Origin: Escherichia coli
Lineage (GTDB): Bacteria > Pseudomonadota > Gammaproteobacteria > Enterobacterales > Enterobacteriaceae
Length of the DNA stretch: 64,000 bases
Strand: one strand, 5' to 3'
Assembly: GCF_011045215.1 (NCBI RefSeq)
Contig: NZ_CP049201.1
In this document: one piece after another, positions 1 to 64,000 of the stretch
How positions within the stretch are numbered: the first letter of the stretch is position 1
Layout: each line of letters begins with the position of its first letter
The notes under the pieces: model-generated
Told to the model about the DNA's origin: nothing
The model's input: only the letters and a program-made list of their open reading frames with translations
Database searches by the model: none
Position numbers and translations under genes: made by a program

Positions 1-149
1 TGGCTAACGCCTCAATGAATTAAAATTCAATTTATATGGATGATTATTCATTTGCAAGTCTAAAGCATAAATCTTTGTCACAAAGGTGGAGGCAATGTCA
101 GTGGTGTGTGACAATAAGAGTATCGGCAGGACATTAAGAGGAATGAGCC

Positions 150-566
150 ATGGCAAACCCGGAACAACTGGAAGAACAGCGTGAAGAAACACGTTTGATT
201 ATTGAAGAATTACTGGAAGATGGCAGCGATCCGGACGCGCTGTACACCATCGAACACCATCTTTCCGCAGACGATCTGGAAACCCTGGAAAAAGCAGCAG
301 TTGAAGCGTTTAAACTCGGTTACGAAGTGACCGATCCAGAAGAGCTGGAAGTTGAAGATGGTGATATCGTGATTTGCTGCGACATCCTCAGCGAGTGCGC
401 GTTGAATGCCGATCTGATCGATGCCCAGGTTGAACAACTGATGACGCTGGCGGAGAAATTTGACGTTGAGTACGACGGTTGGGGCACTTACTTTGAAGAT
501 CCCAACGGCGAAGACGGCGACGATGAAGATTTTGTCGATGAAGACGATGACGGGGTTCGCCACTAA
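150..566 (+). CDS. rraB: RraB, regulator of ribonuclease activity B
   Basis: 138-aa ORF with a very acidic Asp/Glu-rich C-terminus; matches E. coli RraB from memory and sits in the expected position next to yjgM. Confidence 0.92.
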
Positions 567-579
567 TTAATTGATTAAA

Positions 580-613
580 ATGCCCGATAGCACACACTAG
601 CGGGCATTTTTTT
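580..613. terminator. Putative bidirectional rho-independent terminator between rraB and yjgM
   Basis: Inverted repeat atgcccg/cgggcat (580-586 and 601-607) followed by a run of seven T (607-613). Confidence 0.5.
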
Positions 614-1115
614 AGAGTTCGCGTAGCATCCGCACTTCACAATCGACATGGCCCGTGCAGCCAAGCGCATAGTCGATATGCTCAAAGCCCAAATGCTCAT
701 AAAGCGCAATGGCTTCCTTTAAAAAAGCGGTCGTTTCCAGATAGCAGCGTTTGAAGCCCATTTCTCGTGCCTGCTCCATCGCCATTAAGGCCAGTTTTTT
801 CGCCAGCCCTTTACCGCGAATAGCCGGAAGAAAATACATCTTTTGCAGTTCGCAAATGTCCGATTCACTACCTGCTAATGGCGCAATCCCACCGCCGCCG
901 ACCACTTCACCCTCGTACTCAACCACCCAATATGCATGACCCGGCTGACTATACACTTGATACAGCTCGTCAAGATTCGGATCGGCGACGGTGTAGCCTT
1001 TATCAGCGGTAAGACCGTATTCGGCGGATACCTGACGAATGACGCGGGCGATAGCAGGATTATCCTGCAGCGTCAGGCGACGCATTACAGGTGATTGCGG
1101 CGCAATGTTATTCAT
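612..1115 (-). CDS. yjgM: GNAT-family N-acetyltransferase YjgM
   Basis: 167-aa ORF with a GNAT-type acetyl-CoA binding region (glycine-rich stretch then RGKGLAKKL); length and position match K-12 YjgM. Confidence 0.88.
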
Positions 1116-1307
1116 AGTTTAACCCAATAAAAATAAAGTAATTATACATTTGTTTAATACCACTCTCTTCTTACGTGCGCAAGCGTCTTATAAAGCAATA
1201 AAGTTTTTGCCAGCCTATTACTGATAAGAGTATTGTAACGTGGCAGAACATTTTACTGTCTGTATATATAAATTATATCAATGGATTTTTTAATTCAGGG
1301 AATTTTT

Positions 1308-2504
1308 ATGGCTCAAGTTATTAATGAAATGGATGTTCCGTCCCATTCGTTTGTTTTTCATGGCACAGGTGAGAGATATTTTCTTATTTGTGTGGTGAAT
1401 GTGTTGTTAACGATTATAACGCTAGGTATCTATTTACCATGGGCATTAATGAAATGTAAGCGTTATCTCTATGCTAATATGGAAGTTAACGGACAACGAT
1501 TTTCTTATGGAATTACTGGTGGGAATGTTTTTTTTAGTTGTCTTGTTTTTGTTTTTTTCTATTTCGCAATCTTAATGACAGTGTCAGCAGATATGCCGCT
1601 TGTTGGCTGTGTTTTGACTTTGTCACTGTTGGTTTTGCTTATATTTATGGCAGCAAAAGGACTGCGTTATCAGGCCTTGATGACCAGTCTCAACGGCGTA
1701 AGATTTAGTTTTAATTGCTCTTTGAAAGGGTTCTGGTGGGTAACCTTTTTCTTGCCGATTTTAATGGCCATTGGGATGGGGACTGTTTTCTTTATCTCGA
1801 CAAAGATGCTACATGCCAATAGTTCAAGTAGTGTTATTATATCTGTGGTTCTGATGGCAATAGTTGGTATTGTTTCCATTGGTATTTTTAATGGTACTTT
1901 ATATAGCCTGGTAATGAGTTTTCTCTGGAGCAATACCAGTTTCGGTATACATCGTTTCAAGGTGAAATTAGATACTGCGTATTGTATAAAATATGCCATC
2001 CTCGCATTTTTAGCTTTATTACCTTTTCTCGCTGTTGCTGGTTATATTATCTTCGATCAAATATTAAATGCGTATGATAGTTCTGTGTATGCAAATGATG
2101 ATATTGAGAATTTACAGCAATTTATGGAAATGCAACGTAAAATGATAATCGCGCAGTTAATCTATTATTTTGGGATTGCTGTTAGCACCAGTTATTTAAC
2201 GGTGTCGTTGCGAAATCATTTTATGAGCAACCTGTCACTGAATGATGGGCGTATTCGTTTTCGCTCAACTTTAACATACCACGGTATGCTTTATCGCATG
2301 TGTGCGTTGGTGGTGATATCCGGGATTACGGGCGGTCTGGCTTATCCACTGCTGAAAATATGGATGATTGACTGGCAGGCAAAAAATACGTATTTGCTGG
2401 GCGATTTGGATGACCTTCCTTTAATCAATAAAGAAGAACAACCAGATAAAGGCTTCTTAGCCAGTATTTCACGGGGAATTATGCCTTCTTTACCATTTCT
2501 GTAA
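1308..2504 (+). CDS. yjgN: Inner membrane protein YjgN (DUF898 family)
   Basis: Strongly hydrophobic multi-pass ORF; start moved to the internal Met (MAQVINEM) to give 398 aa as in K-12 YjgN. Confidence 0.85.
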   Translation: MAQVINEMDVPSHSFVFHGTGERYFLICVVNVLLTIITLGIYLPWALMKCKRYLYANMEVNGQRFSYGITGGNVFFSCLVFVFFYFAILMTVSADMPLVGCVLTLSLLVLLIFMAAKGLRYQALMTSLNGVRFSFNCSLKGFWWVTFFLPILMAIGMGTVFFISTKMLHANSSSSVIISVVLMAIVGIVSIGIFNGTLYSLVMSFLWSNTSFGIHRFKVKLDTAYCIKYAILAFLALLPFLAVAGYIIFDQILNAYDSSVYANDDIENLQQFMEMQRKMIIAQLIYYFGIAVSTSYLTVSLRNHFMSNLSLNDGRIRFRSTLTYHGMLYRMCALVVISGITGGLAYPLLKIWMIDWQAKNTYLLGDLDDLPLINKEEQPDKGFLASISRGIMPSLPFL

Positions 2505-2510
2505 GAGATA

Positions 2511-2544
2511 AAAAAGGCCGGAGCATGCTCCGGCCTTCGTTTTC
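2511..2544. terminator. Bidirectional rho-independent terminator between yjgN and valS
   Basis: GC-rich palindrome ggccggagc/gctccggcc (2516-2535) flanked by an A-run on one side and a T-rich run on the other. Confidence 0.75.
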
Positions 2545-2559
2545 ATCACTGTGTTTTGA

Positions 2560-5415
2560 TTACAGCGCGGCGATAACAGCCTGCTGTTCAATCAGCTTAG
2601 CTTTCGCTTCTGCATAGCCTTCCAGCTTCTCACGCTCTTTCGCGATGACCGCTTCCGGTGCGCGGGCGACAAAGCCTTCATTCGCCAGCTTGTTCTCGAT
2701 ACGGCTGATTTCGCCTTCGATCTTCGCCACTTCTTTCGCCAGACGCGCCAGCTCATCTTCTTTGTTGATGAGGCCAGCCATCGGGATCAGCAGCTCTGCG
2801 CCGTCGATGATCTTCGTAACGGAAACCGGACCTTTGTCATCGGCAGGCAGCACGGTGATGCTTTCCAGACGCGCCAGGGTTTGCAGGAAGCCACGGTTTT
2901 CATTTACGCGACGTTCTGCATCCGCGCTGCAACCACGCAGCAGCAGCTCCAGCGGTTTGCCCGGCGCGATGTTCATTTCTGCACGGATGTTACGTACCGC
3001 AACGATCGCCTGTTTCAGCCATTCGGTGTCGGCCAGTGCGGCTTCATCAACCTGAGATGCATCGTACTGCGGGAACGGCTGCAGCATGATGGTGTCGGCA
3101 GTGATACCGCAAAGTACTTTCACACGCTGCCAGATGGTTTCGGTGATGAACGGAATGATCGGATGCGCGAGGCGCAGCAGACCTTCCAGTACAGTCACCA
3201 GCGTATGGCGAGTACCGCGCAGTTCGGCTTCGGTTCCACCGTTCATTACCGGCTTGGTCAGCTCCAGATACCAGTCGCAGAACTGGTTCCAGGTGAACTC
3301 ATACAGAATGCCTGCAGCGATATCGAAGCGGAAGCTGTCCAGCGCTTCGCGGTACGCTTTGATGGTCTGGTTGAACTCTGCCAGAATCCAGCGGTCCGCC
3401 AGCGACAGCGTCATTTCACCACCGTTGAAGCCGCAATCCTGACCTTCCGTGTTCATCAGCACAAAGCGGCTGGCGTTCCACAGCTTGTTACAGAAGTTAC
3501 GGTAGCCTTCCAGGCGTTTCATATCCCAGTTGATGTCACGACCGGTAGACGCCAGTGCCGCCAGGGTGAAGCGCAGGGCATCGGTGCCGTGCGGCTCAAT
3601 ACCGTTCGGGAACTGCTTCTCGGTGCGCTTACGGATTTTGTCCGCCAGCTGCGGCTGCATCATATTGCCGGTACGTTTCTCCAGCAGTTCCGGCAGCGAA
3701 ATACCGTCAACCATATCCAGCGGGTCAATAACGTTACCCTTGGATTTGGACATCTTCTGACCTTCGTCATCACGAATCAGACCAGTCATGTAAACGGTGT
3801 GGAACGGCACCTGCGGTTTGCCATTTTCATCTTTGATGAAGTGCATGGTCATCATGATCATGCGGGCAATCCAGAAGAAGATGATGTCGAAACCAGATAC
3901 CATCACGCTGGTTGGGTGGAACTGGCGCAGTGCGTCGGTGTTTTCCGGCCAGCCTAGGGTAGAGAAGGTCCACAGCGCAGAAGAGAACCAGGTGTCGAGA
4001 ACGTCTTCGTCCTGACGCAGGGCAACGTCGGCACCGAGGTTATTTTCCTTGCGCACTTCTTCTTCGTTGCGGCCAACATAAACGTTACCTGCTTCGTCGT
4101 ACCATGCAGGGATACGGTGACCCCACCACAGCTGACGAGAGATACACCAGTCCTGAATATCGCGCATCCAGGAGAAGTACATGTTTTCGTACTGCTTCGG
4201 TACGAACTGAATGTCGCCGTTCTCAACCGCTTCAACCGCCGGTTTCGCCAGTACATCGGCACGCACGTACCACTGGTCGGTCAGCATTGGTTCGATAACT
4301 ACGCCGCCACGGTCGCCGTAAGGAACGGTCAGGTCGTGCGGTTTAATTTCTTCCAGCAGGCCGAGTGCGTCAACCGCAGCAACGACTGCTTTACGTGCAG
4401 CAAAACGCTCGAGTTTCTGGAACTCTGCCGGGATTTCGCTGGAATAAACGTCAGATTCGTTACCTTTGGTATCGAACACCTGGGCGCTTTCACGGATATC
4501 GCCGTCAAAGGTCAGGATGTTGATCATCGGCAGCGCGTGACGTTTACCCACTTCATAGTCGTTAAAGTCGTGCGCCGGAGTGATTTTCACGCAGCCGGTG
4601 CCTTTTTCCATGTCGGCGTGTTCGTCGCCAACGATCGGAATACGACGGTTAACCAGCGGTAGAATGACATATTTGCCAATCAGGTCTTTGTAACGCGGAT
4701 CTTCCGGGTTAACGGCCACGCCGGTATCGCCCAACAGGGTTTCCGGACGGGTAGTCGCAACCACCAGATAATCTTTACCGTCTGCGGTTTTCGCGCCGTC
4801 AGCCAGCGGATAGCGGATGTGCCACATCGAACCTTTCGATTCGCGGTTTTCCACTTCCAGGTCAGAGATAGCGGTGCGCAGTTTCGGATCCCAGTTTACC
4901 AGGCGTTTGCCACGGTAAATCAGGTCTTCTTTATACAGACGAACGAAAACTTCTTTCACCGCATTGGACAGGCCTTCGTCCATCGTGAAGCGTTCACGCT
5001 CCCAGTCGACGGAGTTGCCGAGACGGCGCATCTGACGGGTAATCGTGCCGCCGGATTCCGCTTTCCATTCCCAAATTTTGTCGATGAAAGCTTCGCGGCC
5101 GTAGTCGTGACGGGTTTTACCTTCTTCTGCGGCAATCTTGCGCTCAACGACCATCTGGGTAGCGATCCCGGCGTGGTCAGTACCGACCTGCCACAGGGTG
5201 TTTTTGCCCTGCATGCGCTGATAGCGGATCATGGTATCCATGATGGTTTGCTGGAAGGCGTGACCCATATGCAAACTGCCGGTGACGTTCGGCGGCGGGA
5301 TCATGATGCAGAAACTTTCCTGGCTTTCATCGCCATTAGGCTTAAAGTAGCCCTGCTTTTCCCAGTGCTCGTAAAGCGGCTGTTCGATATCTTGTGGGTT
5401 GTATGTCTTTTCCAT
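2560..5415 (-). CDS. valS: Valine--tRNA ligase
   Basis: 951-aa ORF with class I aminoacyl-tRNA synthetase HMGH and KMSKS motifs and a C-terminal coiled coil; matches E. coli ValS length. Confidence 0.97.
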
Positions 5416-5858
5416 TATTTCCAGGTTGCCGTATTCAGGTTGAAACCAGCCACGCGGTAGGCTTTATAGCGTTCGCGCGCCAGTTGTTTCAGAGAATCTT
5501 CATAAGGGACGAAGTCTACCACTTCTGTGAAAGCGGTGGCAAAATCTGCAAAGCTTGTTCGCAGACTAATCAATATATCGCGCGGGCTGCTGCTGCGCTT
5601 TTGCGGCCAGGCGATCTCCACCGGCGCACCGCCGCGCGGTCCTTCTCCCGCTAAATTATGCGGAACAAAGCTTTCTGCCGGACGCGCCCACAGGGCTTCA
5701 TCCAGCCGGTAAGCCTGCTTTTCATCTTCACAGGCGATGAGCACGCGCTTACCGCTGCGCCAACGTTCTGCGGCAATTTCACACACCAGTTGCTCAACGG
5801 CGCTTAAGCCATCGACGGTGGTGTCATTGTCCAGAAGGTAGAACGTCGCGTTTTTCAT
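5415..5858 (-). CDS. holC: DNA polymerase III chi subunit
   Basis: 147-aa ORF directly upstream of valS with overlapping stop and start codons; matches E. coli HolC. Confidence 0.93.
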
Positions 5859-5890
5859 AAATGGGGCTTCTTGTGGTGGATTTAAATACG

Positions 5891-6212
<322 letters not shown>

Positions 6213-6214
6213 AA

Positions 6215-7729
<1,515 letters not shown>

Positions 7730-7992
7730 CTACGCTCCTGAATCTTAAAGACAACGGCGGTGGCTACAGATAGAATTGCAAGCTTTCGTAACTCATGTCC
7801 GCTGTTGCGATGACTTCGTGTTAATCTTAACGTTATTACGGCATTGGCACGTCAGAACAAAATCTGAGAGGTGAATCCGTTGAGTATAATTATCTTAGCG
7901 ACGATTTCGACGACTCAAGAGAATAAATGACGTTTAAGCCATGAAACAAGCTAAAATCCTGCAAAAGACGAGTTTTTACGGGCGTATTTAAA

Positions 7993-9093
7993 GTGATAAT
8001 CATAAGATATCTGGTGCGGGAGACGCTCAAAAGCCAGCTGGCGATACTCTTCATCTTGCTTTTGATCTTCTTCTGTCAAAAGTTAGTGAGGATCCTCGGC
8101 GCAGCGGTTGACGGCGATATTCCGGCGAATCTGGTGCTCTCCCTTCTCGGGTTGGGCGTGCCGGAAATGGCGCAGCTTATCCTGCCATTAAGCCTGTTCC
8201 TCGGGCTGCTGATGACGCTGGGCAAACTGTATACCGAAAGTGAAATTACGGTAATGCATGCCTGCGGCCTGAGCAAAGCGGTTCTGGTGAAAGCGGCAAT
8301 GATCCTTGCGGTATTCACGGCAATCGTCGCGGCGGTTAACGTGATGTGGGCGGGACCGTGGTCATCGCGTCATCAGGATGAAGTGTTAGCAGAAGCGAAA
8401 GCGAACCCTGGCATGGCGGCGCTGGCGCAAGGGCAATTCCAGCAAGCGACTAATGGCAGCTCGGTGCTGTTCATCGAAAGCGTTGACGGCAGCGATTTCA
8501 AAGATGTGTTCCTCGCGCAAATTCGACCAAAAGGTAATGCACGTCCTTCTGTGGTGGTGGCCGATTCCGGACATTTAACCCAGCTGCGCGACGGCTCCCA
8601 GGTCGTCACTCTCAACCAGGGAACGCGCTTCGAAGGCACTGCACTGTTACGTGATTTCCGCATTACGGACTTCCAGGATTATCAGGCGATCATTGGTCAC
8701 CAGGCGGTGGCGCTCGACCCGAACGATACCGACCAGATGGACATGCGTACATTGTGGAACACTGACACCGATCGTGCCCGCGCAGAACTGAACTGGCGTA
8801 TCACGTTGGTATTCACCGTGTTTATGATGGCACTTATGGTCGTACCGCTGAGCGTGGTTAACCCACGTCAGGGACGCGTACTGTCGATGCTGCCAGCCAT
8901 GCTGCTGTATCTACTTTTCTTCCTGATCCAGACCTCCCTGAAATCGAACGGCGGTAAAGGTAAGCTGGACCCGACGCTGTGGATGTGGACCGTTAACCTG
9001 ATTTATCTGGCTTTGGCGATTGTTCTCAACCTTTGGGACACCGTGCCGGTCCGCCGCCTGCGCGCCAGTTTTTCGCGTAAAGGAGCGGTGTGA
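7993..9093 (+). CDS. lptF: LPS export ABC transporter permease LptF
   Basis: 366-aa membrane ORF with a GTG start, translationally coupled to lptG; matches E. coli LptF. Confidence 0.94.
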   Translation: MIIIRYLVRETLKSQLAILFILLLIFFCQKLVRILGAAVDGDIPANLVLSLLGLGVPEMAQLILPLSLFLGLLMTLGKLYTESEITVMHACGLSKAVLVKAAMILAVFTAIVAAVNVMWAGPWSSRHQDEVLAEAKANPGMAALAQGQFQQATNGSSVLFIESVDGSDFKDVFLAQIRPKGNARPSVVVADSGHLTQLRDGSQVVTLNQGTRFEGTALLRDFRITDFQDYQAIIGHQAVALDPNDTDQMDMRTLWNTDTDRARAELNWRITLVFTVFMMALMVVPLSVVNPRQGRVLSMLPAMLLYLLFFLIQTSLKSNGGKGKLDPTLWMWTVNLIYLALAIVLNLWDTVPVRRLRASFSRKGAV

Positions 9094-10175
9094 TGCAACC
9101 TTTTGGCGTACTTGACCGCTATATCGGTAAAACTATTTTCACTACCATCATGATGACGCTGTTCATGCTGGTGTCGCTGTCGGGCATTATCAAGTTTGTC
9201 GATCAGCTGAAAAAAGCCGGGCAGGGGAGTTACGACGCGTTAGGCGCAGGAATGTATACCTTGCTGAGCGTGCCGAAAGATGTGCAAATCTTCTTCCCGA
9301 TGGCGGCTCTGCTTGGGGCGTTGCTTGGTCTTGGGATGCTGGCGCAGCGCAGCGAACTGGTGGTGATGCAGGCTTCTGGTTTTACCCGTATGCAGGTGGC
9401 GCTGTCGGTGATGAAAACCGCCATTCCGCTGGTCTTGCTGACGATGGCGATTGGCGAATGGGTCGCGCCGCAGGGCGAGCAGATGGCGCGTAACTACCGT
9501 GCGCAGGCGATGTACGGCGGCTCGTTGCTCTCTACCCAGCAAGGTTTATGGGCGAAAGATGGCAACAACTTCGTCTACATTGAGCGGGTTAAAGGTGACG
9601 AAGAGTTAGGTGGCATCAGTATTTATGCCTTTAACGAGAATCGTCGTCTGCAATCCGTACGCTATGCCGCTACCGCGAAGTTTGACCCGGAACATAAAGT
9701 CTGGCGTCTGTCGCAGGTTGATGAATCTGATCTGACCAATCCGAAACAGATCACCGGTTCGCAGACGGTGAGCGGCACCTGGAAAACCAACCTCACGCCG
9801 GACAAACTGGGCGTGGTGGCGCTGGACCCGGATGCACTCTCCATCAGTGGTTTGCACAACTATGTGAAGTATCTGAAGTCGAGCGGTCAGGATGCCGGAC
9901 GTTATCAGCTCAACATGTGGAGCAAAATCTTCCAGCCGCTATCTGTGGCGGTGATGATGCTGATGGCGCTGTCGTTCATCTTTGGCCCACTGCGTAGCGT
10001 ACCGATGGGCGTGCGTGTGGTCACCGGTATCAGTTTCGGTTTTGTCTTCTACGTACTGGACCAGATCTTCGGTCCGCTGACGTTGGTTTATGGTATCCCG
10101 CCGATCATCGGCGCACTGTTGCCAAGCGCCAGCTTCTTCTTAATCAGCCTGTGGCTGTTAATGAGAAAATCGTAA
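9093..10175 (+). CDS. lptG: LPS export ABC transporter permease LptG
   Basis: 360 aa from the second Met of the track ORF; matches E. coli LptG. Confidence 0.94.
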   Translation: MQPFGVLDRYIGKTIFTTIMMTLFMLVSLSGIIKFVDQLKKAGQGSYDALGAGMYTLLSVPKDVQIFFPMAALLGALLGLGMLAQRSELVVMQASGFTRMQVALSVMKTAIPLVLLTMAIGEWVAPQGEQMARNYRAQAMYGGSLLSTQQGLWAKDGNNFVYIERVKGDEELGGISIYAFNENRRLQSVRYAATAKFDPEHKVWRLSQVDESDLTNPKQITGSQTVSGTWKTNLTPDKLGVVALDPDALSISGLHNYVKYLKSSGQDAGRYQLNMWSKIFQPLSVAVMMLMALSFIFGPLRSVPMGVRVVTGISFGFVFYVLDQIFGPLTLVYGIPPIIGALLPSASFFLISLWLLMRKS

Positions 10176-10189
10176 CCGAATGAACGAAT

Positions 10190-10218
10190 AAAGGGAGCGA
10201 AAGCTCCCTTTATTATTG
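10190..10218 (+). terminator. Rho-independent terminator after lptG
   Basis: Stem aagggagc/gctccctt with a gaaa loop, followed by ttattatt. Confidence 0.7.
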
Positions 10219-10285
10219 TTAGCAAAGTGTGCTTCGTTCATTCCTGAAAAATAATTAAAATTCAATATATTGCTGTGGGGTGGGC

Positions 10286-10315
10286 ATGATAAGACGCGCC
10301 AGCGTCGCATCAGGC
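10286..10315. repeat. REP element
   Basis: gataagacgcgccagcgtcgcatcaggc motif of the same family as the holC-pepA array. Confidence 0.7.
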
Positions 10316-10335
10316 AAAGACAAATCTCGCCTGAC

Positions 10336-11838
10336 TTACCTTCTTCTCCCCCCCAGCAAACTCCCCAACATCCCGCGTACAATCTGATTCGTCACCTGGC
10401 GAGCGGCGCTTTTGGCCATTGTTTGCACCACACCATCTTTCTTCCCGCCGCGTGGTCCGGTAGTGCCAAACAAAATATCCTTCAATCCACCAAGAATGCC
10501 GTCATCCACCGCTACCTCTTTCCCTTTCGCGGGGGGATTATTTTGCTGCTCGGTACTGGCCTGAAAGCCTTTTTGCAACATCTCATAGGCGGATTCCCGG
10601 TCCACCTCATCCTCATATTTGCCATACACCGGGGAGTGATTAATCAAGCCATTACGCTCATCTTCCGTCACCGGCCCCATCCGCGAACAAGGCGCAATCA
10701 CCATCGCCCGTTCCACCACAGAAGGACTTCCTTTTGCATCGAGAAACGAGATTAACGCCTCGCCGGTCCCCAGTTCCTGGATTGCCTTTTCGGTATCAAA
10801 TGCAGGGTTGGGGCGCATGGTTTGCGCCGCAGCTTTTACCGCTTTCTGATCTTTGGGCGTAAAAGCACGCAAAGCGTGTTGAACGCGATTACCGAGCTGC
10901 CCGAGCACATTATCCGGAATATCAGACGGGTTTTGCGAAACGAACCAGACGCCCACGCCTTTTGAGCGAATAAGCCTTATCACCTGCTCAATCTTATCCA
11001 GCAGTACCTGCGGTGCATCGTTAAACAGCAGATGTGCTTCGTCGAAGAAAAACACCAGTTTTGGCTTCTCGAGATCGCCCGCTTCCGGCAATTGTTCATA
11101 CAACTCTGAAATCATCCACAGCAGGCTGGCGGCGTACAGTTTCGGCATCTGATAAAGTTTCTCGGCGCTGAGGATATTGATAACGCCTTTACCGTTGGCA
11201 TCGGTGCGCATCCAGTCTTTGATATCCAGCATCGGCTCACCAAAAAAGTGTGTTGCGCCTTGCTGTTCCAGCGATAACAGCCCGCGCTGGATGGCACCAA
11301 CCGATGCGCTACTGATATTACCGTACTGATTCTGGAAAGATTTGGCGTTATCGCCGATGTACTGGGTAATCGCCCGCAAATCTTTAAAGTCGAACAGTAA
11401 CAGCCCCTGATCGTCAGCAATGCGGAAGATGATATTCAGCACGCCAGATTGCACATCGTTGAGATTCAACAGCCGCGCCAGCAACAGCGGCCCCAGATCC
11501 GAAACCGTCGCCCGCACCGGATGGCCTTTCTCGCCAAAGATATCCCACACCACCACCGGATTGGCATGCGGTTGCCAGTCATTGACGCCGATATTTTTAA
11601 GCCTTGTGAGCAGTTTTTCCGATGCCGTTCCTGCCTGCGCGATACCGGTCAGATCGCCTTTCACATCAGCCATAAACACCGGCACGCCGATTTCCGACAA
11701 TGACTCTGCCAGTTTTTGCAGCGTAACGGTTTTACCCGTCCCCGTTGCGCCAGTAATCAGCCCGTGACGGTTAGCCATTCCCGGCAGTAAAAACAGTTCT
11801 GTGTCCGGCGTGCGGGCAATTAACAGGGGTTCGCTCAT
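10336..11838 (-). CDS. yjgR: YjgR, P-loop NTPase of the DUF853 family
   Basis: 500 aa from the internal Met ([12 protein letters not shown]), Walker A motif GATGTGKT; matches K-12 YjgR. Confidence 0.88.
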
Positions 11839-11967
11839 GAGATTTCCTCCAGTTTCCTGCCTGGAGTATAGGCAACGGCTGCGCACTCTTCACCGCCAAA
11901 TTCAGCAGATTGCGAGACGCCTTCCAAAGAGATTTAAGTGCCGGGCGACAGGCACCCGGCAAAGAGA

Positions 11968-12987
11968 TCAGAAGTCAGCTTTCAGAACCACGCGGTAACG
12001 CGCCTTACCGTCGCGCACATGCTGGATGGCGTCGTTAATTTTCGACATCGGGAACAGTTCGGTAGTCGGCGCAACCTTGCTGCGGGCGGCAAAGCGCATC
12101 AGCTTACGCAACTCATAAGGTGTACCGGTAGCAGAGCCAGAGACACTGCGATCGCCCGCAATCAGCGTAAAGGCCGGAACCGGCAACGGCGTGAGAACCG
12201 CACCGACTGTATGGAAATTACCGCCATAGGTCAGCGCCTCAAAATAAGGCTGCCAGTCGAGGCTGACGTTCACAGTATTGATAATGAGATCAAACTGCCC
12301 CGACAGGGCTTTCAGTGCCTGCGGATCGCGGCTATTCACCACTTTATCGGCACCCATCGCCAGTACTTCCTGCTCTTTCGCCGGATTAGAACTAAAGGCC
12401 GTCACCTCGCATCCCATTGCGTGCAGAAGTTTTATAGCGATATGCCCCAGCCCGCCAATACCAATTACCCCAACGCGGCTGGTAGCAGTGATATGGTGCA
12501 TCAACAGTGGTTTAAAGACCGTGATACCGCCGCACAACAGCGGCCCGGCGGACTCGATATCAATATTTTCTGGCAGTGGAATCACCCATTGCCAGTCCGC
12601 ACGCAACTTCTCGGCAAAGCCACCGCGATTCATAATCGTCGGCACCGCACCTTGCTCGCAGTTGATCTGATTACCGCTAATACAGGCGTCGCAATGCCCG
12701 CAGCTACGCGCCGTCCAGCCAATCCCGACACGCTGACCGACCTGCAAACCTTTATCCTGCGCGGCGCTCCCGAGCGCCACCACGCGACCAATCACCTCAT
12801 GCCCGGCAACCAGCGGATATTGCGAAAATCCCCATTCGTTATCGATCATCGACAGATCGGAATGGCAGATCCCGCAGTAATCCACCTGCACTTCAACATC
12901 TTGTGGCCTCAGCTCACCGGGATCGTACTCATAAACTTCCAGTTCGCCGCCCGCTTCTTTTGCGGCATAGCTTTTTATCATCGACAT
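11968..12987 (-). CDS. ahr: NADPH-dependent aldehyde reductase Ahr (zinc-dependent alcohol dehydrogenase family)
   Basis: 339 aa from the internal start [14 protein letters not shown]; zinc-binding GHEVIG and C-x2-C-x2-C motifs; matches K-12 Ahr/YjgB. Confidence 0.92.
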
Positions 12988-13182
12988 TTTTTGGTCCTTC
13001 TCTGGTGTTGTTTGGGAAGTGTAGAGCATGGCAGGGCGGGGTGCCTGGAGTGTGACAAAGGTTACACATCGCTGTATGCAATGCTGAAAATTTCAGCACT
13101 TAGCGAGGTGCGAGCAAGCTGGCGCTTGCATGGTGGCGTGCGACAGGTATAATCCACAACGTTTTCCGCATACCTCTTCAGT

Positions 13183-13267
13183 GCCGAAGTGGCGAAATCG
13201 GTAGACGCAGTTGATTCAAAATCAACCGTAGAAATACGTGCCGGTTCGAGTCCGGCCTTCGGCACCA
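13183..13267 (+). tRNA. leuX: tRNA-Leu (anticodon CAA)
   Basis: 85-nt sequence GCCGAAGTGGCGAAATCGGTAGACGC...TTCGAGTCCGGCCTTCGGCACCA with CAA anticodon loop, long variable arm and encoded CCA end. Confidence 0.93.
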
Positions 13268-13456
13268 TAAAAAGCTTTTTTCAAGTCTACCAACGTCTAC
13301 TTTAGTCCATAAAAACAGTAAGTTAAGCAGAGTTTTGGCCTTTCTTAGTCTGTTCACGTCTACTTACTTCTATCCACATATACCAACGAATGATGGTATA
13401 ACTGGTGGTATCTTCGGTTCGATTGATTTTGATACCAACAGCGGAGGTATCAACTG

Positions 13457-14707
13457 ATGGCACTTACTGATATCAAAGTTAGGACTACCAAGCCCTCCGA
13501 CAAACCTTTCAAACTCACAGATGGGCAGGGTATGCACCTGCTGATCAACCCCAATGGTTCAAAATACTGGCGACTCCAATACCGTTTCGATGGCAAACAG
13601 AAAGTTTTAGCATTGGGTGTTTATCCAATGGTCTCTCTTGGTGAAGCTCGCAGGAAACGAGATGAGGCTAAAAAGTTGGTATCTGATGGTATCGACCCTT
13701 CCGAGAAGAAAAAGGCAGACAAGATCGAGCAGAGCGAAGCTCTTACTTTTGAATCTGTTGCCAGGGACTGGCATAAGGCTTGTAAAAGGAAATGGTCAGA
13801 TTCCCATAGCGAGAGAGTTCTAAAAAGCATGGAAGATGGTCTCTTTACTGCTCTTGGTAAAAGAAAAATATCCGAGCTTAATACCAGAGATCTTCTTGCC
13901 CCTATCAAGGCTGTTGAAGCTTCTGGGCGACTGGAAGTTGCTTCCCGCCTACAGCAAAGAACAACGGCAGTGATGCGATATGCTGTCCAGAACGGGCTGA
14001 TAGATTACAACCCTGCCCAGGAGATGGCAGGAGCTATTGCAGTAGCTAAAAGAGTCCACAGGCCAGCTTTGCCATTCGAACGATTCTCAGAACTTTTAGA
14101 ACGAATTGATAGTTTCAAGGGTAGAAAACTCACGAAGTTAGCCGTAAAGCTGACATTGCTCATTTTCATTCGTTCCAGTGAACTTAGGTTTGCTCGTTGG
14201 TCAGAGATAGATTTCGACAATGCCATGTGGACTATCCCTGGGGAACGTGAGCCATTGCCAGGGGTCAAACATTCTCATCGAGGCTCAAAAATGAAGACAC
14301 CACACCTCGTGCCGTTAAGTCGCCAGGCTATAGAACTCCTCAAAGCTATCAAAGAAATCAGCGGTGAATGTGAACTTGTATTCATTGGTGATCATGATTT
14401 TAGAAAGCCTATGAGTGAAAACACGGTAAACAAGGCTTTAAGGTCTATGGGCTACGACACTACGGTTGAAGTATGTGGACATGGTTTTCGTGCGATGGCA
14501 TGTAGTGCGTTGATCGAATCGGGAAAATGGTCAAGGGATGCTGTTGAACGGCAGATGAGCCACCAAGAGCGAAACTCCGTTCGTGCTGCCTACATTCATA
14601 AAGCAGAACACCTTGATGAAAGAAGGCTTATGTTGCAGTGGTGGGCTGATTACCTTAATGCCTTGAAAGATAGGTTTATCAGTCCCTTTGATTTTACAAC
14701 AAAGTAG
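13457..14707 (+). CDS. P4-family tyrosine integrase
   Basis: 416-aa ORF adjacent to the tRNA; N-terminal KPFKLTDGQGMHLLINPNGSKYWRLQYRFDGK arm-binding region and a C-terminal catalytic domain typical of P4-like integrases. Confidence 0.9.
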   Translation: MALTDIKVRTTKPSDKPFKLTDGQGMHLLINPNGSKYWRLQYRFDGKQKVLALGVYPMVSLGEARRKRDEAKKLVSDGIDPSEKKKADKIEQSEALTFESVARDWHKACKRKWSDSHSERVLKSMEDGLFTALGKRKISELNTRDLLAPIKAVEASGRLEVASRLQQRTTAVMRYAVQNGLIDYNPAQEMAGAIAVAKRVHRPALPFERFSELLERIDSFKGRKLTKLAVKLTLLIFIRSSELRFARWSEIDFDNAMWTIPGEREPLPGVKHSHRGSKMKTPHLVPLSRQAIELLKAIKEISGECELVFIGDHDFRKPMSENTVNKALRSMGYDTTVEVCGHGFRAMACSALIESGKWSRDAVERQMSHQERNSVRAAYIHKAEHLDERRLMLQWWADYLNALKDRFISPFDFTTK

Positions 14708-14794
14708 CTTGATCAACGATTAACTATCCACTGGCATAGCCGTGTGATATGATTACAATGGCTATATTTTTAATTTAAATTTAATAGGTAAAAA

Positions 14795-15934
14795 ATGTCC
14801 ACAATTAACCCCGCAATTTTTTCTTTTTTCTCTGGTTCAGGATTTCTTGATCTTGGATTTGAAAAAAATGGTTATGAAGTGGTTTTCGTGAATGAATACC
14901 ATGCTCCGTTTATGGATGCATATAAACATTCGAGGAAAAAATTAAATATAGCACCACCTCGTTTTGGGTATGCAGAGTGCAGTATTGAAGATGTAGAACA
15001 TGAAAAAATTAAGTCTTCTATGCTTCAACTTAAAAATGAGGGGCGATTGACTGGATTTATTGGTGGTCCACCATGCCCGGATTTCTCTGTAGCGGGTAAA
15101 AATAAAGGTCGAGATGGTGAAAACGGTCGGCTTTCACAAAGCTATATTGATATCATTCTTGAAATGAAACCAGATTTCTTTCTTTTTGAGAATGTTAAAG
15201 GTCTATACCGTACCAGTAAACATAGGGAATTTTTTGACCATTTAAAAACTCAATTAGAATCGGTTGGTTATTGTTTGCATGAAAAACTAATAAATTCTAT
15301 TGAATATGGTGCTCCTCAAGATAGGCAACGAATCATATTGATTGGTTTCCTTGATGAAAAATATGCAAGCCAATTCAATTGGGGGCAAAGAGTCTACCCT
15401 GAAAGAACTGCATTTGAATATAAATGGCCGACGACAAACCAATTTTCAGAAAACACTTCTGTTATAAAACCAAAGGGTATCCCAGAAGAGTTAACAGTAG
15501 AGCATTGGTTCAAGAAAAACCAGGTTGATAATCATCCAAATGCAAAGCATGTATTCGCGGCAAGAGCAGGGCTTGCGAGGTTTTTGACTGTCGAAGAAGG
15601 GGATGATAGTAAAAAATCCTATAAAAGGTTACATAGATGGAGATTTTCACCAACTGCTGCTTACGGTAATAATGAGGTACATTTACATCCTTATAAACCA
15701 AGAAGAATTACTGTTGCCGAAGCATTAGCAATTCAGTCTTTACCAAAAGAATTTGAATTACCTGCTTATATGACTCTGTCTAATATGTTTAAAACTGTCG
15801 GTAACGGTGTACCCTACTTAGCAGCGGCCGGTATTGCCAAATCTATTATAGAGCATTTAGGAATCGAATATGAGAGTAACTGCGGCGAACTTAGCACAGG
15901 CGATTGCCAATCTACCAAGAAACACGCAGTTTAA
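14795..15934 (+). CDS. DNA (cytosine-5)-methyltransferase
   Basis: Motif I FSGSGF, motif IV GGPPCPDFS, motif VI ENV and motif VIII QDRQR, in the canonical order. Confidence 0.85.
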   Translation: MSTINPAIFSFFSGSGFLDLGFEKNGYEVVFVNEYHAPFMDAYKHSRKKLNIAPPRFGYAECSIEDVEHEKIKSSMLQLKNEGRLTGFIGGPPCPDFSVAGKNKGRDGENGRLSQSYIDIILEMKPDFFLFENVKGLYRTSKHREFFDHLKTQLESVGYCLHEKLINSIEYGAPQDRQRIILIGFLDEKYASQFNWGQRVYPERTAFEYKWPTTNQFSENTSVIKPKGIPEELTVEHWFKKNQVDNHPNAKHVFAARAGLARFLTVEEGDDSKKSYKRLHRWRFSPTAAYGNNEVHLHPYKPRRITVAEALAIQSLPKEFELPAYMTLSNMFKTVGNGVPYLAAAGIAKSIIEHLGIEYESNCGELSTGDCQSTKKHAV

Positions 15935-16946
15935 TTATGTAAATGTGCGAAATTCGGGAAGAATCATTGTAACGAATGTTCAACTTCCCGAAGGCCCAAT
16001 AGAATTCAAAAGATTCGATCCAAAAAAGGGTGAGACACTGCATAGTTCTAAATCGGAAAGCATCTCCACACAAATGTTGTGGAGATTGGCTAATGCTTTA
16101 CAGGAAGATGTCCCTGTCAATTTGGATCGTATTTTTGGTGCAAGCTATAATACACGTGCTGTTCTCGAAAGCCTTTTGGCCCATACTCCTGAGTTTTATT
16201 GGTGTAAGCTTGATCGCCTTGAGGTAATGAACACTCAGAAAAATATTAAAAAAGGTCACAAGCACCTTATTTATAGACCAAATGACCCACATGAAAATGG
16301 TGTAGCAATAGAACATACTACTAATGTTATAATTTCTGAAATGAATTTAGATGTTGTCCATCAATCAGTTGATATAGAGACAATCTTACCTACTAAAGGA
16401 ATGACGATTGAGGAAAAAAGACGTCATGCACAAATTCAAATCTCATTAGTAAAAATAGGTCATTACTTAGGTTATCGGACATGGGTTGCAGCAAATGATC
16501 GTGGCCTCCAATATAATGGAAAATCTATAGCCCAAATGGATGGGGTCATAGATAATTTAAGAAATGAACAAGTGCTTCAATCATATGATAAAGCTATCAA
16601 AGAAGCTCGGCTTATAGATTGTATTTGGTTTCGAAATGGAAAATTAATGCCTGCAGTTATGGAGATTGAGCATAGCACTGGTATTAAAAGTGGTTTGGTA
16701 AGGATGAAACAATTTTATGATTATGCACCACAGTTAAAAAATATACGTTGGACCGTTGTGGCACCTGACGAATATAGAAATAAAGTTATAGAGTTTTCTA
16801 ATATGCCACAATTTAAAGAATTAGATACTCGATTCTTCCCCTATTCTGCTGTAGAGGAACTCTATTCATTATGTGCAAGAAGGAATCCTCAAGGAATTAC
16901 AGACGATTTCCTTGATGCATTCATGGAAAAGTGTGTGACACATTAA
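15870..16946 (+). CDS. Hypothetical protein, candidate restriction endonuclease partner of the methyltransferase
   Basis: 358-aa ORF overlapping the methyltransferase 3' end by 65 nt on the same strand; assignment by context only, no motif recognised. Confidence 0.45.
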   Translation: MRVTAANLAQAIANLPRNTQFNYVNVRNSGRIIVTNVQLPEGPIEFKRFDPKKGETLHSSKSESISTQMLWRLANALQEDVPVNLDRIFGASYNTRAVLESLLAHTPEFYWCKLDRLEVMNTQKNIKKGHKHLIYRPNDPHENGVAIEHTTNVIISEMNLDVVHQSVDIETILPTKGMTIEEKRRHAQIQISLVKIGHYLGYRTWVAANDRGLQYNGKSIAQMDGVIDNLRNEQVLQSYDKAIKEARLIDCIWFRNGKLMPAVMEIEHSTGIKSGLVRMKQFYDYAPQLKNIRWTVVAPDEYRNKVIEFSNMPQFKELDTRFFPYSAVEELYSLCARRNPQGITDDFLDAFMEKCVTH

Positions 16947-17083
16947 TCCTTCATAATCAGTTACCGGAGCAAATTACTTTTCTCCGGTTGGTTAACTGAA
17001 TATTAGTATTAAAATCTGATGGTGTTTATTTTATAAATATCAAATGTAATGGTATTTTCAATAATTATATCTAAGAGCGGTTT

Positions 17084-17893
17084 ATGAGAGTAATTAGCCC
17101 CTTTGAGGAATTGAAGAACTGGTTTAATCTTGATAACTATGAACCGATAAAATCGTTTACAATCAAGGAACTACATAGAGAGATTGTCTTTAGAGAAGCG
17201 ATTTTCGACAGTGTAAATTTTGGATGGGAAGATGATAATCAAAATTTAAGGTCTATCCTTGAAGGTAATCCTATTTTAAGCAGACAAGATAATAATCATG
17301 GTCATTTTGGCAAGGGCCAAAGACATGTTGCGCAGGTTAGCTTTGGTGATATAAAAAAATTAGAGAATAAGTTGATAATGTTTAGCATGGATTTTTTTGA
17401 AGAAAATGGTGATTTCAAAAAAGAGTTGAAAAAGAAACCAATAACAAAAACTATGAGAGACTTTTTTCTCAACAAAAATAGCAGCAAGATGTATGTATCA
17501 TTTGATTTGGGGTTATCTAGTGATGAGGAAATTATATCAGCCCTGCAAACTATGCTTCCAACTCTAAGGAAAGAATACGAGATTGACCCAGTAAAAACAG
17601 AAAAGATAGGGCTCGCAAAAATAAGAAAACTTGTCGATTACAACATTATTCCTATGATGGACTTACTAATTTGGTCAAAATTCAAAAAAGCAAAAATCTC
17701 AAATATGGTCTTGTCTCGTGTGTTGTATCCTGATTTCACTCACGAGATTAGAGGCGAAGATCACATTAAAGATACAGACAGGCCCATTGCTGAGAAGGCT
17801 TTAAATGGAGAGATAACTCGTAGTTTGGAGTACTTTCTTAGTAAAAACAGTCATCTCATCAACATACCGATTTCAGAACTCGGATCTCTCTAG
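17084..17893 (+). CDS. Hypothetical protein
   Basis: 269-aa AT-rich ORF, no recognisable motif. Confidence 0.5.
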   Translation: MRVISPFEELKNWFNLDNYEPIKSFTIKELHREIVFREAIFDSVNFGWEDDNQNLRSILEGNPILSRQDNNHGHFGKGQRHVAQVSFGDIKKLENKLIMFSMDFFEENGDFKKELKKKPITKTMRDFFLNKNSSKMYVSFDLGLSSDEEIISALQTMLPTLRKEYEIDPVKTEKIGLAKIRKLVDYNIIPMMDLLIWSKFKKAKISNMVLSRVLYPDFTHEIRGEDHIKDTDRPIAEKALNGEITRSLEYFLSKNSHLINIPISELGSL

Positions 17894-18058
17894 CTATAAA
17901 TCATCATGCAATTGTCAAGGGGATGGTGAAAATATTTTTCTTCCCCTAAATTTCTCTCCATTCTTTCCTCATCTAAATTTTCAGTTATCAGCACTCCCTT
18001 CATAGATACAAATCTGTGTGGCTAATATCTCCTTAACGGAAGCGGAGGAGACAGCCAA

Positions 18059-18265
18059 ATGAATACAACCAATCAAAGCTTAATTCGTTTACCAGAAGTC
18101 TTGAAACGAACTGGTTTCGGCAAGGCCTGGATCTATCGTCTGATCAGTGAAGGTCGGTTTCCGGCACCCGTTAAGATCGGAATTCGTGCCGTTGCTTTTG
18201 TCGAGAGTGAAGTTGACGAGTGGATTCTATCAGTTATCGAAACAAACAGAATTAAAGTTGCTTAA
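18059..18265 (+). CDS. alpA: AlpA-family DNA-binding regulator (excisionase-like)
   Basis: 68-aa ORF; LIRLPEVLKRTGFGKAWIYRLISEGRFPAPVKIG is a typical AlpA/MerR-like helix-turn-helix. Confidence 0.8.
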   Translation: MNTTNQSLIRLPEVLKRTGFGKAWIYRLISEGRFPAPVKIGIRAVAFVESEVDEWILSVIETNRIKVA

Positions 18266-18286
18266 TTAAACCTAGGAGAGATTTTT

Positions 18287-18601
18287 ATGAATATCGAAGA
18301 ATTTATGAATGAAGAAAACCATATGTGCAATTTAGGCGAGGATCTTTTTTGCAAGATCTTCGAACCCGGAGCGATTTATGATTTGCCGAATAGCGATTTT
18401 AATAAAGAAATCATTTACTGGCTCAGTCAGTATCTTGTCGGAAATTTGAGACAACCTTTAGACGCGATCTCTGAGCTTGATATTTTCGAGCAGTTTTATG
18501 TTTACGAGACATGGTTCTCGCTAATTAAATGCCCAGATGAAATTAGAAATTTATCGAAACGGATAATTCGATATCAGATTGGGTTAAAAACCATTCTTTG
18601 A
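18287..18601 (+). CDS. Hypothetical protein
   Basis: 104-aa ORF starting 22 nt after alpA. Confidence 0.45.
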   Translation: MNIEEFMNEENHMCNLGEDLFCKIFEPGAIYDLPNSDFNKEIIYWLSQYLVGNLRQPLDAISELDIFEQFYVYETWFSLIKCPDEIRNLSKRIIRYQIGLKTIL

Positions 18602-18732
18602 AAGAACCTATATTTAGTACTATTTTGTAAATTGCATTGTTGAAATGATAGTGCTATTTGCTTTTTGATTTACAAAACATCTTTAACTTCTTTTAAAATA
18701 ATGGGTTAACTATTTTAAGTGAAAAGAAAGGA

Positions 18733-18762
18733 TTATAATATCCCTCTAGAGGGATATTATAA
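18733..18762. promoter_or_regulatory. Perfect 30-bp palindrome upstream of the recombinase trio (candidate operator or recombination core site)
   Basis: ttataatatccctctagagggatattataa is its own reverse complement; lies about 130 bp upstream of the first recombinase gene. Confidence 0.5.
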
Positions 18763-18893
18763 ATTTTCGGCCGGTATGCGTCATTGTAAAAGGGAATAAT
18801 ATTAAATTCAGGAAAATATATTTGTAAATTGCTTATGTTATATGCTTTATTTATTTTCACTGACAATTAAATGTAAATAGAGGCGATATTACT

Positions 18894-20156
18894 TTGAAAT
18901 ATAAAATAAAAAGATTGAAGAATAAAGATGGTATCAGAAGTTGCATTATTATTAATGAGAGCAACGGATTACCCTTGGTTTATTCTAACTTATATATGAG
19001 TGTTATTTCACGAACAAATAGCTATTCATTTTCAACAATGGAAGCAATAGCAAATGCTTTGCTTTTATTTGAAAGATATAATGCTTACATGAATGTGGAT
19101 GTTTTTGATATGGTAAATCCTGACATCGAAAAACTTGTCTCGAACAAAGGATATTTATTCGGGTTAATGAATGCCCTTTCTTACAGAAACGACTTAGAGA
19201 ATGTTACAAGCATTCTTAAAGAACAACATGTCTCTAAAAGAACCCTTTATTTCAAGATAATGACAATTGAAAATTACGTCAAATGGTTTTTTGATAACAT
19301 TGCTATCAATAATATTGATTCTTCTCGTTATGAAGCAATCAGTCGAGCATTTGATTTTATAAAGCCAAGAATAGAGAACGGAAAGAATTACAATATTGAA
19401 AGCGAAAGCAAATCATTGACAAATGAGCAAGTTACAACTTTGACTGATATGGTAAGTGTTAAATCTAAGATTAATCCATTTTCGGAGCATGTAAGGTTTC
19501 GAAATAATCTAATAATTAAAATTTTATTAGAGACAGGTATTAGGGGAGGGGAACTACTTAATATTAAGTTGGTTGATTTTGACTATGTCCACAAAAGTCT
19601 ATGCATAGTAAGAAGGCCAGATGATCAAAACGAACCACGATTAAGGCAACCATTGGTTAAAACTTTAGAAAGAAAAATACCATTGAGTATAGAATTGACT
19701 GAGTTAATACAGAATTATATTAGTGATTTCAGAGGTAAGCAGTGTCATGCAGGGGAGCATGACTATCTGCTTGTTACTCATAGCAGTAAAGGTCAATTAG
19801 GTCATGCATTAACTATTTCAGGTTATCAGAAAATTTTCGAACAAATTAGGAAAAATAGTAATGTTTTGAGCGATATTGTGGGGCATTCGCTAAGACATAC
19901 TTGGAATGTGAAATTCTCAGAAATGATGCTCATGAATTCGAACTCTCAGGAATATATTACTTATGAGAAAGTAAGAAATTATCTTATGGGGTGGAAAAAG
20001 AATAGTACAACCTCAGATATCTATAACCAAGCATTTATAGCACAAGAAAGCCGAAAAATAATGGCTGTTATTAATCCACTCAAAAACATAGTAGAGGACA
20101 AATCCAATGTTTCAAACTCTAAGAAAGCTACAAGAAAGTCAATATTCGGTTTTTGA
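18894..20156 (+). CDS. Tyrosine recombinase-like protein A (first of three tandem genes)
   Basis: 420 aa, probable TTG start; catalytic-domain elements TGIRGGE (Arg box), HSLRHT and a C-terminal Tyr (TSDIY). Confidence 0.75.
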   Translation: MKYKIKRLKNKDGIRSCIIINESNGLPLVYSNLYMSVISRTNSYSFSTMEAIANALLLFERYNAYMNVDVFDMVNPDIEKLVSNKGYLFGLMNALSYRNDLENVTSILKEQHVSKRTLYFKIMTIENYVKWFFDNIAINNIDSSRYEAISRAFDFIKPRIENGKNYNIESESKSLTNEQVTTLTDMVSVKSKINPFSEHVRFRNNLIIKILLETGIRGGELLNIKLVDFDYVHKSLCIVRRPDDQNEPRLRQPLVKTLERKIPLSIELTELIQNYISDFRGKQCHAGEHDYLLVTHSSKGQLGHALTISGYQKIFEQIRKNSNVLSDIVGHSLRHTWNVKFSEMMLMNSNSQEYITYEKVRNYLMGWKKNSTTSDIYNQAFIAQESRKIMAVINPLKNIVEDKSNVSNSKKATRKSIFGF

Positions 20157-21432
20157 AACCAAGGATGGTAATTTCAAAGTGAACTTTTCTTATTCCAAGT
20201 GGAAGATAAGTGAAAGTATAACATTGAACATTGATTCTTTAAGAGTGGTCATCAGTGCATATATACCTATCAAAACCACTTTGGCATATTTCGCTATAAA
20301 TTATAGTGCCAGTTATACTAAGAAAATGTTTTATGCAGTAAAGCATTACATTAAGGCCTGTAATACGAATGATAGCTTGTTTTCTAAAGATTGCATAAAG
20401 TATTACTATAAAGTTGTGAGCTCATTAGATTACACACATGCAGAGACAGTCAAATATTTTTTTATGAAGATGAGTGGTCTTTACCCATCTTTGTTTTCGG
20501 CAGAAGCAATCATATTTTTAGAAAATATTAAAGTTAAAAAAACAAATGCAAACAAGTCTATAAAGACACATGATTATAAAAAAGGTCCCTTTAGTGACTC
20601 GCAATTAAAGGTAATTATAGATTCTGTAGCGATAGCTTATAAGGAAGAAAAGGTAAGTCTGTCAAACTATCTGCTAACCTTCCTTGTTGCATATTCCGGG
20701 CGGCGACCTATGCAAATATCTCAACTTGAAGCTGGTGATCTCTTTGCTTTTAATGGAGAGTACTTTCTCAATATCCCAAGAATTAAACAACGAAATGGAT
20801 ATAGAAAAGAGTTTAGAAAATTACAAATTCCAGAAGAGCTTTTTAGCCAATTGACATATCTCGTTGAAGCTGTGAATTCGCTGGTCAGTGACACATTAAA
20901 AATCGATTTAAGTGAAAAACAAAAGAGAAAACTACCAATTTTTATAAACACATATCCATTCAAAAAAGGATGTGTTGAGCTAAACATGATTGAAAGTGGT
21001 GGATTAAAACTTAACCCCTATGCCATAACACTAAAAATAAGGAACACTATAAATCGTTCAATAAATGAATATCAAGCCTATCTGGGGTGTATAAATTCGC
21101 GCAGATTTAGATATTCATTAGGCACTAAGGTTGCACAATTGGGTTATAGTCCTTCACTGATAGCAAATGTTTTGGACCATTCTTCAATCAATTCTGTTAT
21201 GAGTTATATAGAAAATACAGCGGAAAATGGCAAGAGAATTAATGAAGCTGTAAATGAACTAATGAAGCCACTGGCTAACAAATTTATTGAGGGAAAAGAG
21301 CTTCAGAAAGAGTTAGATTCTTTGAAGCATTTGATAGAAGAATACTGCGGTGGATATAAAACTAACTCTTTTGATAATACAGCAATATCGTTAGTAACTA
21401 ATTCTATCGACGATATGATCAATAGCATTTAA
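20107..21432 (+). CDS. Tyrosine recombinase-like protein B (second of three)
   Basis: 441 aa; AYSGRRPMQISQLE Arg box, box II RRFRYSLGT with Arg in place of the usual first His, and a C-terminal Tyr (VMSYI); GAGGA ribosome-binding site; overlaps gene A by 50 nt. Confidence 0.7.
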   Translation: MFQTLRKLQESQYSVFETKDGNFKVNFSYSKWKISESITLNIDSLRVVISAYIPIKTTLAYFAINYSASYTKKMFYAVKHYIKACNTNDSLFSKDCIKYYYKVVSSLDYTHAETVKYFFMKMSGLYPSLFSAEAIIFLENIKVKKTNANKSIKTHDYKKGPFSDSQLKVIIDSVAIAYKEEKVSLSNYLLTFLVAYSGRRPMQISQLEAGDLFAFNGEYFLNIPRIKQRNGYRKEFRKLQIPEELFSQLTYLVEAVNSLVSDTLKIDLSEKQKRKLPIFINTYPFKKGCVELNMIESGGLKLNPYAITLKIRNTINRSINEYQAYLGCINSRRFRYSLGTKVAQLGYSPSLIANVLDHSSINSVMSYIENTAENGKRINEAVNELMKPLANKFIEGKELQKELDSLKHLIEEYCGGYKTNSFDNTAISLVTNSIDDMINSI

Positions 21433-21444
21433 AAGAAGGATAAA

Positions 21445-23052
21445 GTGATGAAAGAAATCCATGATAAAATGATTAATAACTTCATTATCGCTAATAAGGC
21501 CCATGCGAAAAATTTTGGAAATTTTGAGTGGGATAATTCAAGTTGGGGAGGCGGAATTACATTTTTTAGCGGAATCAAGGTTAGAATGGGGAACAAGAAT
21601 AAGAAATTAATGAATTATAACATTGCAGAGTTCGCAAAAGCATATGTATGGCATGAGTGCTTTCATGATTTATCTGTAGCTTTCAGAGTGCTGAGATTAT
21701 TTAGGATATTAGAAATTGCCATAGGTAAAACAAATAAAGAAGTTAAGATTTCAAGTATAGATCATAAAGTATTAGATGAAGTTATGACTATTGTTCAAGA
21801 AAATTTTGCAATATCCACTTCTTATAAAATATATTTAGATCTTAGGGTATTATGTTCTTTTATGTCTAAGAACGAAATGTTGCCAGAATCCATTACACGA
21901 TGGTCATATCCATTTAAGGCATATGATGCTTACACAAATAGCACAATGGATTCGATGGGAAATTTATCCAATCAGAAAAAACTTCCTGATGAAAAGGCTA
22001 TAGATTTTATTGGTAAAATATTTAGCTCTAATCCAGTTAATGAAAGGGATATATTTACATCTTCTATTTTTGCATTGCTCTTATGTGCTCCATCTCGAAT
22101 TAGTGAAATTATGCTTTTAGAAGAGGACTGTGAAGTTATAGTTGAAGATAGTAATGGCATATCAAGATATGGTTTGCGATTTCTTTCTCTGAAGGGCTTT
22201 GGATACAATACCAAATGGATTCCAGACTGTATGGTTTCTGTAGCTTCAAAGGCTATCATGCGATTGAAAAAACTTACAAGGAATGCAAGGGTTGTTTCTC
22301 GGTTAATAAAAGCAGGGGAAATTAATTTATACGAGTCATTAAACAAAAGTGCGTTTGATTGTTTAACAATTGAAGATCTCCACAAACTTGGCTTTGTTAT
22401 AAATCAATTAAATATCTCCCAAGAAAATCTAAAATTCTTGGCTAAGATAAAACATGGTACAGTCAGTGTAAAAGCATTTTGGATTTATATAGAGCGAAAG
22501 AATGTTAATTCTGAAAATATTAATGCTAATTTATGCTCCATAAATCATAATTTATTGGACTCTATCAAGGGTGCTGATATTTTTACAACAATTAAGGCAT
22601 CTTCAAAGTATTTTAGAGCGGATTTTCGCACCGATAATATGAATAACATATTTCATAGGAATATACATTTTAACTGTGATGGTTCTGTTTTAATTTTCCG
22701 CAGCCATCAAATTAGACATTTACTTAATACTATAGCTCAACGAAGCGTATTGTCAGAGATACAAATTGCCCAATGGTCTGGGAGAAGGAGTGTTAAGCAG
22801 AATTCAGTATATGATCATATGTCTCACAACGAGTTATCAGAACTATCAAGGAAACTATTGAACGGAAACACCTACGAAGAAACAAAAATTTCAGCATCTT
22901 CATTTAATGAACAATCGATTATTATGAATTTGATTAAAGATAAATTTGAAAAACTAGAATTAAAAATCCAAAATTCAGATCCAAGAAAAAGAAAATATAT
23001 TCTGGAAAAAATTAAAGATTTAAGATTGGAAATTGAATACATATTAATGTGA
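21445..23052 (+). CDS. Tyrosine recombinase-like protein C (third of three)
   Basis: 535 aa, GTG start; CAPSRISEI Arg box, HQIRHLL box II and a C-terminal Tyr (NSVYDH). Confidence 0.7.
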   Translation: MMKEIHDKMINNFIIANKAHAKNFGNFEWDNSSWGGGITFFSGIKVRMGNKNKKLMNYNIAEFAKAYVWHECFHDLSVAFRVLRLFRILEIAIGKTNKEVKISSIDHKVLDEVMTIVQENFAISTSYKIYLDLRVLCSFMSKNEMLPESITRWSYPFKAYDAYTNSTMDSMGNLSNQKKLPDEKAIDFIGKIFSSNPVNERDIFTSSIFALLLCAPSRISEIMLLEEDCEVIVEDSNGISRYGLRFLSLKGFGYNTKWIPDCMVSVASKAIMRLKKLTRNARVVSRLIKAGEINLYESLNKSAFDCLTIEDLHKLGFVINQLNISQENLKFLAKIKHGTVSVKAFWIYIERKNVNSENINANLCSINHNLLDSIKGADIFTTIKASSKYFRADFRTDNMNNIFHRNIHFNCDGSVLIFRSHQIRHLLNTIAQRSVLSEIQIAQWSGRRSVKQNSVYDHMSHNELSELSRKLLNGNTYEETKISASSFNEQSIIMNLIKDKFEKLELKIQNSDPRKRKYILEKIKDLRLEIEYILM

Positions 23053-23061
23053 GGAGATTAT

Positions 23062-23460
23062 ATGGCAAGAAAGTTTTATGATAAAGAAATAAAAGCTATT
23101 GTTAAACTTATTGAAACCTGGAGTAAGCCTGATTTCACTTGGGATTCTTTATGCGTGGCTTGCAAAAAAATTTTAGGTAAAGTACCTACACGGCAAGCAT
23201 TAAGCCAGCATAGTGAGATTGTCGTTGCGTATAGGACCAGAAAAAGATCTGGTATGGTTAAACGTCAAAATACGAAGTTACCCGGTAGCCTGAGCCTTGC
23301 GGCGAAAAGAATAGAACGACTTGAAAATGATAATTCGGCACTAAAATATGAAAATAATAATTTACTGCTTATGATTCAAAGAATGCACGAAAATGCTTAC
23401 AGGCATAATATATTGGCTTCTATTCTTGAAGAAGAATTTCCACAGAGAGCAAGAAAATAA
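23062..23460 (+). CDS. Small basic protein with a predicted coiled coil, coupled to the recombinase trio
   Basis: 132-aa ORF starting 9 nt after recombinase C; the C-terminal half (AAKRIERLENDNSALKYENNNLLLMIQRMHENAY) looks coiled-coil. Confidence 0.5.
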   Translation: MARKFYDKEIKAIVKLIETWSKPDFTWDSLCVACKKILGKVPTRQALSQHSEIVVAYRTRKRSGMVKRQNTKLPGSLSLAAKRIERLENDNSALKYENNNLLLMIQRMHENAYRHNILASILEEEFPQRARK

Positions 23461-23545
23461 TATTTTGATAGGTTTTATCTATTGACAGGTGATGTTAATA
23501 TGGTATTTGTAAATATAGTCAGGAAGACAAAACTAACTTGCAAGG

Positions 23546-23983
23546 ATGCAATTTATGGACAAACAACACAATTTTCCAGTGGAAACACTGGAAGAGCAGC
23601 TTATTATTATCGTTGATAAATATATCTCAAAACGGTACCAGCCGGGCGATAAAAGTTTCTCATACCAGCTATACCTGCTTTTTGTTGGCTATCACTTAAA
23701 GTATTTCTACCCCAAAAAACTTTATACTCGCTCTAATCGCAACATAGACAACATTATGACAATGTTTAGTTCTGTATACAAATGTCTTACAAGTACTTTG
23801 TTACAGCGATTAAATAATAAGGAAGCTGTTATCAGGGAGCTAAACTCTCTCGTTAACTATATTGATAACAATCAAGAACGAGCAGAAGAAATCTTTATAG
23901 CTATCAAAACTCAATATGAGATAAAAGCAATAGAGAAAGAACTAACCCATGAAGTCGTTAGAGTAAAAAATGTTAGATTATAA
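23546..23983 (+). CDS. Hypothetical protein
   Basis: 145-aa ORF followed by a terminator hairpin. Confidence 0.45.
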   Translation: MQFMDKQHNFPVETLEEQLIIIVDKYISKRYQPGDKSFSYQLYLLFVGYHLKYFYPKKLYTRSNRNIDNIMTMFSSVYKCLTSTLLQRLNNKEAVIRELNSLVNYIDNNQERAEEIFIAIKTQYEIKAIEKELTHEVVRVKNVRL

Positions 23984-23984
23984 A

Positions 23985-24010
23985 AGCTCCCGAAAGGGAG
24001 CTTCATTTTA
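23985..24010. terminator. Putative bidirectional terminator
   Basis: Stem agctccc/gggagct with a gaaa loop, flanked by A/T runs, between convergent genes. Confidence 0.6.
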
Positions 24011-24023
24011 CTAATTTTCTTTA

Positions 24024-24287
24024 TTAATAACTTCCTACTTGCCAGCCATCATCTGATTTTATTAATTTAACTGTTCCAGCTTGCTTTGTTCCGCTCATAT
24101 CCATAATTATATTGCACTTATAGCTTTTATCAGATTCTTTTGTGCAATCTACTTTTTTTACTGAAGTCAGATAGCTTCCAGTCCATTTTCGCATAGCTTT
24201 AAAAATATCATCTTGGGAAGGCTCACTACTACATGCAGTAAGAAGAAATACGGAAATAATAACAGCAAGGACCGAAGATATTTTCAT
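24024..24287 (-). CDS. Putative lipoprotein
   Basis: 87 aa; signal peptide with lipobox LLTAC. Confidence 0.6.
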   Translation of the reverse strand: MKISSVLAVIISVFLLTACSSEPSQDDIFKAMRKWTGSYLTSVKKVDCTKESDKSYKCNIIMDMSGTKQAGTVKLIKSDDGWQVGSY

Positions 24288-24311
24288 TAGACTTAATCCT
24301 GATTAAGTATG

Positions 24312-24698
24312 TTACTGAAAAATGCCAGATTTTGTATTATTATTATCAGTAGAGAATGTCCATTTGCTGACAATTTCGCCTTTAAAATCTATTTCAAGAG
24401 TTTTGGACTGAGTCTGTGAACCACCAGTTAGTAGCCCAACTACAGGAATGAAAGTCGAGGCATTGAACTGATTGTTATACATAAAATATCTCCATTGCTC
24501 GTTGCCATCATCAAGAGTCGTTCTTGTATCTGGTTCACCTAACTTAGCGAGTAGCTCGTTCTTAGTAGTCTTGTTTTTAATGATCTTTGACTGAAGACTT
24601 TGTGCAGTTTCATTTTCAATTTGTTGGTTCCCGGATGTTGAGCAGCCAGAAATTAAAAATATTGCAATGAAAAAGGCGGTAACAATAGATTTATTCAT
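24312..24698 (-). CDS. Putative lipoprotein
   Basis: 128 aa; signal peptide with lipobox LISGC. Confidence 0.6.
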   Translation of the reverse strand: MNKSIVTAFFIAIFLISGCSTSGNQQIENETAQSLQSKIIKNKTTKNELLAKLGEPDTRTTLDDGNEQWRYFMYNNQFNASTFIPVVGLLTGGSQTQSKTLEIDFKGEIVSKWTFSTDNNNTKSGIFQ

Positions 24699-24727
24699 TC
24701 TATCTTCCTTATTATATTTGGTCAGGG

Positions 24728-25006
24728 TTAACTTTTATGTGTGAAAACGGCTCTGTGGGCAAATTTCTTGCGTAAATAAAATCTTAAAGAAATTGCTGAG
24801 GCAAAATAGATAACGACAGTTAATATAAAACTTTGACTGATAGCGAATATGAAGAAAGCAATTACTAACAGCACAATTCCTATGAGTAAAGCTAACCAGG
24901 CCGAAGGTTCACCATAATTTATTGTTGCGTGACAGCCGATACAGACACGAACTCCGAACGGACTCTCTTTGAAGCAGAACGGGCACTTAATGGTCTCTTT
25001 ACTCAT
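24728..25006 (-). CDS. Zinc-ribbon membrane protein
   Basis: 92 aa; N-terminal CPFC...CIGC four-cysteine motif followed by two hydrophobic helices. Confidence 0.55.
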   Translation of the reverse strand: MSKETIKCPFCFKESPFGVRVCIGCHATINYGEPSAWLALLIGIVLLVIAFFIFAISQSFILTVVIYFASAISLRFYLRKKFAHRAVFTHKS

Positions 25007-25259
25007 ACAAACTCCGTTTATTCAACAGGTTCCTGATACTACAAATTGTTTAAAAATCATCAGGTTCTTTTCAGGGATTCTCGATGAATAATTATCTTTA
25101 GTAAAATCACTTGTACCGATCGATGTTTGAATCATGATAGGTAAAAACTATCATAACTAGATTATCGATCTGTATTAACGATCAATAATTTCTTGACATA
25201 ATATAAATTAGTTACTGTATAGTTAAGAGTGTTTGAGAATAATCAATACAAGTAATTGT

Positions 25260-26405
25260 CTATAAACGAATTTTTATCGCCTTGTTTAAAGGTTTCATTG
25301 CGTAGATATTTGAGAAGGTCGTGTGTGTTTTGTGAAGAATGGTCTTACCAAAGCTTCTCAGAAGCTCGATGTAATGCTTTATGGAAGCAAGCCACTCTAC
25401 GAATCTGAGATGCTTTTGCCGTTGTACTGCATTTTTTTGAAGAATCTTTCCTACGATTTCGTTTCGTTTGTCTTCTCTAAGCCGTAATTCCAGTTCTGCA
25501 ATTTTTTCAACGATACTTTCCTTTCTCTCAGTGGTTTTCAACACTGTTGCAGGAGCAGGAGCAGCAGGTTGGTCTTTTGTCGATATGTCGCTTCGTAGAG
25601 CTTCTAAGTGGTCGGGGTTGTAGTTAAGCCGATTACTGAGATTTGCCCAGGAGTAGCTCTTGCCCAATTGTGAAGCTTTGAAAGCTATGCCTGTGTATTC
25701 GAAAGAGAAGCCGTTCATTTTACCGGTAGAGGCAATATTGGCCTTCCAAGATACTTCAGCTTCTTCCAGCCTCTTGATAAAAGTTAGAAGGTCCGGCTTA
25801 TCAGATAAACTTTTATCAAGTATCTGCTGCAGAGCTTCTCTTGGTGAAAGCACCCCGGTTCGTTCCGATAGCATTTTCTCATTACGGGACACTCTCTTCC
25901 GCTTCGGTTGTGCTTGCGAGGGGGGAGATGCAGTTTTGGTCACTGTCAGGCCATGAGCGATTTCGAGTTTACTGATGATCTGTGTGCTGATGAGGTTTTC
26001 GTTCCTACCCAAGTAGAGCTTCCCACCATTGAGATCTATGCGACTTGCGATAATGTGTATGTGCTGGCCATCGTCGTCATGAAGCACATAGCAACGAAGG
26101 TGAGTATCCCTGAACCCCATCCTCTTCATGTAGTCATCTGCGATAATGGACCACTGTTCATTCGTTAGTGTTTCACCGTCGGGTAAGCGAAGTGAGTTGT
26201 GCCAAACGGGTTTTGCGACATCTAGGCGAAGATGCTTGGTGCTATCGAATTCAGCGATCATTTCAACGGCTGAATCACTTAACATGTTCCCGCCAATGAC
26301 GACTGGATCGCTTTTGTGGTGTGCTCCCGATTGTAATACATAACGAACAACACCAGCGAAGCTCTTACCCCTCTTGATCTTCCGCATACCCTTCACGAGG
26401 GACAC
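25260..26405 (-). CDS. Relaxase (MobA/VirD2-type mobilisation nuclease)
   Basis: 381 aa; three-histidine motif HDDDGQHIHII typical of the relaxase/mobilisation nuclease domain; overlaps the upstream mobC-like gene. Confidence 0.75.
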   Translation of the reverse strand: MSLVKGMRKIKRGKSFAGVVRYVLQSGAHHKSDPVVIGGNMLSDSAVEMIAEFDSTKHLRLDVAKPVWHNSLRLPDGETLTNEQWSIIADDYMKRMGFRDTHLRCYVLHDDDGQHIHIIASRIDLNGGKLYLGRNENLISTQIISKLEIAHGLTVTKTASPPSQAQPKRKRVSRNEKMLSERTGVLSPREALQQILDKSLSDKPDLLTFIKRLEEAEVSWKANIASTGKMNGFSFEYTGIAFKASQLGKSYSWANLSNRLNYNPDHLEALRSDISTKDQPAAPAPATVLKTTERKESIVEKIAELELRLREDKRNEIVGKILQKNAVQRQKHLRFVEWLASIKHYIELLRSFGKTILHKTHTTFSNIYAMKPLNKAIKIRL

Positions 26406-26739
26406 TCCAAAAATCTGTTCTTAACAAGTTGTGACGAAGCTCTTCAAGTTGTCGCTTCACAGCGAAAAGCTCTGTATGAGTAAGCTGGCTATCTTTACTC
26501 TTACTGTCGATATGGAGAGCAATACGATTCAACTTTTGTGATATGTCAGACAATTTTTTCCAGGCTTCAGTATTAATTGTCGGTACTACTGGTGGCAGGT
26601 TTTGCAGAAATGACATGCGGAGCCATTCACCTTTACTTTTATTACCTCGTTTTATATTTAAAATCTGTAATTCATTGTTGTTGAGTCGAACACTTATACA
26701 ATGTATTCTAATTCTGTCATCTAATCTTAATTTAGCCAT
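26365..26739 (-). CDS. MobC-like relaxosome accessory protein
   Basis: 124 aa; KLNRIALHI resembles the MobC N-L-N-Q-I-A-R motif; 41-nt overlap with the relaxase gene. Confidence 0.65.
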   Translation of the reverse strand: MAKLRLDDRIRIHCISVRLNNNELQILNIKRGNKSKGEWLRMSFLQNLPPVVPTINTEAWKKLSDISQKLNRIALHIDSKSKDSQLTHTELFAVKRQLEELRHNLLRTDFWSVPREGYAEDQEG

Positions 26740-26885
26740 ATAAGTTCCTTTTATATGATTTAATATGATTAATGATAGTTATTATTTCCCATTAGTCAAT
26801 AGCAGAACGGTTTTGATATATGGGTTTAATGTGCTAAAAATAAATCTCTCTGAAATAAAGTATTCAAAGATTCCCTAAATTAAAA

Positions 26886-28049
26886 TTAAGGATGATCTAT
26901 TGAAACAAACTTTTGACTAAACTCCAGCCATCTTGCATTATCAACATCCTTCACAAAAGCAATCAGACCTGCGACATGATTGTAAAAGCCAATTGGAGAG
27001 TCAAATTTTTCATGTCTTGCAACTTCTGAGAGACCAAATTTTTTTATTGAGTAAAGGTGGCGTTCAATACGTTTATAAGTTTGTTTAGATAATCGAGGGA
27101 CATTGCCATCAACAAGTAATCCTAAAACTATTTTTTTTGAACCAGGTCCAGCTACTCTTATTTTGCTTACGTTTTCTTTGAAATGGTGCTTACGAATGAT
27201 GCTGATAATGTTATTTTGTATTTTTCCAACCGAAACACCGTCGGGTAGAGTACCACCGCAGGATAATGTTATATCATCAGCATATCGAGTATAAGTGAAG
27301 CCATATTTATTAGCATATTCAGATAGAGAAATATCTAACTTTACAGTGGCTAAATTACTAAGCATTGGGCTACTCGGTGCCCCTTGAGGTAGCACTCCTA
27401 ACGGCCATGGTTCTGATATGTCCCAAAAAAGGCTCTTCTCTTTATTTTGTCCGTAAAGCTTATATTCCTTAGTTGAGTGCTTAGGAACAGAAATTAGAGA
27501 TTGTAAATGTTGTGGTAAACGTATAGTTGTGCATAGCCTTGATAGTTCAAATGCTATTAATGGCCGATATCCAGCATTTTTAAAAACCATATAAACATCA
27601 GATTCATTTATTGAATAAAAGAAATCGGAAATGTCGAATTGGAAGAGCCATTTAGCACCACAATGCTGTTCTGCACATTTTCTGATGCCACCATTAGGAT
27701 GGAAAGCAAAAGAAGTATTATGGGGAACTAACTTTTTTAATATTTCACTATTGATGAAATGCTGTACTTTAAATATCTCGCCAGTTACAGCATGAATATG
27801 GCGTCTTCCACCTGAACGTTTTTTTATAGCAAACATGCGATAATTTGCTGATTCACGGCGGCGTGATACAGTGGATCGTAGCAAGCGATAATCAACACCA
27901 GTAATTTTTGAAAGATGGCGTAATGTAAAAATTACAGGGAGATTATTTTTCTTCAGATTACTTGCATAATTTCTTAAGTTTAGAGCCTGTGTCTTCCCTA
28001 AGGATGACTCTGCATTTTGATAAAGTTGGTGTGCTGACCAGATTTCCAT
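26886..28049 (-). CDS. Reverse transcriptase, retron-type or defence-associated
   Basis: 387 aa; motifs FDISDFFYSI, LPQGAPSSP, catalytic YADD, and a thumb-like KIRVAGPGSKKIVLGLLV; no maturase, endonuclease or other extra domain. Confidence 0.85.
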   Translation of the reverse strand: MEIWSAHQLYQNAESSLGKTQALNLRNYASNLKKNNLPVIFTLRHLSKITGVDYRLLRSTVSRRRESANYRMFAIKKRSGGRRHIHAVTGEIFKVQHFINSEILKKLVPHNTSFAFHPNGGIRKCAEQHCGAKWLFQFDISDFFYSINESDVYMVFKNAGYRPLIAFELSRLCTTIRLPQHLQSLISVPKHSTKEYKLYGQNKEKSLFWDISEPWPLGVLPQGAPSSPMLSNLATVKLDISLSEYANKYGFTYTRYADDITLSCGGTLPDGVSVGKIQNNIISIIRKHHFKENVSKIRVAGPGSKKIVLGLLVDGNVPRLSKQTYKRIERHLYSIKKFGLSEVARHEKFDSPIGFYNHVAGLIAFVKDVDNARWLEFSQKFVSIDHP

Positions 28050-28237
28050 TCACCTATCCTTTGAGCCCAGGGGGCCATCAGTGTCATACATTTTCCGAGT
28101 CCTCGATGGCCGTTAATGTATGACATTGAAGGGCGGCGTAGCCGCCTTTGCGTCAGATCTTTCCAGAGATGTTTCTCCAACATCCCCATCCGTTGTAACA
28201 AAAGCCACAACAGATTCTGTCAAACAAGCGGTGAACT
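28050..28237 (-). ncRNA. Candidate structured non-coding RNA upstream of the reverse transcriptase (possible retron msr-msd)
   Basis: 188-bp intergenic region with an 11-bp perfect stem (28082-28092 with 28115-28125), an interleaved 7-bp stem (28073-28079 with 28105-28111) and a GGCGGC-gta-GCCGCC hairpin (28132-28146). Confidence 0.35.
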
Positions 28238-29458
28238 TCACTCATCATTGTTTAACGGCTGAACGGAGTGCTGATCAGCACACCAAGACTCTGGAATGTA
28301 AAGACCAAAATCCCATACACTATCGTTTTTAACATGCCTAGAATTTACAAGTATGTCAAGTCCGAATTTAGATAATCGTTTTTGAGTTGTCAATAGTCCT
28401 AATGTCTCTGCATATATGAGTAGTTTTTCTACATACGAACAATCAACATTCAAACGTAAGGCAATGCTTTTGTTATCTCTGACACCTCTTTTTATAAGTT
28501 TTAGTAAATTTATAATTTCGGGAGATAAAGATGAATGGGGGGAAGTGTTATGCTTTGTTCCATTTTCTAACAAGGCAAGCAGCCATCCTGGAATTGCTCT
28601 ATCAGGCATTAGTCCTTGCCATTTTTTATTAGAAAACCATAGTATTCCAGGAAGGTTATTAGGGACGCTATGATAAAAAATTATATTAGATAAAACATTA
28701 CCATAGCCAAGACGAGCCCATGGAGGAATTTTGGTTTGATTTTTACAAAGATTGATTATTTCATTATACTGCTCACCCCACCGAGTTTCTAACCAATTTT
28801 CATTATATACGATGTTACTTATGAAATTGATTTTTTCAGATTTTCTATATTTTCTTACTCCATGGTCTGAGCCGCGAATAGTATTGATTATTCTATTTTC
28901 AGAACCTAGTGTTCTGGCGAAAGAAATTAAAGTTAATCTTACTAGTCCTAAACTCCACCAACTTAAAAAGGTAGGGTTATCGAGCATGGCATTAATAAAT
29001 CCGGATACTCTATCACCACTACCAATCGAATCATCAATAAGTAAAAAATCGTTGACTTTAGATTTTTTCAGATCATTGAGTGATGGATGATCTAAAAACA
29101 TAGTTTTATTAGACCGCACAAGGTTTGAAATAATTGAATATACTAAGTCTTCGCTACCTTGCGAATGACCTGGTCTATTAACAACATCACCATTAAGGTC
29201 CCATAATACTTGTTTGTCTGGATCTAATTTGCGAACTGAATAAAGGGCATAATTTTTATTTTTTGGTAAATCAGAAATGCTCTTTTGAAGCCATATGGTA
29301 AACTCATCTCTACTTACAAAAGTTAACTTGCTCAAGATGTTTTTTGCAATCGCTTTTTGGCTGCTATTAAATTGCATAAGCCATTGAGCTATTTCCTGAG
29401 AGGATTCAATTTTTTCTACTGAAAGTATTTTAAATTTAGGTTTGTCTCTTGTTTTCAT
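28238..29458 (-). CDS. Phosphoribosyltransferase-like protein with a C-terminal helix-turn-helix region (candidate effector)
   Basis: 406 aa; PRPP-binding-type motif FLLIDDSIGSGDRVSG in the N-terminal half; HTH-like KSIALRLNVDCSYVEKLLIYAETLGLL near the C-terminus. Confidence 0.65.
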   Translation of the reverse strand: MKTRDKPKFKILSVEKIESSQEIAQWLMQFNSSQKAIAKNILSKLTFVSRDEFTIWLQKSISDLPKNKNYALYSVRKLDPDKQVLWDLNGDVVNRPGHSQGSEDLVYSIISNLVRSNKTMFLDHPSLNDLKKSKVNDFLLIDDSIGSGDRVSGFINAMLDNPTFLSWWSLGLVRLTLISFARTLGSENRIINTIRGSDHGVRKYRKSEKINFISNIVYNENWLETRWGEQYNEIINLCKNQTKIPPWARLGYGNVLSNIIFYHSVPNNLPGILWFSNKKWQGLMPDRAIPGWLLALLENGTKHNTSPHSSLSPEIINLLKLIKRGVRDNKSIALRLNVDCSYVEKLLIYAETLGLLTTQKRLSKFGLDILVNSRHVKNDSVWDFGLYIPESWCADQHSVQPLNNDE

Positions 29459-29693
29459 TTTTTTTAACCACTGTCAGGGCAATTGTTATTTCATAACATA
29501 AAAAGTAATGATGGTAAAGGTTTTGTTGTATCATTAACCTTCTTTATAACTGAGTAGACTAAGTTTAGTACTCTTATACGAAGCTAAATGAGCTAAATAT
29601 TAAATACTAAAATGTAATGGCGGATATTTTTCAACCGAAGGGCGAAAAACAAGGGAACGCAAAGAAGCGGAGCTTCGATGAGTTAGCCCTTGC

Positions 29694-30278
29694 TTATTCA
29701 TATGATTTGTATTTCTTTTCATCTACTAAATTTATTATGGACGATGAGGTTTTATATATCAACTTTACATTGTGTAAAGATATATTGTGTTTGCTAATAA
29801 AATATAAAAGATCCAATAGCATCTGTTCTTGCCGTTCTTGTGGAAACTCTAATTTTACGATTGGAGTAAATTCAACAATAAAACCACTATTCAACAGTAG
29901 TTTTATGTAGCTAAATGAGTTTGGCGTAACTGTTTTGATTTTTATTATTTTATTAGTAATTAGATGCTTATGGTTTATAATAATGTGAGGGTTGAGCAGT
30001 GCCATATCATATGACATGAATGTTAAACCATGACTATCTATTATGTTCAAGTCGATACCAAGTTGTATAAACATATCGATTATTGCTTTGCTATGTATCC
30101 AGTTATAAAATAAAGGTGTCCTTCCATAGTTATCTAAATGATTTAGGTCGGCTCCTGCAGCTAAAAGAGATGTTGTAAGTAAATAGTCATTAGAATAAAA
30201 TAATGGTGTACGACCACAATTATCCTTTAAGTTTATTAAACCATTGTCTATGAATATATTAGATAAATTATTGTGCAT
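29694..30278 (-). CDS. Ankyrin-repeat protein
   Basis: Two GRTPLFY...L..GADLN ankyrin units; start placed at the Met preceded by a perfect AAAGGAGGT ribosome-binding site. Confidence 0.65.
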   Translation of the reverse strand: MHNNLSNIFIDNGLINLKDNCGRTPLFYSNDYLLTTSLLAAGADLNHLDNYGRTPLFYNWIHSKAIIDMFIQLGIDLNIIDSHGLTFMSYDMALLNPHIIINHKHLITNKIIKIKTVTPNSFSYIKLLLNSGFIVEFTPIVKLEFPQERQEQMLLDLLYFISKHNISLHNVKLIYKTSSSIINLVDEKKYKSYE

Positions 30279-30339
30279 TTTACCTCCTTTTATCATTATG
30301 TATATTAAAAAAAGGAGGTTGTCAATATTTAGAGGTTAG

Positions 30340-30588
30340 TTAACCACCAAATGTTTTTTTCTTAGGTTGTGGGGGCTCTGCATTAAGTATGATAGTTTTA
30401 ATATTTGCATTTATTTGATTGATATTATCAGTCAATATATTAATAACTGATAATGCTTCTACAGGTGTGCTAAATGATGATTCTAAAAACACGCCTGAGC
30501 CTTTCAAAAATATATGGTAAGTGAGTATGCCATTTTCTTCATTTTCATATATATCATAAAGTTCATTTACTGTTTCGTACAATTTCAT
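30340..30588 (-). CDS. Hypothetical protein
   Basis: 82-aa ORF in the same minus-strand gene string. Confidence 0.4.
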   Translation of the reverse strand: MKLYETVNELYDIYENEENGILTYHIFLKGSGVFLESSFSTPVEALSVINILTDNINQINANIKTIILNAEPPQPKKKTFGG

Positions 30589-30643
30589 TATTATACTCCT
30601 TGATAATGATGGTTTATTTCAATGGGCTCGCGATATCACTACC

Positions 30644-31519
30644 TTATAAATGATCTCCAATGTGAGCAATAGCGATTTGTGCCGGTCTATCAGGAATTCT
30701 ATTAAAGAAGCCAAAGTATATTCTATTGTAGTAATAAGTTCCTTTTCGATTAGTATTGTCCATGTATTCAAGTTTATAATGGAATTCACAATTCACGTCT
30801 TTATAGATACAATCACCCACTTTAAAATCACGTTTTAATTCCCCTATGGCTCGTTTATTTTTGCCTCCACCTTCTGGTGTTACAAGATAAGGTAACGATG
30901 AATTCATAATTCTAATGTTATGTTGTGAGTCATTAGGTATAATTGTATAGTTATTAACAAAATAAAGAAATTCAGTGATGCTTTTCAAAAAATTTTCATA
31001 TCCACCTTCAATTTTCCTAATAAAATTAAAGGTTTGTGGTGGGTTATCCAAAAAAATGACATTCTTGAAAATGTTTTTAATATTGTCAGCATATTCATCA
31101 CAATCCGATGGGAATTCATCAAGGATTTTCTTAGAAAGATCAATTATTTCACTTTCACTAGAAACTGTATTATCCTTTTTTAAAGGTATGTCTGGAGATT
31201 GATAGGCACAGAGTTTTCTTTCGGCAAGTATCGATGGGGATGTATTGATGATATTTAGAAGTTCATTGCAGCCTATTTCATCCAATAAACTAATTTGGCC
31301 TATTTTATAATACTCATTAACAAGGCCACCGTAATCAGGGTTTGTTGAAAATAATTTAGTGACAAATTTTCCATCAAATTCATTGGAGCGAAGAAACTTT
31401 ATAAAATCTGAATCCACTCTCTCTACAAGTGCTTTAAGATCTTTAATCTGGTTAAAAATCTTAATTTGTTCTTCTTCAAGAGAAAAACTATCTATGAACA
31501 AGCAAACACCTGCTTTCAT
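30644..31519 (-). CDS. Hypothetical protein (third gene of the DUF262-ATPase operon)
   Basis: 291-aa ORF starting 9 nt after the ATPase stop; no confident motif. Confidence 0.55.
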   Translation of the reverse strand: MKAGVCLFIDSFSLEEEQIKIFNQIKDLKALVERVDSDFIKFLRSNEFDGKFVTKLFSTNPDYGGLVNEYYKIGQISLLDEIGCNELLNIINTSPSILAERKLCAYQSPDIPLKKDNTVSSESEIIDLSKKILDEFPSDCDEYADNIKNIFKNVIFLDNPPQTFNFIRKIEGGYENFLKSITEFLYFVNNYTIIPNDSQHNIRIMNSSLPYLVTPEGGGKNKRAIGELKRDFKVGDCIYKDVNCEFHYKLEYMDNTNRKGTYYYNRIYFGFFNRIPDRPAQIAIAHIGDHL

Positions 31520-31528
31520 GAAATCCCC

Positions 31529-32680
31529 TTAATTTTCAATATCAGGAGTATTAAATGATCCTGTCATAATGGTATACATATCAATTGATTGCTGGTCAAA
31601 GAATCCTTTCGGCCAACTAGAAAGTTTTCCATCTTTGCCAATAGATATCTTTTCTGCAGTAGATTCATTATTCTCATGTGAAATATAAAATAACGAAATT
31701 AGCTCAGGTGAAAAGTCAGGAGATGTTCTTGCTACGACACGGATTCCGTTGAGAAGGTGATCGCTATGAGTTTCTATGAATACCTGTACTCCCGCTTGAG
31801 CAGTGTAAGCTATTAATCTACCCATATAGCTTTGTCCTCTAGGGTGCAAATGGGCTTCCGGGTTTTCTAAAACTACTAATTCGCCCGGTTTTGCTAAAAG
31901 TAATGCTGAAACAATACTCAAAGCATAGCTATAACCAAAACCAATGTTTTTGGGTTTAGTTTGTTTTCCTGACTCAGCCTGTATTGTGTTATAAGCAATG
32001 TTTGCACTAACTTCCAATTTTGGCTGTATTTTATAATTTGGGGATATTTCATCCATCCATGCCTGTATATTATTCGCAACCCTTACATTATTATAATTAT
32101 GATGTATTCTTGGGTCGTCTTTATTTGGATTACCATCTTTCAGTATTAGTCTATCTTGCCTATTCATTATATTGTCTAATACTTCGATGACATATTCACC
32201 TTTTTTCCCCAACCAATCGCTATGAAAATTGTGTTGTGATAAAGAAATATTGTCTCTTGGACCAATACGTTCGGCTTCAATATATTGAAAATTACTTGCA
32301 TGTATAAAGTTTTTAATTGTTTTAATGCTATCCATACCTGAAATACATGGAAGTTCATTACGAAGATTTGCTGAGTCCTCTTGTGTAACCCCCCAACTGA
32401 CTTCACATTCTTTAACTGAAAGAGTGATTTTCAGTTGATCATCATCTGAAATAAAGTCATTAATAATATCGTCAATACGACCAATGTTTATCAGTTCACC
32501 ATTTAACTTTATATCATTTTTACTACTAAAATCAGACTGTAACACCATACCTATGGCTTGCATTACTGTACTCTTACCGACAGAGTTATTACCACAAAAT
32601 ACATTTAGACCTGACAAATCAAAAGATTGCTCTTTGTATGATTTAAAATTTTTGAGTTTTATCGATTTAATAGGGAGCAT
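31529..32680 (-). CDS. ABC-type (AAA_21-like) ATPase
   Basis: Walker A GNNSVGKST near the N-terminus; LENPEAHLHP Walker B/D-loop region and ETHSDHLL H-loop near the C-terminus; ATG sits 3 nt after the upstream gene's stop, with a GAGGG ribosome-binding site. Confidence 0.75.
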   Translation of the reverse strand: MLPIKSIKLKNFKSYKEQSFDLSGLNVFCGNNSVGKSTVMQAIGMVLQSDFSSKNDIKLNGELINIGRIDDIINDFISDDDQLKITLSVKECEVSWGVTQEDSANLRNELPCISGMDSIKTIKNFIHASNFQYIEAERIGPRDNISLSQHNFHSDWLGKKGEYVIEVLDNIMNRQDRLILKDGNPNKDDPRIHHNYNNVRVANNIQAWMDEISPNYKIQPKLEVSANIAYNTIQAESGKQTKPKNIGFGYSYALSIVSALLLAKPGELVVLENPEAHLHPRGQSYMGRLIAYTAQAGVQVFIETHSDHLLNGIRVVARTSPDFSPELISLFYISHENNESTAEKISIGKDGKLSSWPKGFFDQQSIDMYTIMTGSFNTPDIEN

Positions 32681-32682
32681 TA

Positions 32683-34599
32683 TCAATTACCCTCATTAGC
32701 ATTAACAATCTTAATGCCTGTGCTTTGTTCAAGAATTTTCGCAAAAGAATTGAATCTATATAATATAGTTATTTTCTTTCCTGTTGAGGTAGAGATAGAG
32801 TCCTTAAACCCTCGCTCTGCTTCAATGTAAGTCTGTGAATCCCATGTGGCATATTCTTTTGAATTGCTATCAATAGCAGAATAAAGGGTATCAACCAATT
32901 TATCAGAATTTTTCAGCAATAACTCTTCTTGTTCCTCAGTAACATAATAGAAATAGTAAATTATCACTTCATAAAGTTGCTTACTTATAGGTGATGTATT
33001 AGAGCCAATCTCTTTTATGAAAGCTAAATCACCGAAAACATCATAGGCGAGGTTTAAAGCCCTCAAATATTTTCTTTCTATTTGAAGATACTCGTTGCAT
33101 TCATTCGAAATGTACGCACTTCCTAAATCTATTTCTTTTTCGTTTAATAAGTTTAATTTATATAGATTTAAGTTTTCCATGGCTTTTGATAAAAACTTAT
33201 CATAGGAATTAAAATTATAATTTTTAAAGCCAATATTTATAAATGCAAGAGCAGCAAGGCAAAGCTCCATATCCTTTTGTCTATCAGGCTTAACCTTACC
33301 ATGCGTTGCTTGTTTGAATTCGTTTTTGGATGCCAGATACCGTAAAAACTTAACACTTGAACCTTGATTCAGGGCCGAACGAATTTCTTGATCACTTAAC
33401 TTAACACCATATGTATTGATACGGTGGAATAATTCAACTATGAGATCAGTGCTATCTTTATTCATTTCTATAAAGTAAGCCGTGATTTCATATTCTCTTA
33501 TGGCTCTTTGTTCAGTGCGAGTAAGCTCACCAAACTCTTTACCATTTAAATCCTCAAGGATATCAAGTTTAGAAAGTTTAAATTCTCCACTCATAAAATC
33601 ATAAATTGTTGTGATCCGTTGTAAACCATCAACAACGACCCACTTATCTTCTGCGATTCGATTACCAAAATAAAATACAGGAAGTGGGAGTTTTAAGAGA
33701 ATAGACTCGATTAATTTAGACTTCTTCTCATTATTCCAAATACGATCTTTTCTTTGGAAGTCAGGTTGTAGTTCAATATCACCAAAATGAACCCGATCAA
33801 AAATGAGAGATAAAACCGGAGTCTTGGAGGTAATTCTTGCAACACCAAGTTTAGCTTGTAGAGTTTTTAATTCCAAGTTCAACTGTGATGATGTTGTATC
33901 ATTTTCACCCTCATCTACTCCATAAGTATTGGGTGACTCTATAAGTTCTTCTACAGTAGTATTATTACTAATTTTTAATGTTGGCACCTCTATATTATAA
34001 TCAAGAGTCACAACTGAGTTAGCCATATCTGCGGAAAGCTCTTTAAATCTATTAAGAGTAACCTCAACCATTTTTGAAGCAATTTCAGATGGGAATTTCT
34101 TCAAAACTATTTGATAAGCATCATCAAGGCTTTGAACTAATTCAACCTGCTGTTCATAAATTTTCCCAAGATTCAAATTGAGAAAATTATCAATTTTTTT
34201 TCTTAAAACCCTAAATTCAGAGCCTTGAACTTCTGATAATGTCGCTGCTTCATGGACATTATGACTACGCAATAACAGGTGTTTTTTGTTTTCATACTTG
34301 AAATGTTGAATATAGGGTAAGTTAGCAAATATTGTTTCTGGTTGGTTCCTGCTCGAAGAACTACCGTAAAGAACCTGCTCTACATTACAAAAACCTCTAA
34401 TATTTAAATTGCTGTAAATCGATTCAAGCTCTGATAATGAACGTGTTTTAGATTCAGAATTAGAAGAGACTTTATATTTACCGTTTTCACGATCAATGCT
34501 TATAATACATAGTGGAGGCGTAGAAGGATTAATTGGCTGTAGCTGTTTGCCAAAAAGAAGATTTTCGATGTCGTTTAGCACTTGTTCAAAGTTAAGCAT
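32683..34599 (-). CDS. DUF262 (ParB-like nuclease fold) domain protein
   Basis: 638 aa; central QPDFQRKDRIWNNEK...VVDGLQRITTI matches the DUF262 IPxFQR and DGQQR signatures. Confidence 0.7.
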   Translation of the reverse strand: MLNFEQVLNDIENLLFGKQLQPINPSTPPLCIISIDRENGKYKVSSNSESKTRSLSELESIYSNLNIRGFCNVEQVLYGSSSSRNQPETIFANLPYIQHFKYENKKHLLLRSHNVHEAATLSEVQGSEFRVLRKKIDNFLNLNLGKIYEQQVELVQSLDDAYQIVLKKFPSEIASKMVEVTLNRFKELSADMANSVVTLDYNIEVPTLKISNNTTVEELIESPNTYGVDEGENDTTSSQLNLELKTLQAKLGVARITSKTPVLSLIFDRVHFGDIELQPDFQRKDRIWNNEKKSKLIESILLKLPLPVFYFGNRIAEDKWVVVDGLQRITTIYDFMSGEFKLSKLDILEDLNGKEFGELTRTEQRAIREYEITAYFIEMNKDSTDLIVELFHRINTYGVKLSDQEIRSALNQGSSVKFLRYLASKNEFKQATHGKVKPDRQKDMELCLAALAFINIGFKNYNFNSYDKFLSKAMENLNLYKLNLLNEKEIDLGSAYISNECNEYLQIERKYLRALNLAYDVFGDLAFIKEIGSNTSPISKQLYEVIIYYFYYVTEEQEELLLKNSDKLVDTLYSAIDSNSKEYATWDSQTYIEAERGFKDSISTSTGKKITILYRFNSFAKILEQSTGIKIVNANEGN

Positions 34600-34799
34600 T
34601 AGTGCTTCCTAAATCCATGTTAGAATTGAAAACCATCCTGTAGGATACCATCATTTGGGTATTGGTTCAATTTTTATCTTTACTTCAATAAAAAATTACG
34701 TTATGCGTTTAAATGACTATGTTGCGTGATGGTATTTATGATGGTATTGATTATCTTGTATTAAGAAAATGACATATAAACCAATGAGGTAAGTGCGAT

Positions 34800-34822
34800 G
34801 TTCGAGTCCGGCCTTCGCACCA
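34800..34822 (+). repeat. Direct repeat of the leuX 3' end (attR-like island boundary)
   Basis: gttcgagtccggccttcgcacca matches tRNA positions 13244-13267 with one missing G. Confidence 0.8.
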
Positions 34823-35499
34823 CACCGTATGCAAATCGAGTCGCTCAAGAGCGGCTTTTTTTGTGTCTGAAATCACCCATATCCGTGCAGTATATAGGCC
34901 TGCCAGAAAAGCAGTTCAGTATTATTCATTTTGTAGTCGATGGTCCCAAGTTTGCTCTGGCTGGAAGCTGCATCGTCCACATTACGTGGGCAGGGTGGTT
35001 TCGCTATGCTATTTGAACGTTTTGACCATGTGGCTCAGGTAGCTAATATCAAAAGACGTCATTTTGTCTCCACGCCCACCTTGGTGAATATTCAATAAAT
35101 AGTTTCGGTCGAGAGCAGTTATGTAGGGCTAGCAGACGAGATGCGCAGACATCTTGTTGAAGACAATTTTACTGACCACCTGAGAACGCTATTTTACCGA
35201 ATAATATTTATTATCTTGGCGAATAATGATGATTACCTGTGTAACTATGGTTTTATGCTGATGGGACCGGCAGTACAATTTCTGTAGTGTACTCGCAATT
35301 TCAGATCTCTGGCGTTTATTCTGGTGCAAAGGAGGTATGTGATGAAAACTTTGCTACCATGCCATTAAATGCGACCAATATCGGATTATACATCAGTTGC
35401 TTGTTGTAGATTTCATTGGTTATAAAAATGCAAGGTGTAAAAGATGAAATTTATAATTATTAGTTAAGTGGCTAGTTTTATAGTAATTTAGACAATAGG

Positions 35500-36051
35500 A
35501 TGTATGGAAAAATGGGAAAAGTTTATGATACCACTAGAATTAGTAATCTTGCTAACGACCCGAAACAGTTTTGTTCTTTTTTTTGTGAGTACATAAAAAG
35601 AGATGATATTAGTATAGATATCGCCTTGGATGTGCTGAGAATATCTTCCATCTATTATAATAGATTTTCAGTTCAGACTGAAGTTGAGTATAACAATACA
35701 TTCAAAAAATGTATTAATGAGCTAGTAAACTCATTTCCTGATAACATTGAACTAATCTCTGAGTTCGAGAGTCAATGTAAAATTATGCATGATATAAATA
35801 ATTCTTTCTTTGCGGCTACAAAATGTGCTGGTATTTGGCGTAAAAATACAAAAAAATCACATGCATTAATACTTAATCTCATCATGTTTTGTGAGATGTT
35901 TTTATCATCATTATCATCCTTGGTTGTGGTCAATGATCCTAAAAAAATGAAGAGGATTTTTCCATTATTTATCGTTTCTAAAATATTAATATTCATGCTG
36001 AACCTGATATCGAATATTTTCGAGTTATCGATAGGGCATTTGATGAGGTAG
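35500..36051 (+). CDS. Hypothetical protein
   Basis: 183-aa AT-rich ORF with a hydrophobic C-terminus. Confidence 0.45.
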   Translation: MYGKMGKVYDTTRISNLANDPKQFCSFFCEYIKRDDISIDIALDVLRISSIYYNRFSVQTEVEYNNTFKKCINELVNSFPDNIELISEFESQCKIMHDINNSFFAATKCAGIWRKNTKKSHALILNLIMFCEMFLSSLSSLVVVNDPKKMKRIFPLFIVSKILIFMLNLISNIFELSIGHLMR

Positions 36052-36098
36052 CCAATTACACCGGAAGAATATTTTCTTATTTACGGACTCATGGGCCA

Positions 36099-37547
36099 TT
36101 GAAACTAACTTCTTGTGTGAATAAACAAACCTTGCTTTCAATGGGAGGGTACCTTAATGAGTGGAATGTTTTTGACTCATTAAGCAGAGTAAGAGACTTT
36201 TTCAGACTAAGTAGTGCAGTATTTACAAAATTGGATAATAACATTTACTCTCTTGAGGTTGATAGTTTTTGTTTATACCGAGATTATGAGATTGCAAGAA
36301 ATAGACTAATGATGAGAGCGTCACATCTATATAGCGAAGTTCATGAATTTAGTAACAAACATTTTCATCTAAATAGTTGGGTAAAGGATCATATGCCATC
36401 TTACTTAAATTCTGATGGCGTTTTTAGCTCATTTCATCTAAGCGAGTTGGAAAATATGTCTCCTGATGACCTTCATGAAGAATATGGGAATATATCATTA
36501 TTTAATTGGGTGCACGCTTATCAATGTTTAGTCGAGTTATCTAAAGAAGAAATGAGAAAAAGATTTTCATCGACAAAACCTATACCCCTACAGTTGGATC
36601 GCTGGCTGATCATAAAAAGCCGTGAGAGTTGGTTATCATTCTTTCAACGTAAGGGGATTGCAGCAGATGCAGCAAAAAAACTGATAGATTATTTTACCTT
36701 CAATTCAAAATCACATGATCTTAATGATTGCCCATTTATTCCCTGTATGGACGGTTTATGCTTAATGCCTGCATTAATAGCAAATAGCTCAGTGACTCGC
36801 TCTCTAATGTCATTATTTGGTTCCAAAAAAATTTCTCAAGCAAGTAAAGGGCGATTTCATGAGCAACAATTTATAAAACAAGTTCGTGATGCGGGGATTA
36901 AAGCTTCTCCAATTGATGCTCATGCTAATTATCAGTGCGATTGCGTGATTCTCCTGGATGATTGTTTGATTTTTACAGAACTAAAATCAAATGGTCAACC
37001 AATATATTATGGTAAGTACTATCAGCAAGTGTGTAACATCGTTGGAGATAGCTCATTAATACATGATCATAATAATAAATTTATGCGTTCTTATTTTCAA
37101 CAAATAAATCGAATTTCTGAACATTATCTTAATCATCTTGATGTGATCATTAAAGAATTCGAACTACCATCAACATGGCAACCCAAAGGTGTGTATAAGC
37201 TTATTGTTACTACAACTATGCTCGGTGGAAAATATCATGTGGATGATACATATGTAGCGGACAAATATGCATTATCTAGTTTTTTTCAACGAATACCTGG
37301 AGTGATATATCAAACAAATGAAAATGGAAAAATGGCGAAAAATATCATTGATGGGTTTGAGTGTTGCGAAGGGGAAATCACTATCGATAAGTTTATAGAT
37401 TATCTTTCCTCTTTGCCCAGTATTAATGCTGTACGTAAAAATATAAAAAAATTAACTTATAGTGTTCGATTTAATGAAAAATTAGTCCATCACCCTTATT
37501 ATGATTCTTGGGCTTTTGGTCCATATATTCGTAAGGGAAATGATTAG
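36099..37547 (+). CDS. Hypothetical protein, possible PD-(D/E)xK-like nuclease
   Basis: 482-aa AT-rich ORF; CDCVILLDDCLIFTELKS resembles a D...ExK nuclease core, weak evidence. Confidence 0.45.
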   Translation: MKLTSCVNKQTLLSMGGYLNEWNVFDSLSRVRDFFRLSSAVFTKLDNNIYSLEVDSFCLYRDYEIARNRLMMRASHLYSEVHEFSNKHFHLNSWVKDHMPSYLNSDGVFSSFHLSELENMSPDDLHEEYGNISLFNWVHAYQCLVELSKEEMRKRFSSTKPIPLQLDRWLIIKSRESWLSFFQRKGIAADAAKKLIDYFTFNSKSHDLNDCPFIPCMDGLCLMPALIANSSVTRSLMSLFGSKKISQASKGRFHEQQFIKQVRDAGIKASPIDAHANYQCDCVILLDDCLIFTELKSNGQPIYYGKYYQQVCNIVGDSSLIHDHNNKFMRSYFQQINRISEHYLNHLDVIIKEFELPSTWQPKGVYKLIVTTTMLGGKYHVDDTYVADKYALSSFFQRIPGVIYQTNENGKMAKNIIDGFECCEGEITIDKFIDYLSSLPSINAVRKNIKKLTYSVRFNEKLVHHPYYDSWAFGPYIRKGND

Positions 37548-38168
37548 AGCAATTTATTATATAGTCCATGTTATTCACTGATTATATTATTGATAAAATA
37601 ATCAGTGAATAACTCTAATTTTTTAATGTTGGGGTTTAGCCTGAAATTGAAATTGGTACTACGGAACGGTATGATCATATCGCATCAAAATATCAAGGTA
37701 GTGATGATTTTCTACGCAACGATCCAGAAGCGTGGATTTTATCATCACCATAAGCAATGGCAGCGACAACACCATCAATTTCTATATCAAAGGTGGTGAA
37801 ATGAATTAGAAAATTGTTTATTTAATCCATTAGCGATAAGTTTTATTGTTATTTAGCCGAGATATATTCCATTGAAAAAAGTAAATTGGCACTGATATTA
37901 TATCAAATGGGAATAATCCTTTTGTAAATAAGCTGAGGAATGTGTTAATTCATATCCAGCGCCTTATAAACCGCATCAACCGGTTATGAGTAAAAACTTA
38001 CCTGAAACTTGGTAAACAACTCTGCCGGAACTGTTGGAATATCCATAGCCCAGGATATCGGTAACAGAACTCGTTTTGCGCCGCTATCGAAGGCGAGTTG
38101 TAAACTAGCGGCAAGATCCTGCACTGATTATGTCAGCAATATTGAACATACTGCGATAGTTATCAACC

Positions 38169-39098
38169 TCACCCCCTAAAAACCTCATTCCGATGCCACT
38201 CCACAAACCCCTCATAAGGGTAATTTTTACGCACCTGCGGCAACGCAATAGTTTTCCCGTCAAAATCCCAGAATAATCTCTCAACGATCCCTCCGCCGTT
38301 TACCGCATCTGATACCAGTACCCGCATATTTTCGTCCAGGCCAATCGATCCTTTATCAAAGGCTTTATGGTGAATTGCGCAAAGCGCCAGGCCATTAGGA
38401 ATTTCACAAGGACCGCCGTGCTGTTTCCATTTTATATGCGCCGCTTCCAGCGCGACGGTGGTGTCGTCGTGGCGCATATTAAAGCCACATATCGCGCACT
38501 GGTAGTTATAAGCGCGTAATACATTTTTGCGAAATAACGGGTCGCGCTGTTTACGGATTTGCTGGAGATCAAAACCCAGCTCGTCAGCAATTTCTTCCTG
38601 AATACTCTCGGTGAAGTGCGCTTCGAGTATCTGTTGCGCCAGAGTATTGATGAGTTTTTTATTGCCTGTTACCAGGGCGTAGTGCTGTTCATCGAAACCG
38701 CCTGCAACGTGGTATTCGTTCAGTTCCTTCACTGGCGGTTGTCGGCTGCTACCTGCTGTTGAGCAAAGCTCGGCATTGTGTAATTGCCAGAATCCGTCGC
38801 CTTGTAATCGCCAGAACGGCATATCAGGTCGGTACTGTGAACGCTGTGGCCCAAAACGTTCCAGTAAATTGTGCAGAGGTTCGTAGATTTCCGATCCATA
38901 ATCGAAAAGGCGCGGATGCCCATTCAGGTATCCCGCTAATACGTATAGCAGTAACAATGGTTTATGCGGCGCGCGCTGTTCACCCTTGTGCCAGATTTTT
39001 ATATTGGCAATTGCCTGCTGTAGCGATTTACTGGAAGCCATTGATATCCCTGGCAGTGAAATAATTGCGATCATGCTCGCAAATTTTCTGCTGTTCAA
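38169..39098 (-). CDS. HNH endonuclease-domain protein
   Basis: 309 aa; C-terminal YQCAICGF...AAHIKW...ALCAIHH HNH motif; N-terminal domain of about 200 aa unassigned. Confidence 0.7.
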   Translation of the reverse strand: MNSRKFASMIAIISLPGISMASSKSLQQAIANIKIWHKGEQRAPHKPLLLLYVLAGYLNGHPRLFDYGSEIYEPLHNLLERFGPQRSQYRPDMPFWRLQGDGFWQLHNAELCSTAGSSRQPPVKELNEYHVAGGFDEQHYALVTGNKKLINTLAQQILEAHFTESIQEEIADELGFDLQQIRKQRDPLFRKNVLRAYNYQCAICGFNMRHDDTTVALEAAHIKWKQHGGPCEIPNGLALCAIHHKAFDKGSIGLDENMRVLVSDAVNGGGIVERLFWDFDGKTIALPQVRKNYPYEGFVEWHRNEVFRG

Positions 39099-39177
39099 GC
39101 CTGCAAGTGAAGATATATTACCTTGATCTCATTTGTTTTTTTGCTGCTTGTTCTGAGAACGTATAAGGACATTCTCC

Positions 39178-39828
39178 ATGAATAAACTCCCCGATCATCT
39201 TCCTCGGCGGTATATCATCAAAGCTATTCATTTATGGGATGCGGGAGAAACTCATCAGTTCCAGCCTGCACGGTTGTATGAGATTGAATATCATGGCCGA
39301 CGTTACCCCTCGAAGGCGATTGCTGGCATCGCAGCGACATTGATGACGGGGACGCAATTTACCCCTGCGGATTTCACCGGCGGAATAAAATCTAAATGCG
39401 TCAAGCTACTTATAGATCAGGGATTTCATATTCATCAGGATAAAGCCGCTGCGGCTCCCATAGCCGATGTTCTGTTCCCGGATGAGTTGCCGTCGCAGGG
39501 GACCTACGTTGAAGGTGCGGCGATAAAGGTGACGGTAAACCGCTATGAACGAGATAAAAAAGCTCGCGAGAAAGCAGTCGAACATCACGGATGCCAGTGC
39601 AACGTATGCGGCGTTGATCTGGTGAAGATCTATGGCGATATCGCTGAGGGTTTTATCCATATGCATCACCTGGTGCCGCTTTCAGCCATTAAAGAGGATT
39701 ACCAGCTGGATCCAGTTAATGATTTACTTCCTGTGTGCCCTAATTGCCATGCGATGTTGCACCGACGCAAACCACCGTTTACGCCGGAGGAGTTAAAAGC
39801 GCTGATGGATGCGAATAAATCAAATTAA
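39178..39828 (+). CDS. HNH endonuclease-domain protein
   Basis: 216 aa; CQCNVCG...HMHHLVPLS...CPNCHAMLH HNH motif; N-terminal domain of about 130 aa unassigned. Confidence 0.7.
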   Translation: MNKLPDHLPRRYIIKAIHLWDAGETHQFQPARLYEIEYHGRRYPSKAIAGIAATLMTGTQFTPADFTGGIKSKCVKLLIDQGFHIHQDKAAAAPIADVLFPDELPSQGTYVEGAAIKVTVNRYERDKKAREKAVEHHGCQCNVCGVDLVKIYGDIAEGFIHMHHLVPLSAIKEDYQLDPVNDLLPVCPNCHAMLHRRKPPFTPEELKALMDANKSN

Positions 39829-39835
39829 TGAACGC

Positions 39836-40816
39836 TCACCTTTCGCGCCAAAACTGCAAAATTGCTTCTACAAACTTGTCAGAAATAATCCCCCGACGGG
39901 CTGCCGCGCTGAAATGACTGCTTCGCAGTGCCGTCGTCCAGTTCTCCGGTGACCGGTACGCTGAACCGTAATATCCCGTGCTTAAATCGTCCGGATCTTC
40001 ATCAGGCGCGTTCGTCAGTCCTCTTTCACCTTGTTGCTGGAAGTCGACGAAAATAATATTGGCTAAAACATTATTTTGATAATTGCCATAAATAGCTTCA
40101 TACGCATGAGGGAAATTTTCTTTCCAGTACCAGGTGGTATCGCCGCAAAACCACGGCGCATCAGTAATATTATTAAGCTGAGAATGGTATTGTTTTAGAT
40201 CCCTACGAAAGGCTTCAACCATATGATTAAAGTGTTGAGGGTGTGACGCGTAGTCACTGGTCATTAAGTCAAATTCGCCTTGCATCCAGCATACGCCGAG
40301 GAATTTGTTCTGCGGATTTTTTGCCAGTGCGGCTCGCGTTCTGCTGACTAAATCCTGGTACAGCGGAGTATCCGTTCCCCAACGACAAGCATCATGGCTG
40401 GCTCCGTGCCGTTCTGAATATGTCCCCTCGCTGCCAGCGGTAAAAGCCGATCCGCCACGGCAACACGGAACGATGAGAACCCCTGCGTTATCAGGAATAA
40501 AGGGCAGTAATTTCCGTGCAATATGCAGTGCCTGGCCAACGGTGCCGTACTGTGTTTGATGATTCGTTGCCAGAGGATGGTGATAACCCTGCATATCCTG
40601 AACATCGTGTGGGCAGTGAGTCAGTGGAATAATGTCGTTAAAGTGACATGACGGGCCTCCGGGATGCGTATGCGCAAATCTCGCTAATTGTTTAATTCTG
40701 GGATGAGGCGCATCTTCCCTGTCCGGTAATGGCAGTCCTTCGCCATACGCCATAGCATTAGACTGACCAGCAACGGTAAGAACAAAGTAATAATCAGGCG
40801 ATATTATTGCGTTCAT
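39836..40816 (-). CDS. nanS: 9-O-acetyl-N-acetylneuraminate esterase
   Basis: 326 aa from the internal Met; SGNH-hydrolase GQSN motif; matches K-12 NanS/YjhS. Confidence 0.9.
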   Translation of the reverse strand: MNAIISPDYYFVLTVAGQSNAMAYGEGLPLPDREDAPHPRIKQLARFAHTHPGGPSCHFNDIIPLTHCPHDVQDMQGYHHPLATNHQTQYGTVGQALHIARKLLPFIPDNAGVLIVPCCRGGSAFTAGSEGTYSERHGASHDACRWGTDTPLYQDLVSRTRAALAKNPQNKFLGVCWMQGEFDLMTSDYASHPQHFNHMVEAFRRDLKQYHSQLNNITDAPWFCGDTTWYWKENFPHAYEAIYGNYQNNVLANIIFVDFQQQGERGLTNAPDEDPDDLSTGYYGSAYRSPENWTTALRSSHFSAAARRGIISDKFVEAILQFWRER

Positions 40817-40880
40817 ATAAATTTCGCGTAATTGAAATGACAAATTGATAGCAGGGCCCCTTTACTGGGGCCCTGAAGCG

Positions 40881-41987
40881 TTAGTTTTGTACTGTGGCTT
40901 TATTATCCTTCACAGAGATCAAAACTGAATCCGTCACCGCTTTGCCGCCTGCAGTTTCACCGCCAATAATCAATAGGCTATTATTCCAGGGCAATGATAC
41001 TCCGTAGGCCCGACCTTGCGACAATTCGCCCGATTTATCCCATTTCCCGTTATGCCAAAGATGAATATCAGCGCTATATGATTTTTTCAGGCCTTCATGC
41101 GCATAGTTCTTACCGTTTTGGTAATTTTCTCGTGAACCTTTGAATCCGGCCCCTCCGGCAAATATCAGTGAGTCATTGCTCATGCCTGCAAAACCGCCAG
41201 CGACGCCATCTGGTGATGAGACGGGAGCAAGCTTATTCCATTGTAAATTATTATCGGTGAAATCAAGTTCAAATACGGCATCCGTTCGCAATCCTGGTTT
41301 GGCTTCGCCATTAATAAGCCAGGTTATATCACCTTTATTCACAACCGCCGCACCAGCCGTCCCGTACCAGGGAGATTCGCCAGCGTAACTCCATTGCTGT
41401 GTTGAGGGATCAAAAGACAATAGAAACTTATTGAAGAAATAATCTTCTGCTTTTTTGTCAAAATAGTGGGCGTTGATTTTATCTATAGCGGTTGAATCTT
41501 TTCCAGCTTCGTTGAGATCTTCAAAATAGCCATTGAAGATATTCTGGTTAACACCGCCAGTAACATAAGCCTTGCCGTTGTGTACAAAAGTCACATGGCC
41601 CGCCATGCCCATCGGCGCGTGCGACATCAATTTAACCCAGCTATTGGTTTTGGGGTTGTATTTGTGTACGTCATTAAATACCTGAGTCAAGCCCTCGCTG
41701 TTTTTGCCAATGCCGCCAAACACATACAGATTGCCATCAATAAATGCAGAGGTTGCTTGATCTCTTGGTCCGCCAGGGAATGCAGCTAACGCTGTCCATT
41801 TTTTATCTTTGGCCTGTGTATCCAGCTTGTACCATGCCGTACCTGCGCTACCTAAACCAATGTAGACAGTGTCGTTATCAATTGCTCCGGTACCACTTTT
41901 AAATGGCACAGGAGTTTCCGGTAATACAGACGCGTTTGCGGCAAATGAAGCCATCATGATAGCAAGCGCCGTTATTGTTTTATTCAT
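40881..41987 (-). CDS. nanM: N-acetylneuraminate epimerase/mutarotase
   Basis: 368 aa from the internal Met (MNKTITALAIMMASFAANA signal peptide); Kelch-repeat protein matching K-12 NanM/YjhT. Confidence 0.9.
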   Translation of the reverse strand: MNKTITALAIMMASFAANASVLPETPVPFKSGTGAIDNDTVYIGLGSAGTAWYKLDTQAKDKKWTALAAFPGGPRDQATSAFIDGNLYVFGGIGKNSEGLTQVFNDVHKYNPKTNSWVKLMSHAPMGMAGHVTFVHNGKAYVTGGVNQNIFNGYFEDLNEAGKDSTAIDKINAHYFDKKAEDYFFNKFLLSFDPSTQQWSYAGESPWYGTAGAAVVNKGDITWLINGEAKPGLRTDAVFELDFTDNNLQWNKLAPVSSPDGVAGGFAGMSNDSLIFAGGAGFKGSRENYQNGKNYAHEGLKKSYSADIHLWHNGKWDKSGELSQGRAYGVSLPWNNSLLIIGGETAGGKAVTDSVLISVKDNKATVQN

Positions 41988-42006
41988 TGTGACTGTCTCC
42001 TGTCTA

Positions 42007-42723
42007 CTACAGTTTAAATGACACACCAATGCGATAACTGTTTTCCGATAAATTATCTCTGCCGTTGTAAACACCCTGACGGTCAAGGTAGTCATATTCT
42101 ATGTATGGCGTAATATCGGGCGTCATATGGTATTGTAGAACAAATGCATTTTCCGTCGCCCATTTCTTATGGTTTGCATAGCGATAATCGTTCTGTTTGC
42201 TGTATAGCGTCGTTTGCCATGCGAAGGTGAAATCACTATTAATATGGTAAGTGACATATCCATCCCAACGATGAACGTTATCACGAGACATATCACCGGA
42301 TAAGTCTTGTTGTCGGTAAGCTTTCCAGTCGTAACGATAGCGAATGCCAAAATTAAGATCTTTTGTCGCGTCCCAGGACAGTTTTACGTAGGGTCCGTAG
42401 CGTGTGCCGTTGCTGCTAAAATGCGTTAACATTCCCGGGCGCACCGTCCATTGATCATCAAGTTTAATTGCGTAATTAACTTCAACCTGAACATCATTGA
42501 GTGCGGCATTTTCCTTTTTATTATCATGAATGGTATTCCAGGTATTACTTTCCATGCTTGCCCACCATCCATTTTGCCATCCCTCACTGACTTTGAGTCG
42601 AGTCTCATAGGCGTGGCTTCCACTACGATATCCACCACGTACGTCCAGTGTCGCAGCCTGAGAAATTAATGGTGACGAAAAGCACAGTAATAATACGCCA
42701 GAAAGTATTTTAGCCTTTTTCAT
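42007..42723 (-). CDS. nanC: N-acetylneuraminic acid outer-membrane channel (KdgM family)
   Basis: 238 aa from MKKAKILSGVLLL; signal peptide and beta-barrel pattern; matches K-12 NanC. Confidence 0.9.
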   Translation of the reverse strand: MKKAKILSGVLLLCFSSPLISQAATLDVRGGYRSGSHAYETRLKVSEGWQNGWWASMESNTWNTIHDNKKENAALNDVQVEVNYAIKLDDQWTVRPGMLTHFSSNGTRYGPYVKLSWDATKDLNFGIRYRYDWKAYRQQDLSGDMSRDNVHRWDGYVTYHINSDFTFAWQTTLYSKQNDYRYANHKKWATENAFVLQYHMTPDITPYIEYDYLDRQGVYNGRDNLSENSYRIGVSFKL

Positions 42724-43140
42724 AAATTTCACTCATTTGTAGGATACAGAAAGCAATACAAAGCCCGCATAAACAATTAGCATTTATGTTGTGTAATATT
42801 TTTTTGCCAGGCTTATAGTGTCTTTGGCAACCGGTAGCTGTATTTTATATTTTTTGTATAAGGTCTCCTGTGAAAAATCTCTTTTCACATTATTTAAATA
42901 AACAGAGAGCCAGATTAAATATCTGAGTATAAAATCTCTTCTGATGTTTAATTGATTTGAATGTTCGTAAGCTATATCACTTACTCAATCCATTTTACCC
43001 AGAGTCATAAAATAGAATGTCTGTTGATCTCATTTTCATATTCCTTTCAGACTGAAGTGCGTTTTCATCACCCGATGAGAAAGAACTGAAGTGATGTTTG
43101 CCATAGATTACGAGATGCCCTGTCTCATTGACTATCTTGG

Positions 43141-43164
43141 TGCACCTTTATACCTGTTATACCA
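43141..43164 (-). promoter_or_regulatory. Candidate NanR operator in the nanC-fimB intergenic region
   Basis: Minus strand reads T-GGTATA-aca-GGTATA-aa-GGTGCA, closely resembling the nanA operator GGTATA hexamer repeats. Confidence 0.6.
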
Positions 43165-44178
43165 GATCAAAAATCACGCAATCCATACAACAAAACCAGA
43201 TTTGCAATTCGTGTCACAAAATATGTCGATCTTTTTCTAAGAAGAAGATGCCATGTGAAGCCAGCCGAACACTTGCGGTGGTTTTCAAAAACCAAAGATT
43301 ATTGTTTAGTTATCTGTTTTATATGTGATTTATTTAGGATCTAAACAAGGGAAGCTTTGCAAGTTAACTCAGTGGGTGTGGTGAAAATAAGTGTTTACCC
43401 GCCATCAGGCTGAGCATAATTCTCATCATGAAATATGTTTCCTGGTTTGTGGCTTGTAACTGGTCACTCCTGAAGTCGATCTGGAGAGGCTTGTTGATGT
43501 TGGTGTTTTCAGGGTGATGCCTCACTTAGTTTGTTTGCCGTATCGCCCGGCGAACAGCTGTGATTGAGGAAGGTTTAAGTCGTAGTGACCAAAGCCATAT
43601 TTACCAACGGATGCAGATGAAAAAATCGTTTCCTGCTTTCCCCCATATCTCCATGATAAAAAGGAATGTAACAATCTCATGGCCTAAACTGACGAACCAG
43701 CCAGGAATAATCGCTAGGGACCTAAGAATTAGCATGATAATAGCCACTAAGAAATTACTGCGTTCCATGAAATAGCCATTTTGTGGCAAATGGAGTTGAC
43801 TAATAATGTCATATGTGAGACGGCTAGTTGAACGAATATTAAATTTTGCTGAATTTTTTATGTTGATTTTACTTGTTACAGAACATATCACATGATATAT
43901 AGATAAGATTAGTTGCATTAATGATGAGGGTTATTATTAGATTCGTATCAGATTGATAAATATATAAAGGTACATAGCATGCAAGAGCATAGCGTTTGTA
44001 TGGCAACGTTATTATAATTAACTGTTGCTACTCCATTTAAGTTCACTCAGAAGAACTGGTCCACTTACGTTAGTTATTAAGCAAACGTTCGCTTTTATAA
44101 ACATAATCAGGATAAAAATGTTGGATTATTGCTAACCCAGCACAGCTAGTGCGCGTCTGTAATTATAAGGGAAAAACG

Positions 44179-44781
44179 ATGAAGAATAAGGCTGATAACA
44201 AAAAAAGGAACTTCCTGACCCATAGTGAAATCGAATCACTCCTTAAAGCAGCAAATACCGGGCCTCATGCAGCACGTAATTATTGTCTGACTTTGCTTTG
44301 TTTTATTCATGGTTTCCGGGCGAGTGAAATTTGTCGATTGAGGATTTCGGATATTGATCTTAAGGCAAAGTGTATATATATCCATCGATTAAAAAAAGGC
44401 TTTTCAACAACGCACCCGCTATTGAACAAAGAAGTTCAGGCTTTAAAAAACTGGTTGAGTATCCGTACTTCGTACCCGCATGCTGAGAGCGAGTGGGTAT
44501 TTTTATCGCGTAAGGGTAATCCGCTTTCTCGGCAACAGTTTTACCATATTATCTCGACTTCCGGTGGTAATGCCGGGTTGTCACTGGAGATTCATCCGCA
44601 CATGTTACGCCATTCGTGTGGTTTTGCTTTGGCGAATATGGGAATAGATACGCGACTTATCCAGGATTATCTTGGGCATCGCAATATTCGTCATACTGTC
44701 TGGTATACCGCCAGCAATGCAGGGCGTTTTTACGGCATCTGGGATAGAGCCAGAGGACGACAGCGTCACGCTGTTTTATAG
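44179..44781 (+). CDS. fimB: Type 1 fimbriae switch recombinase FimB
   Basis: 200 aa from MKNKADNKK; tyrosine recombinase; matches K-12 FimB. Confidence 0.95.
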   Translation: MKNKADNKKRNFLTHSEIESLLKAANTGPHAARNYCLTLLCFIHGFRASEICRLRISDIDLKAKCIYIHRLKKGFSTTHPLLNKEVQALKNWLSIRTSYPHAESEWVFLSRKGNPLSRQQFYHIISTSGGNAGLSLEIHPHMLRHSCGFALANMGIDTRLIQDYLGHRNIRHTVWYTASNAGRFYGIWDRARGRQRHAVL

Positions 44782-45258
44782 AGATAGTTGAGATACCAGG
44801 GATGGTGTTAAAAACTACATTATTCTTACGATATATCAAAAATGATTAACCATTTATTAATTGATGTTATTGTAAGTATAATTCTTAATTATCATAATAA
44901 ACATTAAGTTAACCATATCCATACAAAATACAATGGTTTATGTTCTTCAAAATAAATAAACAAAATCATTCATAAATTTACACATCACTTAAATTCTCCT
45001 GTTTTCGCACTTTTTTCTTTATTTTTTAAGCAACTGGAAGTTAATCCACTGCAATCTATTGTTATATTGAATCAAATCAATGAAAATAGATGTTGTCACA
45101 TCAGTGATATTTTATTTTTGTATGATATTTAATGTAATTGACTGATAGCCACATCACTTCGTGTGTGGTTATCTTTTTATCTATTGGGCTAATTTTGACC
45201 GATTGAGGTTTCCTATAGGTATTCATTCAAATATATCTCAGTTAGGAGTACTACTATT

Positions 45259-45855
45259 GTGAGTAAACGTCGTTATCTTACCGGTAAAGAAGTTCAGGCC
45301 ATGATGCAGGCGGTTTGTTACGGGGCAACGGGAGCCAGAGATTATTGTCTTATTCTGTTGGCATATCGGCATGGGATGCGTATTAGTGAACTGCTTGATC
45401 TGCATTATCAGGATCTTGACCTTAATGAAGGTCGAATAAATATTCGCCGACTGAAGAACGGATTTTCTACCGTTCACCCGTTACGTTTTGATGAGCGTGA
45501 AGCTGTGGAACGCTGGACCCTGGAACGTGCTAACTGGAAAGGCGCTGACCGGACCGACGCCATATTTATTTCTCGCCGCGGGAGTCGGCTTTCTCGCCAG
45601 CAGGCCTATCGCATTATTCGTGATGCCGGTATTGAAGCTGGAACCGTAACGCAGACTCATCCTCATATGTTAAGGCATGCTTGCGGTTATGAACTGGCGG
45701 AGCGTGGTGCCGATACCCGTTTAATTCAGGATTATCTCGGGCATCGAAATATTCGCCATACTGTGCGTTATACCGCCAGTAATGCTGCTCGTTTTGCCGG
45801 ATTATGGGAAAGAAATAATCTCATAAACGAAAAATTAAAAAGAGAAGAGGTTTGA
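45259..45855 (+). CDS. fimE: Type 1 fimbriae switch recombinase FimE
   Basis: 198 aa, GTG start; paralog of FimB (HPHMLRH..., RHTVRYTAS); matches K-12 FimE. Confidence 0.95.
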   Translation: MSKRRYLTGKEVQAMMQAVCYGATGARDYCLILLAYRHGMRISELLDLHYQDLDLNEGRINIRRLKNGFSTVHPLRFDEREAVERWTLERANWKGADRTDAIFISRRGSRLSRQQAYRIIRDAGIEAGTVTQTHPHMLRHACGYELAERGADTRLIQDYLGHRNIRHTVRYTASNAARFAGLWERNNLINEKLKREEV

Positions 45856-45902
45856 TTTAACTTATTGATAATAAAGTTAAAAAACAAATAAATACAAGAC
45901 AA

Positions 45903-46216
45903 TTGGGGCCAAACTGTCCATATCATAAATAAGTTACGTATTTTTTCTCAAGCATAAAAATTTTAAAAAACGACAAAAATCATCTAACTGTTTGATATGT
46001 AAATTATTTCTCTTGTAAATTAATTTCACATCACCTCCGCTATATGTAAAGCTAACGTTTCTGTGGCTCGACGCATCTTCCTCATTCTTCTCTCCAAAAA
46101 CCACCTCATGCAATATAAAAATCTATAAATAAAGATAATAACAGAATATTAAGCTAACAAATAAACTGAAAAAGTTTGTGCGCGATGCTTTCCTCTATGA
46201 GTCAAAATGGCCCCAA
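45903..46216. promoter_or_regulatory. fimS: fimS invertible promoter element (fim switch), apparently phase-OFF
   Basis: 314-bp element bounded by 9-bp inverted repeats ttggggcca (45903-45911) and tggccccaa (46208-46216); the sigma70-like promoter lies next to the left repeat on the minus strand. Confidence 0.85.
45921..45951 (-). promoter_or_regulatory. Sigma70-like promoter inside fimS, directed toward fimE
   Basis: Minus strand reads TTGAGA (-35), an 18-nt spacer, then TATGATA (-10, reverse complement of 45921-45927). Confidence 0.55.
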
Positions 46217-46335
46217 ATGTTTCATCTTTTGGGGGAAAACTGTGCAGTGTTGGCAGTCAAACTCGTTGACAAAACAAAGTGTACAGAACGACTGCCCATG
46301 TCGATTTAGAAATAGTTTTTTTAAAGGAAAGCAGC

Positions 46336-46884
46336 ATGAAAATTAAAACTCTGGCAATCGTTGTTCTGTCGGCTCTGTCCCTCAGTTCCGCAGCGGCTCT
46401 GGCCGATACTACGACGGTAAATGGTGGGACCGTTCACTTTAAAGGGGAAGTTGTTAATGCCGCTTGCGCAGTTGATGCAGGCTCTGTTGATCAAACCGTT
46501 CAGTTAGGTCAGGCTCGTACCGCTTCGCTGGACCAGGATGGAGCGACCAGCTCTGCTGTCGGTTTTAACATTCAGCTGAATGATTGCGATACCGATGTTG
46601 CAAGCAAAGCTGCTGTTGCCTTCTTAGGTACAACAATTGACACGAATCATACCAACGTACTGGCTCTGCAGAGTTCTGCTGCGGGTAGCGCAACAAACGT
46701 TGGTGTACAGATCCTGGATAAAACAGGAGCTGCGTTGGCGCTGGATGGTGCGTCATTTAGTGCACAAACAACCCTGAATAACGGAACCAACACCATTCCG
46801 TTCCAGGCGCGTTATTATGCAATTGGTGCCGCAACCCCTGGCGCAGCTAATGCGGATGCGACCTTCAAGGTTCAGTATCAATAA
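46336..46884 (+). CDS. fimA: Type 1 fimbrial major subunit FimA
   Basis: 182 aa from [14 protein letters not shown]; signal peptide and pilin fold; conserved C-terminus FKVQYQ. Confidence 0.95.
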
Positions 46885-46948
46885 CCTACCCAGGTTCAGG
46901 GACGTCATTACGGGCAGGGATGCCCACCCTTGTGCGATAAAAATAACG

Positions 46949-47488
46949 ATGAAAAGGAAGAGATTATTTCTATTAGCGTCGTTGCTGCCAATGTTTGCTC
47001 TGGCCGGAAATAAATGGAATACCACGCTGCCCGGCGGAAATATGCAATTTCAGGGCGTCATTATTGCGGAAACTTGCCGGATTGAAGCCGGTGATAAACA
47101 AATGACGGTCAATATGGGGCAAATCAGCAGTAACCGGTTTCATGCGGTAGGGGAAGATAGCGCACCGGTGCCTTTTGTTATTCATTTACGGGAATGTAGC
47201 ACGGTGGTGAGTGAACGTGTAGGTGTGGCGTTTCACGGTGTCGCGGATGGTAAAAATCCGGATGTGCTTTCCGTGGGAGAGGGGCCAGGGATAGCCACCA
47301 ATATTGGCGTAGCGTTGTTTGATGATGAAGGAAACCTCGTACCGATTAATCGTCCTCCAGCAAACTGGAAACGGCTTTACTCAGGCTCTACTTCGCTACA
47401 TTTCATCGCCAAATATCGTGCTACCGGGCGTCGGGTTACTGGCGGCATCGCCAATGCCCAGGCCTGGTTCTCTTTAACCTATCAGTAA
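46949..47488 (+). CDS. fimI: Fimbrial protein FimI
   Basis: 179 aa from [13 protein letters not shown]; pilin-like, ends FSLTYQ. Confidence 0.88.
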
Positions 47489-47524
47489 TTGTTCAGCAGA
47501 TAATGTGATAACAGGAACAGGACA

Positions 47525-48250
47525 GTGAGTAATAAAAACGTCAATGTAAGGAAATCGCAGGAAATAACATTCTGCTTGCTGGCAGGTATCCTGATGTTCA
47601 TGGCAATGATGGTTGCCGGACGCGCTGAAGCGGGAGTGGCCTTAGGTGCGACTCGCGTAATTTATCCGGCAGGGCAAAAACAAGTGCAACTTGCCGTGAC
47701 AAATAATGATGAAAATAGTACCTATTTAATTCAATCATGGGTGGAAAATGCCGATGGTGTAAAGGATGGTCGTTTTATCGTGACGCCTCCTCTGTTTGCG
47801 ATGAAGGGAAAAAAAGAGAATACCTTGCGTATTCTTGATGCAACAAATAACCAATTGCCACAGGATCGGGAAAGTTTATTCTGGATGAATGTTAAAGCGA
47901 TTCCGTCAATGGATAAATCAAAATTGACTGAGAATACGCTACAGCTCGCAATTATCAGCCGCATTAAACTGTACTATCGCCCGGCTAAATTAGCGTTGCC
48001 ACCCGATCAGGCCGCAGAAAAATTAAGATTTCGTCGTAGCGCGAATTCTCTGACGCTGATCAACCCGACACCCTATTACCTGACGGTAACAGAGTTGAAT
48101 GCCGGAACTCGGGTTCTTGAAAATGCCTTGGTGCCTCCAATGGGCGAAAGCACGGTTAAATTGCCTTCTGATGCGGGAAGCAATATTACTTACCGAACAA
48201 TAAATGATTATGGCGCACTTACCCCAAAAATGACGGGCGTAATGGAATAA
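47525..48250 (+). CDS. fimC: Periplasmic pilus chaperone FimC
   Basis: 241 aa, GTG start; PapD-like chaperone matching E. coli FimC. Confidence 0.95.
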   Translation: MSNKNVNVRKSQEITFCLLAGILMFMAMMVAGRAEAGVALGATRVIYPAGQKQVQLAVTNNDENSTYLIQSWVENADGVKDGRFIVTPPLFAMKGKKENTLRILDATNNQLPQDRESLFWMNVKAIPSMDKSKLTENTLQLAIISRIKLYYRPAKLALPPDQAAEKLRFRRSANSLTLINPTPYYLTVTELNAGTRVLENALVPPMGESTVKLPSDAGSNITYRTINDYGALTPKMTGVME

Positions 48251-48316
48251 CGCAGGGGGAATTTTTCGCCTGAATAAAAAGAATTGACTGCCGGGTGATT
48301 TTAAACCGGAGGAATA

Positions 48317-50953
48317 ATGTCATATCTGAATTTAAGACTTTACCAGCTAAACACACAATGCTTGCATATTCGTAAGCATCGTTTGGCTGGTTTTTTTGTC
48401 CGGCTCGTTGTCGCCTGTGCTTTTGCCGCACAGGCACCTTTGTCATCTGCCGAACTCTATTTTAACCCGCGTTTTTTAGCGGATGATCCCCAGGCTGTGG
48501 CTGATTTATCGCGTTTTGAAAATGGGCAAGAATTACCGCCAGGGACGTATCGCGTCGATATCTATTTGAATAATGGTTATATGGCAACGCGTGATGTCAC
48601 ATTTAATACGGGCGACAGTGAACAAGGGATTGTTCCCTGCCTGACACGCGCGCAACTTGCCAGTATGGGGCTGAATACGGCTTCTGTCTCCGGTATGAGT
48701 CTGCTGGCGGATGATGCCTGCGTGCCATTAACCACAATGATCCATGACGCTACTGCGCATTTAGATGTTGGTCAGCAGCGACTCAACCTGACGATCCCTC
48801 AGGCATTTATGAGTAATCGCGCGCGTGGTTATATTCCTCCTGAGTTATGGGATCCCGGTATTAATGCCGGATTGCTCAATTATAATTTCAGCGGAAATAG
48901 TGTACAGAATCGGATTGGGGGTAACAGCCATTATGCATATTTAAACCTACAGAGTGGGTTAAATATTGGTGCGTGGCGTTTACGCGACAATACCACCTGG
49001 AGTTATAACAGTAGCGACAGATCATCAGGTAGCAAAAATAAATGGCAGCATATCAATACCTGGCTTGAGCGAGACATAATTCCTTTACGTTCCCGGCTAA
49101 CGCTGGGTGATGGTTATACTCAGGGCGATATTTTCGATGGTATTAACTTTCGCGGCGCACAATTGGCCTCAGATGACAATATGTTACCCGATAGCCAAAG
49201 AGGATTTGCCCCGGTGATCCACGGTATTGCTCGTGGTACTGCACAGGTCACTATTAAACAAAATGGGTATGACATTTATAATAGTACGGTGCCACCGGGG
49301 CCTTTTACCATCAACGATATCTATGCCGCAGGTAATAGTGGTGACTTGCAGGTAACAATTAAAGAGGCTGACGGCAGCACGCAGATTTTTACCGTACCCT
49401 ATTCGTCAGTCCCGCTTTTGCAACGTGAAGGGCATACTCGTTATTCCATTACGGCAGGAGAATACCGTAGTGGAAATGCGCAGCAGGAAAAACCCCGCTT
49501 TTTCCAGAGTACATTACTCCACGGCCTTCCGGCTGGCTGGACAATATATGGTGGAACGCAACTGGCGGATCGTTATCGTGCTTTTAATTTCGGTATCGGG
49601 AAAAACATGGGGGCACTGGGCGCTCTGTCTGTGGATATGACGCAGGCTAATTCCACACTTCCCGATGACAGTCAGCATGACGGACAATCGGTGCGTTTTC
49701 TCTATAACAAATCGCTCAATGAGTCAGGCACGAATATTCAGTTAGTGGGTTACCGTTATTCGACCAGCGGATATTTTAATTTCGCTGATACAACATACAG
49801 TCGAATGAATGGCTACAACATCGAAACACAGGATGGAGTTATTCAGGTTAAGCCGAAATTCACCGACTATTACAACCTCGCTTATAACAAACGCGGGAAA
49901 TTACAGCTCACCGTTACTCAGCAACTCGGGCGCACATCAACACTGTATTTGAGTGGTAGCCATCAAACTTATTGGGGAACGAGTAATGTCGATGAGCAAT
50001 TCCAGGCTGGATTAAATACTGCGTTCGAAGATATCAACTGGACGCTCAGCTATAGCCTGACGAAAAACGCCTGGCAAAAAGGACGGGATCAGATGTTAGC
50101 GCTTAACGTCAATATTCCTTTCAGCCACTGGCTGCGTTCTGACAGTAAATCTCAGTGGCGACATGCCAGTGCCAGCTACAGCATGTCACACGATCTCAAC
50201 GGTCGGATGACCAATCTGGCTGGTGTATACGGTACGTTGCTGGAAGACAACAACCTCAGCTATAGCGTGCAAACCGGCTATGCCGGGGGAGGCGATGGTA
50301 ATAGCGGAAGTACAGGCTACGCCACGCTGAATTATCGCGGTGGTTACGGCAATGCCAATATCGGTTACAGCCATAGCGATGATATTAAGCAGCTCTATTA
50401 CGGAGTCAGCGGTGGGGTACTGGCTCATGCCAATGGCGTAACGCTGGGGCAGCCGTTAAACGATACGGTGGTACTTGTTAAAGCGCCTGGCGCAAAAGAT
50501 GCAAAAGTCGAAAACCAGACGGGGGTGCGTACCGACTGGCGCGGTTATGCCGTGCTGCCTTATGCCACCGAATATCGGGAAAACAGAGTGGCGCTGGATA
50601 CCAATACCCTGGCTGATAACGTCGATTTAGATAACGCGGTCGCTAACGTTGTTCCCACTCGTGGGGCGATCGTGCGAGCAGAGTTTAAAGCGCGCGTTGG
50701 GATAAAACTGCTCATGACGCTAACCCACAATAATAAGCCGCTGCCGTTTGGGGCGATGGTGACATCAGAGAGTAGCCATAGTAGCGGCATTGTTGCGGAT
50801 AATGGTCAGGTTTACCTCAGCGGAATGCCTCTAGCGGGAAAAGTTCAGGTGAAATGGGGAGAAGAGGAAAATGCTCATTGTGTCGCCAATTATCAACTGC
50901 CACCAGAGAGTCAGCAGCAGTTATTAACCCAGCTATCAGCTGAATGTCGTTAA
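48317..50953 (+). CDS. fimD: Outer-membrane usher FimD
   Basis: 878-aa usher protein matching E. coli FimD. Confidence 0.96.
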   Translation: MSYLNLRLYQLNTQCLHIRKHRLAGFFVRLVVACAFAAQAPLSSAELYFNPRFLADDPQAVADLSRFENGQELPPGTYRVDIYLNNGYMATRDVTFNTGDSEQGIVPCLTRAQLASMGLNTASVSGMSLLADDACVPLTTMIHDATAHLDVGQQRLNLTIPQAFMSNRARGYIPPELWDPGINAGLLNYNFSGNSVQNRIGGNSHYAYLNLQSGLNIGAWRLRDNTTWSYNSSDRSSGSKNKWQHINTWLERDIIPLRSRLTLGDGYTQGDIFDGINFRGAQLASDDNMLPDSQRGFAPVIHGIARGTAQVTIKQNGYDIYNSTVPPGPFTINDIYAAGNSGDLQVTIKEADGSTQIFTVPYSSVPLLQREGHTRYSITAGEYRSGNAQQEKPRFFQSTLLHGLPAGWTIYGGTQLADRYRAFNFGIGKNMGALGALSVDMTQANSTLPDDSQHDGQSVRFLYNKSLNESGTNIQLVGYRYSTSGYFNFADTTYSRMNGYNIETQDGVIQVKPKFTDYYNLAYNKRGKLQLTVTQQLGRTSTLYLSGSHQTYWGTSNVDEQFQAGLNTAFEDINWTLSYSLTKNAWQKGRDQMLALNVNIPFSHWLRSDSKSQWRHASASYSMSHDLNGRMTNLAGVYGTLLEDNNLSYSVQTGYAGGGDGNSGSTGYATLNYRGGYGNANIGYSHSDDIKQLYYGVSGGVLAHANGVTLGQPLNDTVVLVKAPGAKDAKVENQTGVRTDWRGYAVLPYATEYRENRVALDTNTLADNVDLDNAVANVVPTRGAIVRAEFKARVGIKLLMTLTHNNKPLPFGAMVTSESSHSSGIVADNGQVYLSGMPLAGKVQVKWGEEENAHCVANYQLPPESQQQLLTQLSAECR

Positions 50954-50962
50954 GGGGGCGTG

Positions 50963-51493
50963 ATGAGAAACAAACCTTTTTATCTTCTGTGCGCTTTTTT
51001 GTGGCTGGCGGTAAGTCGCGTTTTGGCTGCGGATAGCACGATTACTATCCGCGGCTATGTCAGAGATAACGGCTGTAGTGTGGCCGCTGAATCAACCAAT
51101 TTTACTGTTGATCTGATGGAAAACGCGGCGAAGCAATTTAACAACATTGGCGCAACGACTCCTGTCGTTCCATTTCGTATTTTGCTGTCACCCTGTGGTA
51201 ACGCCGTTTCTGCCGTAAAGGTTGGGTTTACCGGCGTTGCAGATAGCCACAATGCCAACCTGCTTGCACTTGAAAATACGGTGTCAGCGGCTTCGGGATT
51301 GGGAATACAGCTTCTGAATGAGCAGCAAAATCAAATACCCCTTAATGCTCCATCGTCCGCGATTTCGTGGACGACCCTGACGCCGGGTAAACCAAATACG
51401 CTGAATTTTTACGCCCGGCTAATGGCGACACAGGTGCCTGTCACTGCGGGGCATATCAATGCCACGGCTACCTTCACTCTTGAATATCAGTAA
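50963..51493 (+). CDS. fimF: Fimbrial minor subunit FimF
   Basis: 176 aa from MRNKPFYLL; pilin-like, ends FTLEYQ. Confidence 0.92.
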
Positions 51494-51505
51494 CTGGAGA
51501 TGCTC

Positions 51506-52009
51506 ATGAAATGGCGCAAACGTGGGTATTTATTGGCGGCAATATTGGCGCTCGCAAGTGCGACGATACAGGCAGCCGATGTCACCATCACGGTGAACGG
51601 TAAGGTCGTCGCCAAACCGTGCACAGTTTCCACCACCAATGCCACGGTTGATCTCGGCGATCTTTATTCTTTCAGTCTGATGTCTGCCGGGGCGGCATCG
51701 GCCTGGCATGATGTTGCGCTTGAGTTGACTAATTGTCCGGTGGGAACGTCGAGGGTCACTGCCAGCTTCAGCGGGGCAGCCGACAGTACCGGATATTATA
51801 AAAACCAGGGGACCGCGCAAAACATCCAGTTAGAGCTACAGGATGACAGTGGCAACACATTGAATACTGGCGCAACCAAAACAGTTCAGGTGGATGATTC
51901 CTCACAATCAGCGCACTTCCCGTTACAGGTCAGAGCATTGACGGTAAATGGCGGAGCCACTCAGGGAACCATTCAGGCAGTGATTAGCATCACCTATACC
52001 TACAGCTGA
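51506..52009 (+). CDS. fimG: Fimbrial minor subunit FimG
   Basis: 167 aa from MKWRKRGYLLAAILAL; pilin-like. Confidence 0.92.
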   Translation: MKWRKRGYLLAAILALASATIQAADVTITVNGKVVAKPCTVSTTNATVDLGDLYSFSLMSAGAASAWHDVALELTNCPVGTSRVTASFSGAADSTGYYKNQGTAQNIQLELQDDSGNTLNTGATKTVQVDDSSQSAHFPLQVRALTVNGGATQGTIQAVISITYTYS

Positions 52010-52028
52010 ACCCGAAGAGATAATTGTA

Positions 52029-52931
52029 ATGAAACGAGTTATTACCCTGTTTGCTGTACTGCTGATGGGCTGGTCGGTAAATGCCTGGTCATTCGCCTGT
52101 AAAACCGCCAATGGTACCGCTATTCCTATTGGCGGTGGCAGCGCTAATGTTTATGTAAACCTTGCGCCTGCCGTGAATGTGGGGCAAAACCTGGTCGTAG
52201 ATCTTTCGACGCAAATCTTTTGCCATAACGATTATCCGGAAACCATTACAGACTATGTCACACTGCAACGAGGCTCGGCTTATGGCGGCGTGTTATCTAA
52301 TTTTTCCGGGACCGTAAAATATAGTGGCAGTAGCTATCCATTTCCGACCACCAGCGAAACGCCGCGGGTTGTTTATAATTCGAGAACGGATAAGCCGTGG
52401 CCGGTGGCGCTTTATTTGACGCCTGTGAGCAGTGCGGGCGGGGTGGCGATTAAAGCTGGCTCATTAATTGCCGTGCTTATTTTGCGACAGACCAACAACT
52501 ATAACAGCGATGATTTCCAGTTTGTGTGGAATATTTACGCCAATAATGATGTGGTGGTGCCTACTGGCGGCTGCGATGTTTCTGCTCGTGATGTCACCGT
52601 TACTCTGCCGGACTACCCTGGTTCAGTGCCAATTCCTCTTACCGTTTATTGTGCGAAAAGCCAAAACCTGGGGTATTACCTCTCCGGCACAACCGCAGAT
52701 GCGGGCAACTCGATTTTCACCAATACCGCGTCGTTTTCACCAGCGCAGGGCGTCGGCGTACAGTTGACGCGCAACGGTACGATTATTCCAGCGAATAACA
52801 CGGTATCGTTAGGAGCAGTAGGGACTTCGGCGGTAAGTCTGGGATTAACGGCAAATTACGCACGTACCGGAGGGCAGGTGACTGCAGGGAATGTGCAATC
52901 GATTATTGGCGTGACTTTTGTTTATCAATAA
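52029..52931 (+). CDS. fimH: Mannose-specific fimbrial adhesin FimH
   Basis: 300 aa; FACKTANGTAIPIGGGSANVYVNLAPAVNVGQNLVVDLSTQIFCHNDYPETITDYV lectin domain followed by a pilin domain. Confidence 0.96.
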   Translation: MKRVITLFAVLLMGWSVNAWSFACKTANGTAIPIGGGSANVYVNLAPAVNVGQNLVVDLSTQIFCHNDYPETITDYVTLQRGSAYGGVLSNFSGTVKYSGSSYPFPTTSETPRVVYNSRTDKPWPVALYLTPVSSAGGVAIKAGSLIAVLILRQTNNYNSDDFQFVWNIYANNDVVVPTGGCDVSARDVTVTLPDYPGSVPIPLTVYCAKSQNLGYYLSGTTADAGNSIFTNTASFSPAQGVGVQLTRNGTIIPANNTVSLGAVGTSAVSLGLTANYARTGGQVTAGNVQSIIGVTFVYQ

Positions 52932-53002
52932 AGAAATCACAGGGCATTGCTAATGCAGGTACGCAATATTACCTGAAGCTAAAAACCTGCACGTTAGCCC
53001 TT

Positions 53003-53040
53003 TGTAGGCCAGATAAGACGCGTCAGCGTCGCATCTGGCA
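53003..53040. repeat. REP element
   Basis: gtaggccagataagacgcgtcagcgtcgcatctggca. Confidence 0.7.
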
Positions 53041-53073
53041 TAAACAAAGCGCACTTTGCCGACAATCCGAACT

Positions 53074-53094
53074 GAGCCTGCCATTGGCAGGCTC
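53074..53094. terminator. Putative terminator hairpin between fimH and gntP
   Basis: Stem gagcctgcc/ggcaggctc with a 3-nt loop; T-rich on the plus side. Confidence 0.55.
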
Positions 53095-53104
53095 TGGTGT
53101 TCTT

Positions 53105-54448
53105 TTACGCTACCATGCTAATAATCAGCACAATAATCAGCCCAACCACGGAGTTGACCAGCTCCAGCAGACCCCAGGTTTTCAACGTGTCTTTTACCGA
53201 CAGGTCAAAGTAACCTTTGAACAACCAGAAAGATGCATCGTTAATGTGGGTGAGGGTGTTGGAACCCGCAGCCGTCGCCAGCACCAGCAGCGCCGGATTC
53301 ACGCCAACCAGCTGACCGGTTGCTGGATCAAGGATTGCAGCACTGATAATCCCGGCGGCGGTCATCGCCGAAACGACACCCTGACCCGTCGCCAGACGAA
53401 TTAGCACAGTGATCAGCCATGCCATAATGTAGGGCGAGATATTGCCGTGGGACATCAACATGCCGATGGTGTCGCCAATGCCGGTGTCGATGATAGTTTG
53501 CTTCAGCACGCCACCCGCACCGATGATCAGAATCACCATTGCAATGCTTTTCACCGCACTTTCAAAAGCGTTCATCACCCACTGCATGTCATGACCACGT
53601 GCGGTGCCAAAGAGTACGAATGCAACCACCATCGCAATAAACATTGCAATCGGCGAGGAACCGATAAAGTTAACCACTTCCCAGGCAGGGGTATCTTTTA
53701 CCAGCCAGATATTGGCGATGGTGGTAGAGATCATAATGATCGCCGGGATCAGCGGCACCAGAATCGAAACGCCGAAAGAGGGCAGATTGTTCATATCTAC
53801 CGGTTGATCTGCTTTCAGGAATGATGGCGTTGGGCGCTCAAGATTGCCGAGGAACTTCGGCAGGATCAGACCTGCGCAGATTACACTTGGGATCGTCACC
53901 AGTACGCCATAGATATAAACCATCCCCATATCTGCGCCATAAGCATTCACCAGCGCCACCGGACCCGGCTGCGGTGGGAACAGTGAATGTGCGGTAGTGG
54001 CAGCTGCTACTGCCGGGATCGCCAGTTTCAGGAACGGAATTTTAGCTTCGGCGGCAATAACAATAACCAGCGGCGCTAACATGATAAAGGCCACTTCATA
54101 GAACATCGCCAGACCAAAAATCAGGCCGATGATAATCACTGACAGCTGTACATAGCGCAGACCGAGACGCGCCAGCAGCGTATGCGCTATCTGGTGAGCC
54201 GCGCCGGAGTCGACCATCAATTTACCGATGACCGCACCGAACACCACGATGATAGCCAGTTCCCCCAGCGTGTTGCCGAAGCCCGCTTTCATGGTGTGCA
54301 GCAGCGACATCAAATCCATGCCCGCCAGCATCCCGACGGACAGCGCCGCCACCAACAAAGCCACCATTGAATTGATTTTGAACTTCAAATTCAGTACCAG
54401 CATCAGACCAATGCCGAATACCACCCAGAGAATGTTAAGCACATGCAT
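53105..54448 (-). CDS. gntP: Fructuronate/gluconate transporter (GntP family)
   Basis: 447-aa polytopic membrane protein divergent from uxuA; matches E. coli GntP. Confidence 0.92.
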
Positions 54449-54787
54449 AACGTTTTACCTTACCTGGTTGAACCGTTGTTATTTTGGGCGACATGTTATG
54501 TAAATTGGTCAACCATTGTTGCGATGAATGTCACATCCTCTGATCAATAACCATCGATTACCCTTTGCTGCAATTTGCAGCAACAACCAGGAGAGTGAAA
54601 TTCTTGTGATGTGGTTAACCAATTTCAGAATTCGGGTTGACATGTCTTACCAAAAGGTAGAACTTATACGCCATCTCATCCGATGCAACGCCACGGCTGC
54701 GGTCTGGTTGTTCATCCGGATACCTAAACAACTCCAGGGTTCCGCGTCTCTTTGCTGTGGAACCCACTATGTGAAAGAGGAAAAATC

Positions 54788-55972
54788 ATGGAACAGACCT
54801 GGCGCTGGTACGGCCCAAACGATCCGGTTTCTTTAGCTGATGTCCGTCAGGCGGGCGCAACTGGCGTGGTTACCGCGCTGCACCATATCCCGAACGGCGA
54901 AGTATGGTCCGTAGAAGAGATCCTCAAACGCAAGGCGATCGTTGAAGACGCAGGCCTGGTGTGGTCTGTCGTAGAAAGCGTACCAATTCACGAAGATATC
55001 AAAACCCACACTGGCAACTATGAGCAGTGGATCGCTAACTATCAGCAGACTCTGCGCAACCTGGCGCAGTGCGGCATTCGCACCGTGTGCTACAACTTCA
55101 TGCCGGTGCTCGACTGGACCCGTACTGACCTCGAATACGTGCTGCCAGACGGCTCCAAAGCTCTGCGCTTCGACCAGATCGAATTCGCTGCATTCGAAAT
55201 GCATATCCTGAAACGTCCAGGCGCGGAAGCGGATTACACCGAAGAAGAAATTGCTCAGGCAGCTGAACGCTTCGCCACTATGAGCGATGAAGACAAAGCG
55301 CGTCTGACGCGTAACATCATTGCCGGTCTGCCGGGCGCGGAAGAAGGGTATACCCTCGACCAGTTCCGTAAGCACCTGGAGCTGTACAAAGATATCGATA
55401 AAGCGAAGCTGCGCGAAAACTTTGCCGTCTTCCTGAAAGCGATTATTCCAGTTGCTGAAGAAGTTGGCGTGCGTATGGCGGTTCACCCGGACGATCCGCC
55501 GCGCCCGATCCTCGGCCTGCCGCGCATTGTTTCCACCATTGAAGATATGCAGTGGATGGTTGATACCGTAAACAGCATGGCGAACGGTTTCACCATGTGC
55601 ACCGGTTCCTACGGCGTGCGTGCTGACAACGATCTGGTTGATATGATCAAGCAGTTCGGTCCGCGTATTTACTTCACCCATCTGCGCTCCACCATGCGTG
55701 AAGATAACCCGAAAACCTTCCACGAAGCGGCGCACCTGAACGGTGACGTTGATATGTACGAAGTGGTGAAAGCGATTGTTGAAGAAGAACACCGTCGTAA
55801 AGCGGAAGGCAAAGAAGACCTGATCCCGATGCGTCCGGACCACGGTCATCAGATGCTGGACGACCTGAAGAAGAAAACCAACCCAGGTTACTCCGCAATT
55901 GGTCGTCTGAAAGGCCTGGCCGAAGTTCGCGGTGTCGAACTGGCGATCCAGCGCGCTTTCTTTAGCCGTTAA
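54788..55972 (+). CDS. uxuA: Mannonate dehydratase
   Basis: 394 aa from [28 protein letters not shown]; matches E. coli UxuA. Confidence 0.95.
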
Positions 55973-56052
55973 TATCCACCGGCATGGCTGCGCGCCGTGC
56001 CGGTTCCTTCTTCCTTGCCGTCACTCTCTGAAGACGGATTCTGGAGTTTACG

Positions 56053-57513
56053 ATGACTACTATTGTTGACAGCAATCTGCCGGTTGCCCGCCCGTCATGG
56101 GATCATTCTCGTCTGGAATCACGCATTGTGCATCTCGGTTGCGGGGCGTTTCACCGCGCGCACCAGGCGCTGTATACCCATCATCTGCTGGAAAGCACCG
56201 ACAGCGACTGGGGCATCTGCGAAGTTAACCTGATGCCAGGCAACGACCGCGTGCTGATCGAAAACCTGAAAAAACAGCAACTGCTGTACACCGTAGCGGA
56301 AAAAGGCGCAGAAAGCACCGAGCTGAAAATTATCGGTTCGATGAAAGAAGCGCTGCATCCGGAAATCGACGGCTGCGAAGGTATTCTCAACGCGATGGCG
56401 CGTCCGCAAACGGCGATTGTCTCTCTAACGGTCACGGAAAAAGGCTACTGCGCTGATGCGGCAAGCGGTCAGCTGGATCTCAATAACCCGCTGATCAAGC
56501 ACGATCTGGAAAACCCGACTGCGCCGAAGTCCGCGATTGGTTACATCGTCGAAGCCTTGCGTCTGCGTCGTGAAAAAGGGCTGAAAGCGTTTACGGTGAT
56601 GTCCTGCGACAACGTGCGTGAAAACGGTCATGTGGCGAAGGTCGCGGTACTGGGGCTGGCTCAGGCGCGTGACCCGCAGCTAGCGGCATGGATTGAAGAG
56701 AACGTCACCTTCCCGTGCACCATGGTTGACCGCATCGTTCCGGCGGCGACGCCAGAAACCTTACAGGAAATTGCTGACCAGCTGGGTGTTTACGACCCGT
56801 GCGCCATTGCCTGCGAACCGTTCCGTCAGTGGGTGATTGAAGATAACTTCGTTAATGGTCGTCCGGACTGGGATAAAGTGGGCGCACAGTTCGTTGCAGA
56901 CGTTGTGCCGTTCGAAATGATGAAACTGCGTATGCTGAACGGCAGCCACTCTTTCCTGGCGTACCTCGGTTACCTCGGCGGCTATGAAACCATTGCTGAC
57001 ACCATGACTAACCCGGATTATCGCAAAGCGGCCTTTGCCCTGATGATGCAGGAACAAGCGCCAACGCTGTCGATGCCGGAAGGTACGGACCTGAACGCCT
57101 ATGCGACGCTGCTGATCGAGCGTTTCAGCAACCCGTCTCTGCGTCACCGTACCTGGCAGATTGCGATGGACGGCAGCCAGAAGTTACCGCAACGTCTGCT
57201 GGACCCGGTGCGTCTGCACCTGCAAAACGGCGGCAGCTGGCGTCACCTGGCGCTGGGCGTGGCTGGCTGGATGCGTTACACCCAGGGCGTGGATGAGCAG
57301 GGTAATGCCATTGACGTGGTCGACCCGATGCTGGCCGAGTTCCAGAAGATTAACGCGCAGTATCAGGGCGCAGACCGCGTGAAAGCGCTGCTGGGCCTGA
57401 GCGGTATTTTTGCCGATGATCTGCCGCAGAATGCCGACTTTGTTGGCGCGGTGACGGCGGCATATCAGCAGCTGTGCGAACGCGGTGCGCGCGAGTGTGT
57501 GGCTGCGCTGTAA
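56053..57513 (+). CDS. uxuB: D-mannonate oxidoreductase (fructuronate reductase)
   Basis: 486-aa ORF immediately downstream of uxuA; matches E. coli UxuB. Confidence 0.95.
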   Translation: MTTIVDSNLPVARPSWDHSRLESRIVHLGCGAFHRAHQALYTHHLLESTDSDWGICEVNLMPGNDRVLIENLKKQQLLYTVAEKGAESTELKIIGSMKEALHPEIDGCEGILNAMARPQTAIVSLTVTEKGYCADAASGQLDLNNPLIKHDLENPTAPKSAIGYIVEALRLRREKGLKAFTVMSCDNVRENGHVAKVAVLGLAQARDPQLAAWIEENVTFPCTMVDRIVPAATPETLQEIADQLGVYDPCAIACEPFRQWVIEDNFVNGRPDWDKVGAQFVADVVPFEMMKLRMLNGSHSFLAYLGYLGGYETIADTMTNPDYRKAAFALMMQEQAPTLSMPEGTDLNAYATLLIERFSNPSLRHRTWQIAMDGSQKLPQRLLDPVRLHLQNGGSWRHLALGVAGWMRYTQGVDEQGNAIDVVDPMLAEFQKINAQYQGADRVKALLGLSGIFADDLPQNADFVGAVTAAYQQLCERGARECVAAL

Positions 57514-57649
57514 CTAACTGATTACCCTACAGACTTACTGGTCAATCAAACTGATATTTGGTTGACCAGTTTTCGTTTTTTTGCCCACCTGTACGTGCCA
57601 ACTTCCAGTGCTAATGGTATAGTTTGAGATTAACGGGGGCCGTAAAATT

Positions 57650-57692
57650 GCCCGTTGTAGGCCGGATAAGGCGTTCACGCCGCATCCGGCAA
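57650..57692. repeat. REP element
   Basis: gcccgttgtaggccggataaggcgttcacgccgcatccggc. Confidence 0.7.
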
Positions 57693-57727
57693 AAATTTGA
57701 TTAACCGCACCTAACGGACACAACACC

Positions 57728-58501
57728 ATGAAATCTGCCACCTCTGCGCAAAGACCTTACCAGGAAGTCGGGGCGATGATCCGCGATCTGATCATAAAGA
57801 CGCCGTACAATCCTGGCGAACGGCTGCCGCCGGAGCGTGAAATTGCAGAAATGCTTGATGTCACGCGGACGGTGGTACGTGAAGCGCTGATCATGCTGGA
57901 GATCAAAGGGCTGGTGGAAGTGCGCCGGGGTGCCGGTATCTATGTTCTTGATAGCTCAGGCAGCCACAACACAGACAGTCCGGATGCCAACGTCTGCAAT
58001 GATGCGGGTCCTTTTGAGCTGTTACAGGCGCGTCAGTTACTGGAAAGTAACATCGCCGAGTTTGCCGCCCTGCAGGCTACCCGCGAAGATATCGTCAAAA
58101 TGCGTCAGGCATTGCAACTGGAAGAGCGTGAACTGGCTTCCAGTGCGCCGGGCAGCAGCGAAAGCGGTGACATGCAGTTCCATCTCGCTATTGCCGAAGC
58201 AACGCATAACAGCATGCTGGTGGAGCTGTTCCGTCAGTCCTGGCAGTGGCGGGAAAACAACCCAATGTGGATCCAGTTGCACAGCCATCTGGATGACAGC
58301 CTGTATCGCAAAGAGTGGTTGGGCGATCACAAACAGATCCTCGCCGCGTTAATCAAAAAAGATGCCCGAGCGGCGAAGCTGGCAATGTGGCAGCATCTGG
58401 AAAACGTTAAGCAACGTCTGCTGGAATTCTCGAACGTTGACGATATTTATTTTGACGGCTATCTGTTTGATTCATGGCCGCTGGATAAAGTCGACGCCTG
58501 A
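57728..58501 (+). CDS. uxuR: GntR-family transcriptional repressor UxuR
   Basis: 257 aa; N-terminal GntR-type HTH and FadR-like C-terminal domain; matches E. coli UxuR. Confidence 0.95.
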   Translation: MKSATSAQRPYQEVGAMIRDLIIKTPYNPGERLPPEREIAEMLDVTRTVVREALIMLEIKGLVEVRRGAGIYVLDSSGSHNTDSPDANVCNDAGPFELLQARQLLESNIAEFAALQATREDIVKMRQALQLEERELASSAPGSSESGDMQFHLAIAEATHNSMLVELFRQSWQWRENNPMWIQLHSHLDDSLYRKEWLGDHKQILAALIKKDARAAKLAMWQHLENVKQRLLEFSNVDDIYFDGYLFDSWPLDKVDA

Positions 58502-58512
58502 CTTATTATAAT

Positions 58513-58545
58513 AAGCGCAAGGGTAAACGTTCCTTGCGCTTTCTT
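58513..58545. terminator. Putative bidirectional terminator between uxuR and yjiC
   Basis: Stem aagcgcaagg/ccttgcgctt with a 9-nt loop, followed by tcttaaatt. Confidence 0.6.
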
Positions 58546-58641
58546 AAATTAAGAAGTCGCAATGAGTATTACTTTGTAAATTGCAGGGTATTGTTTAAAT
58601 ATCTGTATAACCTGAATATTAGTACTCATTCTTCTCAGTGG

Positions 58642-59472
58642 CTATTTACCAATATAATTCCATTCACCATTTTTTAATTCAAACAGTTCTGGAAGAGATG
58701 ACGGTTGCAGAGTCATGCGTTTGAGTGGCGCATCTTCATCACCGGGGATAACTTTATATCCCATTTTTGCATGGATCTCCGCGGTACCAGGATAGGCTTC
58801 TATACCAATGATTGGGTCATTTCCCATCTCAATATTAGCATTAAGTAATGCGGCAAGGGCGAATCCGGAAGAATTTGCTACCCCTGAGACAGTTATTATC
58901 TGATCAATATAGATATCAATTCTTGGCTGCTCATTGGTCCATCTTTTTGCCTGAGAAACTGGAAGGGTTGAAATATATCCTATCGTGGTTCCGGCGTAAC
59001 CTGGAACATTGCAACCAGGGCCTAATGTTATTTCATGAACTGTATAGTCCTCAACAGGATCGAAAGGGCTCTTCATAAATAAATTTAGCCGTAAACCTTC
59101 TGCTAATTCTGTAGCAGCATGCGCCTTTTTACATATGCCACCATATATTTCGTCTAAAGCTGAGGTGATTTTCAAGTTTCGATAGAGCATACGTCCTGTT
59201 GTTGTAATACCATCGGATTCTCTGCATGCTTCTGTCACATAATTAAATGGCCAGGACTCTTTACTAATATCAAGTTTTCTAATTTCGACAACGCTTTTTC
59301 CATCGTAATTATGGTTATTGCCACGAGCAAGAGGCAGAAGATAGATATTTTCCGTATCCAGGCGTGCACGTTCATATTTACGTGTTAACTCACTGTCGAC
59401 TTTTGGATGATGAAGGAAGTGATTATCTGTAATAATTTGGCTCTGAAGGGTATTGCTTAATGGCATAGACAT
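58642..59472 (-). CDS. yjiC: Uncharacterised protein YjiC
   Basis: 276-aa ORF; position and length match K-12 YjiC. Confidence 0.8.
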   Translation of the reverse strand: MSMPLSNTLQSQIITDNHFLHHPKVDSELTRKYERARLDTENIYLLPLARGNNHNYDGKSVVEIRKLDISKESWPFNYVTEACRESDGITTTGRMLYRNLKITSALDEIYGGICKKAHAATELAEGLRLNLFMKSPFDPVEDYTVHEITLGPGCNVPGYAGTTIGYISTLPVSQAKRWTNEQPRIDIYIDQIITVSGVANSSGFALAALLNANIEMGNDPIIGIEAYPGTAEIHAKMGYKVIPGDEDAPLKRMTLQPSSLPELFELKNGEWNYIGK

Positions 59473-60144
59473 AATAGTTACCTTTTATGAGTATTTCACT
59501 GATGTTTAGAAAAATAGATAAATTTTTCTGTAGTAAAATGAGAAGTAAACAAATGACATGCATGTTTCTGTTGTAGTGATATCAACTCTACACGGTGATA
59601 TTAAAGGGTAGGAAACACTCTAAAGTATCAAAAAACGCTCATTTGAAATTATTTCCATGCAATTAAAAAGCATATCTTATTACTAATTGGAATTTGATGT
59701 TGCTATATTGGTGTCTATATTAATAATGCCTGTGAATGGTATTTTTGATGTATTTGATATGTTATCAATTTATATTATTTACAAACTAATTGTTTCAAAT
59801 AATACATGGCTGATTATGCGGAAATAAATAATTTCCCACCGGAATTAAGTAGCGGCGGTGACAAGTATTTTCATCTACGTAACTATTCGGAATATTCAGA
59901 ATATGCTAGCGGTTTTTTTTTGAGTTTGATGATTTTTATCAAATCATGACTTTTTTCCTGAAAAGTCAGTAGATATTCATAGGCAAGTAAGGTTTTATAC
60001 TTTGCTGACAGGATTCAGGCCTGTCTCAGACTGACATGGATGTAATGAACAAAAGGGAATGGCTATGGAAAATGAGCATCAATACAGTGGTGCCCGGTGT
60101 TCAGGGCAAGCCGCATATGTTGCTAAACGTCAGGAGTGCGCAAA

Positions 60145-60537
60145 ATGATGCGCCAATCACTTCAGGCTGTTTTACCTGAAATTTCAGGCAATAAAACGTC
60201 ATTGCTGCGTAAATCGGTATGCAGCGATCTCCTCACTCTTTTTAATTCTCCTCATTCGGCATTACCGTCATTACTTGTTTCAGGCATGCCCGAGTGGCAA
60301 GTGCATAACCCGAGCGACAAACATCTCCAGAGCTGGTATTGCCGTCAGCTGCGTTCTGCACTGTTATTTCATGAGCCACGGATTGCGGCGTTGCAGGTTA
60401 ATTTGAAAGAAGCGTACTGCCACACTCTGGCGATCAGCCTTGAGATAATGCTGTACCACGACGATGAACCGCTAACGTTTGATCTGGTCTGGGATAATGG
60501 CGGTTGGCGCAGTGCGACGCTTGAGAATGTCAGCTAA
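60145..60537 (+). CDS. iraD: Anti-adaptor protein IraD (stabilises sigma S)
   Basis: 130 aa from [17 protein letters not shown]; matches E. coli IraD/YjiD. Confidence 0.88.
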
Positions 60538-61441
60538 GCACAATCTCCAGCTCGCGCAGTTCACGCCAGAAGCGTTCGGCAACTGGATTCATGCGGGTAT
60601 TCATCCGGTATGCGTAGGCCTGAATCGGGATCACCAGTTCGTCCCGATTCAGCACAACGAGCTGCCCGCTGCGAATTTCTTGTTGGATGGCATACTCCGG
60701 CAGCCAGGCAATCCCACAGCCGTCGAGGGCAACCTGCTTTAAAAGCTCGCTCATCGAAGAGACAAAAAAGGTGCTGAAACTTAACTCACTGTGGCGCGTC
60801 AGGGTGCGATTAATCAATCGCCCCATGTAGGAGTTGCGGCTGTAATTCAGTAACGGAAAGTGTGGCTGCGCGAGGTTAAAAAGTGCTTCTCCGTGTTCGT
60901 CACTGGCGCAGACAGGGAACAATTGAGATTCAAATAAGCGAATGTGGTCAAACGGCGCTTCCAGCAAATCTTCGTCGTGAAAGGAAAAAATACAGTCACT
61001 TTGCCCTTCACGCAGTTTATCGACCGCTTCATCGACATCAATGGCTTCAATTGCCCAGGTAAAGAGCGGCGGCATCTGGCTGATAATGGACGGTAACAGA
61101 CCGAGGGAAAGAGAGTGTGCAGCGGCTATCTTGATTTTACGTTGCGCGTAATCGCTGCCGCCACGCAGCTCTGCAAGGTTACTTTCTAACTGTTGCAACA
61201 GATGGCGGATCTGCGAATGGAAGATTTTCCCTTGTTCTGAGAGTTGCAGCGGCGTCACCTGGCGGTTAAACAATTCAACGCCAATCGCCTGTTCCAGCGC
61301 GCGGATGCGGCGGCTGAATGCCGGTTGCGAGACGTTACGACTGACTGCCGCCTGGGAAAAATTGCGGCATTTTTCCAGGGTCAGAAAATCATAAAGCCAT
61401 TTGGTTTCAATATTATGCAAAACCGCACCACAGTCATCCAT
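60530..61441 (-). CDS. hypT: LysR-family hypochlorite-responsive regulator HypT
   Basis: 303 aa; N-terminal LysR HTH ([29 protein letters not shown]); matches E. coli YjiE/HypT. Confidence 0.9.
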
Positions 61442-61505
61442 TACGTTTTACTCTGTCAGCCGCCCTTGCGGGCATTCTACGTCCATTAGGGCGGCTGACA
61501 ACCGT

Positions 61506-62678
61506 TTAAGCCGTTTCAAACGTTCCTTTCACGCAGGCTTTGCCGTCTTTGACCATCAGTTTGCCGCGAGCGTATACCTGCTCAATGCGCAATTCTGGCG
61601 TCATGACCAGTAAGTCTGCGTCATTGCCTGGCAGAATTTCGCCTTTCCCGCTCAGGTTAAGGAAACCGGCTACGCTACTGGTGAGCGGGCGCAGGGCATC
61701 GCTGATACTGAAATCATAGTCTTTAACCAGCACCTGCACGGTTTCCAGCAACGTTTCAAAACCTACAACGCCGATATGGGTTAAATTCCCTTCATCATCG
61801 AAGAACGGCTGGCTACCGTTGCCGTCGGAGCTGAGGGTGACGCGTGCCAGCGGAATACCCGCCTGAACGGCGCGGGCAATACCTTCGGCAGGGGCGACCG
61901 GTTCGTCAATGCTGCTGGTGATATCGATGGTGCCGCCTTTGCGCGCGAACTCCAGCGCCTGCTCAAACAACGGTACGTTGCGGTTAACGTGGGTCGGCAG
62001 CAGCTTGCTGATCGGCACATCGCAGTTTTCCAGCAGGTCATAAATAGGCTGTAACGCCTTTTTACTGTCGCCCATGTGGAATACGGTGACGCCAGGTTTA
62101 CCGCCGAGCAAACCGCCAACGCGGGATTCTGCCGCCATATTAGCCAGGTGATAAACGTCCGGTGCGGCAGAACGGTGATCAGAGATGGCGCATTTCACAC
62201 CAATCACACGATCGATAATCGCCACGTCTTTTTCCACGGAACCCGTAATAGTGCGGGAAGGGACATGATAAGCGCCGGTCAGCATCCAGGCGCTGATGCC
62301 TTCTTCATTGAGCGCACGGGTCTTGGCGAGCAGGGATTCCGGGTGGCGAGAGATAGAGTCGGTGCCCAGCAGACCAACCACTGACGTGACGCCCGCTTCC
62401 GTCAGGCGACTTAGCGCCACTTCCGGCGTGCGCGTCGTGGGACCTGCTTCGCCGCCACCGCCAATCAAATGGACGTGTTGATCAATAAAACCTGGGCAGA
62501 GGATCTGCCCGCTGAGATCGACAACCGTGCAGTCCGGTACAATGTCAGAAGGGATATTGCTGGCAACGGCGATAATTTTGCCGTTAGCGACGAGGACATC
62601 GCAAATTCCCCGATCTTCCGGCGCATACAAATGCGCTCCCTGCAGCAGGGTAAAACCGGCTGCGGTATAATCAATCAT
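61506..62678 (-). CDS. iadA: Isoaspartyl dipeptidase
   Basis: 390-aa amidohydrolase-fold protein with metal-binding His residues (DQHVHLIGGGGE); matches E. coli IadA. Confidence 0.93.
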   Translation of the reverse strand: MIDYTAAGFTLLQGAHLYAPEDRGICDVLVANGKIIAVASNIPSDIVPDCTVVDLSGQILCPGFIDQHVHLIGGGGEAGPTTRTPEVALSRLTEAGVTSVVGLLGTDSISRHPESLLAKTRALNEEGISAWMLTGAYHVPSRTITGSVEKDVAIIDRVIGVKCAISDHRSAAPDVYHLANMAAESRVGGLLGGKPGVTVFHMGDSKKALQPIYDLLENCDVPISKLLPTHVNRNVPLFEQALEFARKGGTIDITSSIDEPVAPAEGIARAVQAGIPLARVTLSSDGNGSQPFFDDEGNLTHIGVVGFETLLETVQVLVKDYDFSISDALRPLTSSVAGFLNLSGKGEILPGNDADLLVMTPELRIEQVYARGKLMVKDGKACVKGTFETA

Positions 62679-62690
62679 GGTAACTCCTTG

Positions 62691-63152
62691 TTAAACAATA
62701 AGCTGCATAACCCAGATCGACAGCAATGCGTTAATCACGCAGACCGTAATGATATGCGGGTAATATTTGGCATTCACTTCGGCTGTCCCCAGGCAGCGAC
62801 CGACATTTTGCACCGGGTTGCCCATTAAATACATCGCGGGCAGTAAAACGGTGACATCGTGACCGGTTAATGCGCCAGCGGTTGCCAGACTGGCGGCAAC
62901 ACCGACTGCGCCACCCATACTCATTAATGCGGCTAAAAGGACGGTTGCCGCTTCACCGGGTAATCCCCACAGCGCCATTACGGGTTCACAGATATGCCCC
63001 ACCCAGTCGAGCAGGCCGGTAATTTTCAGCGCCTGAATGATGACAAACGCCATCACCACGTTTGGCAGCAGGTTGGTCGTGGCGATAGTAAAGCCACGGC
63101 GCGCGCCATCGATAAACATATCCATGACGTTTTTGCGGACCTGAGTTGTCAT
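62691..63152 (-). CDS. yjiG: Inner membrane protein YjiG
   Basis: 153-aa hydrophobic ORF; matches K-12 YjiG. Confidence 0.88.
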   Translation of the reverse strand: MTTQVRKNVMDMFIDGARRGFTIATTNLLPNVVMAFVIIQALKITGLLDWVGHICEPVMALWGLPGEAATVLLAALMSMGGAVGVAASLATAGALTGHDVTVLLPAMYLMGNPVQNVGRCLGTAEVNAKYYPHIITVCVINALLSIWVMQLIV

Positions 63153-63832
63153 GCTTGCGCTCCTTGCGTTGGGTTGCGACGTTCTTCGAAGTTAAGCCAG
63201 ACGCGCAAAATGTTGGCTCCGACAAATTTAAACACCAGGATGACGGCTAAAGGTACGATTACGGACGTGCCCAGAAAGGCGAACACCGCGACGCCGGAAG
63301 AGAAGTAGTTGGTGATGATGGCGCTACCGCTGGTTTGATATGCGGCGAAAATCACTTTATCGCGTTCGGTAATTTCACCTTCCTGCGCCAGCTCTTTGGT
63401 CATACCGGCGGCGGCATCCGTGTTTTGCAAGTTAGCGATCAGCGCCAGCGAGCAGATCCCTGGAATGCCCAACAACGGTTTTAGCACAGGTGTCATTAAC
63501 TGCTGCGCGGCGCGTAATCCACCAAGACCATCGGTAATTGAAATAATCCCCAGAGAGAGAATGACTGACGGTGCCAGCTCCAGCGCAAAGAGAAAGCCAT
63601 CTTTAGCCCCCGCGCCGCCCGCCCCGCGAAATGAGGTGGTGGCTCCATTCGCACCAGGCAACTGCCCAAACGATCCGTTCAGCACGGAAAAATCAAAAAC
63701 GCGCCACCAGCTGTCTGTCCCGGAAAAAACACCGGAAAAAAAGATTATGGTGAGAAAAAAAGCCAGATACCCTTTAATGCCCACTTTTTCTGTCGCCAGC
63801 TCCCCGGCTACAGCATCCCCTTGTTGTGTCAT
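63149..63832 (-). CDS. yjiH: Inner membrane protein YjiH
   Basis: 227 aa from the internal Met MTQQGDAVAG; overlaps yjiG by 4 nt; matches K-12 YjiH. Confidence 0.85.
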   Translation of the reverse strand: MTQQGDAVAGELATEKVGIKGYLAFFLTIIFFSGVFSGTDSWWRVFDFSVLNGSFGQLPGANGATTSFRGAGGAGAKDGFLFALELAPSVILSLGIISITDGLGGLRAAQQLMTPVLKPLLGIPGICSLALIANLQNTDAAAGMTKELAQEGEITERDKVIFAAYQTSGSAIITNYFSSGVAVFAFLGTSVIVPLAVILVFKFVGANILRVWLNFEERRNPTQGAQA

Positions 63833-64000
63833 AACAATCCCCATTGTTTTTTTGTGTTTGTGTGTTGCTTGAGCCAGGAAAATTCCTGGAGCTGAAAAAC
63901 CTTATCAGCCATGTGGGTATGGGGAAAATGCAAGTATGTTTCTGGCTATGCGTTTTTTGCATAGCGGAAACATTACGCTGTGTGGAAAAGGTTCTACGCA

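Follow-up and report, generated by a model that had tools for sequence, protein, structure and literature searches.

Type 1 BREX systems include BrxL, a Lon-related AAA+ protein (TIGR02653; structures 8EMC, 8EMH and 8EIL), whose last ~89 residues align with a remnant in the window, i.e. the whole stretch of 64,000 nucleotides of Escherichia coli DNA analyzed here (NZ_CP049201.1). Compared with E. coli BrxL, the consensus of this remnant has 95% protein identity over the final 59 residues and 90-92% nucleotide identity. What separates the two is the state of the gene: the remnant keeps ~70 of 694 codons, contains two stops and a 19-codon deletion, and lacks an upstream pglZ; it has to be classed as a pseudogene fragment rather than as BrxL. 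A described fragment of the same kind is the engineered 'brxL 3' remnant of Salmonella StySA, whose 5' part was removed and which measures 707-807 nt (PMC9009780, Zaworski et al. 2022). Both are 3' fragments of brxL left after loss of the 5' part; the StySA 'brxL possesses the whole Lon_C-like domain and a strong promoter, whereas the remnant in the window is ~210 nt long, internally deleted and interrupted by stops (PMC9009780).

The leuX-anchored locus of E. coli has been described as defence-island hotspot #37 (PMC10121019, Hochhauser et al. 2023; PMC12707154). It is one of only two hotspots with BREX and is favoured by Wadjet, Zorya and AbiE (PMC10121019; PMC12707154). The window covers the same interval (leuX ... 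nanS/fim), in which related genomes show BREX, AbiE, Wadjet, Zorya, McrBC and type I restriction-modification systems; the hotspot papers catalogue intact systems, whereas the window holds the scar of a deleted one (PMC10121019; PMC12707154).

In the window, the tRNA-Leu(CAA) gene leuX is located at 13183-13267, and an exact 18-nt repeat of its 3' end at 34800-34817. Together they bound an integrated island of ~21.5 kb that is AT-rich throughout; the relic lies outside it, in the older, fixed (non-mobile) part of the hotspot. The island has an ORF of the size of a P4-type integrase (13457-14707) and is unlike every complete E. coli genome searched, matches starting only at ~34777-34800. At its right end (32683-34599, minus strand), a 638-aa protein with a GmrSD_N (DUF262) domain matches the PADLOC model NsnA (E 2e-115) and is likely the product of a defence gene.

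Homology of a short open reading frame to BrxL

The ORF listing contains a minus-strand ORF of 46 aa at 37984..38124, which starts with GTG and reads MQDLAASLQLAFDSGAKRVLLPISWAMDIPTVPAELFTKFQVSFYS before a TAA. The 46 codons (VQDLAASLQ...FYS; open frame 37987-38124) are not preceded by any Shine-Dalgarno-like sequence ahead of the GTG when the sequence is read directly. The first-pass annotation had pointed to an ORF-like minus-strand segment without start context at about 38010-38160. The segment and its lack of a start context are confirmed by this frame; its limits are slightly shifted, to 37987-38124 for the open frame and to 37945-38158 for the homologous block. The GC content is 0.43 at 37945-38159, 0.33-0.34 in the DNA on the left and 0.48 in the HNH genes on the right.

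Size alone is uninformative for an ORF of this kind, and the case for a coding ancestry over chance is made by the homology to BrxL. In a tblastn search, residues 606-694 of the 694-residue BrxL of strain E2855 align to window positions 38157-37948 (E 1.4e-26). The remnant matches positions 621-679 of 680 in the PADLOC BrxL model (E 1.3e-18) and positions 615-675 of 675 in NCBIfam TIGR02653 (E 7.4e-25); in the latter case, its 87 bits lie below the whole-protein cut-off of 628 because the remnant is a fragment. Searched alone against Pfam, the remnant gives no match, being too short. At the nucleotide level, the region 37850-38250 matches annotated brxL genes at 83-92% identity (megablast, 5426 complete E. 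coli genomes), and in other genomes RefSeq labels the fragment 'peptidase' or 'hypothetical protein', incomplete and missing the N-terminus. That the frame arose by chance in intergenic DNA, without any coding ancestor, would fit the abundance of short ORFs of similar size (80 ORFs of at least 30 aa occur within 8 kb), but the E values obtained with BrxL models and proteins (1e-18 to 1e-26), together with the nucleotide homology to annotated brxL genes, reduce the probability of this reading to almost nothing.

According to these comparisons, the short ORF belongs to what is left, in decayed form, of the 3' end of brxL, the gene that closes a BREX type 1 anti-phage operon; this strain has most probably lost the operon. 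The brxL 3' remnant, a pseudogene on the minus strand, occupies 37945..38158 and corresponds to BrxL residues ~606-694 of 694. The first-pass annotation's reading of a 3' fragment of a gene, which it would have abandoned had no protein matched the translation, has thus found its parent protein in BrxL. Intact BrxL of E2855 carries three Pfam domains (BrxL_N, BrxL_ATPase and Lon_C). The remnant covers just the last part of the Lon-like domain; the bulk of this domain is missing, as are the ATPase and N-terminal domains. It therefore resembles the BrxL family in sequence and lacks the full-length architecture of BrxL_N, AAA+ ATPase and Lon_C-like domains; nor is there an uninterrupted frame with a start codon, as two in-frame TAA codons, a 57-nt deletion and the absence of a native start attest.

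Deletion junction and intact arrangement in related strains

The remnant abuts a conserved anchor gene. This gene (38169..39041, minus strand) encodes an intact phosphorothioated-DNA-binding HNH restriction endonuclease; its assignment to this family is based on an NF045808 score of 438 bits, above the cut-off of 180, and on an HNH domain (Pfam HNH_2, E 5.8e-10), and the protein is 98% identical to that of E2855; RefSeq uses this name as well. Both lie on the same strand, and the fragment sits downstream (3') of this first HNH gene, not upstream of the HNH genes, where the first-pass annotation had placed it. Beside the same endonuclease, other genomes have McrBC, arranged in two ways, Wadjet, in a genome that also has Zorya further along, or BREX together with AbiE.

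Farther from the remnant, a second HNH endonuclease gene (39178-39828, plus strand, 216 aa) is intact in the window; in E2855, FWSEC0010, strain 165 and others, only 105 nt of its 3' end are left after a 571-nt deletion. The type IV restriction model PDLC03662 finds a weak match in the N-terminal part of the 216-aa protein and also matches the phosphorothioate endonuclease, though at other model positions. Likewise, the sialate O-acetylesterase gene nanS (39836-40843, minus strand) is of full length in the window; many of the related genomes retrieved (L004-L008, L011) have it annotated as a truncated pseudogene.

Strains E2855 and FWSEC0010 present the intact layout: PLD-like/other - brxL-pglZ-pglX-brxC-brxB-brxA - 332-aa gene - phosphorothioate endonuclease - HNH remnant - nanS-nanM-nanC. 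The intact interval lies on the leuX side of the same endonuclease-nanS flank, so that the remnant takes the syntenic position of the intact operon, while the operon brxA-brxB-brxC-pglX-pglZ-brxL itself is absent from the window. The BREX region of E2855 (20296-34953) has no blastn match anywhere in the window, and PglZ and BrxA give no tblastn matches there.

The truncated 5' end of the remnant, at 38153-38158, is fused to DNA 10-16 nt past the stop codon of the endonuclease gene. A comparison of flanks places the deletion junction at the microhomology hexamer TATCGC (38153..38158, minus strand), which is common to the brxL side and to the downstream flank of the endonuclease gene. The endonuclease-side flank in strain CM2 (L009) reads GATAACTATCGCGTCCC, the brxL side in the L002 allele GCGCTTATCGCTTTATG, and the window GATAACTATCGCAGTATG, with the junction itself as GATAAC-TATCGC-AGTATG. 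In both E2855 and FWSEC0010, the breakpoint motifs are ~14.56 kb apart. The homology to the endonuclease flank ends at 38153-38160, depending on the genome compared. A site-specific recombination site just past the endonuclease stop was considered and rejected, since the boundaries vary (38153, 38159, 38160, 38166) and no repeat or att-like sequence is present. As read from these alignments, the junction suggests a simple deletion at a microhomology of 6 nt, with both sides in the same orientation.

From this comparison we infer the following order of events. An ancestor would have carried, between the leuX tRNA island and nanS-nanM-nanC, a BREX type 1 operon in the order PLD-like gene, brxL, pglZ, pglX, brxC, brxB and brxA (all on the minus strand), followed by a 332-aa nuclease-like gene, the phosphorothioate-DNA restriction endonuclease gene, the second HNH gene and nanS. 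One illegitimate-recombination deletion of ~14.5 kb would then have joined the TATCGC in brxL (codon ~605) to the TATCGC 11-16 nt past the endonuclease stop, with the loss of five and a half BREX genes together with the 332-aa gene. The remainder would be the ~500-bp block 37662-38158, consisting of the last ~70 brxL codons, the native spacer and codons 1-62 of the PLD-like gene. We regard it as highly probable that this block is a non-functional fossil of a BREX type 1 operon lost by a deletion of ~14.5 kb.

The 332-aa gene (L006 33856-34852; L009 7907-8905; L011 31743-32741) matches PADLOC PDC-S11 (E 9e-113), has a NucS_C/Cas4-like nuclease region and usually lies between brxA (or the Wadjet gene jetD) and the phosphorothioate-DNA endonuclease. 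Judged by its place in the intact interval, it was presumably removed from the window by the BREX deletion.

The parent operon and the exact microhomology are deduced from related alleles, because the 5426 complete E. coli genomes yielded no intact brxL that exceeds ~92% nucleotide identity with the remnant; the microhomology is thus read from present-day alleles, which differ from the true parent. Two scans with exact or degenerate DNA patterns detected no match to the remnant's allele in 100,044 species-representative genomes. When the 59-aa consensus was searched against a protein database, all matches were remnant ORFs or other short brxL fragments, and no closer full-length parent appeared.

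The AT-rich side of the remnant block

On its left side, the remnant continues into sequence that belongs to the intact brxL neighbourhood. The native brxL stop codon, a TAA at 37945..37947 (minus strand), is identified by alignment with brxL of E2855. It is followed by the retained native spacer between brxL and the next gene (37847..37944, minus strand), which falls within the E2855 alignment and also aligns with L002. The nucleotide alignment of window 37662-38124 with E2855 (L006 19812-20295) has 84% identity, and the homology to E2855 stops at 37661/37662. Beyond the spacer, a 5' remnant of a PLD-like (DrmC-like) gene occupies 37662..37846 on the minus strand; it corresponds to residues 1-62 of 449, is interrupted by two frameshifts and is detected by tblastn in three frames with a combined E of 2e-15. 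Its parent in E2855 belongs to Pfam PLDc_2 and is DrmC-like according to PADLOC and NCBIfam. The loss of the rest of the PLD-like gene, on the AT-rich side, would be due to a separate event.

To the left, the relic block borders on an AT-rich hypothetical gene of 678 aa (35500..37547, plus strand, GC ~0.33), frameshifted near 35982. It falls into no Pfam or NCBIfam family, and PADLOC gives no more than a marginal match. The gene is WP_000416998 in other genomes and directly follows leuX in strain ETEC6335. A PD-(D/E)XK-like motif (DCVILLDDCLIFTELK) was spotted by eye; because of this motif, it may be an uncharacterised nuclease or defence gene. Just after it, a hairpin with near-perfect 21-nt arms and a subsequent T-run (37570-37613; RNA fold z = -3.97) is probably its terminator, which a consensus terminator scan missed because the stem is AT-rich.

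The first-pass annotation attributed the truncation to an insertion of the neighbouring AT-rich DNA. Such an insertion into the gene would account for the sharp GC drop just left of the remnant, and the 678-aa gene does abut the truncated PLD-like 5' fragment at 37661/37662. Against it, the natural stop of brxL and ~280 nt of native downstream sequence are present on precisely that side, whereas the missing 5' part of brxL faces the endonuclease gene, whose GC content is normal. Furthermore, tblastn over the whole window finds no rest of the brxL 5' part beyond the AT-rich DNA. The comparison with intact genomes, in which ~14.5 kb is seen to be missing at the endonuclease-side junction, decides for a deletion rather than an insertion. 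An intact brxL in an unrelated island adjoins 100 nt of a homologue of the 678-aa gene (L002 15754-15851); hence, a neighbourhood of this type did not inactivate brxL, and it probably predates the BREX loss. With the 5' end lost on the other side, we hold truncation by inserted AT-rich DNA to be very improbable and keep to the deletion.

Decay, possible function and distribution of the scar

The lesions within the remnant fall into shared and private ones. Upstream of the GTG, the homology goes on (AVCSILLT*SVQ in the window, ALCSILLAKPVQ in the intact protein), across an in-frame TAA at 38128..38130 (LLT*SVQ; minus strand) that is also found in the remnants L001, L004 and L005; in the rare variant P0001 this codon is CAA (Q). 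A second TAA (37984..37986, minus strand), which ends the 46-codon ORF, is a nonsense codon private to the window, the corresponding codon being GAA in three other remnants and GAC in intact brxL. Past this TAA, 12 more homologous codons (PVDAVYKALDMN) lead up to the native brxL stop.

Pairwise alignment with brxL of E2855 reveals, in addition, an in-frame deletion of 57 nt (19 codons; EQMVVLGSMTLGGVINPVQ lost) at 38116..38126 (minus strand), common to all four remnant copies examined. In the intact gene, two copies of an 11-nt direct repeat, CCGGTGCAGGA, bracket the 57-nt stretch, and they are perfect in the L002 allele. As far as the repeats tell, the deletion bears the signature of slippage between them.

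Compared with intact alleles, the remnant consensus has 10-13 differences in 180 nt, 9-12 of them at third codon positions. Because the differences are mainly at third positions, most of the divergence would predate inactivation, and the parent was apparently a diverged but functional brxL allele. The window copy departs from the remnant consensus at 4 nt (two first, one second and one third codon position), and three of these private changes alter an amino acid or create a stop, one being synonymous. Decay after inactivation looks unconstrained by this count. After the loss of the operon, the block would have acquired the 57-nt slippage deletion and one shared stop, to which this strain would have added the second stop and two further amino-acid changes.

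As for function, there is most likely none, as we infer from these lesions. An alternative is that the remnant is retained as an expressed small protein of 59-75 aa, corresponding to the last Lon-like subdomain, which is co-transcribed with the endonuclease gene and acts in a regulatory or dominant-negative manner. The 59-codon frame is open in the three other genomes examined and in many database entries, and the remnant ORF is called as a gene, with one cluster on more than 1000 contigs. In variant P0001, a GTG that overlaps the endonuclease stop opens a frame of 75 codons, and a longer 3' brxL fragment (~700-800 nt) perturbed global transcription when overexpressed in Salmonella (PMC9009780). 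These points are set against the two in-frame stops of the window copy and its ratio of three non-synonymous private changes to one synonymous, the existence of dozens of amino-acid variants (93-97% identity), a GTG without Shine-Dalgarno sequence, the loss of 19 core residues and of everything upstream of residue 606, and the treatment of the remnant as a pseudogene by RefSeq. On balance, we find a retained small protein very unlikely.

Since most other copies keep the 59-codon frame open, some residual expression may occur. In a more specific version, to which we assign a still smaller likelihood, the BrxL tail would be kept open in most of the ~350 genomes and translated from the transcript of the phosphorothioate restriction enzyme as a Lon_C-subdomain peptide with an activity of its own. 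Were this so, the peptide might interfere with incoming BREX systems or with host transcription; owing to the two stops, it would already be dead in the window copy.

Retention as a carrier of a terminator was also considered and rejected, as no terminator-like site is detected by scanning 37400-38400 and the only strong hairpin, that at 37570-37613, lies outside the relic. Downstream of the brxL stop, the RNA folds no more stably than shuffled sequences do (z = -0.75). A 10-12-nt match between the hairpin arm and 38122-38133 was judged to be due to chance in AT-rich DNA.

The scar, to return to the non-functional relic, is present in ~6% of complete E. coli genomes (about 340-360 of 5426): in a megablast search of these 5426 genomes, 339 cover at least 80% of a junction-spanning query at 95-99% identity, and the remnant occurs in 360 records at 95-99% identity. 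E. coli also has further brxL 3' remnants of independent origin. In strain 504211 (L003 16116-18289), a brxL without its 5' end is fused directly to a fimC fragment, an independent loss of BREX in which the deletion removed the rest of the BREX genes, the endonuclease gene, the nan genes and half of the fim operon. In E. coli clone D i2 (L010), BREX, the 332-aa gene and a truncated endonuclease gene directly adjoin the leuX integrase, on the other side of leuX than in E2855 and FWSEC0010, which suggests an inversion or rearrangement of the hotspot.

The remnant is an ordinary pseudogene scar, already known in kind – a RefSeq partial pseudogene in a well-described defence hotspot – and carries little weight on its own. 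For annotation, it means that labels such as 'hypothetical protein', 'peptidase' and 'ATP-dependent Lon protease' should give way to 'brxL pseudogene fragment'. Because it is common to ~6% of complete E. coli genomes, the scar could serve as a phylogenetic marker for the loss of BREX. It provides a worked example of how the turnover of defence systems leaves datable scars: the lineage of this strain would once have possessed a BREX system in the leuX hotspot, which a single microhomology-mediated deletion removed, while the adjacent phosphorothioate-dependent restriction enzyme was kept.

Follow-up and report, generated by a model that had tools for sequence, protein, structure and literature searches.

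The window analyzed here is a stretch of 64,000 nucleotides of Escherichia coli DNA, and the locus under study comprises two genes transcribed outward from a shared intergenic region (Table 1). As the first-pass annotation described, two intact ORFs are present (38169..39098 on the minus strand and 39178..39828 on the plus strand), both products contain a complete HNH motif (HNH_2, PF13391, E 1.3e-9 in gene 1; HNH, PF01844, E 4e-4 in gene 2), and the two N-terminal domains are mutually unrelated. A comparison of the gene 2 N-terminal domain (head) with that of gene 1 by hhalign gave a probability of 0.4%, which rules them out as distant relatives, and the only BLASTP match between the two proteins is a run of 27 residues where the HNH domain begins. 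The intergenic distance given in that annotation, 79 bp, needs correction, because it was measured from the TTG at 39098 that opens the longest ORF. This TTG is probably not used; the ATG at 39041 is supported as the start since RefSeq orthologues have 290 residues and the NCBIfam alignment starts at residue 25 of the 309-residue ORF, and the spacer measured from it is 136 bp. The size of 130–200 residues ascribed to the N-terminal domains fits that of gene 1 (about 140 residues) but not that of gene 2, which has about 88 residues followed by a linker of about 30. The Pfam-A library that was searched, which lacks PF26340 and PF26345, matched only the HNH domains in both proteins; the N-terminal domains were identified by sequence searches of the PDB, from precomputed Pfam labels, and by structure. 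Both genes are under purifying selection as judged by dN/dS between alleles within E. coli, the comparison between genera being unusable because synonymous sites are saturated.

Table 1. Features of the divergent HNH locus (positions in the window; coordinates of the two genes include the stop codon)
Feature	Position	Strand	Details
Gene 1, EcoWI-type SBD-HNH	38169..39041	-	290 aa
Gene 1 HNH_2 nuclease core	38334..38498	-	residues 182-236; Pfam PF13391, E 1.3e-9
Gene 1 sulfur-binding domain (SBD)	38616..39032	-	residues ~4-142; phmmer against PDB
Shared divergent intergenic region	39042..39177	.	136 bp, ATG 39041 (-) to ATG 39178 (+)
Palindromic block AAATAATTGCGATCATGCTCGCAAA	39060..39084	.	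half-sites TGCGA-N6-TCGCA, 24-41 nt upstream of gene 1 start codon
Gene 2, ScoMcrA-head + HNH, predicted type IV enzyme	39178..39828	+	216 aa
Gene 2 head (ScoMcrA_N-like) domain	39178..39441	+	residues 1-88; fold alpha-beta-beta-alpha-alpha-beta
Gene 2 flexible linker	39442..39534	+	residues ~89-119; low pLDDT
Gene 2 McrA-type HNH	39535..39825	+	Pfam core residues 141-197, 39598-39768
29-aa ORF, possibly spurious here	39828..39917	+	RefSeq calls in orthologous loci

The pair is located at the far edge of the leuX island, adjoining nanS. Its earlier assignment to a tRNA-island hotspot is borne out to the extent that it occupies the distal edge of the island, but the tRNA itself (leuX, 13183-13267) is 25 kb away. 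The GC content changes stepwise near 38000, from 0.29–0.39 leftward to 0.46–0.50 from the pair rightward, and the pair is on the backbone-like side of this step. It is flanked by nan and fim genes and by two ORFs without a family match, and in PADLOC scans of 20 island ORFs in the 64-kb window neither Dnd nor Ssp families came up. To delimit the island, we looked for a duplicate of the leuX 3' end (attR) and found none; a search of complete E. coli genomes for the whole 25-kb island gave none with at least 80%. The start of the 29-residue ORF overlaps the gene 2 stop codon (TAATG), and this ORF converges on the 3' end of nanS.

Gene 1 scores 438.2 bits against the NCBIfam family NF045808 (cutoff 180), with an alignment that covers profile positions 2–284 of 284. 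Its N-terminal domain matches the SBD chains of ScoMcrA (5zmo, 5zmm, and 5zmn; phmmer against the PDB, E 7e-8 to 3.5e-7), and PF26340 is precomputed on its homologues, which number 4393. The sulfur pocket of ScoMcrA is defined by H116, R117, Y164, and P165; Lys is usual at position 117, the R117K and Y164M variants are functional, and Y164M binds phosphorothioate (PT) DNA better (PMC6224610). The residues of gene 1 aligned to these positions are H26-K27 and M74-P75, and the core residues PLLL, FW, and W85 of the SBD are also retained in the alignment to 5zmo/5zmm. The HNH_2 domain is intact (model positions 1–66 of 66) and also matches the HNH domain of TagI (6ghs, E 9e-6). Values of dN/dS within E. 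coli are 0.07–0.20. The syntenic protein of E. coli W, WP_000168572.1, is identical at 285 of 290 positions (98%), and the substitutions (window to W: N58S, G156R, H207Q, G278V, and N284K) do not include any residue of the pocket or catalytic motif. EcoWI, classed as type IIM/IV, cuts phosphorothioated GpsAAC/GpsTTC DNA at N7/N6, and the cloned enzyme, a homodimer, by itself fully restricts dnd+ (PT) plasmids (PMC7461809). The EcoWI papers and one supplement print neither an accession nor a sequence, and we therefore infer that WP_000168572.1 is EcoWI from strain name, synteny, and mass (33.3 kDa computed, 33.4 kDa published for EcoWI; PMC7461809). By its 98% identity to the W protein, gene 1 would have the same PT-dependent cleavage of GpsAAC/GpsTTC at N7/N6. 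As far as sequence can tell, it is an enzyme that is already known, EcoWI in another strain, with the same two-domain SBD-HNH plan, length of 290 residues, chromosomal position, and sulfur-pocket and HNH residues; the difference is that the neighboring head-HNH gene is destroyed in strain W but intact in the window.

The N-terminal domain of gene 2 is homologous to the head domain of ScoMcrA, and the protein belongs to the head + HNH family (PF26345 + PF01844), both labels being precomputed on its 2638 homologues. The profile and structure search proposed at first pass, for SRA, EVE, PUA, and SBD types, gave an SBD for gene 1 but none of these for gene 2, which matched the ScoMcrA head only; by sequence and structure comparison the domain is also unlike the winged-helix and NEco readers. 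The AF2 model has a pLDDT of 82 overall and of less than 50 at residues 89–103 and 117–119, and across the aligned family the linker differs in both length and sequence. Because a Foldseek search of the PDB with the whole model gave nothing at E <= 0.001, the domain was modeled by itself. The HNH domain matches that of EcoKMcrA (6ghc, E 1.2e-3 over residues 123–198), and C141/C144/C187/C190, H163-H164, N189, H191, and H195 are invariant in the alignment of 33 homologues. The dN/dS is 0.11 relative to the divergent EC2341 allele (31 differences, 22 synonymous and 9 non-synonymous) and 0.29 relative to a near-identical allele (6 differences). Gene 2 matched no NCBIfam family, and PADLOC gave weak mREase_IV matches only. 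No methyltransferase adjoins the gene, whose neighbors are gene 1 and nanS, and none is conserved alongside its homologues in six neighborhoods; neighbors of the homologues include the defense genes GmrSD_N, HsdR, and PLD-helicase. A homing-endonuclease or phage origin was rejected, since full-length homologues are absent from 50,697 phage records. The domain architecture predicts a type IV enzyme. The design proposed at first pass, a modification reader fused to HNH as in type IV enzymes, holds in full for gene 1 (NF045808, SBD, and likeness to EcoWI) and only at the level of architecture for gene 2. The HNH type and the plan of a small N-terminal specificity domain with a C-terminal HNH are shared with EcoKMcrA, which targets 5mC/5hmC in CpG context (6GHC; PMC6182155), but the N-terminal domain of that enzyme is NEco, to which the head fold of gene 2 has no match.

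In the only structural paper on the head domain, on ScoMcrA (PDB 5ZMM), it is described as small and without assigned function; it is flexibly attached and makes no dimer contacts, and a head-less SBD-SRA construct bound PT-DNA in the crystal (PMC6224610). A literature search on its Pfam family found no publication on activity or specificity. An HMM of the head domain retrieved 2883 cluster representatives, and the Pfam domains counted over the best 150 were HNH in 41, HNH_2 in 18, EVE in 15, NOV_C in 9, McrB-type AAA_5 in 6, DUF3427 in 4, SRA in 3, MrcB_N in 2, and AspBHI_N in 1. Nearly all occurrences of the domain are in type IV-style architectures, as independent checks also indicate, and in McrB homologues it is located at the N-terminal position, the site of specificity domains. 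ScoMcrA of Streptomyces coelicolor is a single polypeptide with the order head-SBD-SRA-HNH. Orthology with it was rejected: gene 1 is SBD + HNH, gene 2 is head + HNH, and neither has an SRA match, so that the domains of the window are split over two genes, with an HNH_2 and a McrA-type HNH and without SRA.

The 136-bp spacer contains the putative promoters of both genes; a consensus scan of it gave no strong sigma-70 promoter. The palindromic block is near-invariant, with two variable positions, in E. coli, two Citrobacter, and two Klebsiella species, in which the remaining spacer has diverged. Most of the EcoWI-like genes that were fetched have it upstream, lone Salmonella copies among them, and it is unmatched in E. 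hormaechei (L097-L099) and in lone head-HNH loci. An RNA hairpin was considered and rejected: the stability of the fold is similar to that of shuffled sequence (z -0.42), and the loop and flanks are conserved to the same extent as the stem, with no covariation. A protein-binding site seems the likelier explanation. By eye only, the palindrome resembles a CRP site.

The divergent pair is conserved in three chromosomal contexts that differ from one another, and the two genes are adjacent in E. coli, Citrobacter, K. quasipneumoniae, and K. aerogenes. The K. aerogenes cluster consists of three genes, the third enzyme being an Mrr_N-HNH protein, giving three HNH enzymes with three different N-terminal domains, and SBD-HNH and Mrr_N-HNH genes are in tandem in Enterobacter and Raoultella. 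Like gene 2, the Mrr_N-HNH proteins are companions of SBD-HNH, and their HNH domains are 57–60% identical to that of gene 2, but they have an Mrr_N winged helix (Pfam E 2.5e-12) in place of the head, and the arrangement is tandem rather than divergent. Published winged-helix-HNH type IV enzymes sense 6mA (PMC11037411). The complementary specificities suggested at first pass for the two enzymes are plausible and would fit the three-reader cluster of K. aerogenes. A clustering of several enzymes on the same logic is found in the immigration control region of E. coli K-12 (mcrBC-hsdRMS-mrr), a variable locus that groups modification-dependent restriction functions of differing specificities; the enzymes there are unrelated and the chromosomal site is another, whereas each member of the HNH pair is a single small polypeptide.

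The reading that we prefer, with somewhat better than even confidence, is that the locus encodes two separate single-chain endonucleases, each directed against foreign marked DNA, which have no partner methyltransferase and act independently. Each would attack DNA that bears a chemical mark lacking in the host. The SBD of gene 1 would dock onto the Rp phosphorothioate in GpsAAC/GpsTTC, and HNH_2, as a homodimer with Mg2+, would cleave each strand a few bases downstream (N7/N6), destroying DNA that arrives from dnd+ donors; all of these steps, shown experimentally for EcoWI (PMC7461809), are transferred to gene 1 because of the 98% identity. In gene 2, the head of about 88 residues would be joined by a flexible linker of about 30 residues to a zinc-stabilized McrA-type HNH; the head may be a DNA-targeting or modification-sensing module, and the HNH would cut nearby. 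Its target would exclude E. coli DNA that is unmodified or modified by Dam, Dcm, or the island methylase. The pair would extend exclusion to more kinds of modified DNA. Within Enterobacteriaceae it travels as a small cassette, joined in K. aerogenes by the Mrr_N winged-helix-HNH protein as a third enzyme.

An alternative is a single cooperative PT-restriction system, in effect a two-chain ScoMcrA, in which head-HNH would aid or modulate SBD-HNH by recruitment, by a second-strand cut, or as a hetero-oligomer. The presence of head and SBD in one chain of ScoMcrA is a link of the Rosetta-stone type, and the adjacency of the two genes is conserved across the four taxa and differing contexts described above. 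Against this, cloned EcoWI, a homodimer, restricts PT plasmids completely by itself (PMC7461809), and strain W, its inferred source, has an intact gene 1 and a 105-bp remnant of gene 2. At least 80% of gene 1 is found in 1706 of 5426 E. coli genomes and at least 80% of gene 2 in 1238, but both are found at this length in only 325, as compared with about 389 expected under independence, so that intactness is not positively associated. An O26 strain has retained gene 1 and lost gene 2, and EC2341 has an intact gene 2 and has lost gene 1. Outside the pair, Salmonella and E. hormaechei carry SBD-HNH by itself, and lone head-HNH is found in Klebsiella, Pantoea, Shewanella, and an integrative element of E. 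coli. The ScoMcrA head takes no part in dimer contacts and is dispensable for PT-DNA binding in the crystal (PMC6224610), and the conserved palindrome tracks gene 1 only. Because many E. coli genomes retain one gene and not the other, gene 2 is lost from W, and EcoWI suffices when cloned, the genes do not appear to need each other, and we regard a cooperative system as improbable.

It is also conceivable, if unlikely, that gene 2 encodes a nuclease that does not read a modification, the head being a general DNA-binding, oligomerization, or regulatory module of a sequence- or structure-specific or infection-activated effector. The head could be an accessory module of this kind (DNA grip, oligomerization, or regulation) because it often shares a chain with the established readers EVE, SRA, and DUF3427, and it also occurs with STAND NTPases and in a protein annotated with a ZorC EH domain. 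However, it is the sole non-catalytic domain in the commonest architecture, including all 33 aligned members, and has the position of the specificity domain in McrB homologues. There is no conserved adjacent immunity or antitoxin gene, the neighbors being different in every context, and an unregulated non-specific HNH nuclease would be toxic, yet K-12 expresses the start region of gene 2 during stationary phase, its translation start being active there. That gene 2 is a decaying, non-functional remnant, retained through its proximity to gene 1 and nanS, seems very improbable. Most E. coli have an eroded locus, with at least 80% of the length in only 1238 of the 5426 genomes and only fragments left in K-12, ST131, 042, and W, but the ORF in the window is complete and retains every catalytic and zinc residue, the dN/dS between E. 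coli alleles is 0.11 (22 synonymous and 9 non-synonymous differences), and orthologues in other genera are full length with 65–72% identity.

A more specific proposal can be made tentatively, as something possible that falls short of an even chance: the head may read a DNA modification distinct from the marks of SBD, SRA, EVE, DUF3427, NEco, and winged-helix domains, the 216-residue head-HNH protein may be its minimal natural form, and the cluster of SBD-HNH, head-HNH, and Mrr_N-HNH may represent a conserved three-mark type IV battery. If the head reads a mark, type IV restriction would gain a new specificity module that could serve as a reagent for mapping that mark, as EcoWI does for phosphorothioates, and the third sensor-like domain in ScoMcrA would be accounted for. 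Gene 1, as EcoWI from another strain, contributes nothing new. The value of the locus is in gene 2, in which a head domain crystallized since 2018 is the one domain without a catalytic role in a small enzyme from E. coli; the protein should clone easily, and the pair provides a simple system for probing head function.

About three-quarters of E. coli genomes have lost gene 2 or have it in truncated form. As a counterpoint to the main reading of this gene, a loss on this scale suggests that its benefit is not constant. The edge of the leuX island in E. coli is a long-standing and repeatedly eroded site of type IV restriction. The small protein YthB of K-12 is a deletion relic of gene 2: codons 1 to about 8 of gene 2 are fused to the 29-residue ORF, which forms the C-terminal part of YthB, and the start region of gene 2 drives its expression.

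The divergent pair of HNH proteins noticed in the first-pass annotation is confirmed with small corrections. Both open reading frames are present, gene 1 having a complete HNH_2 domain as its C-terminal half and gene 2 a Pfam HNH domain. The longest reading frame of gene 1, chosen initially, begins at TTG 39098 and encodes 309 residues; the NCBIfam alignment, and RefSeq in its annotation of each orthologue, put the start at ATG 39041. This start gives 290 residues and an intergenic spacer of 136 bp rather than the 79 bp claimed. Against the family NF045808, named "phosphorothioated DNA-binding restriction endonuclease," the protein reaches 438 bits (cutoff 180). Over its first ~140 residues it matches the crystallized sulfur-binding domain (SBD) of ScoMcrA (E 7e-8), with His26-Lys27 and Met74-Pro75 aligned on the pocket residues His116-Arg117 and Tyr164-Pro165. 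In the ScoMcrA SBD, Lys is the common variant at position 117, and the Y164M mutant equals or surpasses the wild type in phosphorothioate DNA binding (PMC6224610). Escherichia coli W encodes a 290-residue protein, identical to gene 1 at 285 of 290 positions, at the equivalent site between an McrBC pair and nanS. EcoWI is a Mg2+-dependent homodimer that cuts GpsAAC/GpsTTC at N7/N6; its expression by itself is enough to abolish transformation with dnd+ plasmids (PMC7461809). As the EcoWI papers examined print no accession, we equate the enzyme with the strain W protein by inference from the enzyme name, synteny and a computed mass of 33.3 kDa against 33.4 kDa published (PMC7461809). Gene 1, judged by its sequence, is thus the already known EcoWI in another strain, with putative cleavage activity here.

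Gene 2 is less familiar. Pfam detects only its HNH domain, which resembles that of EcoKMcrA, but residues 24–87 match residues 29–93 of full-length ScoMcrA (E 9e-5), and precomputed labels of homologues give PF26345 (ScoMcrA_N) together with PF01844. Modelled in full by AlphaFold (pLDDT 82), the protein folds into two domains with a low-confidence linker between them (residues 89–119). The ScoMcrA head is small, flexibly attached and, according to the authors of the structure, of unknown function (PMC6224610); a literature search for papers naming PF26345 found none. By hhalign, the head and the SBD are unrelated (probability 0.4%). The proposal that each protein joins a reader domain to HNH as a modification-dependent enzyme holds for gene 1, through NF045808, SBD and HNH_2; for gene 2 it is a reasonable prediction.

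The zinc and catalytic residues of gene 2 are invariant in 33 family members, and its E. coli alleles differ by 22 synonymous and 9 non-synonymous changes (dN/dS 0.11). In K-12 the translation start of gene 2 is active: the small protein YthB (MNKLPAHLSRQNCKIASTNLSEIIPRRAAVLK, 33 residues), which has been observed both in tagged form (bioRxiv 10.1101/511675) and in mass spectrometry (PMC12529367), begins with gene 2 codons. YthB is a deletion relic that arose by loss of almost all of gene 2; it consists of codons 1 to ~8 joined to a 29-codon reading frame overlapping the gene 2 stop. For many strains RefSeq lists that frame as a hypothetical protein; it is putative here, where gene 2 is intact. 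Together, the invariant residues, the low dN/dS and the active start indicate that gene 2 is a functional gene in the window, with predicted enzyme activity. E. coli normally has Dam and Dcm methylation, and the island encodes a cytosine-5 methyltransferase, so that gene 2, if active, must tolerate all of these marks.

A head profile search of 1.84 billion proteins returned 2883 cluster representatives. A Pfam scan of the best 150 of these found HNH (41), HNH_2 (18), EVE (15), NOV_C (9), McrB-type AAA_5 (6), nSTAND3 (5), DUF3427 (4), SAD_SRA (3), MrcB_N (2) and AspBHI_N (1), and NCBIfam, PADLOC and AFDB searches agree with this census. Judged by these annotations, the predicted partners are the vocabulary of modification-dependent restriction. 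Two representatives are McrB homologues in which the head precedes the GTPase domain, the usual place of the specificity domains in McrB proteins. Apart from the nuclease, the head is the sole domain of gene 2 and its near relatives, and by default it is the predicted targeting module. The main alternative is that the head is an accessory DNA-binding or regulatory module, as its frequent position beside established readers would allow. The pair is of interest mainly because gene 2 offers the ScoMcrA head in a minimal E. coli protein on which its role can be tested. The head also occurs with nSTAND3 NTPases and with NOV_C and DUF3883 nuclease-like domains (representatives P0241–P0390), and one head protein is annotated with a Zorya ZorC EH domain; this company suggests roles beyond classical restriction enzymes.

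The arrangement of the pair is not accidental, because it recurs in Citrobacter (beside prpR), in Klebsiella quasipneumoniae (flanked by a GH43 gene and by T6SS genes) and in Klebsiella aerogenes. In the last (locus L106, 2260–4636), a row of three HNH enzymes, no two sharing an N-terminal domain, adjoins type I hsdR: SBD-HNH is followed in tandem by a winged-helix enzyme, Mrr_N-HNH, and head-HNH is divergent. The Mrr_N-HNH nuclease domain is 57–60% identical to that of gene 2. Enterobacter MGH24 and Raoultella have SBD-HNH and Mrr_N-HNH without head-HNH. SBD-HNH occurs alone in Salmonella and Enterobacter hormaechei, and head-HNH alone in Klebsiella pneumoniae, Atlantibacter, Pseudescherichia, Pantoea, Shewanella and an E. 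coli integrative element. A second, divergent E. coli head-HNH allele (58% identical; L103–L105, 4001–4654), carried by hundreds of contigs of this species, lies near glgS on an element with TraI_2 relaxase and ArdC genes; no SBD-HNH was found near it at these three loci.

Almost all E. coli have the locus, mostly in eroded form. K-12 and ST131 have YthB and 206 bp of gene 1; strain 042 has lost both 5' halves and the right part of the spacer; strain W and an O26 strain retain gene 1 and not gene 2, and EC2341 the reverse. Among 5426 genomes, at least 80% of gene 1 is present in 1706, at least 80% of gene 2 in 1238, and both in 325, as compared with ~389 expected under independent retention, shared ancestry being ignored. 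This pattern of retention, and the ability of cloned EcoWI to work alone, speak against an obligate partnership. Read most simply, the genes would form a small mobile cluster of single-chain enzymes that act independently, have different sensor domains and come and go one at a time.

The spacer contains a 25-nt palindromic block, AAATAATTGCGATCATGCTCGCAAA, of the form TGCGA-N6-TCGCA. It is near-invariant over five species (E. coli, two of Citrobacter and two of Klebsiella), with two variable positions, whereas the other spacer sequence has diverged. The block lies 24–41 nt upstream of the start codon in most EcoWI-like genes fetched, lone Salmonella ones included, and no match was found in E. 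hormaechei or at lone head-HNH loci; thus it belongs to gene 1. We suspect a protein-binding site. As an RNA hairpin, its stability is not unusual. The half-sites look like those of CRP, but by eye only.

Features of the gene pair and the leuX island (window coordinates unless stated)
Feature	Position	Strand	Remark
leuX, tRNA-Leu CAA	13183-13267		island insertion site
Type II restriction-modification pair	14795-16946		in leuX island; cytosine-5 methyltransferase (PADLOC MTase_II, E 1e-163) and endonuclease (REase_II, E 2e-124)
MobA/TraI-like relaxase	25263-26405		in island
Type III-A retron reverse transcriptase and PRTase effector	26889-29458	-	island defence cargo
NsnA/NsnB/NsnC	30647-34599	-	island defence cargo; PADLOC E 1e-94 to 1e-115
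Two low-GC ORFs, 183 and 482 aa	35500-36051 and 36099-37547	+	directly left of pair
Gene 1, SBD-HNH	38169-39041	-	290 aa
Palindromic block	39060-39084		25 nt
Gene 2, head-HNH	39178-39828	+	216 aa
29-aa ORF	39828-39917	+	starts in TAATG ending gene 2; antisense to nanS 3' end
YthB	L002 (K-12-like strain 4FA) 4330-4428		window 39178-39200 joined to 39840-39917

Matches to E. coli genomes reach 98.9% over 1801 bases, and strain MARGA_3 has a gene 2 with 100% identity. The pair is placed between low-GC island cargo and the nanS-nanM-nanC-fim genes. GC content steps from 0.29–0.39 to 0.46–0.50 at ~38000, directly left of gene 1. This step marks the edge of the variable cargo, and the pair is therefore on the backbone-like side. 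A search of the window for a second copy of the leuX 3' end gave none. The two ORFs directly left of the pair gave no NCBIfam match and no meaningful PADLOC match, and could be a candidate undescribed defence gene pair.

Follow-up and report, generated by a model that had tools for sequence, protein, structure and literature searches.

As shown in Table 1, the window, by which the whole 64-kb stretch of DNA analysed is meant, is a piece of Escherichia coli chromosome in which the sialic acid operon nanCMS and the recombinase gene fimB, with fimE beside it, flank a spacer of 1,455 bp that runs from the nanC ATG at 42723 (minus strand) to the fimB ATG at 44179 (plus strand). Searches with the K-12 proteins (tblastn) placed nanC, nanM and nanS on one side of this spacer and fimB and fimE on the other, which bears out the intergenic position that an earlier sequence-only reading of the same DNA had proposed for the hexamer motif described below, and the RefSeq annotation of near-identical genomes agrees with the nanCMS and fimB calls. 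The arrangement is widespread in the species: with a 1.7-kb query around the site, the nanC-fimB region was matched in 5,109 of 5,426 complete E. coli genomes. The nanCMS operon is intact and lies downstream of the motif on the same strand, the motif being oriented toward the sialic-acid operon. Neither nanR nor nanA, which belong to a distant locus, was detected in the 64-kb window with the K-12 proteins (tblastn), and an Rfam scan of 42000-44800 at E ≤ 1 gave no match, so that no known RNA element lies in the long nanC leader or in the fimB leader.

Table 1. Features of the nanC-fimB region and related sequences; coordinates are those of the 64-kb window.
Feature	Coordinates	Strand	Basis or remark
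Further NanR-like hexamer pairs	23661 and 30936		≤1 mismatch per hexamer
nanS	39836-40816	-	tblastn, full length, 97.9% to K-12
nanM	40881-41987	-	tblastn, full length, 98.1% to K-12
nanC (sialic-acid outer-membrane channel), first gene of nanCMS	42007-42723	-	tblastn (42723 to 42010), full length, 100% to K-12
NanR-like hexamer pair GGTATTccaGGTATT	42532-42546	+	inside nanC, operator spacing
Conserved promoter-operator block, 97 bp	43139-43235	-	GATC, CRP/NagC-like site, GATC, operator
NanR operator (O_NR), very probable	43141-43163	-	sequence, uniqueness, K-12 identity, fimB +1 mapping
Repeat 3, degenerate	43141-43146	-	GGTGCA
Repeat 2	43149-43154	-	GGTATA
Repeat 1	43158-43163	-	GGTATA
Extended -10-like TGGTATAAC, overlaps repeat 1	43156-43164	-	same 9-mer at all three K-12 operators
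Dam GATC, 1 bp from repeat 1	43165-43168		GATC listing; TTGATCT-GGTATA junction also at K-12 nanA, nanX
CRP-like site TGTGA-cacgaa-TTGCA	43203-43218	-	centred 47 nt upstream of repeat 1
Second Dam GATC, flanks CRP/NagC-like site	43228-43231		within invariant block
SlyA operator O_SA2, CTAGGGACCTAA	43714-43725	+	PMC3173223 sequence found in window
SlyA operator O_SA1, TTAGCATGATAA	43729-43740	+	PMC3173223 sequence found in window
fimB (type 1 fimbrial switch recombinase), distant operator target	44179-44781	+	FimB 100% to K-12 (tblastn, 44179 to 44778)
fimE	beside fimB		FimE 99.5% to K-12 (tblastn)

On the far side of nanS, an island some 26 kb long comes after the tRNA-Leu(CAA) gene leuX (13183-13267), ends at nanS and stands in place of the K-12 KpLE2, gene and island together covering 13183-39830 of the window; since the island replaces KpLE2, nanX/nanY and their NanR operator are missing, and a second full operator of the nanX/yjhBC type is correspondingly absent from the window, nanXY lying outside it. 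The island carries a relaxase fragment (25260-26405) and a type III-A retron-like gene pair at 26886-29458 (minus strand), which consists of a reverse transcriptase at 26886-28049 (PADLOC RT_III-A, E=6e-160) and a PRTase-CE + wHTH effector at 28238-29458 (PADLOC PRTase_III-A, E=2e-93), both on the minus strand. It also holds a three-gene defence-like cluster at 30644-34599 (minus strand; PADLOC NsnC, NsnB and NsnA with E values of 6e-94, 1e-110 and 2e-115, respectively), with an AAA_15/DUF3696 ATPase and a GmrSD_N (DUF262) protein among its domains, and further along an HNH protein at 38169-39098. Downstream of the fim operon, a GntR-family paralogue that is 29% identical to NanR is encoded at 57761-58408 (plus strand); because of this placement it is probably uxuR, and it is not the regulator of the site considered here.

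Read directly from the window, the minus strand from 43163 to 43141 is GGTATAACAGGTATAAAGGTGCA, that is, GGTATA-ACA-GGTATA-AA-GGTGCA, 23 nt in length, and the plus strand at 43141-43163 is tgcaccTTtataccTGTtatacc. This is exactly the hexamer series that the sequence-only reading had picked out; of the interval it gave, 43141-43164, the start is right and the end runs one base too far, taking in a T at 43164 that flanks repeat 1 and is conserved ahead of NanR operators. At least two direct GGTATA repeats 2–3 nt apart are required of such an operator, and here they are present as the GGTATA-ACA-GGTATA pair at 43149-43163 (minus strand); canonical operators carry three repeats, and here the third, GGTGCA, follows in register after a 2-nt spacer and is identical to GGTATA at 4 of 6 positions. 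With up to 3 mismatches allowed, the 23-mer matches the 64-kb window once and none of 100 dinucleotide-preserving shuffles, and the tandem GGTATA-N2-3-GGTATA was observed once in the window against 0.01 expected. Lone GGTATA hexamers are at chance level in the window (28 observed, about 31 expected), and because single hexamers occur at this frequency, it is the tandem arrangement that is a real signal. When up to one mismatch per hexamer is tolerated, nine other NanR-like pairs appear in the window; none of them has a third repeat, and they are therefore regarded as background. One of them, GGTATTccaGGTATT, is found inside the coding part of nanC in antisense orientation, some 190 bp from the ATG of that gene, and is probably a chance occurrence given nine comparable pairs in the window.

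In K-12, O_NR has been described as lying around 760 bp upstream of fimB (McVicker 2011, PMC3173223), and in the same work the SlyA operator O_SA2, CTAGGGACCTAA, spans -194 to -183 from the fimB +1 (PMC3173223). Since O_SA2 is anchored in the window (Table 1), the fimB +1 falls on A43908; a TTGTTA-16-TATATA promoter stops 7 nt short of this base, and the mapping is thus self-consistent. Counted from the mapped +1, the motif occupies -767 to -745, at that end of the published range which is farther from fimB, so that the published NanR site does not lie elsewhere; agreement with the footprint reached in this manner is indirect. Between the motif and the two start codons lie 417 bp on the nanC side and 1,015 bp on the fimB side, close to the approximately 420 bp and 1 kb that had been estimated before. 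Compared with K-12 MG1655, the window shows zero differences over 43123-43222 and almost none from there toward nanC.

It has been reported that genomic SELEX with purified NanR yields a peak in the nanC/fimB spacer (PMC5934670, PMC4797297), and that NanR is not displaced from the nanC/fimB site when Neu5Ac is present, a behaviour reported for that site only (PMC5934670). Horne et al. 2021 counted nanCMS as one of three operons with the operator and showed that three NanR dimers assemble cooperatively on (GGTATA)3, that a two-repeat oligonucleotide has the same KD as three repeats but forms only two complexes, and that Neu5Ac weakens the binding of NanR to (GGTATA)n (PMC8012715). NanR operators at nanCMS and yjhBC were also described by Vimr 2013 (PMC3658417). 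Westphal et al. 2016 found that NanR binds at most 5 bp from a GATC upstream of nanA, nanC and yjhB, and that the methylation of these GATC sites changes over time (PMC5155068). NanR raises fimB transcription from about 755 bp away, and it does so independently of SlyA (PMC3173223). The K-12 identity, the published position, the SELEX data and these operator reports support the link to NanR control of nanC and fimB drawn in the sequence-only reading, and the motif is very probably O_NR, the nanC-fimB intergenic operator of NanR, a sialic-acid repressor of the GntR family. The O_NR found here is already known, since it does not differ from the operator of K-12, which was characterised in work from 2003 to 2021; a true regulatory site had been recognised from the letters of the DNA.

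Among complete E. coli genomes, a 130-bp region was found in 5,099 of 5,426, and the exact 45-mer 43141-43185, which comprises the operator, the GATC and 17 nt upstream, in 4,549 of the 5,426, with another 519 genomes matching it at 95–99%. In six E. coli chosen to span the identity range, a single SNP in O157 is the only change within 43139-43235, and both flanks contain SNPs. The 20-mer GGTATAACAGGTATAAAGGT was also scanned against one genome per species (GTDB), a design in which conservation inside the 20-mer is fixed by the search and the flanks are free to vary. There were 90 matches, about 87 of them in the nanR-nanA intergenic region, where the core mostly lies 30–39 bp ahead of the nanA ATG; the genera include Citrobacter, Enterobacter, Kluyvera, Raoultella, Rahnella, Buttiauxella and Hafnia, together with Salmonella arizonae and others. 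At these approximately 87 nanA loci, positions 4-6 of repeat 3 read ATA (45), ATG (21), ACA (16), CTA (3), AGG (2) or other triplets, and in 86 of the nanA loci the TCT ahead of repeat 1 is at least 90% conserved. At nanC, the third repeat of E. coli E69 is GGTACA. Since repeat 3 varies both at nanA and at the nanC of E69, GGTGCA is within the natural tolerance of the third repeat. The site is nearly fixed across E. coli, and the nanA-type operator is common to many enterobacterial genera; the nanC-type context was seen in the GTDB species scan only in Escherichia-derived contigs. Two matches carried other names, namely a contig of an uncultured Bacteroides MAG with the E. coli nanC-fimB operator and a 100% FimB, and a 265-bp contig labelled Methylobacterium with an E. 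coli nanX-type operator; contamination of the two assemblies by E. coli DNA is the probable explanation.

In K-12, the nanA, nanC and nanX sites have TTGATCT in common immediately upstream of repeat 1, and in all three the repeats read 5' to 3' toward the regulated gene. The Dam GATC sites of the window adjoin the NanR operator and the CRP/NagC-like site. A CRP-like sequence of the form TGTGA-N6-T(C/T/A)(G/A)CA is also common to all three sites; it is centred 47 nt upstream of repeat 1 at nanX, as in the window, and 46 nt at nanA, and its half-sites are moderately conserved in the 86 nanA loci. Because the GATC, TGGTATAAC and the CRP-like site are shared by the three sites, the element is regarded as a promoter-operator module. 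The CRP-like site of the window presumably coincides with the published NagC operator O_NC1, the putative CRP/NagC assignment following Condemine 2005 and Sohanpal 2004, and an AT-rich palindrome seen by eye near 43416-43436 is taken to be a second NagC-like site. The distal control region of fimB consists, in order, of O_NR, O_NC1, an IHF site and O_NC2.

The nanA operator of K-12 ends 35 bp before the ATG, and the nanA promoter must therefore be at the operator; TGGTATAAC is only about 50 bp before the ATG there. By homology with nanA, the nanC and nanX promoters would likewise be at their operators, with leaders of about 410 nt. For the window we infer that TGGTATAAC may be the -10 of the nanC promoter, which would give a nanC leader of about 405–410 nt, and that the operator would overlap the nanC -10 and transcription start site. 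Published accounts disagree, placing the operator either inside the nanC promoter or upstream of it (PMC8012715, PMC3658417), and a literature search for a published nanC start site returned none that was usable. In a scan of 42700-44200 for consensus sigma-70 promoters, nothing was found at the operator, and there were fewer matches than in shuffles, for which reason the promoter/terminator scan is uninformative; TGGTATAAC was not flagged because the sixth base of the -10 has to be a T for the scan to call it. Within the spacer, the sigma-70 consensus was matched best by TTGGCA-16-TATATT at 42824-42851 (plus strand; 10/12), which points to fimB and lies only about 100 bp past the ATG of nanC; TTGGCA and TATATT also form a predicted constitutive promoter in PMC3946193.

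The following mechanism may be proposed, in which NanR binding, the effect of Neu5Ac and fimB activation at the operator are taken from the literature. Toward nanC, the module would consist of the CRP-like (probably NagC) site, the Dam GATC, TGGTATAAC over repeat 1, and repeats 2 and 3. As long as sialic acid is absent, dimers of NanR would assemble cooperatively on the direct repeats; the two perfect repeats should suffice for nanomolar binding, and a third dimer would probably be held more weakly by the GGTGCA repeat. Bound NanR is predicted to cover the nanC promoter and start site and to shield the GATC next to repeat 1 (43165-43168) from Dam, and from about 755 bp upstream it would also increase fimB transcription. 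When Neu5Ac binds NanR, the hold of the protein on DNA would be loosened; nanCMS would then be induced, and fimB expression would fall, with less OFF-to-ON switching of type 1 fimbriae as a result. The operator would in this manner couple free sialic acid, a host inflammation signal, both to the uptake of sialic acid through NanC and to the FimB-driven phase variation of type 1 fimbriae, which is relevant to colonisation of the gut and the urinary tract.

Part of this scheme depends on the third repeat. It is conceivable, if unlikely, that only two NanR dimers bind the operator, GGTGCA being no functional repeat, so that cooperativity and induction would be unlike those at nanA. Repeat 3 departs from GGTATA at 2 of 6 positions; a two-repeat oligonucleotide binds with a similar KD in two complexes (PMC8012715), and the retention of NanR with Neu5Ac in SELEX hints at a distinct behaviour of the site (PMC5934670). 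Against this, repeat 3 retains its GGT and stays in register, natural nanA operators tolerate GGTACA, GGTATG and GGTCTA at this position, the nanC site of E69 likewise has a variant third repeat, GGTACA, and GGTGCA is fixed in at least 84% of E. coli, which argues for constraint. A bolder proposal, which we consider improbable, is that the nanC copy represents a functionally distinct operator class, in which the fixed GGTGCA, the abutting GATC and the overlapping CRP/NagC site might keep NanR bound in the presence of Neu5Ac, and in which the spacer allele at 43273-43400 might retune the sialic acid control of type 1 fimbriation in this lineage. If true, such an operator class would explain NanR as a long-range activator of fimB.

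The central spacer is the part of the region in which this strain departs from K-12. Compared with K-12, 43273-43400 shows 20 mismatches in 150 bp, between flanks that are almost the same in both strains. Two GATC sites of K-12, those corresponding to 43297 and 42907, have no counterpart here, and one is gained at 43338. The stretch 43273-43400 is the one that we assume to hold the IHF site between the two NagC operators. Because it diverges from K-12, the long-range influence on fimB could be of another magnitude in this strain. A stronger version, that the site is a genuine NanR operator acting on nanCMS only, with no significant effect on fimB here because of the spacer allele, seems very improbable. 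It has in its favour these mismatches, the GATC sites gained and lost, and a mechanism of long-range activation that is not established in the literature consulted; however, the operator block, the 43416-43436 region, the SlyA sites and the fimB promoter are all conserved, and other E. coli, for example TUM13936, carry the same non-K-12 spacer allele. Work by Sohanpal in 2007 reportedly found that the exact spacing is not critical for fimB activation, which also counts against an effect confined to nanCMS. Finally, a chance resemblance to the nanA operator, for which only the general frequency of single GGTATA hexamers could be cited, is refuted by the shuffles and the conservation tests and has a practically negligible probability, since the match is unique and conserved, thousands of genomes carrying it unchanged between variable flanks, with a 27-nt core that is the same at nanA and nanX and with published NanR binding data (PMC5934670, PMC4797297).

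The assignment to O_NR can be set against the NanR operators of K-12 MG1655, on which the understanding of nanC and fimB control by NanR is based. O_NR is said to have been located in the K-12 nanC (yjhA)-fimB region in studies by Sohanpal et al. in 2004, Condemine et al. in 2005 and Kalivoda et al. in 2013. The K-12 site shares with the window the 23-mer, the flanks over 43123-43222 and the neighbouring genes, and the distances are almost the same, 418 bp to nanC (417 in the window) and 1,014 bp to fimB (1,015 in the window). There is no difference in the operator, whereas the central spacer at 43273-43400 is another allele here, and K-12 additionally carries the KpLE2 nanX/nanY genes with their own NanR operator, both of which are missing from the window.

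The K-12 nanR-nanA and nanX (yjhB) regions were scanned with the same repeat pattern as the window, and both operators read GGTATAACAGGTATAAAGGTATA. The window operator is identical to this sequence at 21 of 23 positions, the two exceptions being bases 4-5 of the third hexamer (AT to GC), so the near-identity to the nanA operator claimed in the sequence-only reading holds, with both differences in repeat 3. The nanX/nanY (yjhBC) module of K-12 is 84% identical to the window over 77 bp (E=7e-21), and its operator-to-ATG distance is likewise long, at 411 bp; outside the 77-bp module, the nanC and nanX leaders have in common only a 28-nt match of 82% (E=0.002), which is unconvincing. Unlike the window operator, the nanX operator has a perfect third GGTATA and no divergent fimB-like target, and it lies in KpLE2, which is absent here. 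With the operator of nanA (nanATEK-yhcH), the window site shares the first 20 nt, the preceding TTGATCT and the orientation to the gene, and the nanC and nanA sites have an exact 27-mer in common. The two nevertheless differ in the third repeat, which is GGTATA at nanA and GGTGCA here, and in their setting, since the nanA operator directly follows nanR and lies close to its ATG, whereas the window operator stands 417 bp before nanC and, unlike that of nanA, also serves a divergent gene, fimB, 1 kb away.

Follow-up and report, generated by a model that had tools for sequence, protein, structure and literature searches.

Published orientation assays applied in silico score the fim switch of a 64-kb Escherichia coli sequence as phase OFF

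The fim switch (fimS) is present in both orientations among complete Escherichia coli genomes, also within K-12, and any new sequence that carries it raises the question of which phase was captured and whether the element could still leave that phase. We asked this of the segment at positions 45903-46216 of a 64-kb stretch of E. coli DNA, hereafter the window. It should be noted that a single consensus sequence reports the majority orientation of the sequenced culture only, and the phase assigned below is to be read in that sense. The ON and OFF states were anchored on published assays, independently of any promoter motif.

The segment is bounded by perfect 9-bp inverted repeats, IRL, the left recombination site (TTGGGGCCA, 45903-45911, plus strand), and IRR on the right (TGGCCCCAA, the reverse complement of TTGGGGCCA, 46208-46216, plus strand). 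The first-pass annotation had reported both repeats as intact at these places, which is borne out; its description of them as 314 bp apart is right if the outer edges are meant, which enclose the full length of fimS, and is loose as a distance, since from start to start the repeats lie 305 bp apart. The TTGGGGCCA 9-mer occurs in only two copies on both strands of the entire 64-kb window, against 0.57 expected by chance, and these two are inverted relative to each other. A repeat search extended the pair to an imperfect inverted repeat of 22 nt (45890-45911 and 46208-46229, 77% complementary), with 296 nt between the extended arms. Separately, a 16-nt inverted repeat of 88% complementarity straddles IRL (45858-45873 and 45921-45936), its outer arm TAACTTATTGATAATA lying outside fimS and overlapping a consensus match for the IHF-1 site, and its inner arm TATCATAAATAAGTTA lying inside fimS and overlapping the -10 hexamer of the promoter motif described below.

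Alignment with the characterised K-12 element gives the segment its identity. The fimS of MG1655 (NC_000913.3, about 4542682-4542995) shares its length, repeats, flanking genes and OFF orientation with that of the window, to which it is colinear and identical at 306 of 314 positions, versus 95 of 314 when its reverse complement is compared. The eight substitutions (45962, 45980, 46012, 46120, 46139, 46142, 46155 and 46180) all fall outside the repeats and the promoter hexamers, and the promoter hexamers, IHF consensus matches and restriction sites of the MG1655 switch are identical to those of the window. Across six aligned fimS alleles, IRL, IRR and the flanks of the repeats are unchanged in every one, and the promoter hexamers are likewise invariant. 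We counted the element as real because this homology is joined by the expected context, a position between fimE and fimA; on its sequence we identify the segment at 45903-46216 as the canonical fim switch of E. coli.

The neighbouring genes, all on the plus strand, follow the order of the annotated MG1655 and 33F4 loci, with fimB and fimE immediately upstream of the switch and fimA beyond it. The fimB gene (44179-44781) encodes a tyrosine recombinase of 200 aa that inverts fimS in both directions, and its product is 100% identical to FimB of MG1655. The gene for the second tyrosine recombinase, fimE (45259-45855), whose product is biased towards ON-to-OFF inversion (PMC2647292), is intact at 198 aa, and differs from MG1655 FimE by one substitution at codon 88, Q88L. 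Downstream, a gap of 119 nt separates IRR from the start of fimA (46336-46884), an intact 182-aa open reading frame for the major type 1 fimbrial subunit, which is annotated as fimA in homologous loci and which represents a different allele from that of MG1655. The remaining open reading frames of the fimAICDFGH operon follow at 46949-47488, 47525-48250, 48317-50953, 50960-51493, 51500-52009 and 52029-52931, in the same order as in the annotated locus; the operon is intact downstream of the switch. A 35-nt small RNA, FimR2, is annotated 3' of fimA in MG1655, and an identical copy is present in the window at 46895-46929.

Two restriction assays with published fragment sizes were used to assign the phase; in-silico sizes were about 1 bp off the published values. 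In the HinfI assay with primers Phase_L and Phase_R, a fragment of 489 bp (next to one of 70 bp) denotes ON and one of about 359 bp (next to one of 200 bp) denotes OFF (PMC4349694). Both primers were designed for another strain and have three mismatches each to the window, from which they would yield an amplicon of 559 bp that HinfI divides into 358 and 201 bp, the OFF pattern; the site responsible (GAGTC, 46199-46203) adjoins IRR. The same digestion gives 359 and 201 bp for MG1655, again OFF, and 76 and 484 bp for the K-12 isolate PG20180175, which therefore scores ON. In the BstUI assay with primers OL4 and OL20, OFF is read from fragments of 539 and 187 bp and ON from fragments of 433 and 293 bp (PMC9993118). 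These sizes are ambiguous when taken without primer positions, as both assignments fit a 726-bp amplicon, and they were used only together with the primer sequences. Neither primer has a mismatch to the window, and the sole BstUI site of the OL20/OL4 amplicon (CGCG, 46181-46184) again adjoins IRR, giving 539 and 188 bp, the OFF pattern, compared with 540 and 188 bp in MG1655 and 294 and 434 bp in PG20180175.

A third line of evidence comes from the primers BSFORBIO and BSREVBIO, which are listed as gel-retardation probe primers and belong to the end of the switch described as the right one in phase OFF (PMC9993118), and from which the 135-bp probe used in Fis and Lrp gel shifts seems to have been made. 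In the window, as in MG1655, the two primers converge at a distance of 135 bp, a geometry that is not found in PG20180175. The window is colinear with a genome that scores OFF and inverse to one that scores ON. The proposal of the first-pass annotation that the switch lies in the OFF orientation is accordingly upheld by the HinfI and BstUI patterns, by the geometry of the probe primers and by colinearity with MG1655, and we hold with high confidence that this is a canonical fimS sequenced in phase OFF, as a snapshot of a switch rather than as a locked state; nothing in the analysis contradicts this reading.

The original argument for phase OFF had been drawn from a promoter-like motif, which was said to be the best sigma-70-like site in the element and to lie on the minus strand by the left repeat, pointing towards fimE. 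The motif, TTGAGA-N18-TATGAT(A), is found exactly so (45921-45951, minus strand), with TTGAGA at 45951-45946, an 18-nt spacer, TATGAT at 45927-45922 and the additional A at 45921, and it matches the consensus at 10 of 12 positions. We infer from its position and from secondary descriptions in the literature that it is the fimA promoter. The mapping of that promoter and of its transcription start is reportedly the work of Olsen and Klemm (1994). A consensus scan of 45700-46500 returned two sigma-70-like sites, the minus-strand motif being the better scoring, which in this AT-rich region is not above the 2.3 +/- 1.6 sites seen in shuffled sequences; with the count at chance level, a consensus match alone proves nothing. 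The second site, TTGATA-N18-TAAATT (45992-46021, plus strand, 9 of 12), was considered as a promoter facing fimA and was rejected, being no better than chance.

The position of the motif was also compared across genomes. In the window, MG1655, PS10-3 and O157:H7, TTGAGA-N18-TATGATA is found next to IRL on the minus strand; in the two genomes that score ON, PG20180175 and O55:H7 DEC5D, it is found next to IRR on the plus strand and faces fimA. Among the genomes compared, the 10/12 motif faces fimA solely in those that score ON, and this position, together with the literature, suggests that it is the mapped promoter. The first-pass annotation had offered alignment with both orientations as a check, and had named as refutation ON-phase references with TATGATA on the minus strand near the left repeat; neither ON-scoring genome has it there, and the proposal is not refuted. 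The two ON-scoring switches are inverted relative to fimE and fimA when compared with the window; both were deposited in phase ON. That of DEC5D is 99% identical to the switch of the window, and that of PG20180175, once reverse-complemented, matches the MG1655 switch at every position (314 of 314).

These data bear directly on the opposite reading, in which the switch is really ON and the promoter has been assigned to the wrong end. No evidence in favour of it was found. Its only opening would be the way in which the hexamers were assigned, by position and secondary descriptions with a scan that does not exceed chance, together with the weaker site at 45992-46021, which does face fimA. Against it, two published restriction assays with stated fragment sizes both score OFF, MG1655 and the probe primers that PMC9993118 gives for the right end in phase OFF are both colinear with the window, and the inverse arrangement is the one found in a K-12 isolate that has IS1 beside a shortened fimE, in which a drift to ON would be expected. 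The assays have in effect already refuted an ON assignment, unless the publications have the ON and OFF fragments the wrong way round, and we regard its likelihood as vanishingly small.

The phase-OFF assignment also agrees with how the two orientations are distributed among deposited sequences. We surveyed 5426 complete E. coli genomes, 4725 of which have the fim locus, using a 1-kb query with the switch at its centre and calling orientation where a match was colinear with 80% or more of that query. The orientation of the window was recovered in 4452 of the 4725 locus-bearing genomes (approximately 94%), and the inverse orientation, for which the query was the window with its 314 bp inverted in silico, in 250 (approximately 5%). 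The activity of FimE is dominant and most cells of ordinary cultures are afimbriate, and loss of FimE lets a population drift ON (literature including PMC2647292). With FimE activity dominant, an OFF majority among genomes is what one would expect, and OFF should prevail wherever FimE is functional. The ON-scoring isolate PG20180175 (NZ_CP043189.1, K-12 O16:H48, mouse gut) has an IS1A transposase gene directly upstream of a fimE shortened to 555 nt from 597 nt, a natural case of fimE disruption accompanying the ON state. The inversion of the fim promoter is itself a textbook case that was already known, and the state described here is the ordinary one, the commonest among deposited genomes.

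Known features of the switch suggest how the arrangement in the window would operate. FimB, acting in both directions, and FimE, acting from ON to OFF, would invert fimS by site-specific recombination within the repeats, and IHF, Lrp and Fis would help inversion by shaping the substrate. In the ON state the promoter, then beside the fimA-proximal repeat, would be expected to read through that repeat and on over the 119 nt that separate it from the fimA start codon. In the OFF state, as in the window, the promoter beside IRL would be directed at the 3' end of fimE and away from fimA, leaving the operon promoterless and presumably silent. The fimE transcript in the OFF orientation meets a Rho-dependent terminator inside fimS and is consequently shorter and destabilised (PMC2647292). 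For the strain sequenced here, we infer from the literature the effect of this terminator, the correspondence of the hexamers to the mapped promoter, and switching itself. As assembled, fimA is without a promoter and the majority of the source culture would have been afimbriate; anyone who predicts promoters or operons from this sequence for annotation should allow for an invertible element.

Candidate sites for the accessory proteins are present in the window where the literature places them. IHF-1 is known to adjoin IRL and IHF-2 to lie within fimS (PMC9993118), and candidates for each are present on the minus strand, TATCAATAAGTTA just outside IRL (45858-45870) and TATCAAACAGTTA inside fimS (45985-45997), both of which fit the consensus WATCAANNNNTTR, although matches to this consensus over the whole window are no more frequent than chance would allow (9 vs 5.6). 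In phase OFF, the right boundary is reported to lie 50 bp from a Fis site with LRP-2 nested inside it (PMC9993118). At 46144-46158 (plus strand), 49 nt from IRR, the window has GAATATTAAGCTAAC, a 15-mer that begins with G and ends with C, and its position and 15-mer form make it a candidate for the Fis/LRP-2 site. At the level of consensus, then, one candidate IHF site adjoins IRL, another is inside the switch, and a candidate Lrp/Fis site stands near the promoter-distal end.

Whether the OFF orientation might be fixed in this strain, through a mutation that blocks inversion, was weighed against the same sequence. Such a block could take the form of a recombinase defect or of a deletion like that of O157:H7, in which loss of 16 bp from fimS locks the switch OFF. 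The O157:H7 switch has its locus, repeats and OFF orientation in common with the window; in strain 8368 it is without 16 bp (alignment columns 90-105), whereas the window has all 314 bp and does not carry this deletion. Both repeats and the flanking half-site regions are identical to those of K-12, FimB is 100% identical to its K-12 counterpart, and FimE is full length. On the other side, strains with a full-length switch have been described as locked OFF, for example EPEC E2348/69, FimE carries Q88L, and the fimS allele has no identical copy among the 5426 complete E. coli genomes, the best match being 99.0% identical. Three substitutions within 17 bp (46139 T, 46142 C and 46155 T) set the window apart from its nearest alleles, and this stretch, 46139-46155, overlaps the presumed Fis/LRP-2 site; it is, however, polymorphic in other strains too, with O55:H7 and O157:H7 varying there. 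It is conceivable that the allele alters occupancy by Lrp or Fis and hence the ON/OFF bias, as a natural switch-bias variant, and we consider this quite improbable.

The tRNA gene leuX adds a further argument. FimB expression is said to depend on leuX, to go by the title of Ritter et al. 1997, and in the window leuX is intact despite the island inserted there, which again speaks against a locked switch. Since all of the parts needed for switching are intact, the OFF orientation is better understood as a snapshot of the majority state in a phase-variable population than as a locked one; as far as the sequence can tell, a locked switch appears unlikely, and an orientation fixed in this strain by mutation is given a very low chance.

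The leuX tRNA-Leu(CAA) gene (13183-13267) carries an inserted genomic island of approximately 21.5 kb, the region extending over 13183-34817; 18 nt from the 3' end of the tRNA (13244-13261) are repeated at 34800-34817, where the window becomes similar to other E. coli genomes again. According to Pfam, the island encodes a P4-type integrase (13457-14707), a C5 DNA methylase (14795-15934), two further tyrosine recombinases (18894-21432) and, on the minus strand, a MobA/VirD2 relaxase (25260-26405), a reverse transcriptase (26886-28049), an adjoining PRTase-CE/wHTH protein (28238-29458) and a GmrSD-N protein (32683-34599). The three tyrosine recombinases of the island were considered as possible agents acting on fimS and were set aside; at 416-441 aa, they are unlike the FimB-like proteins of about 200 aa. 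With this predicted content the island looks like a mobilisable defence island, in which the reverse transcriptase and the PRTase-CE/wHTH protein may form a retron-like or defence-RT-like pair.
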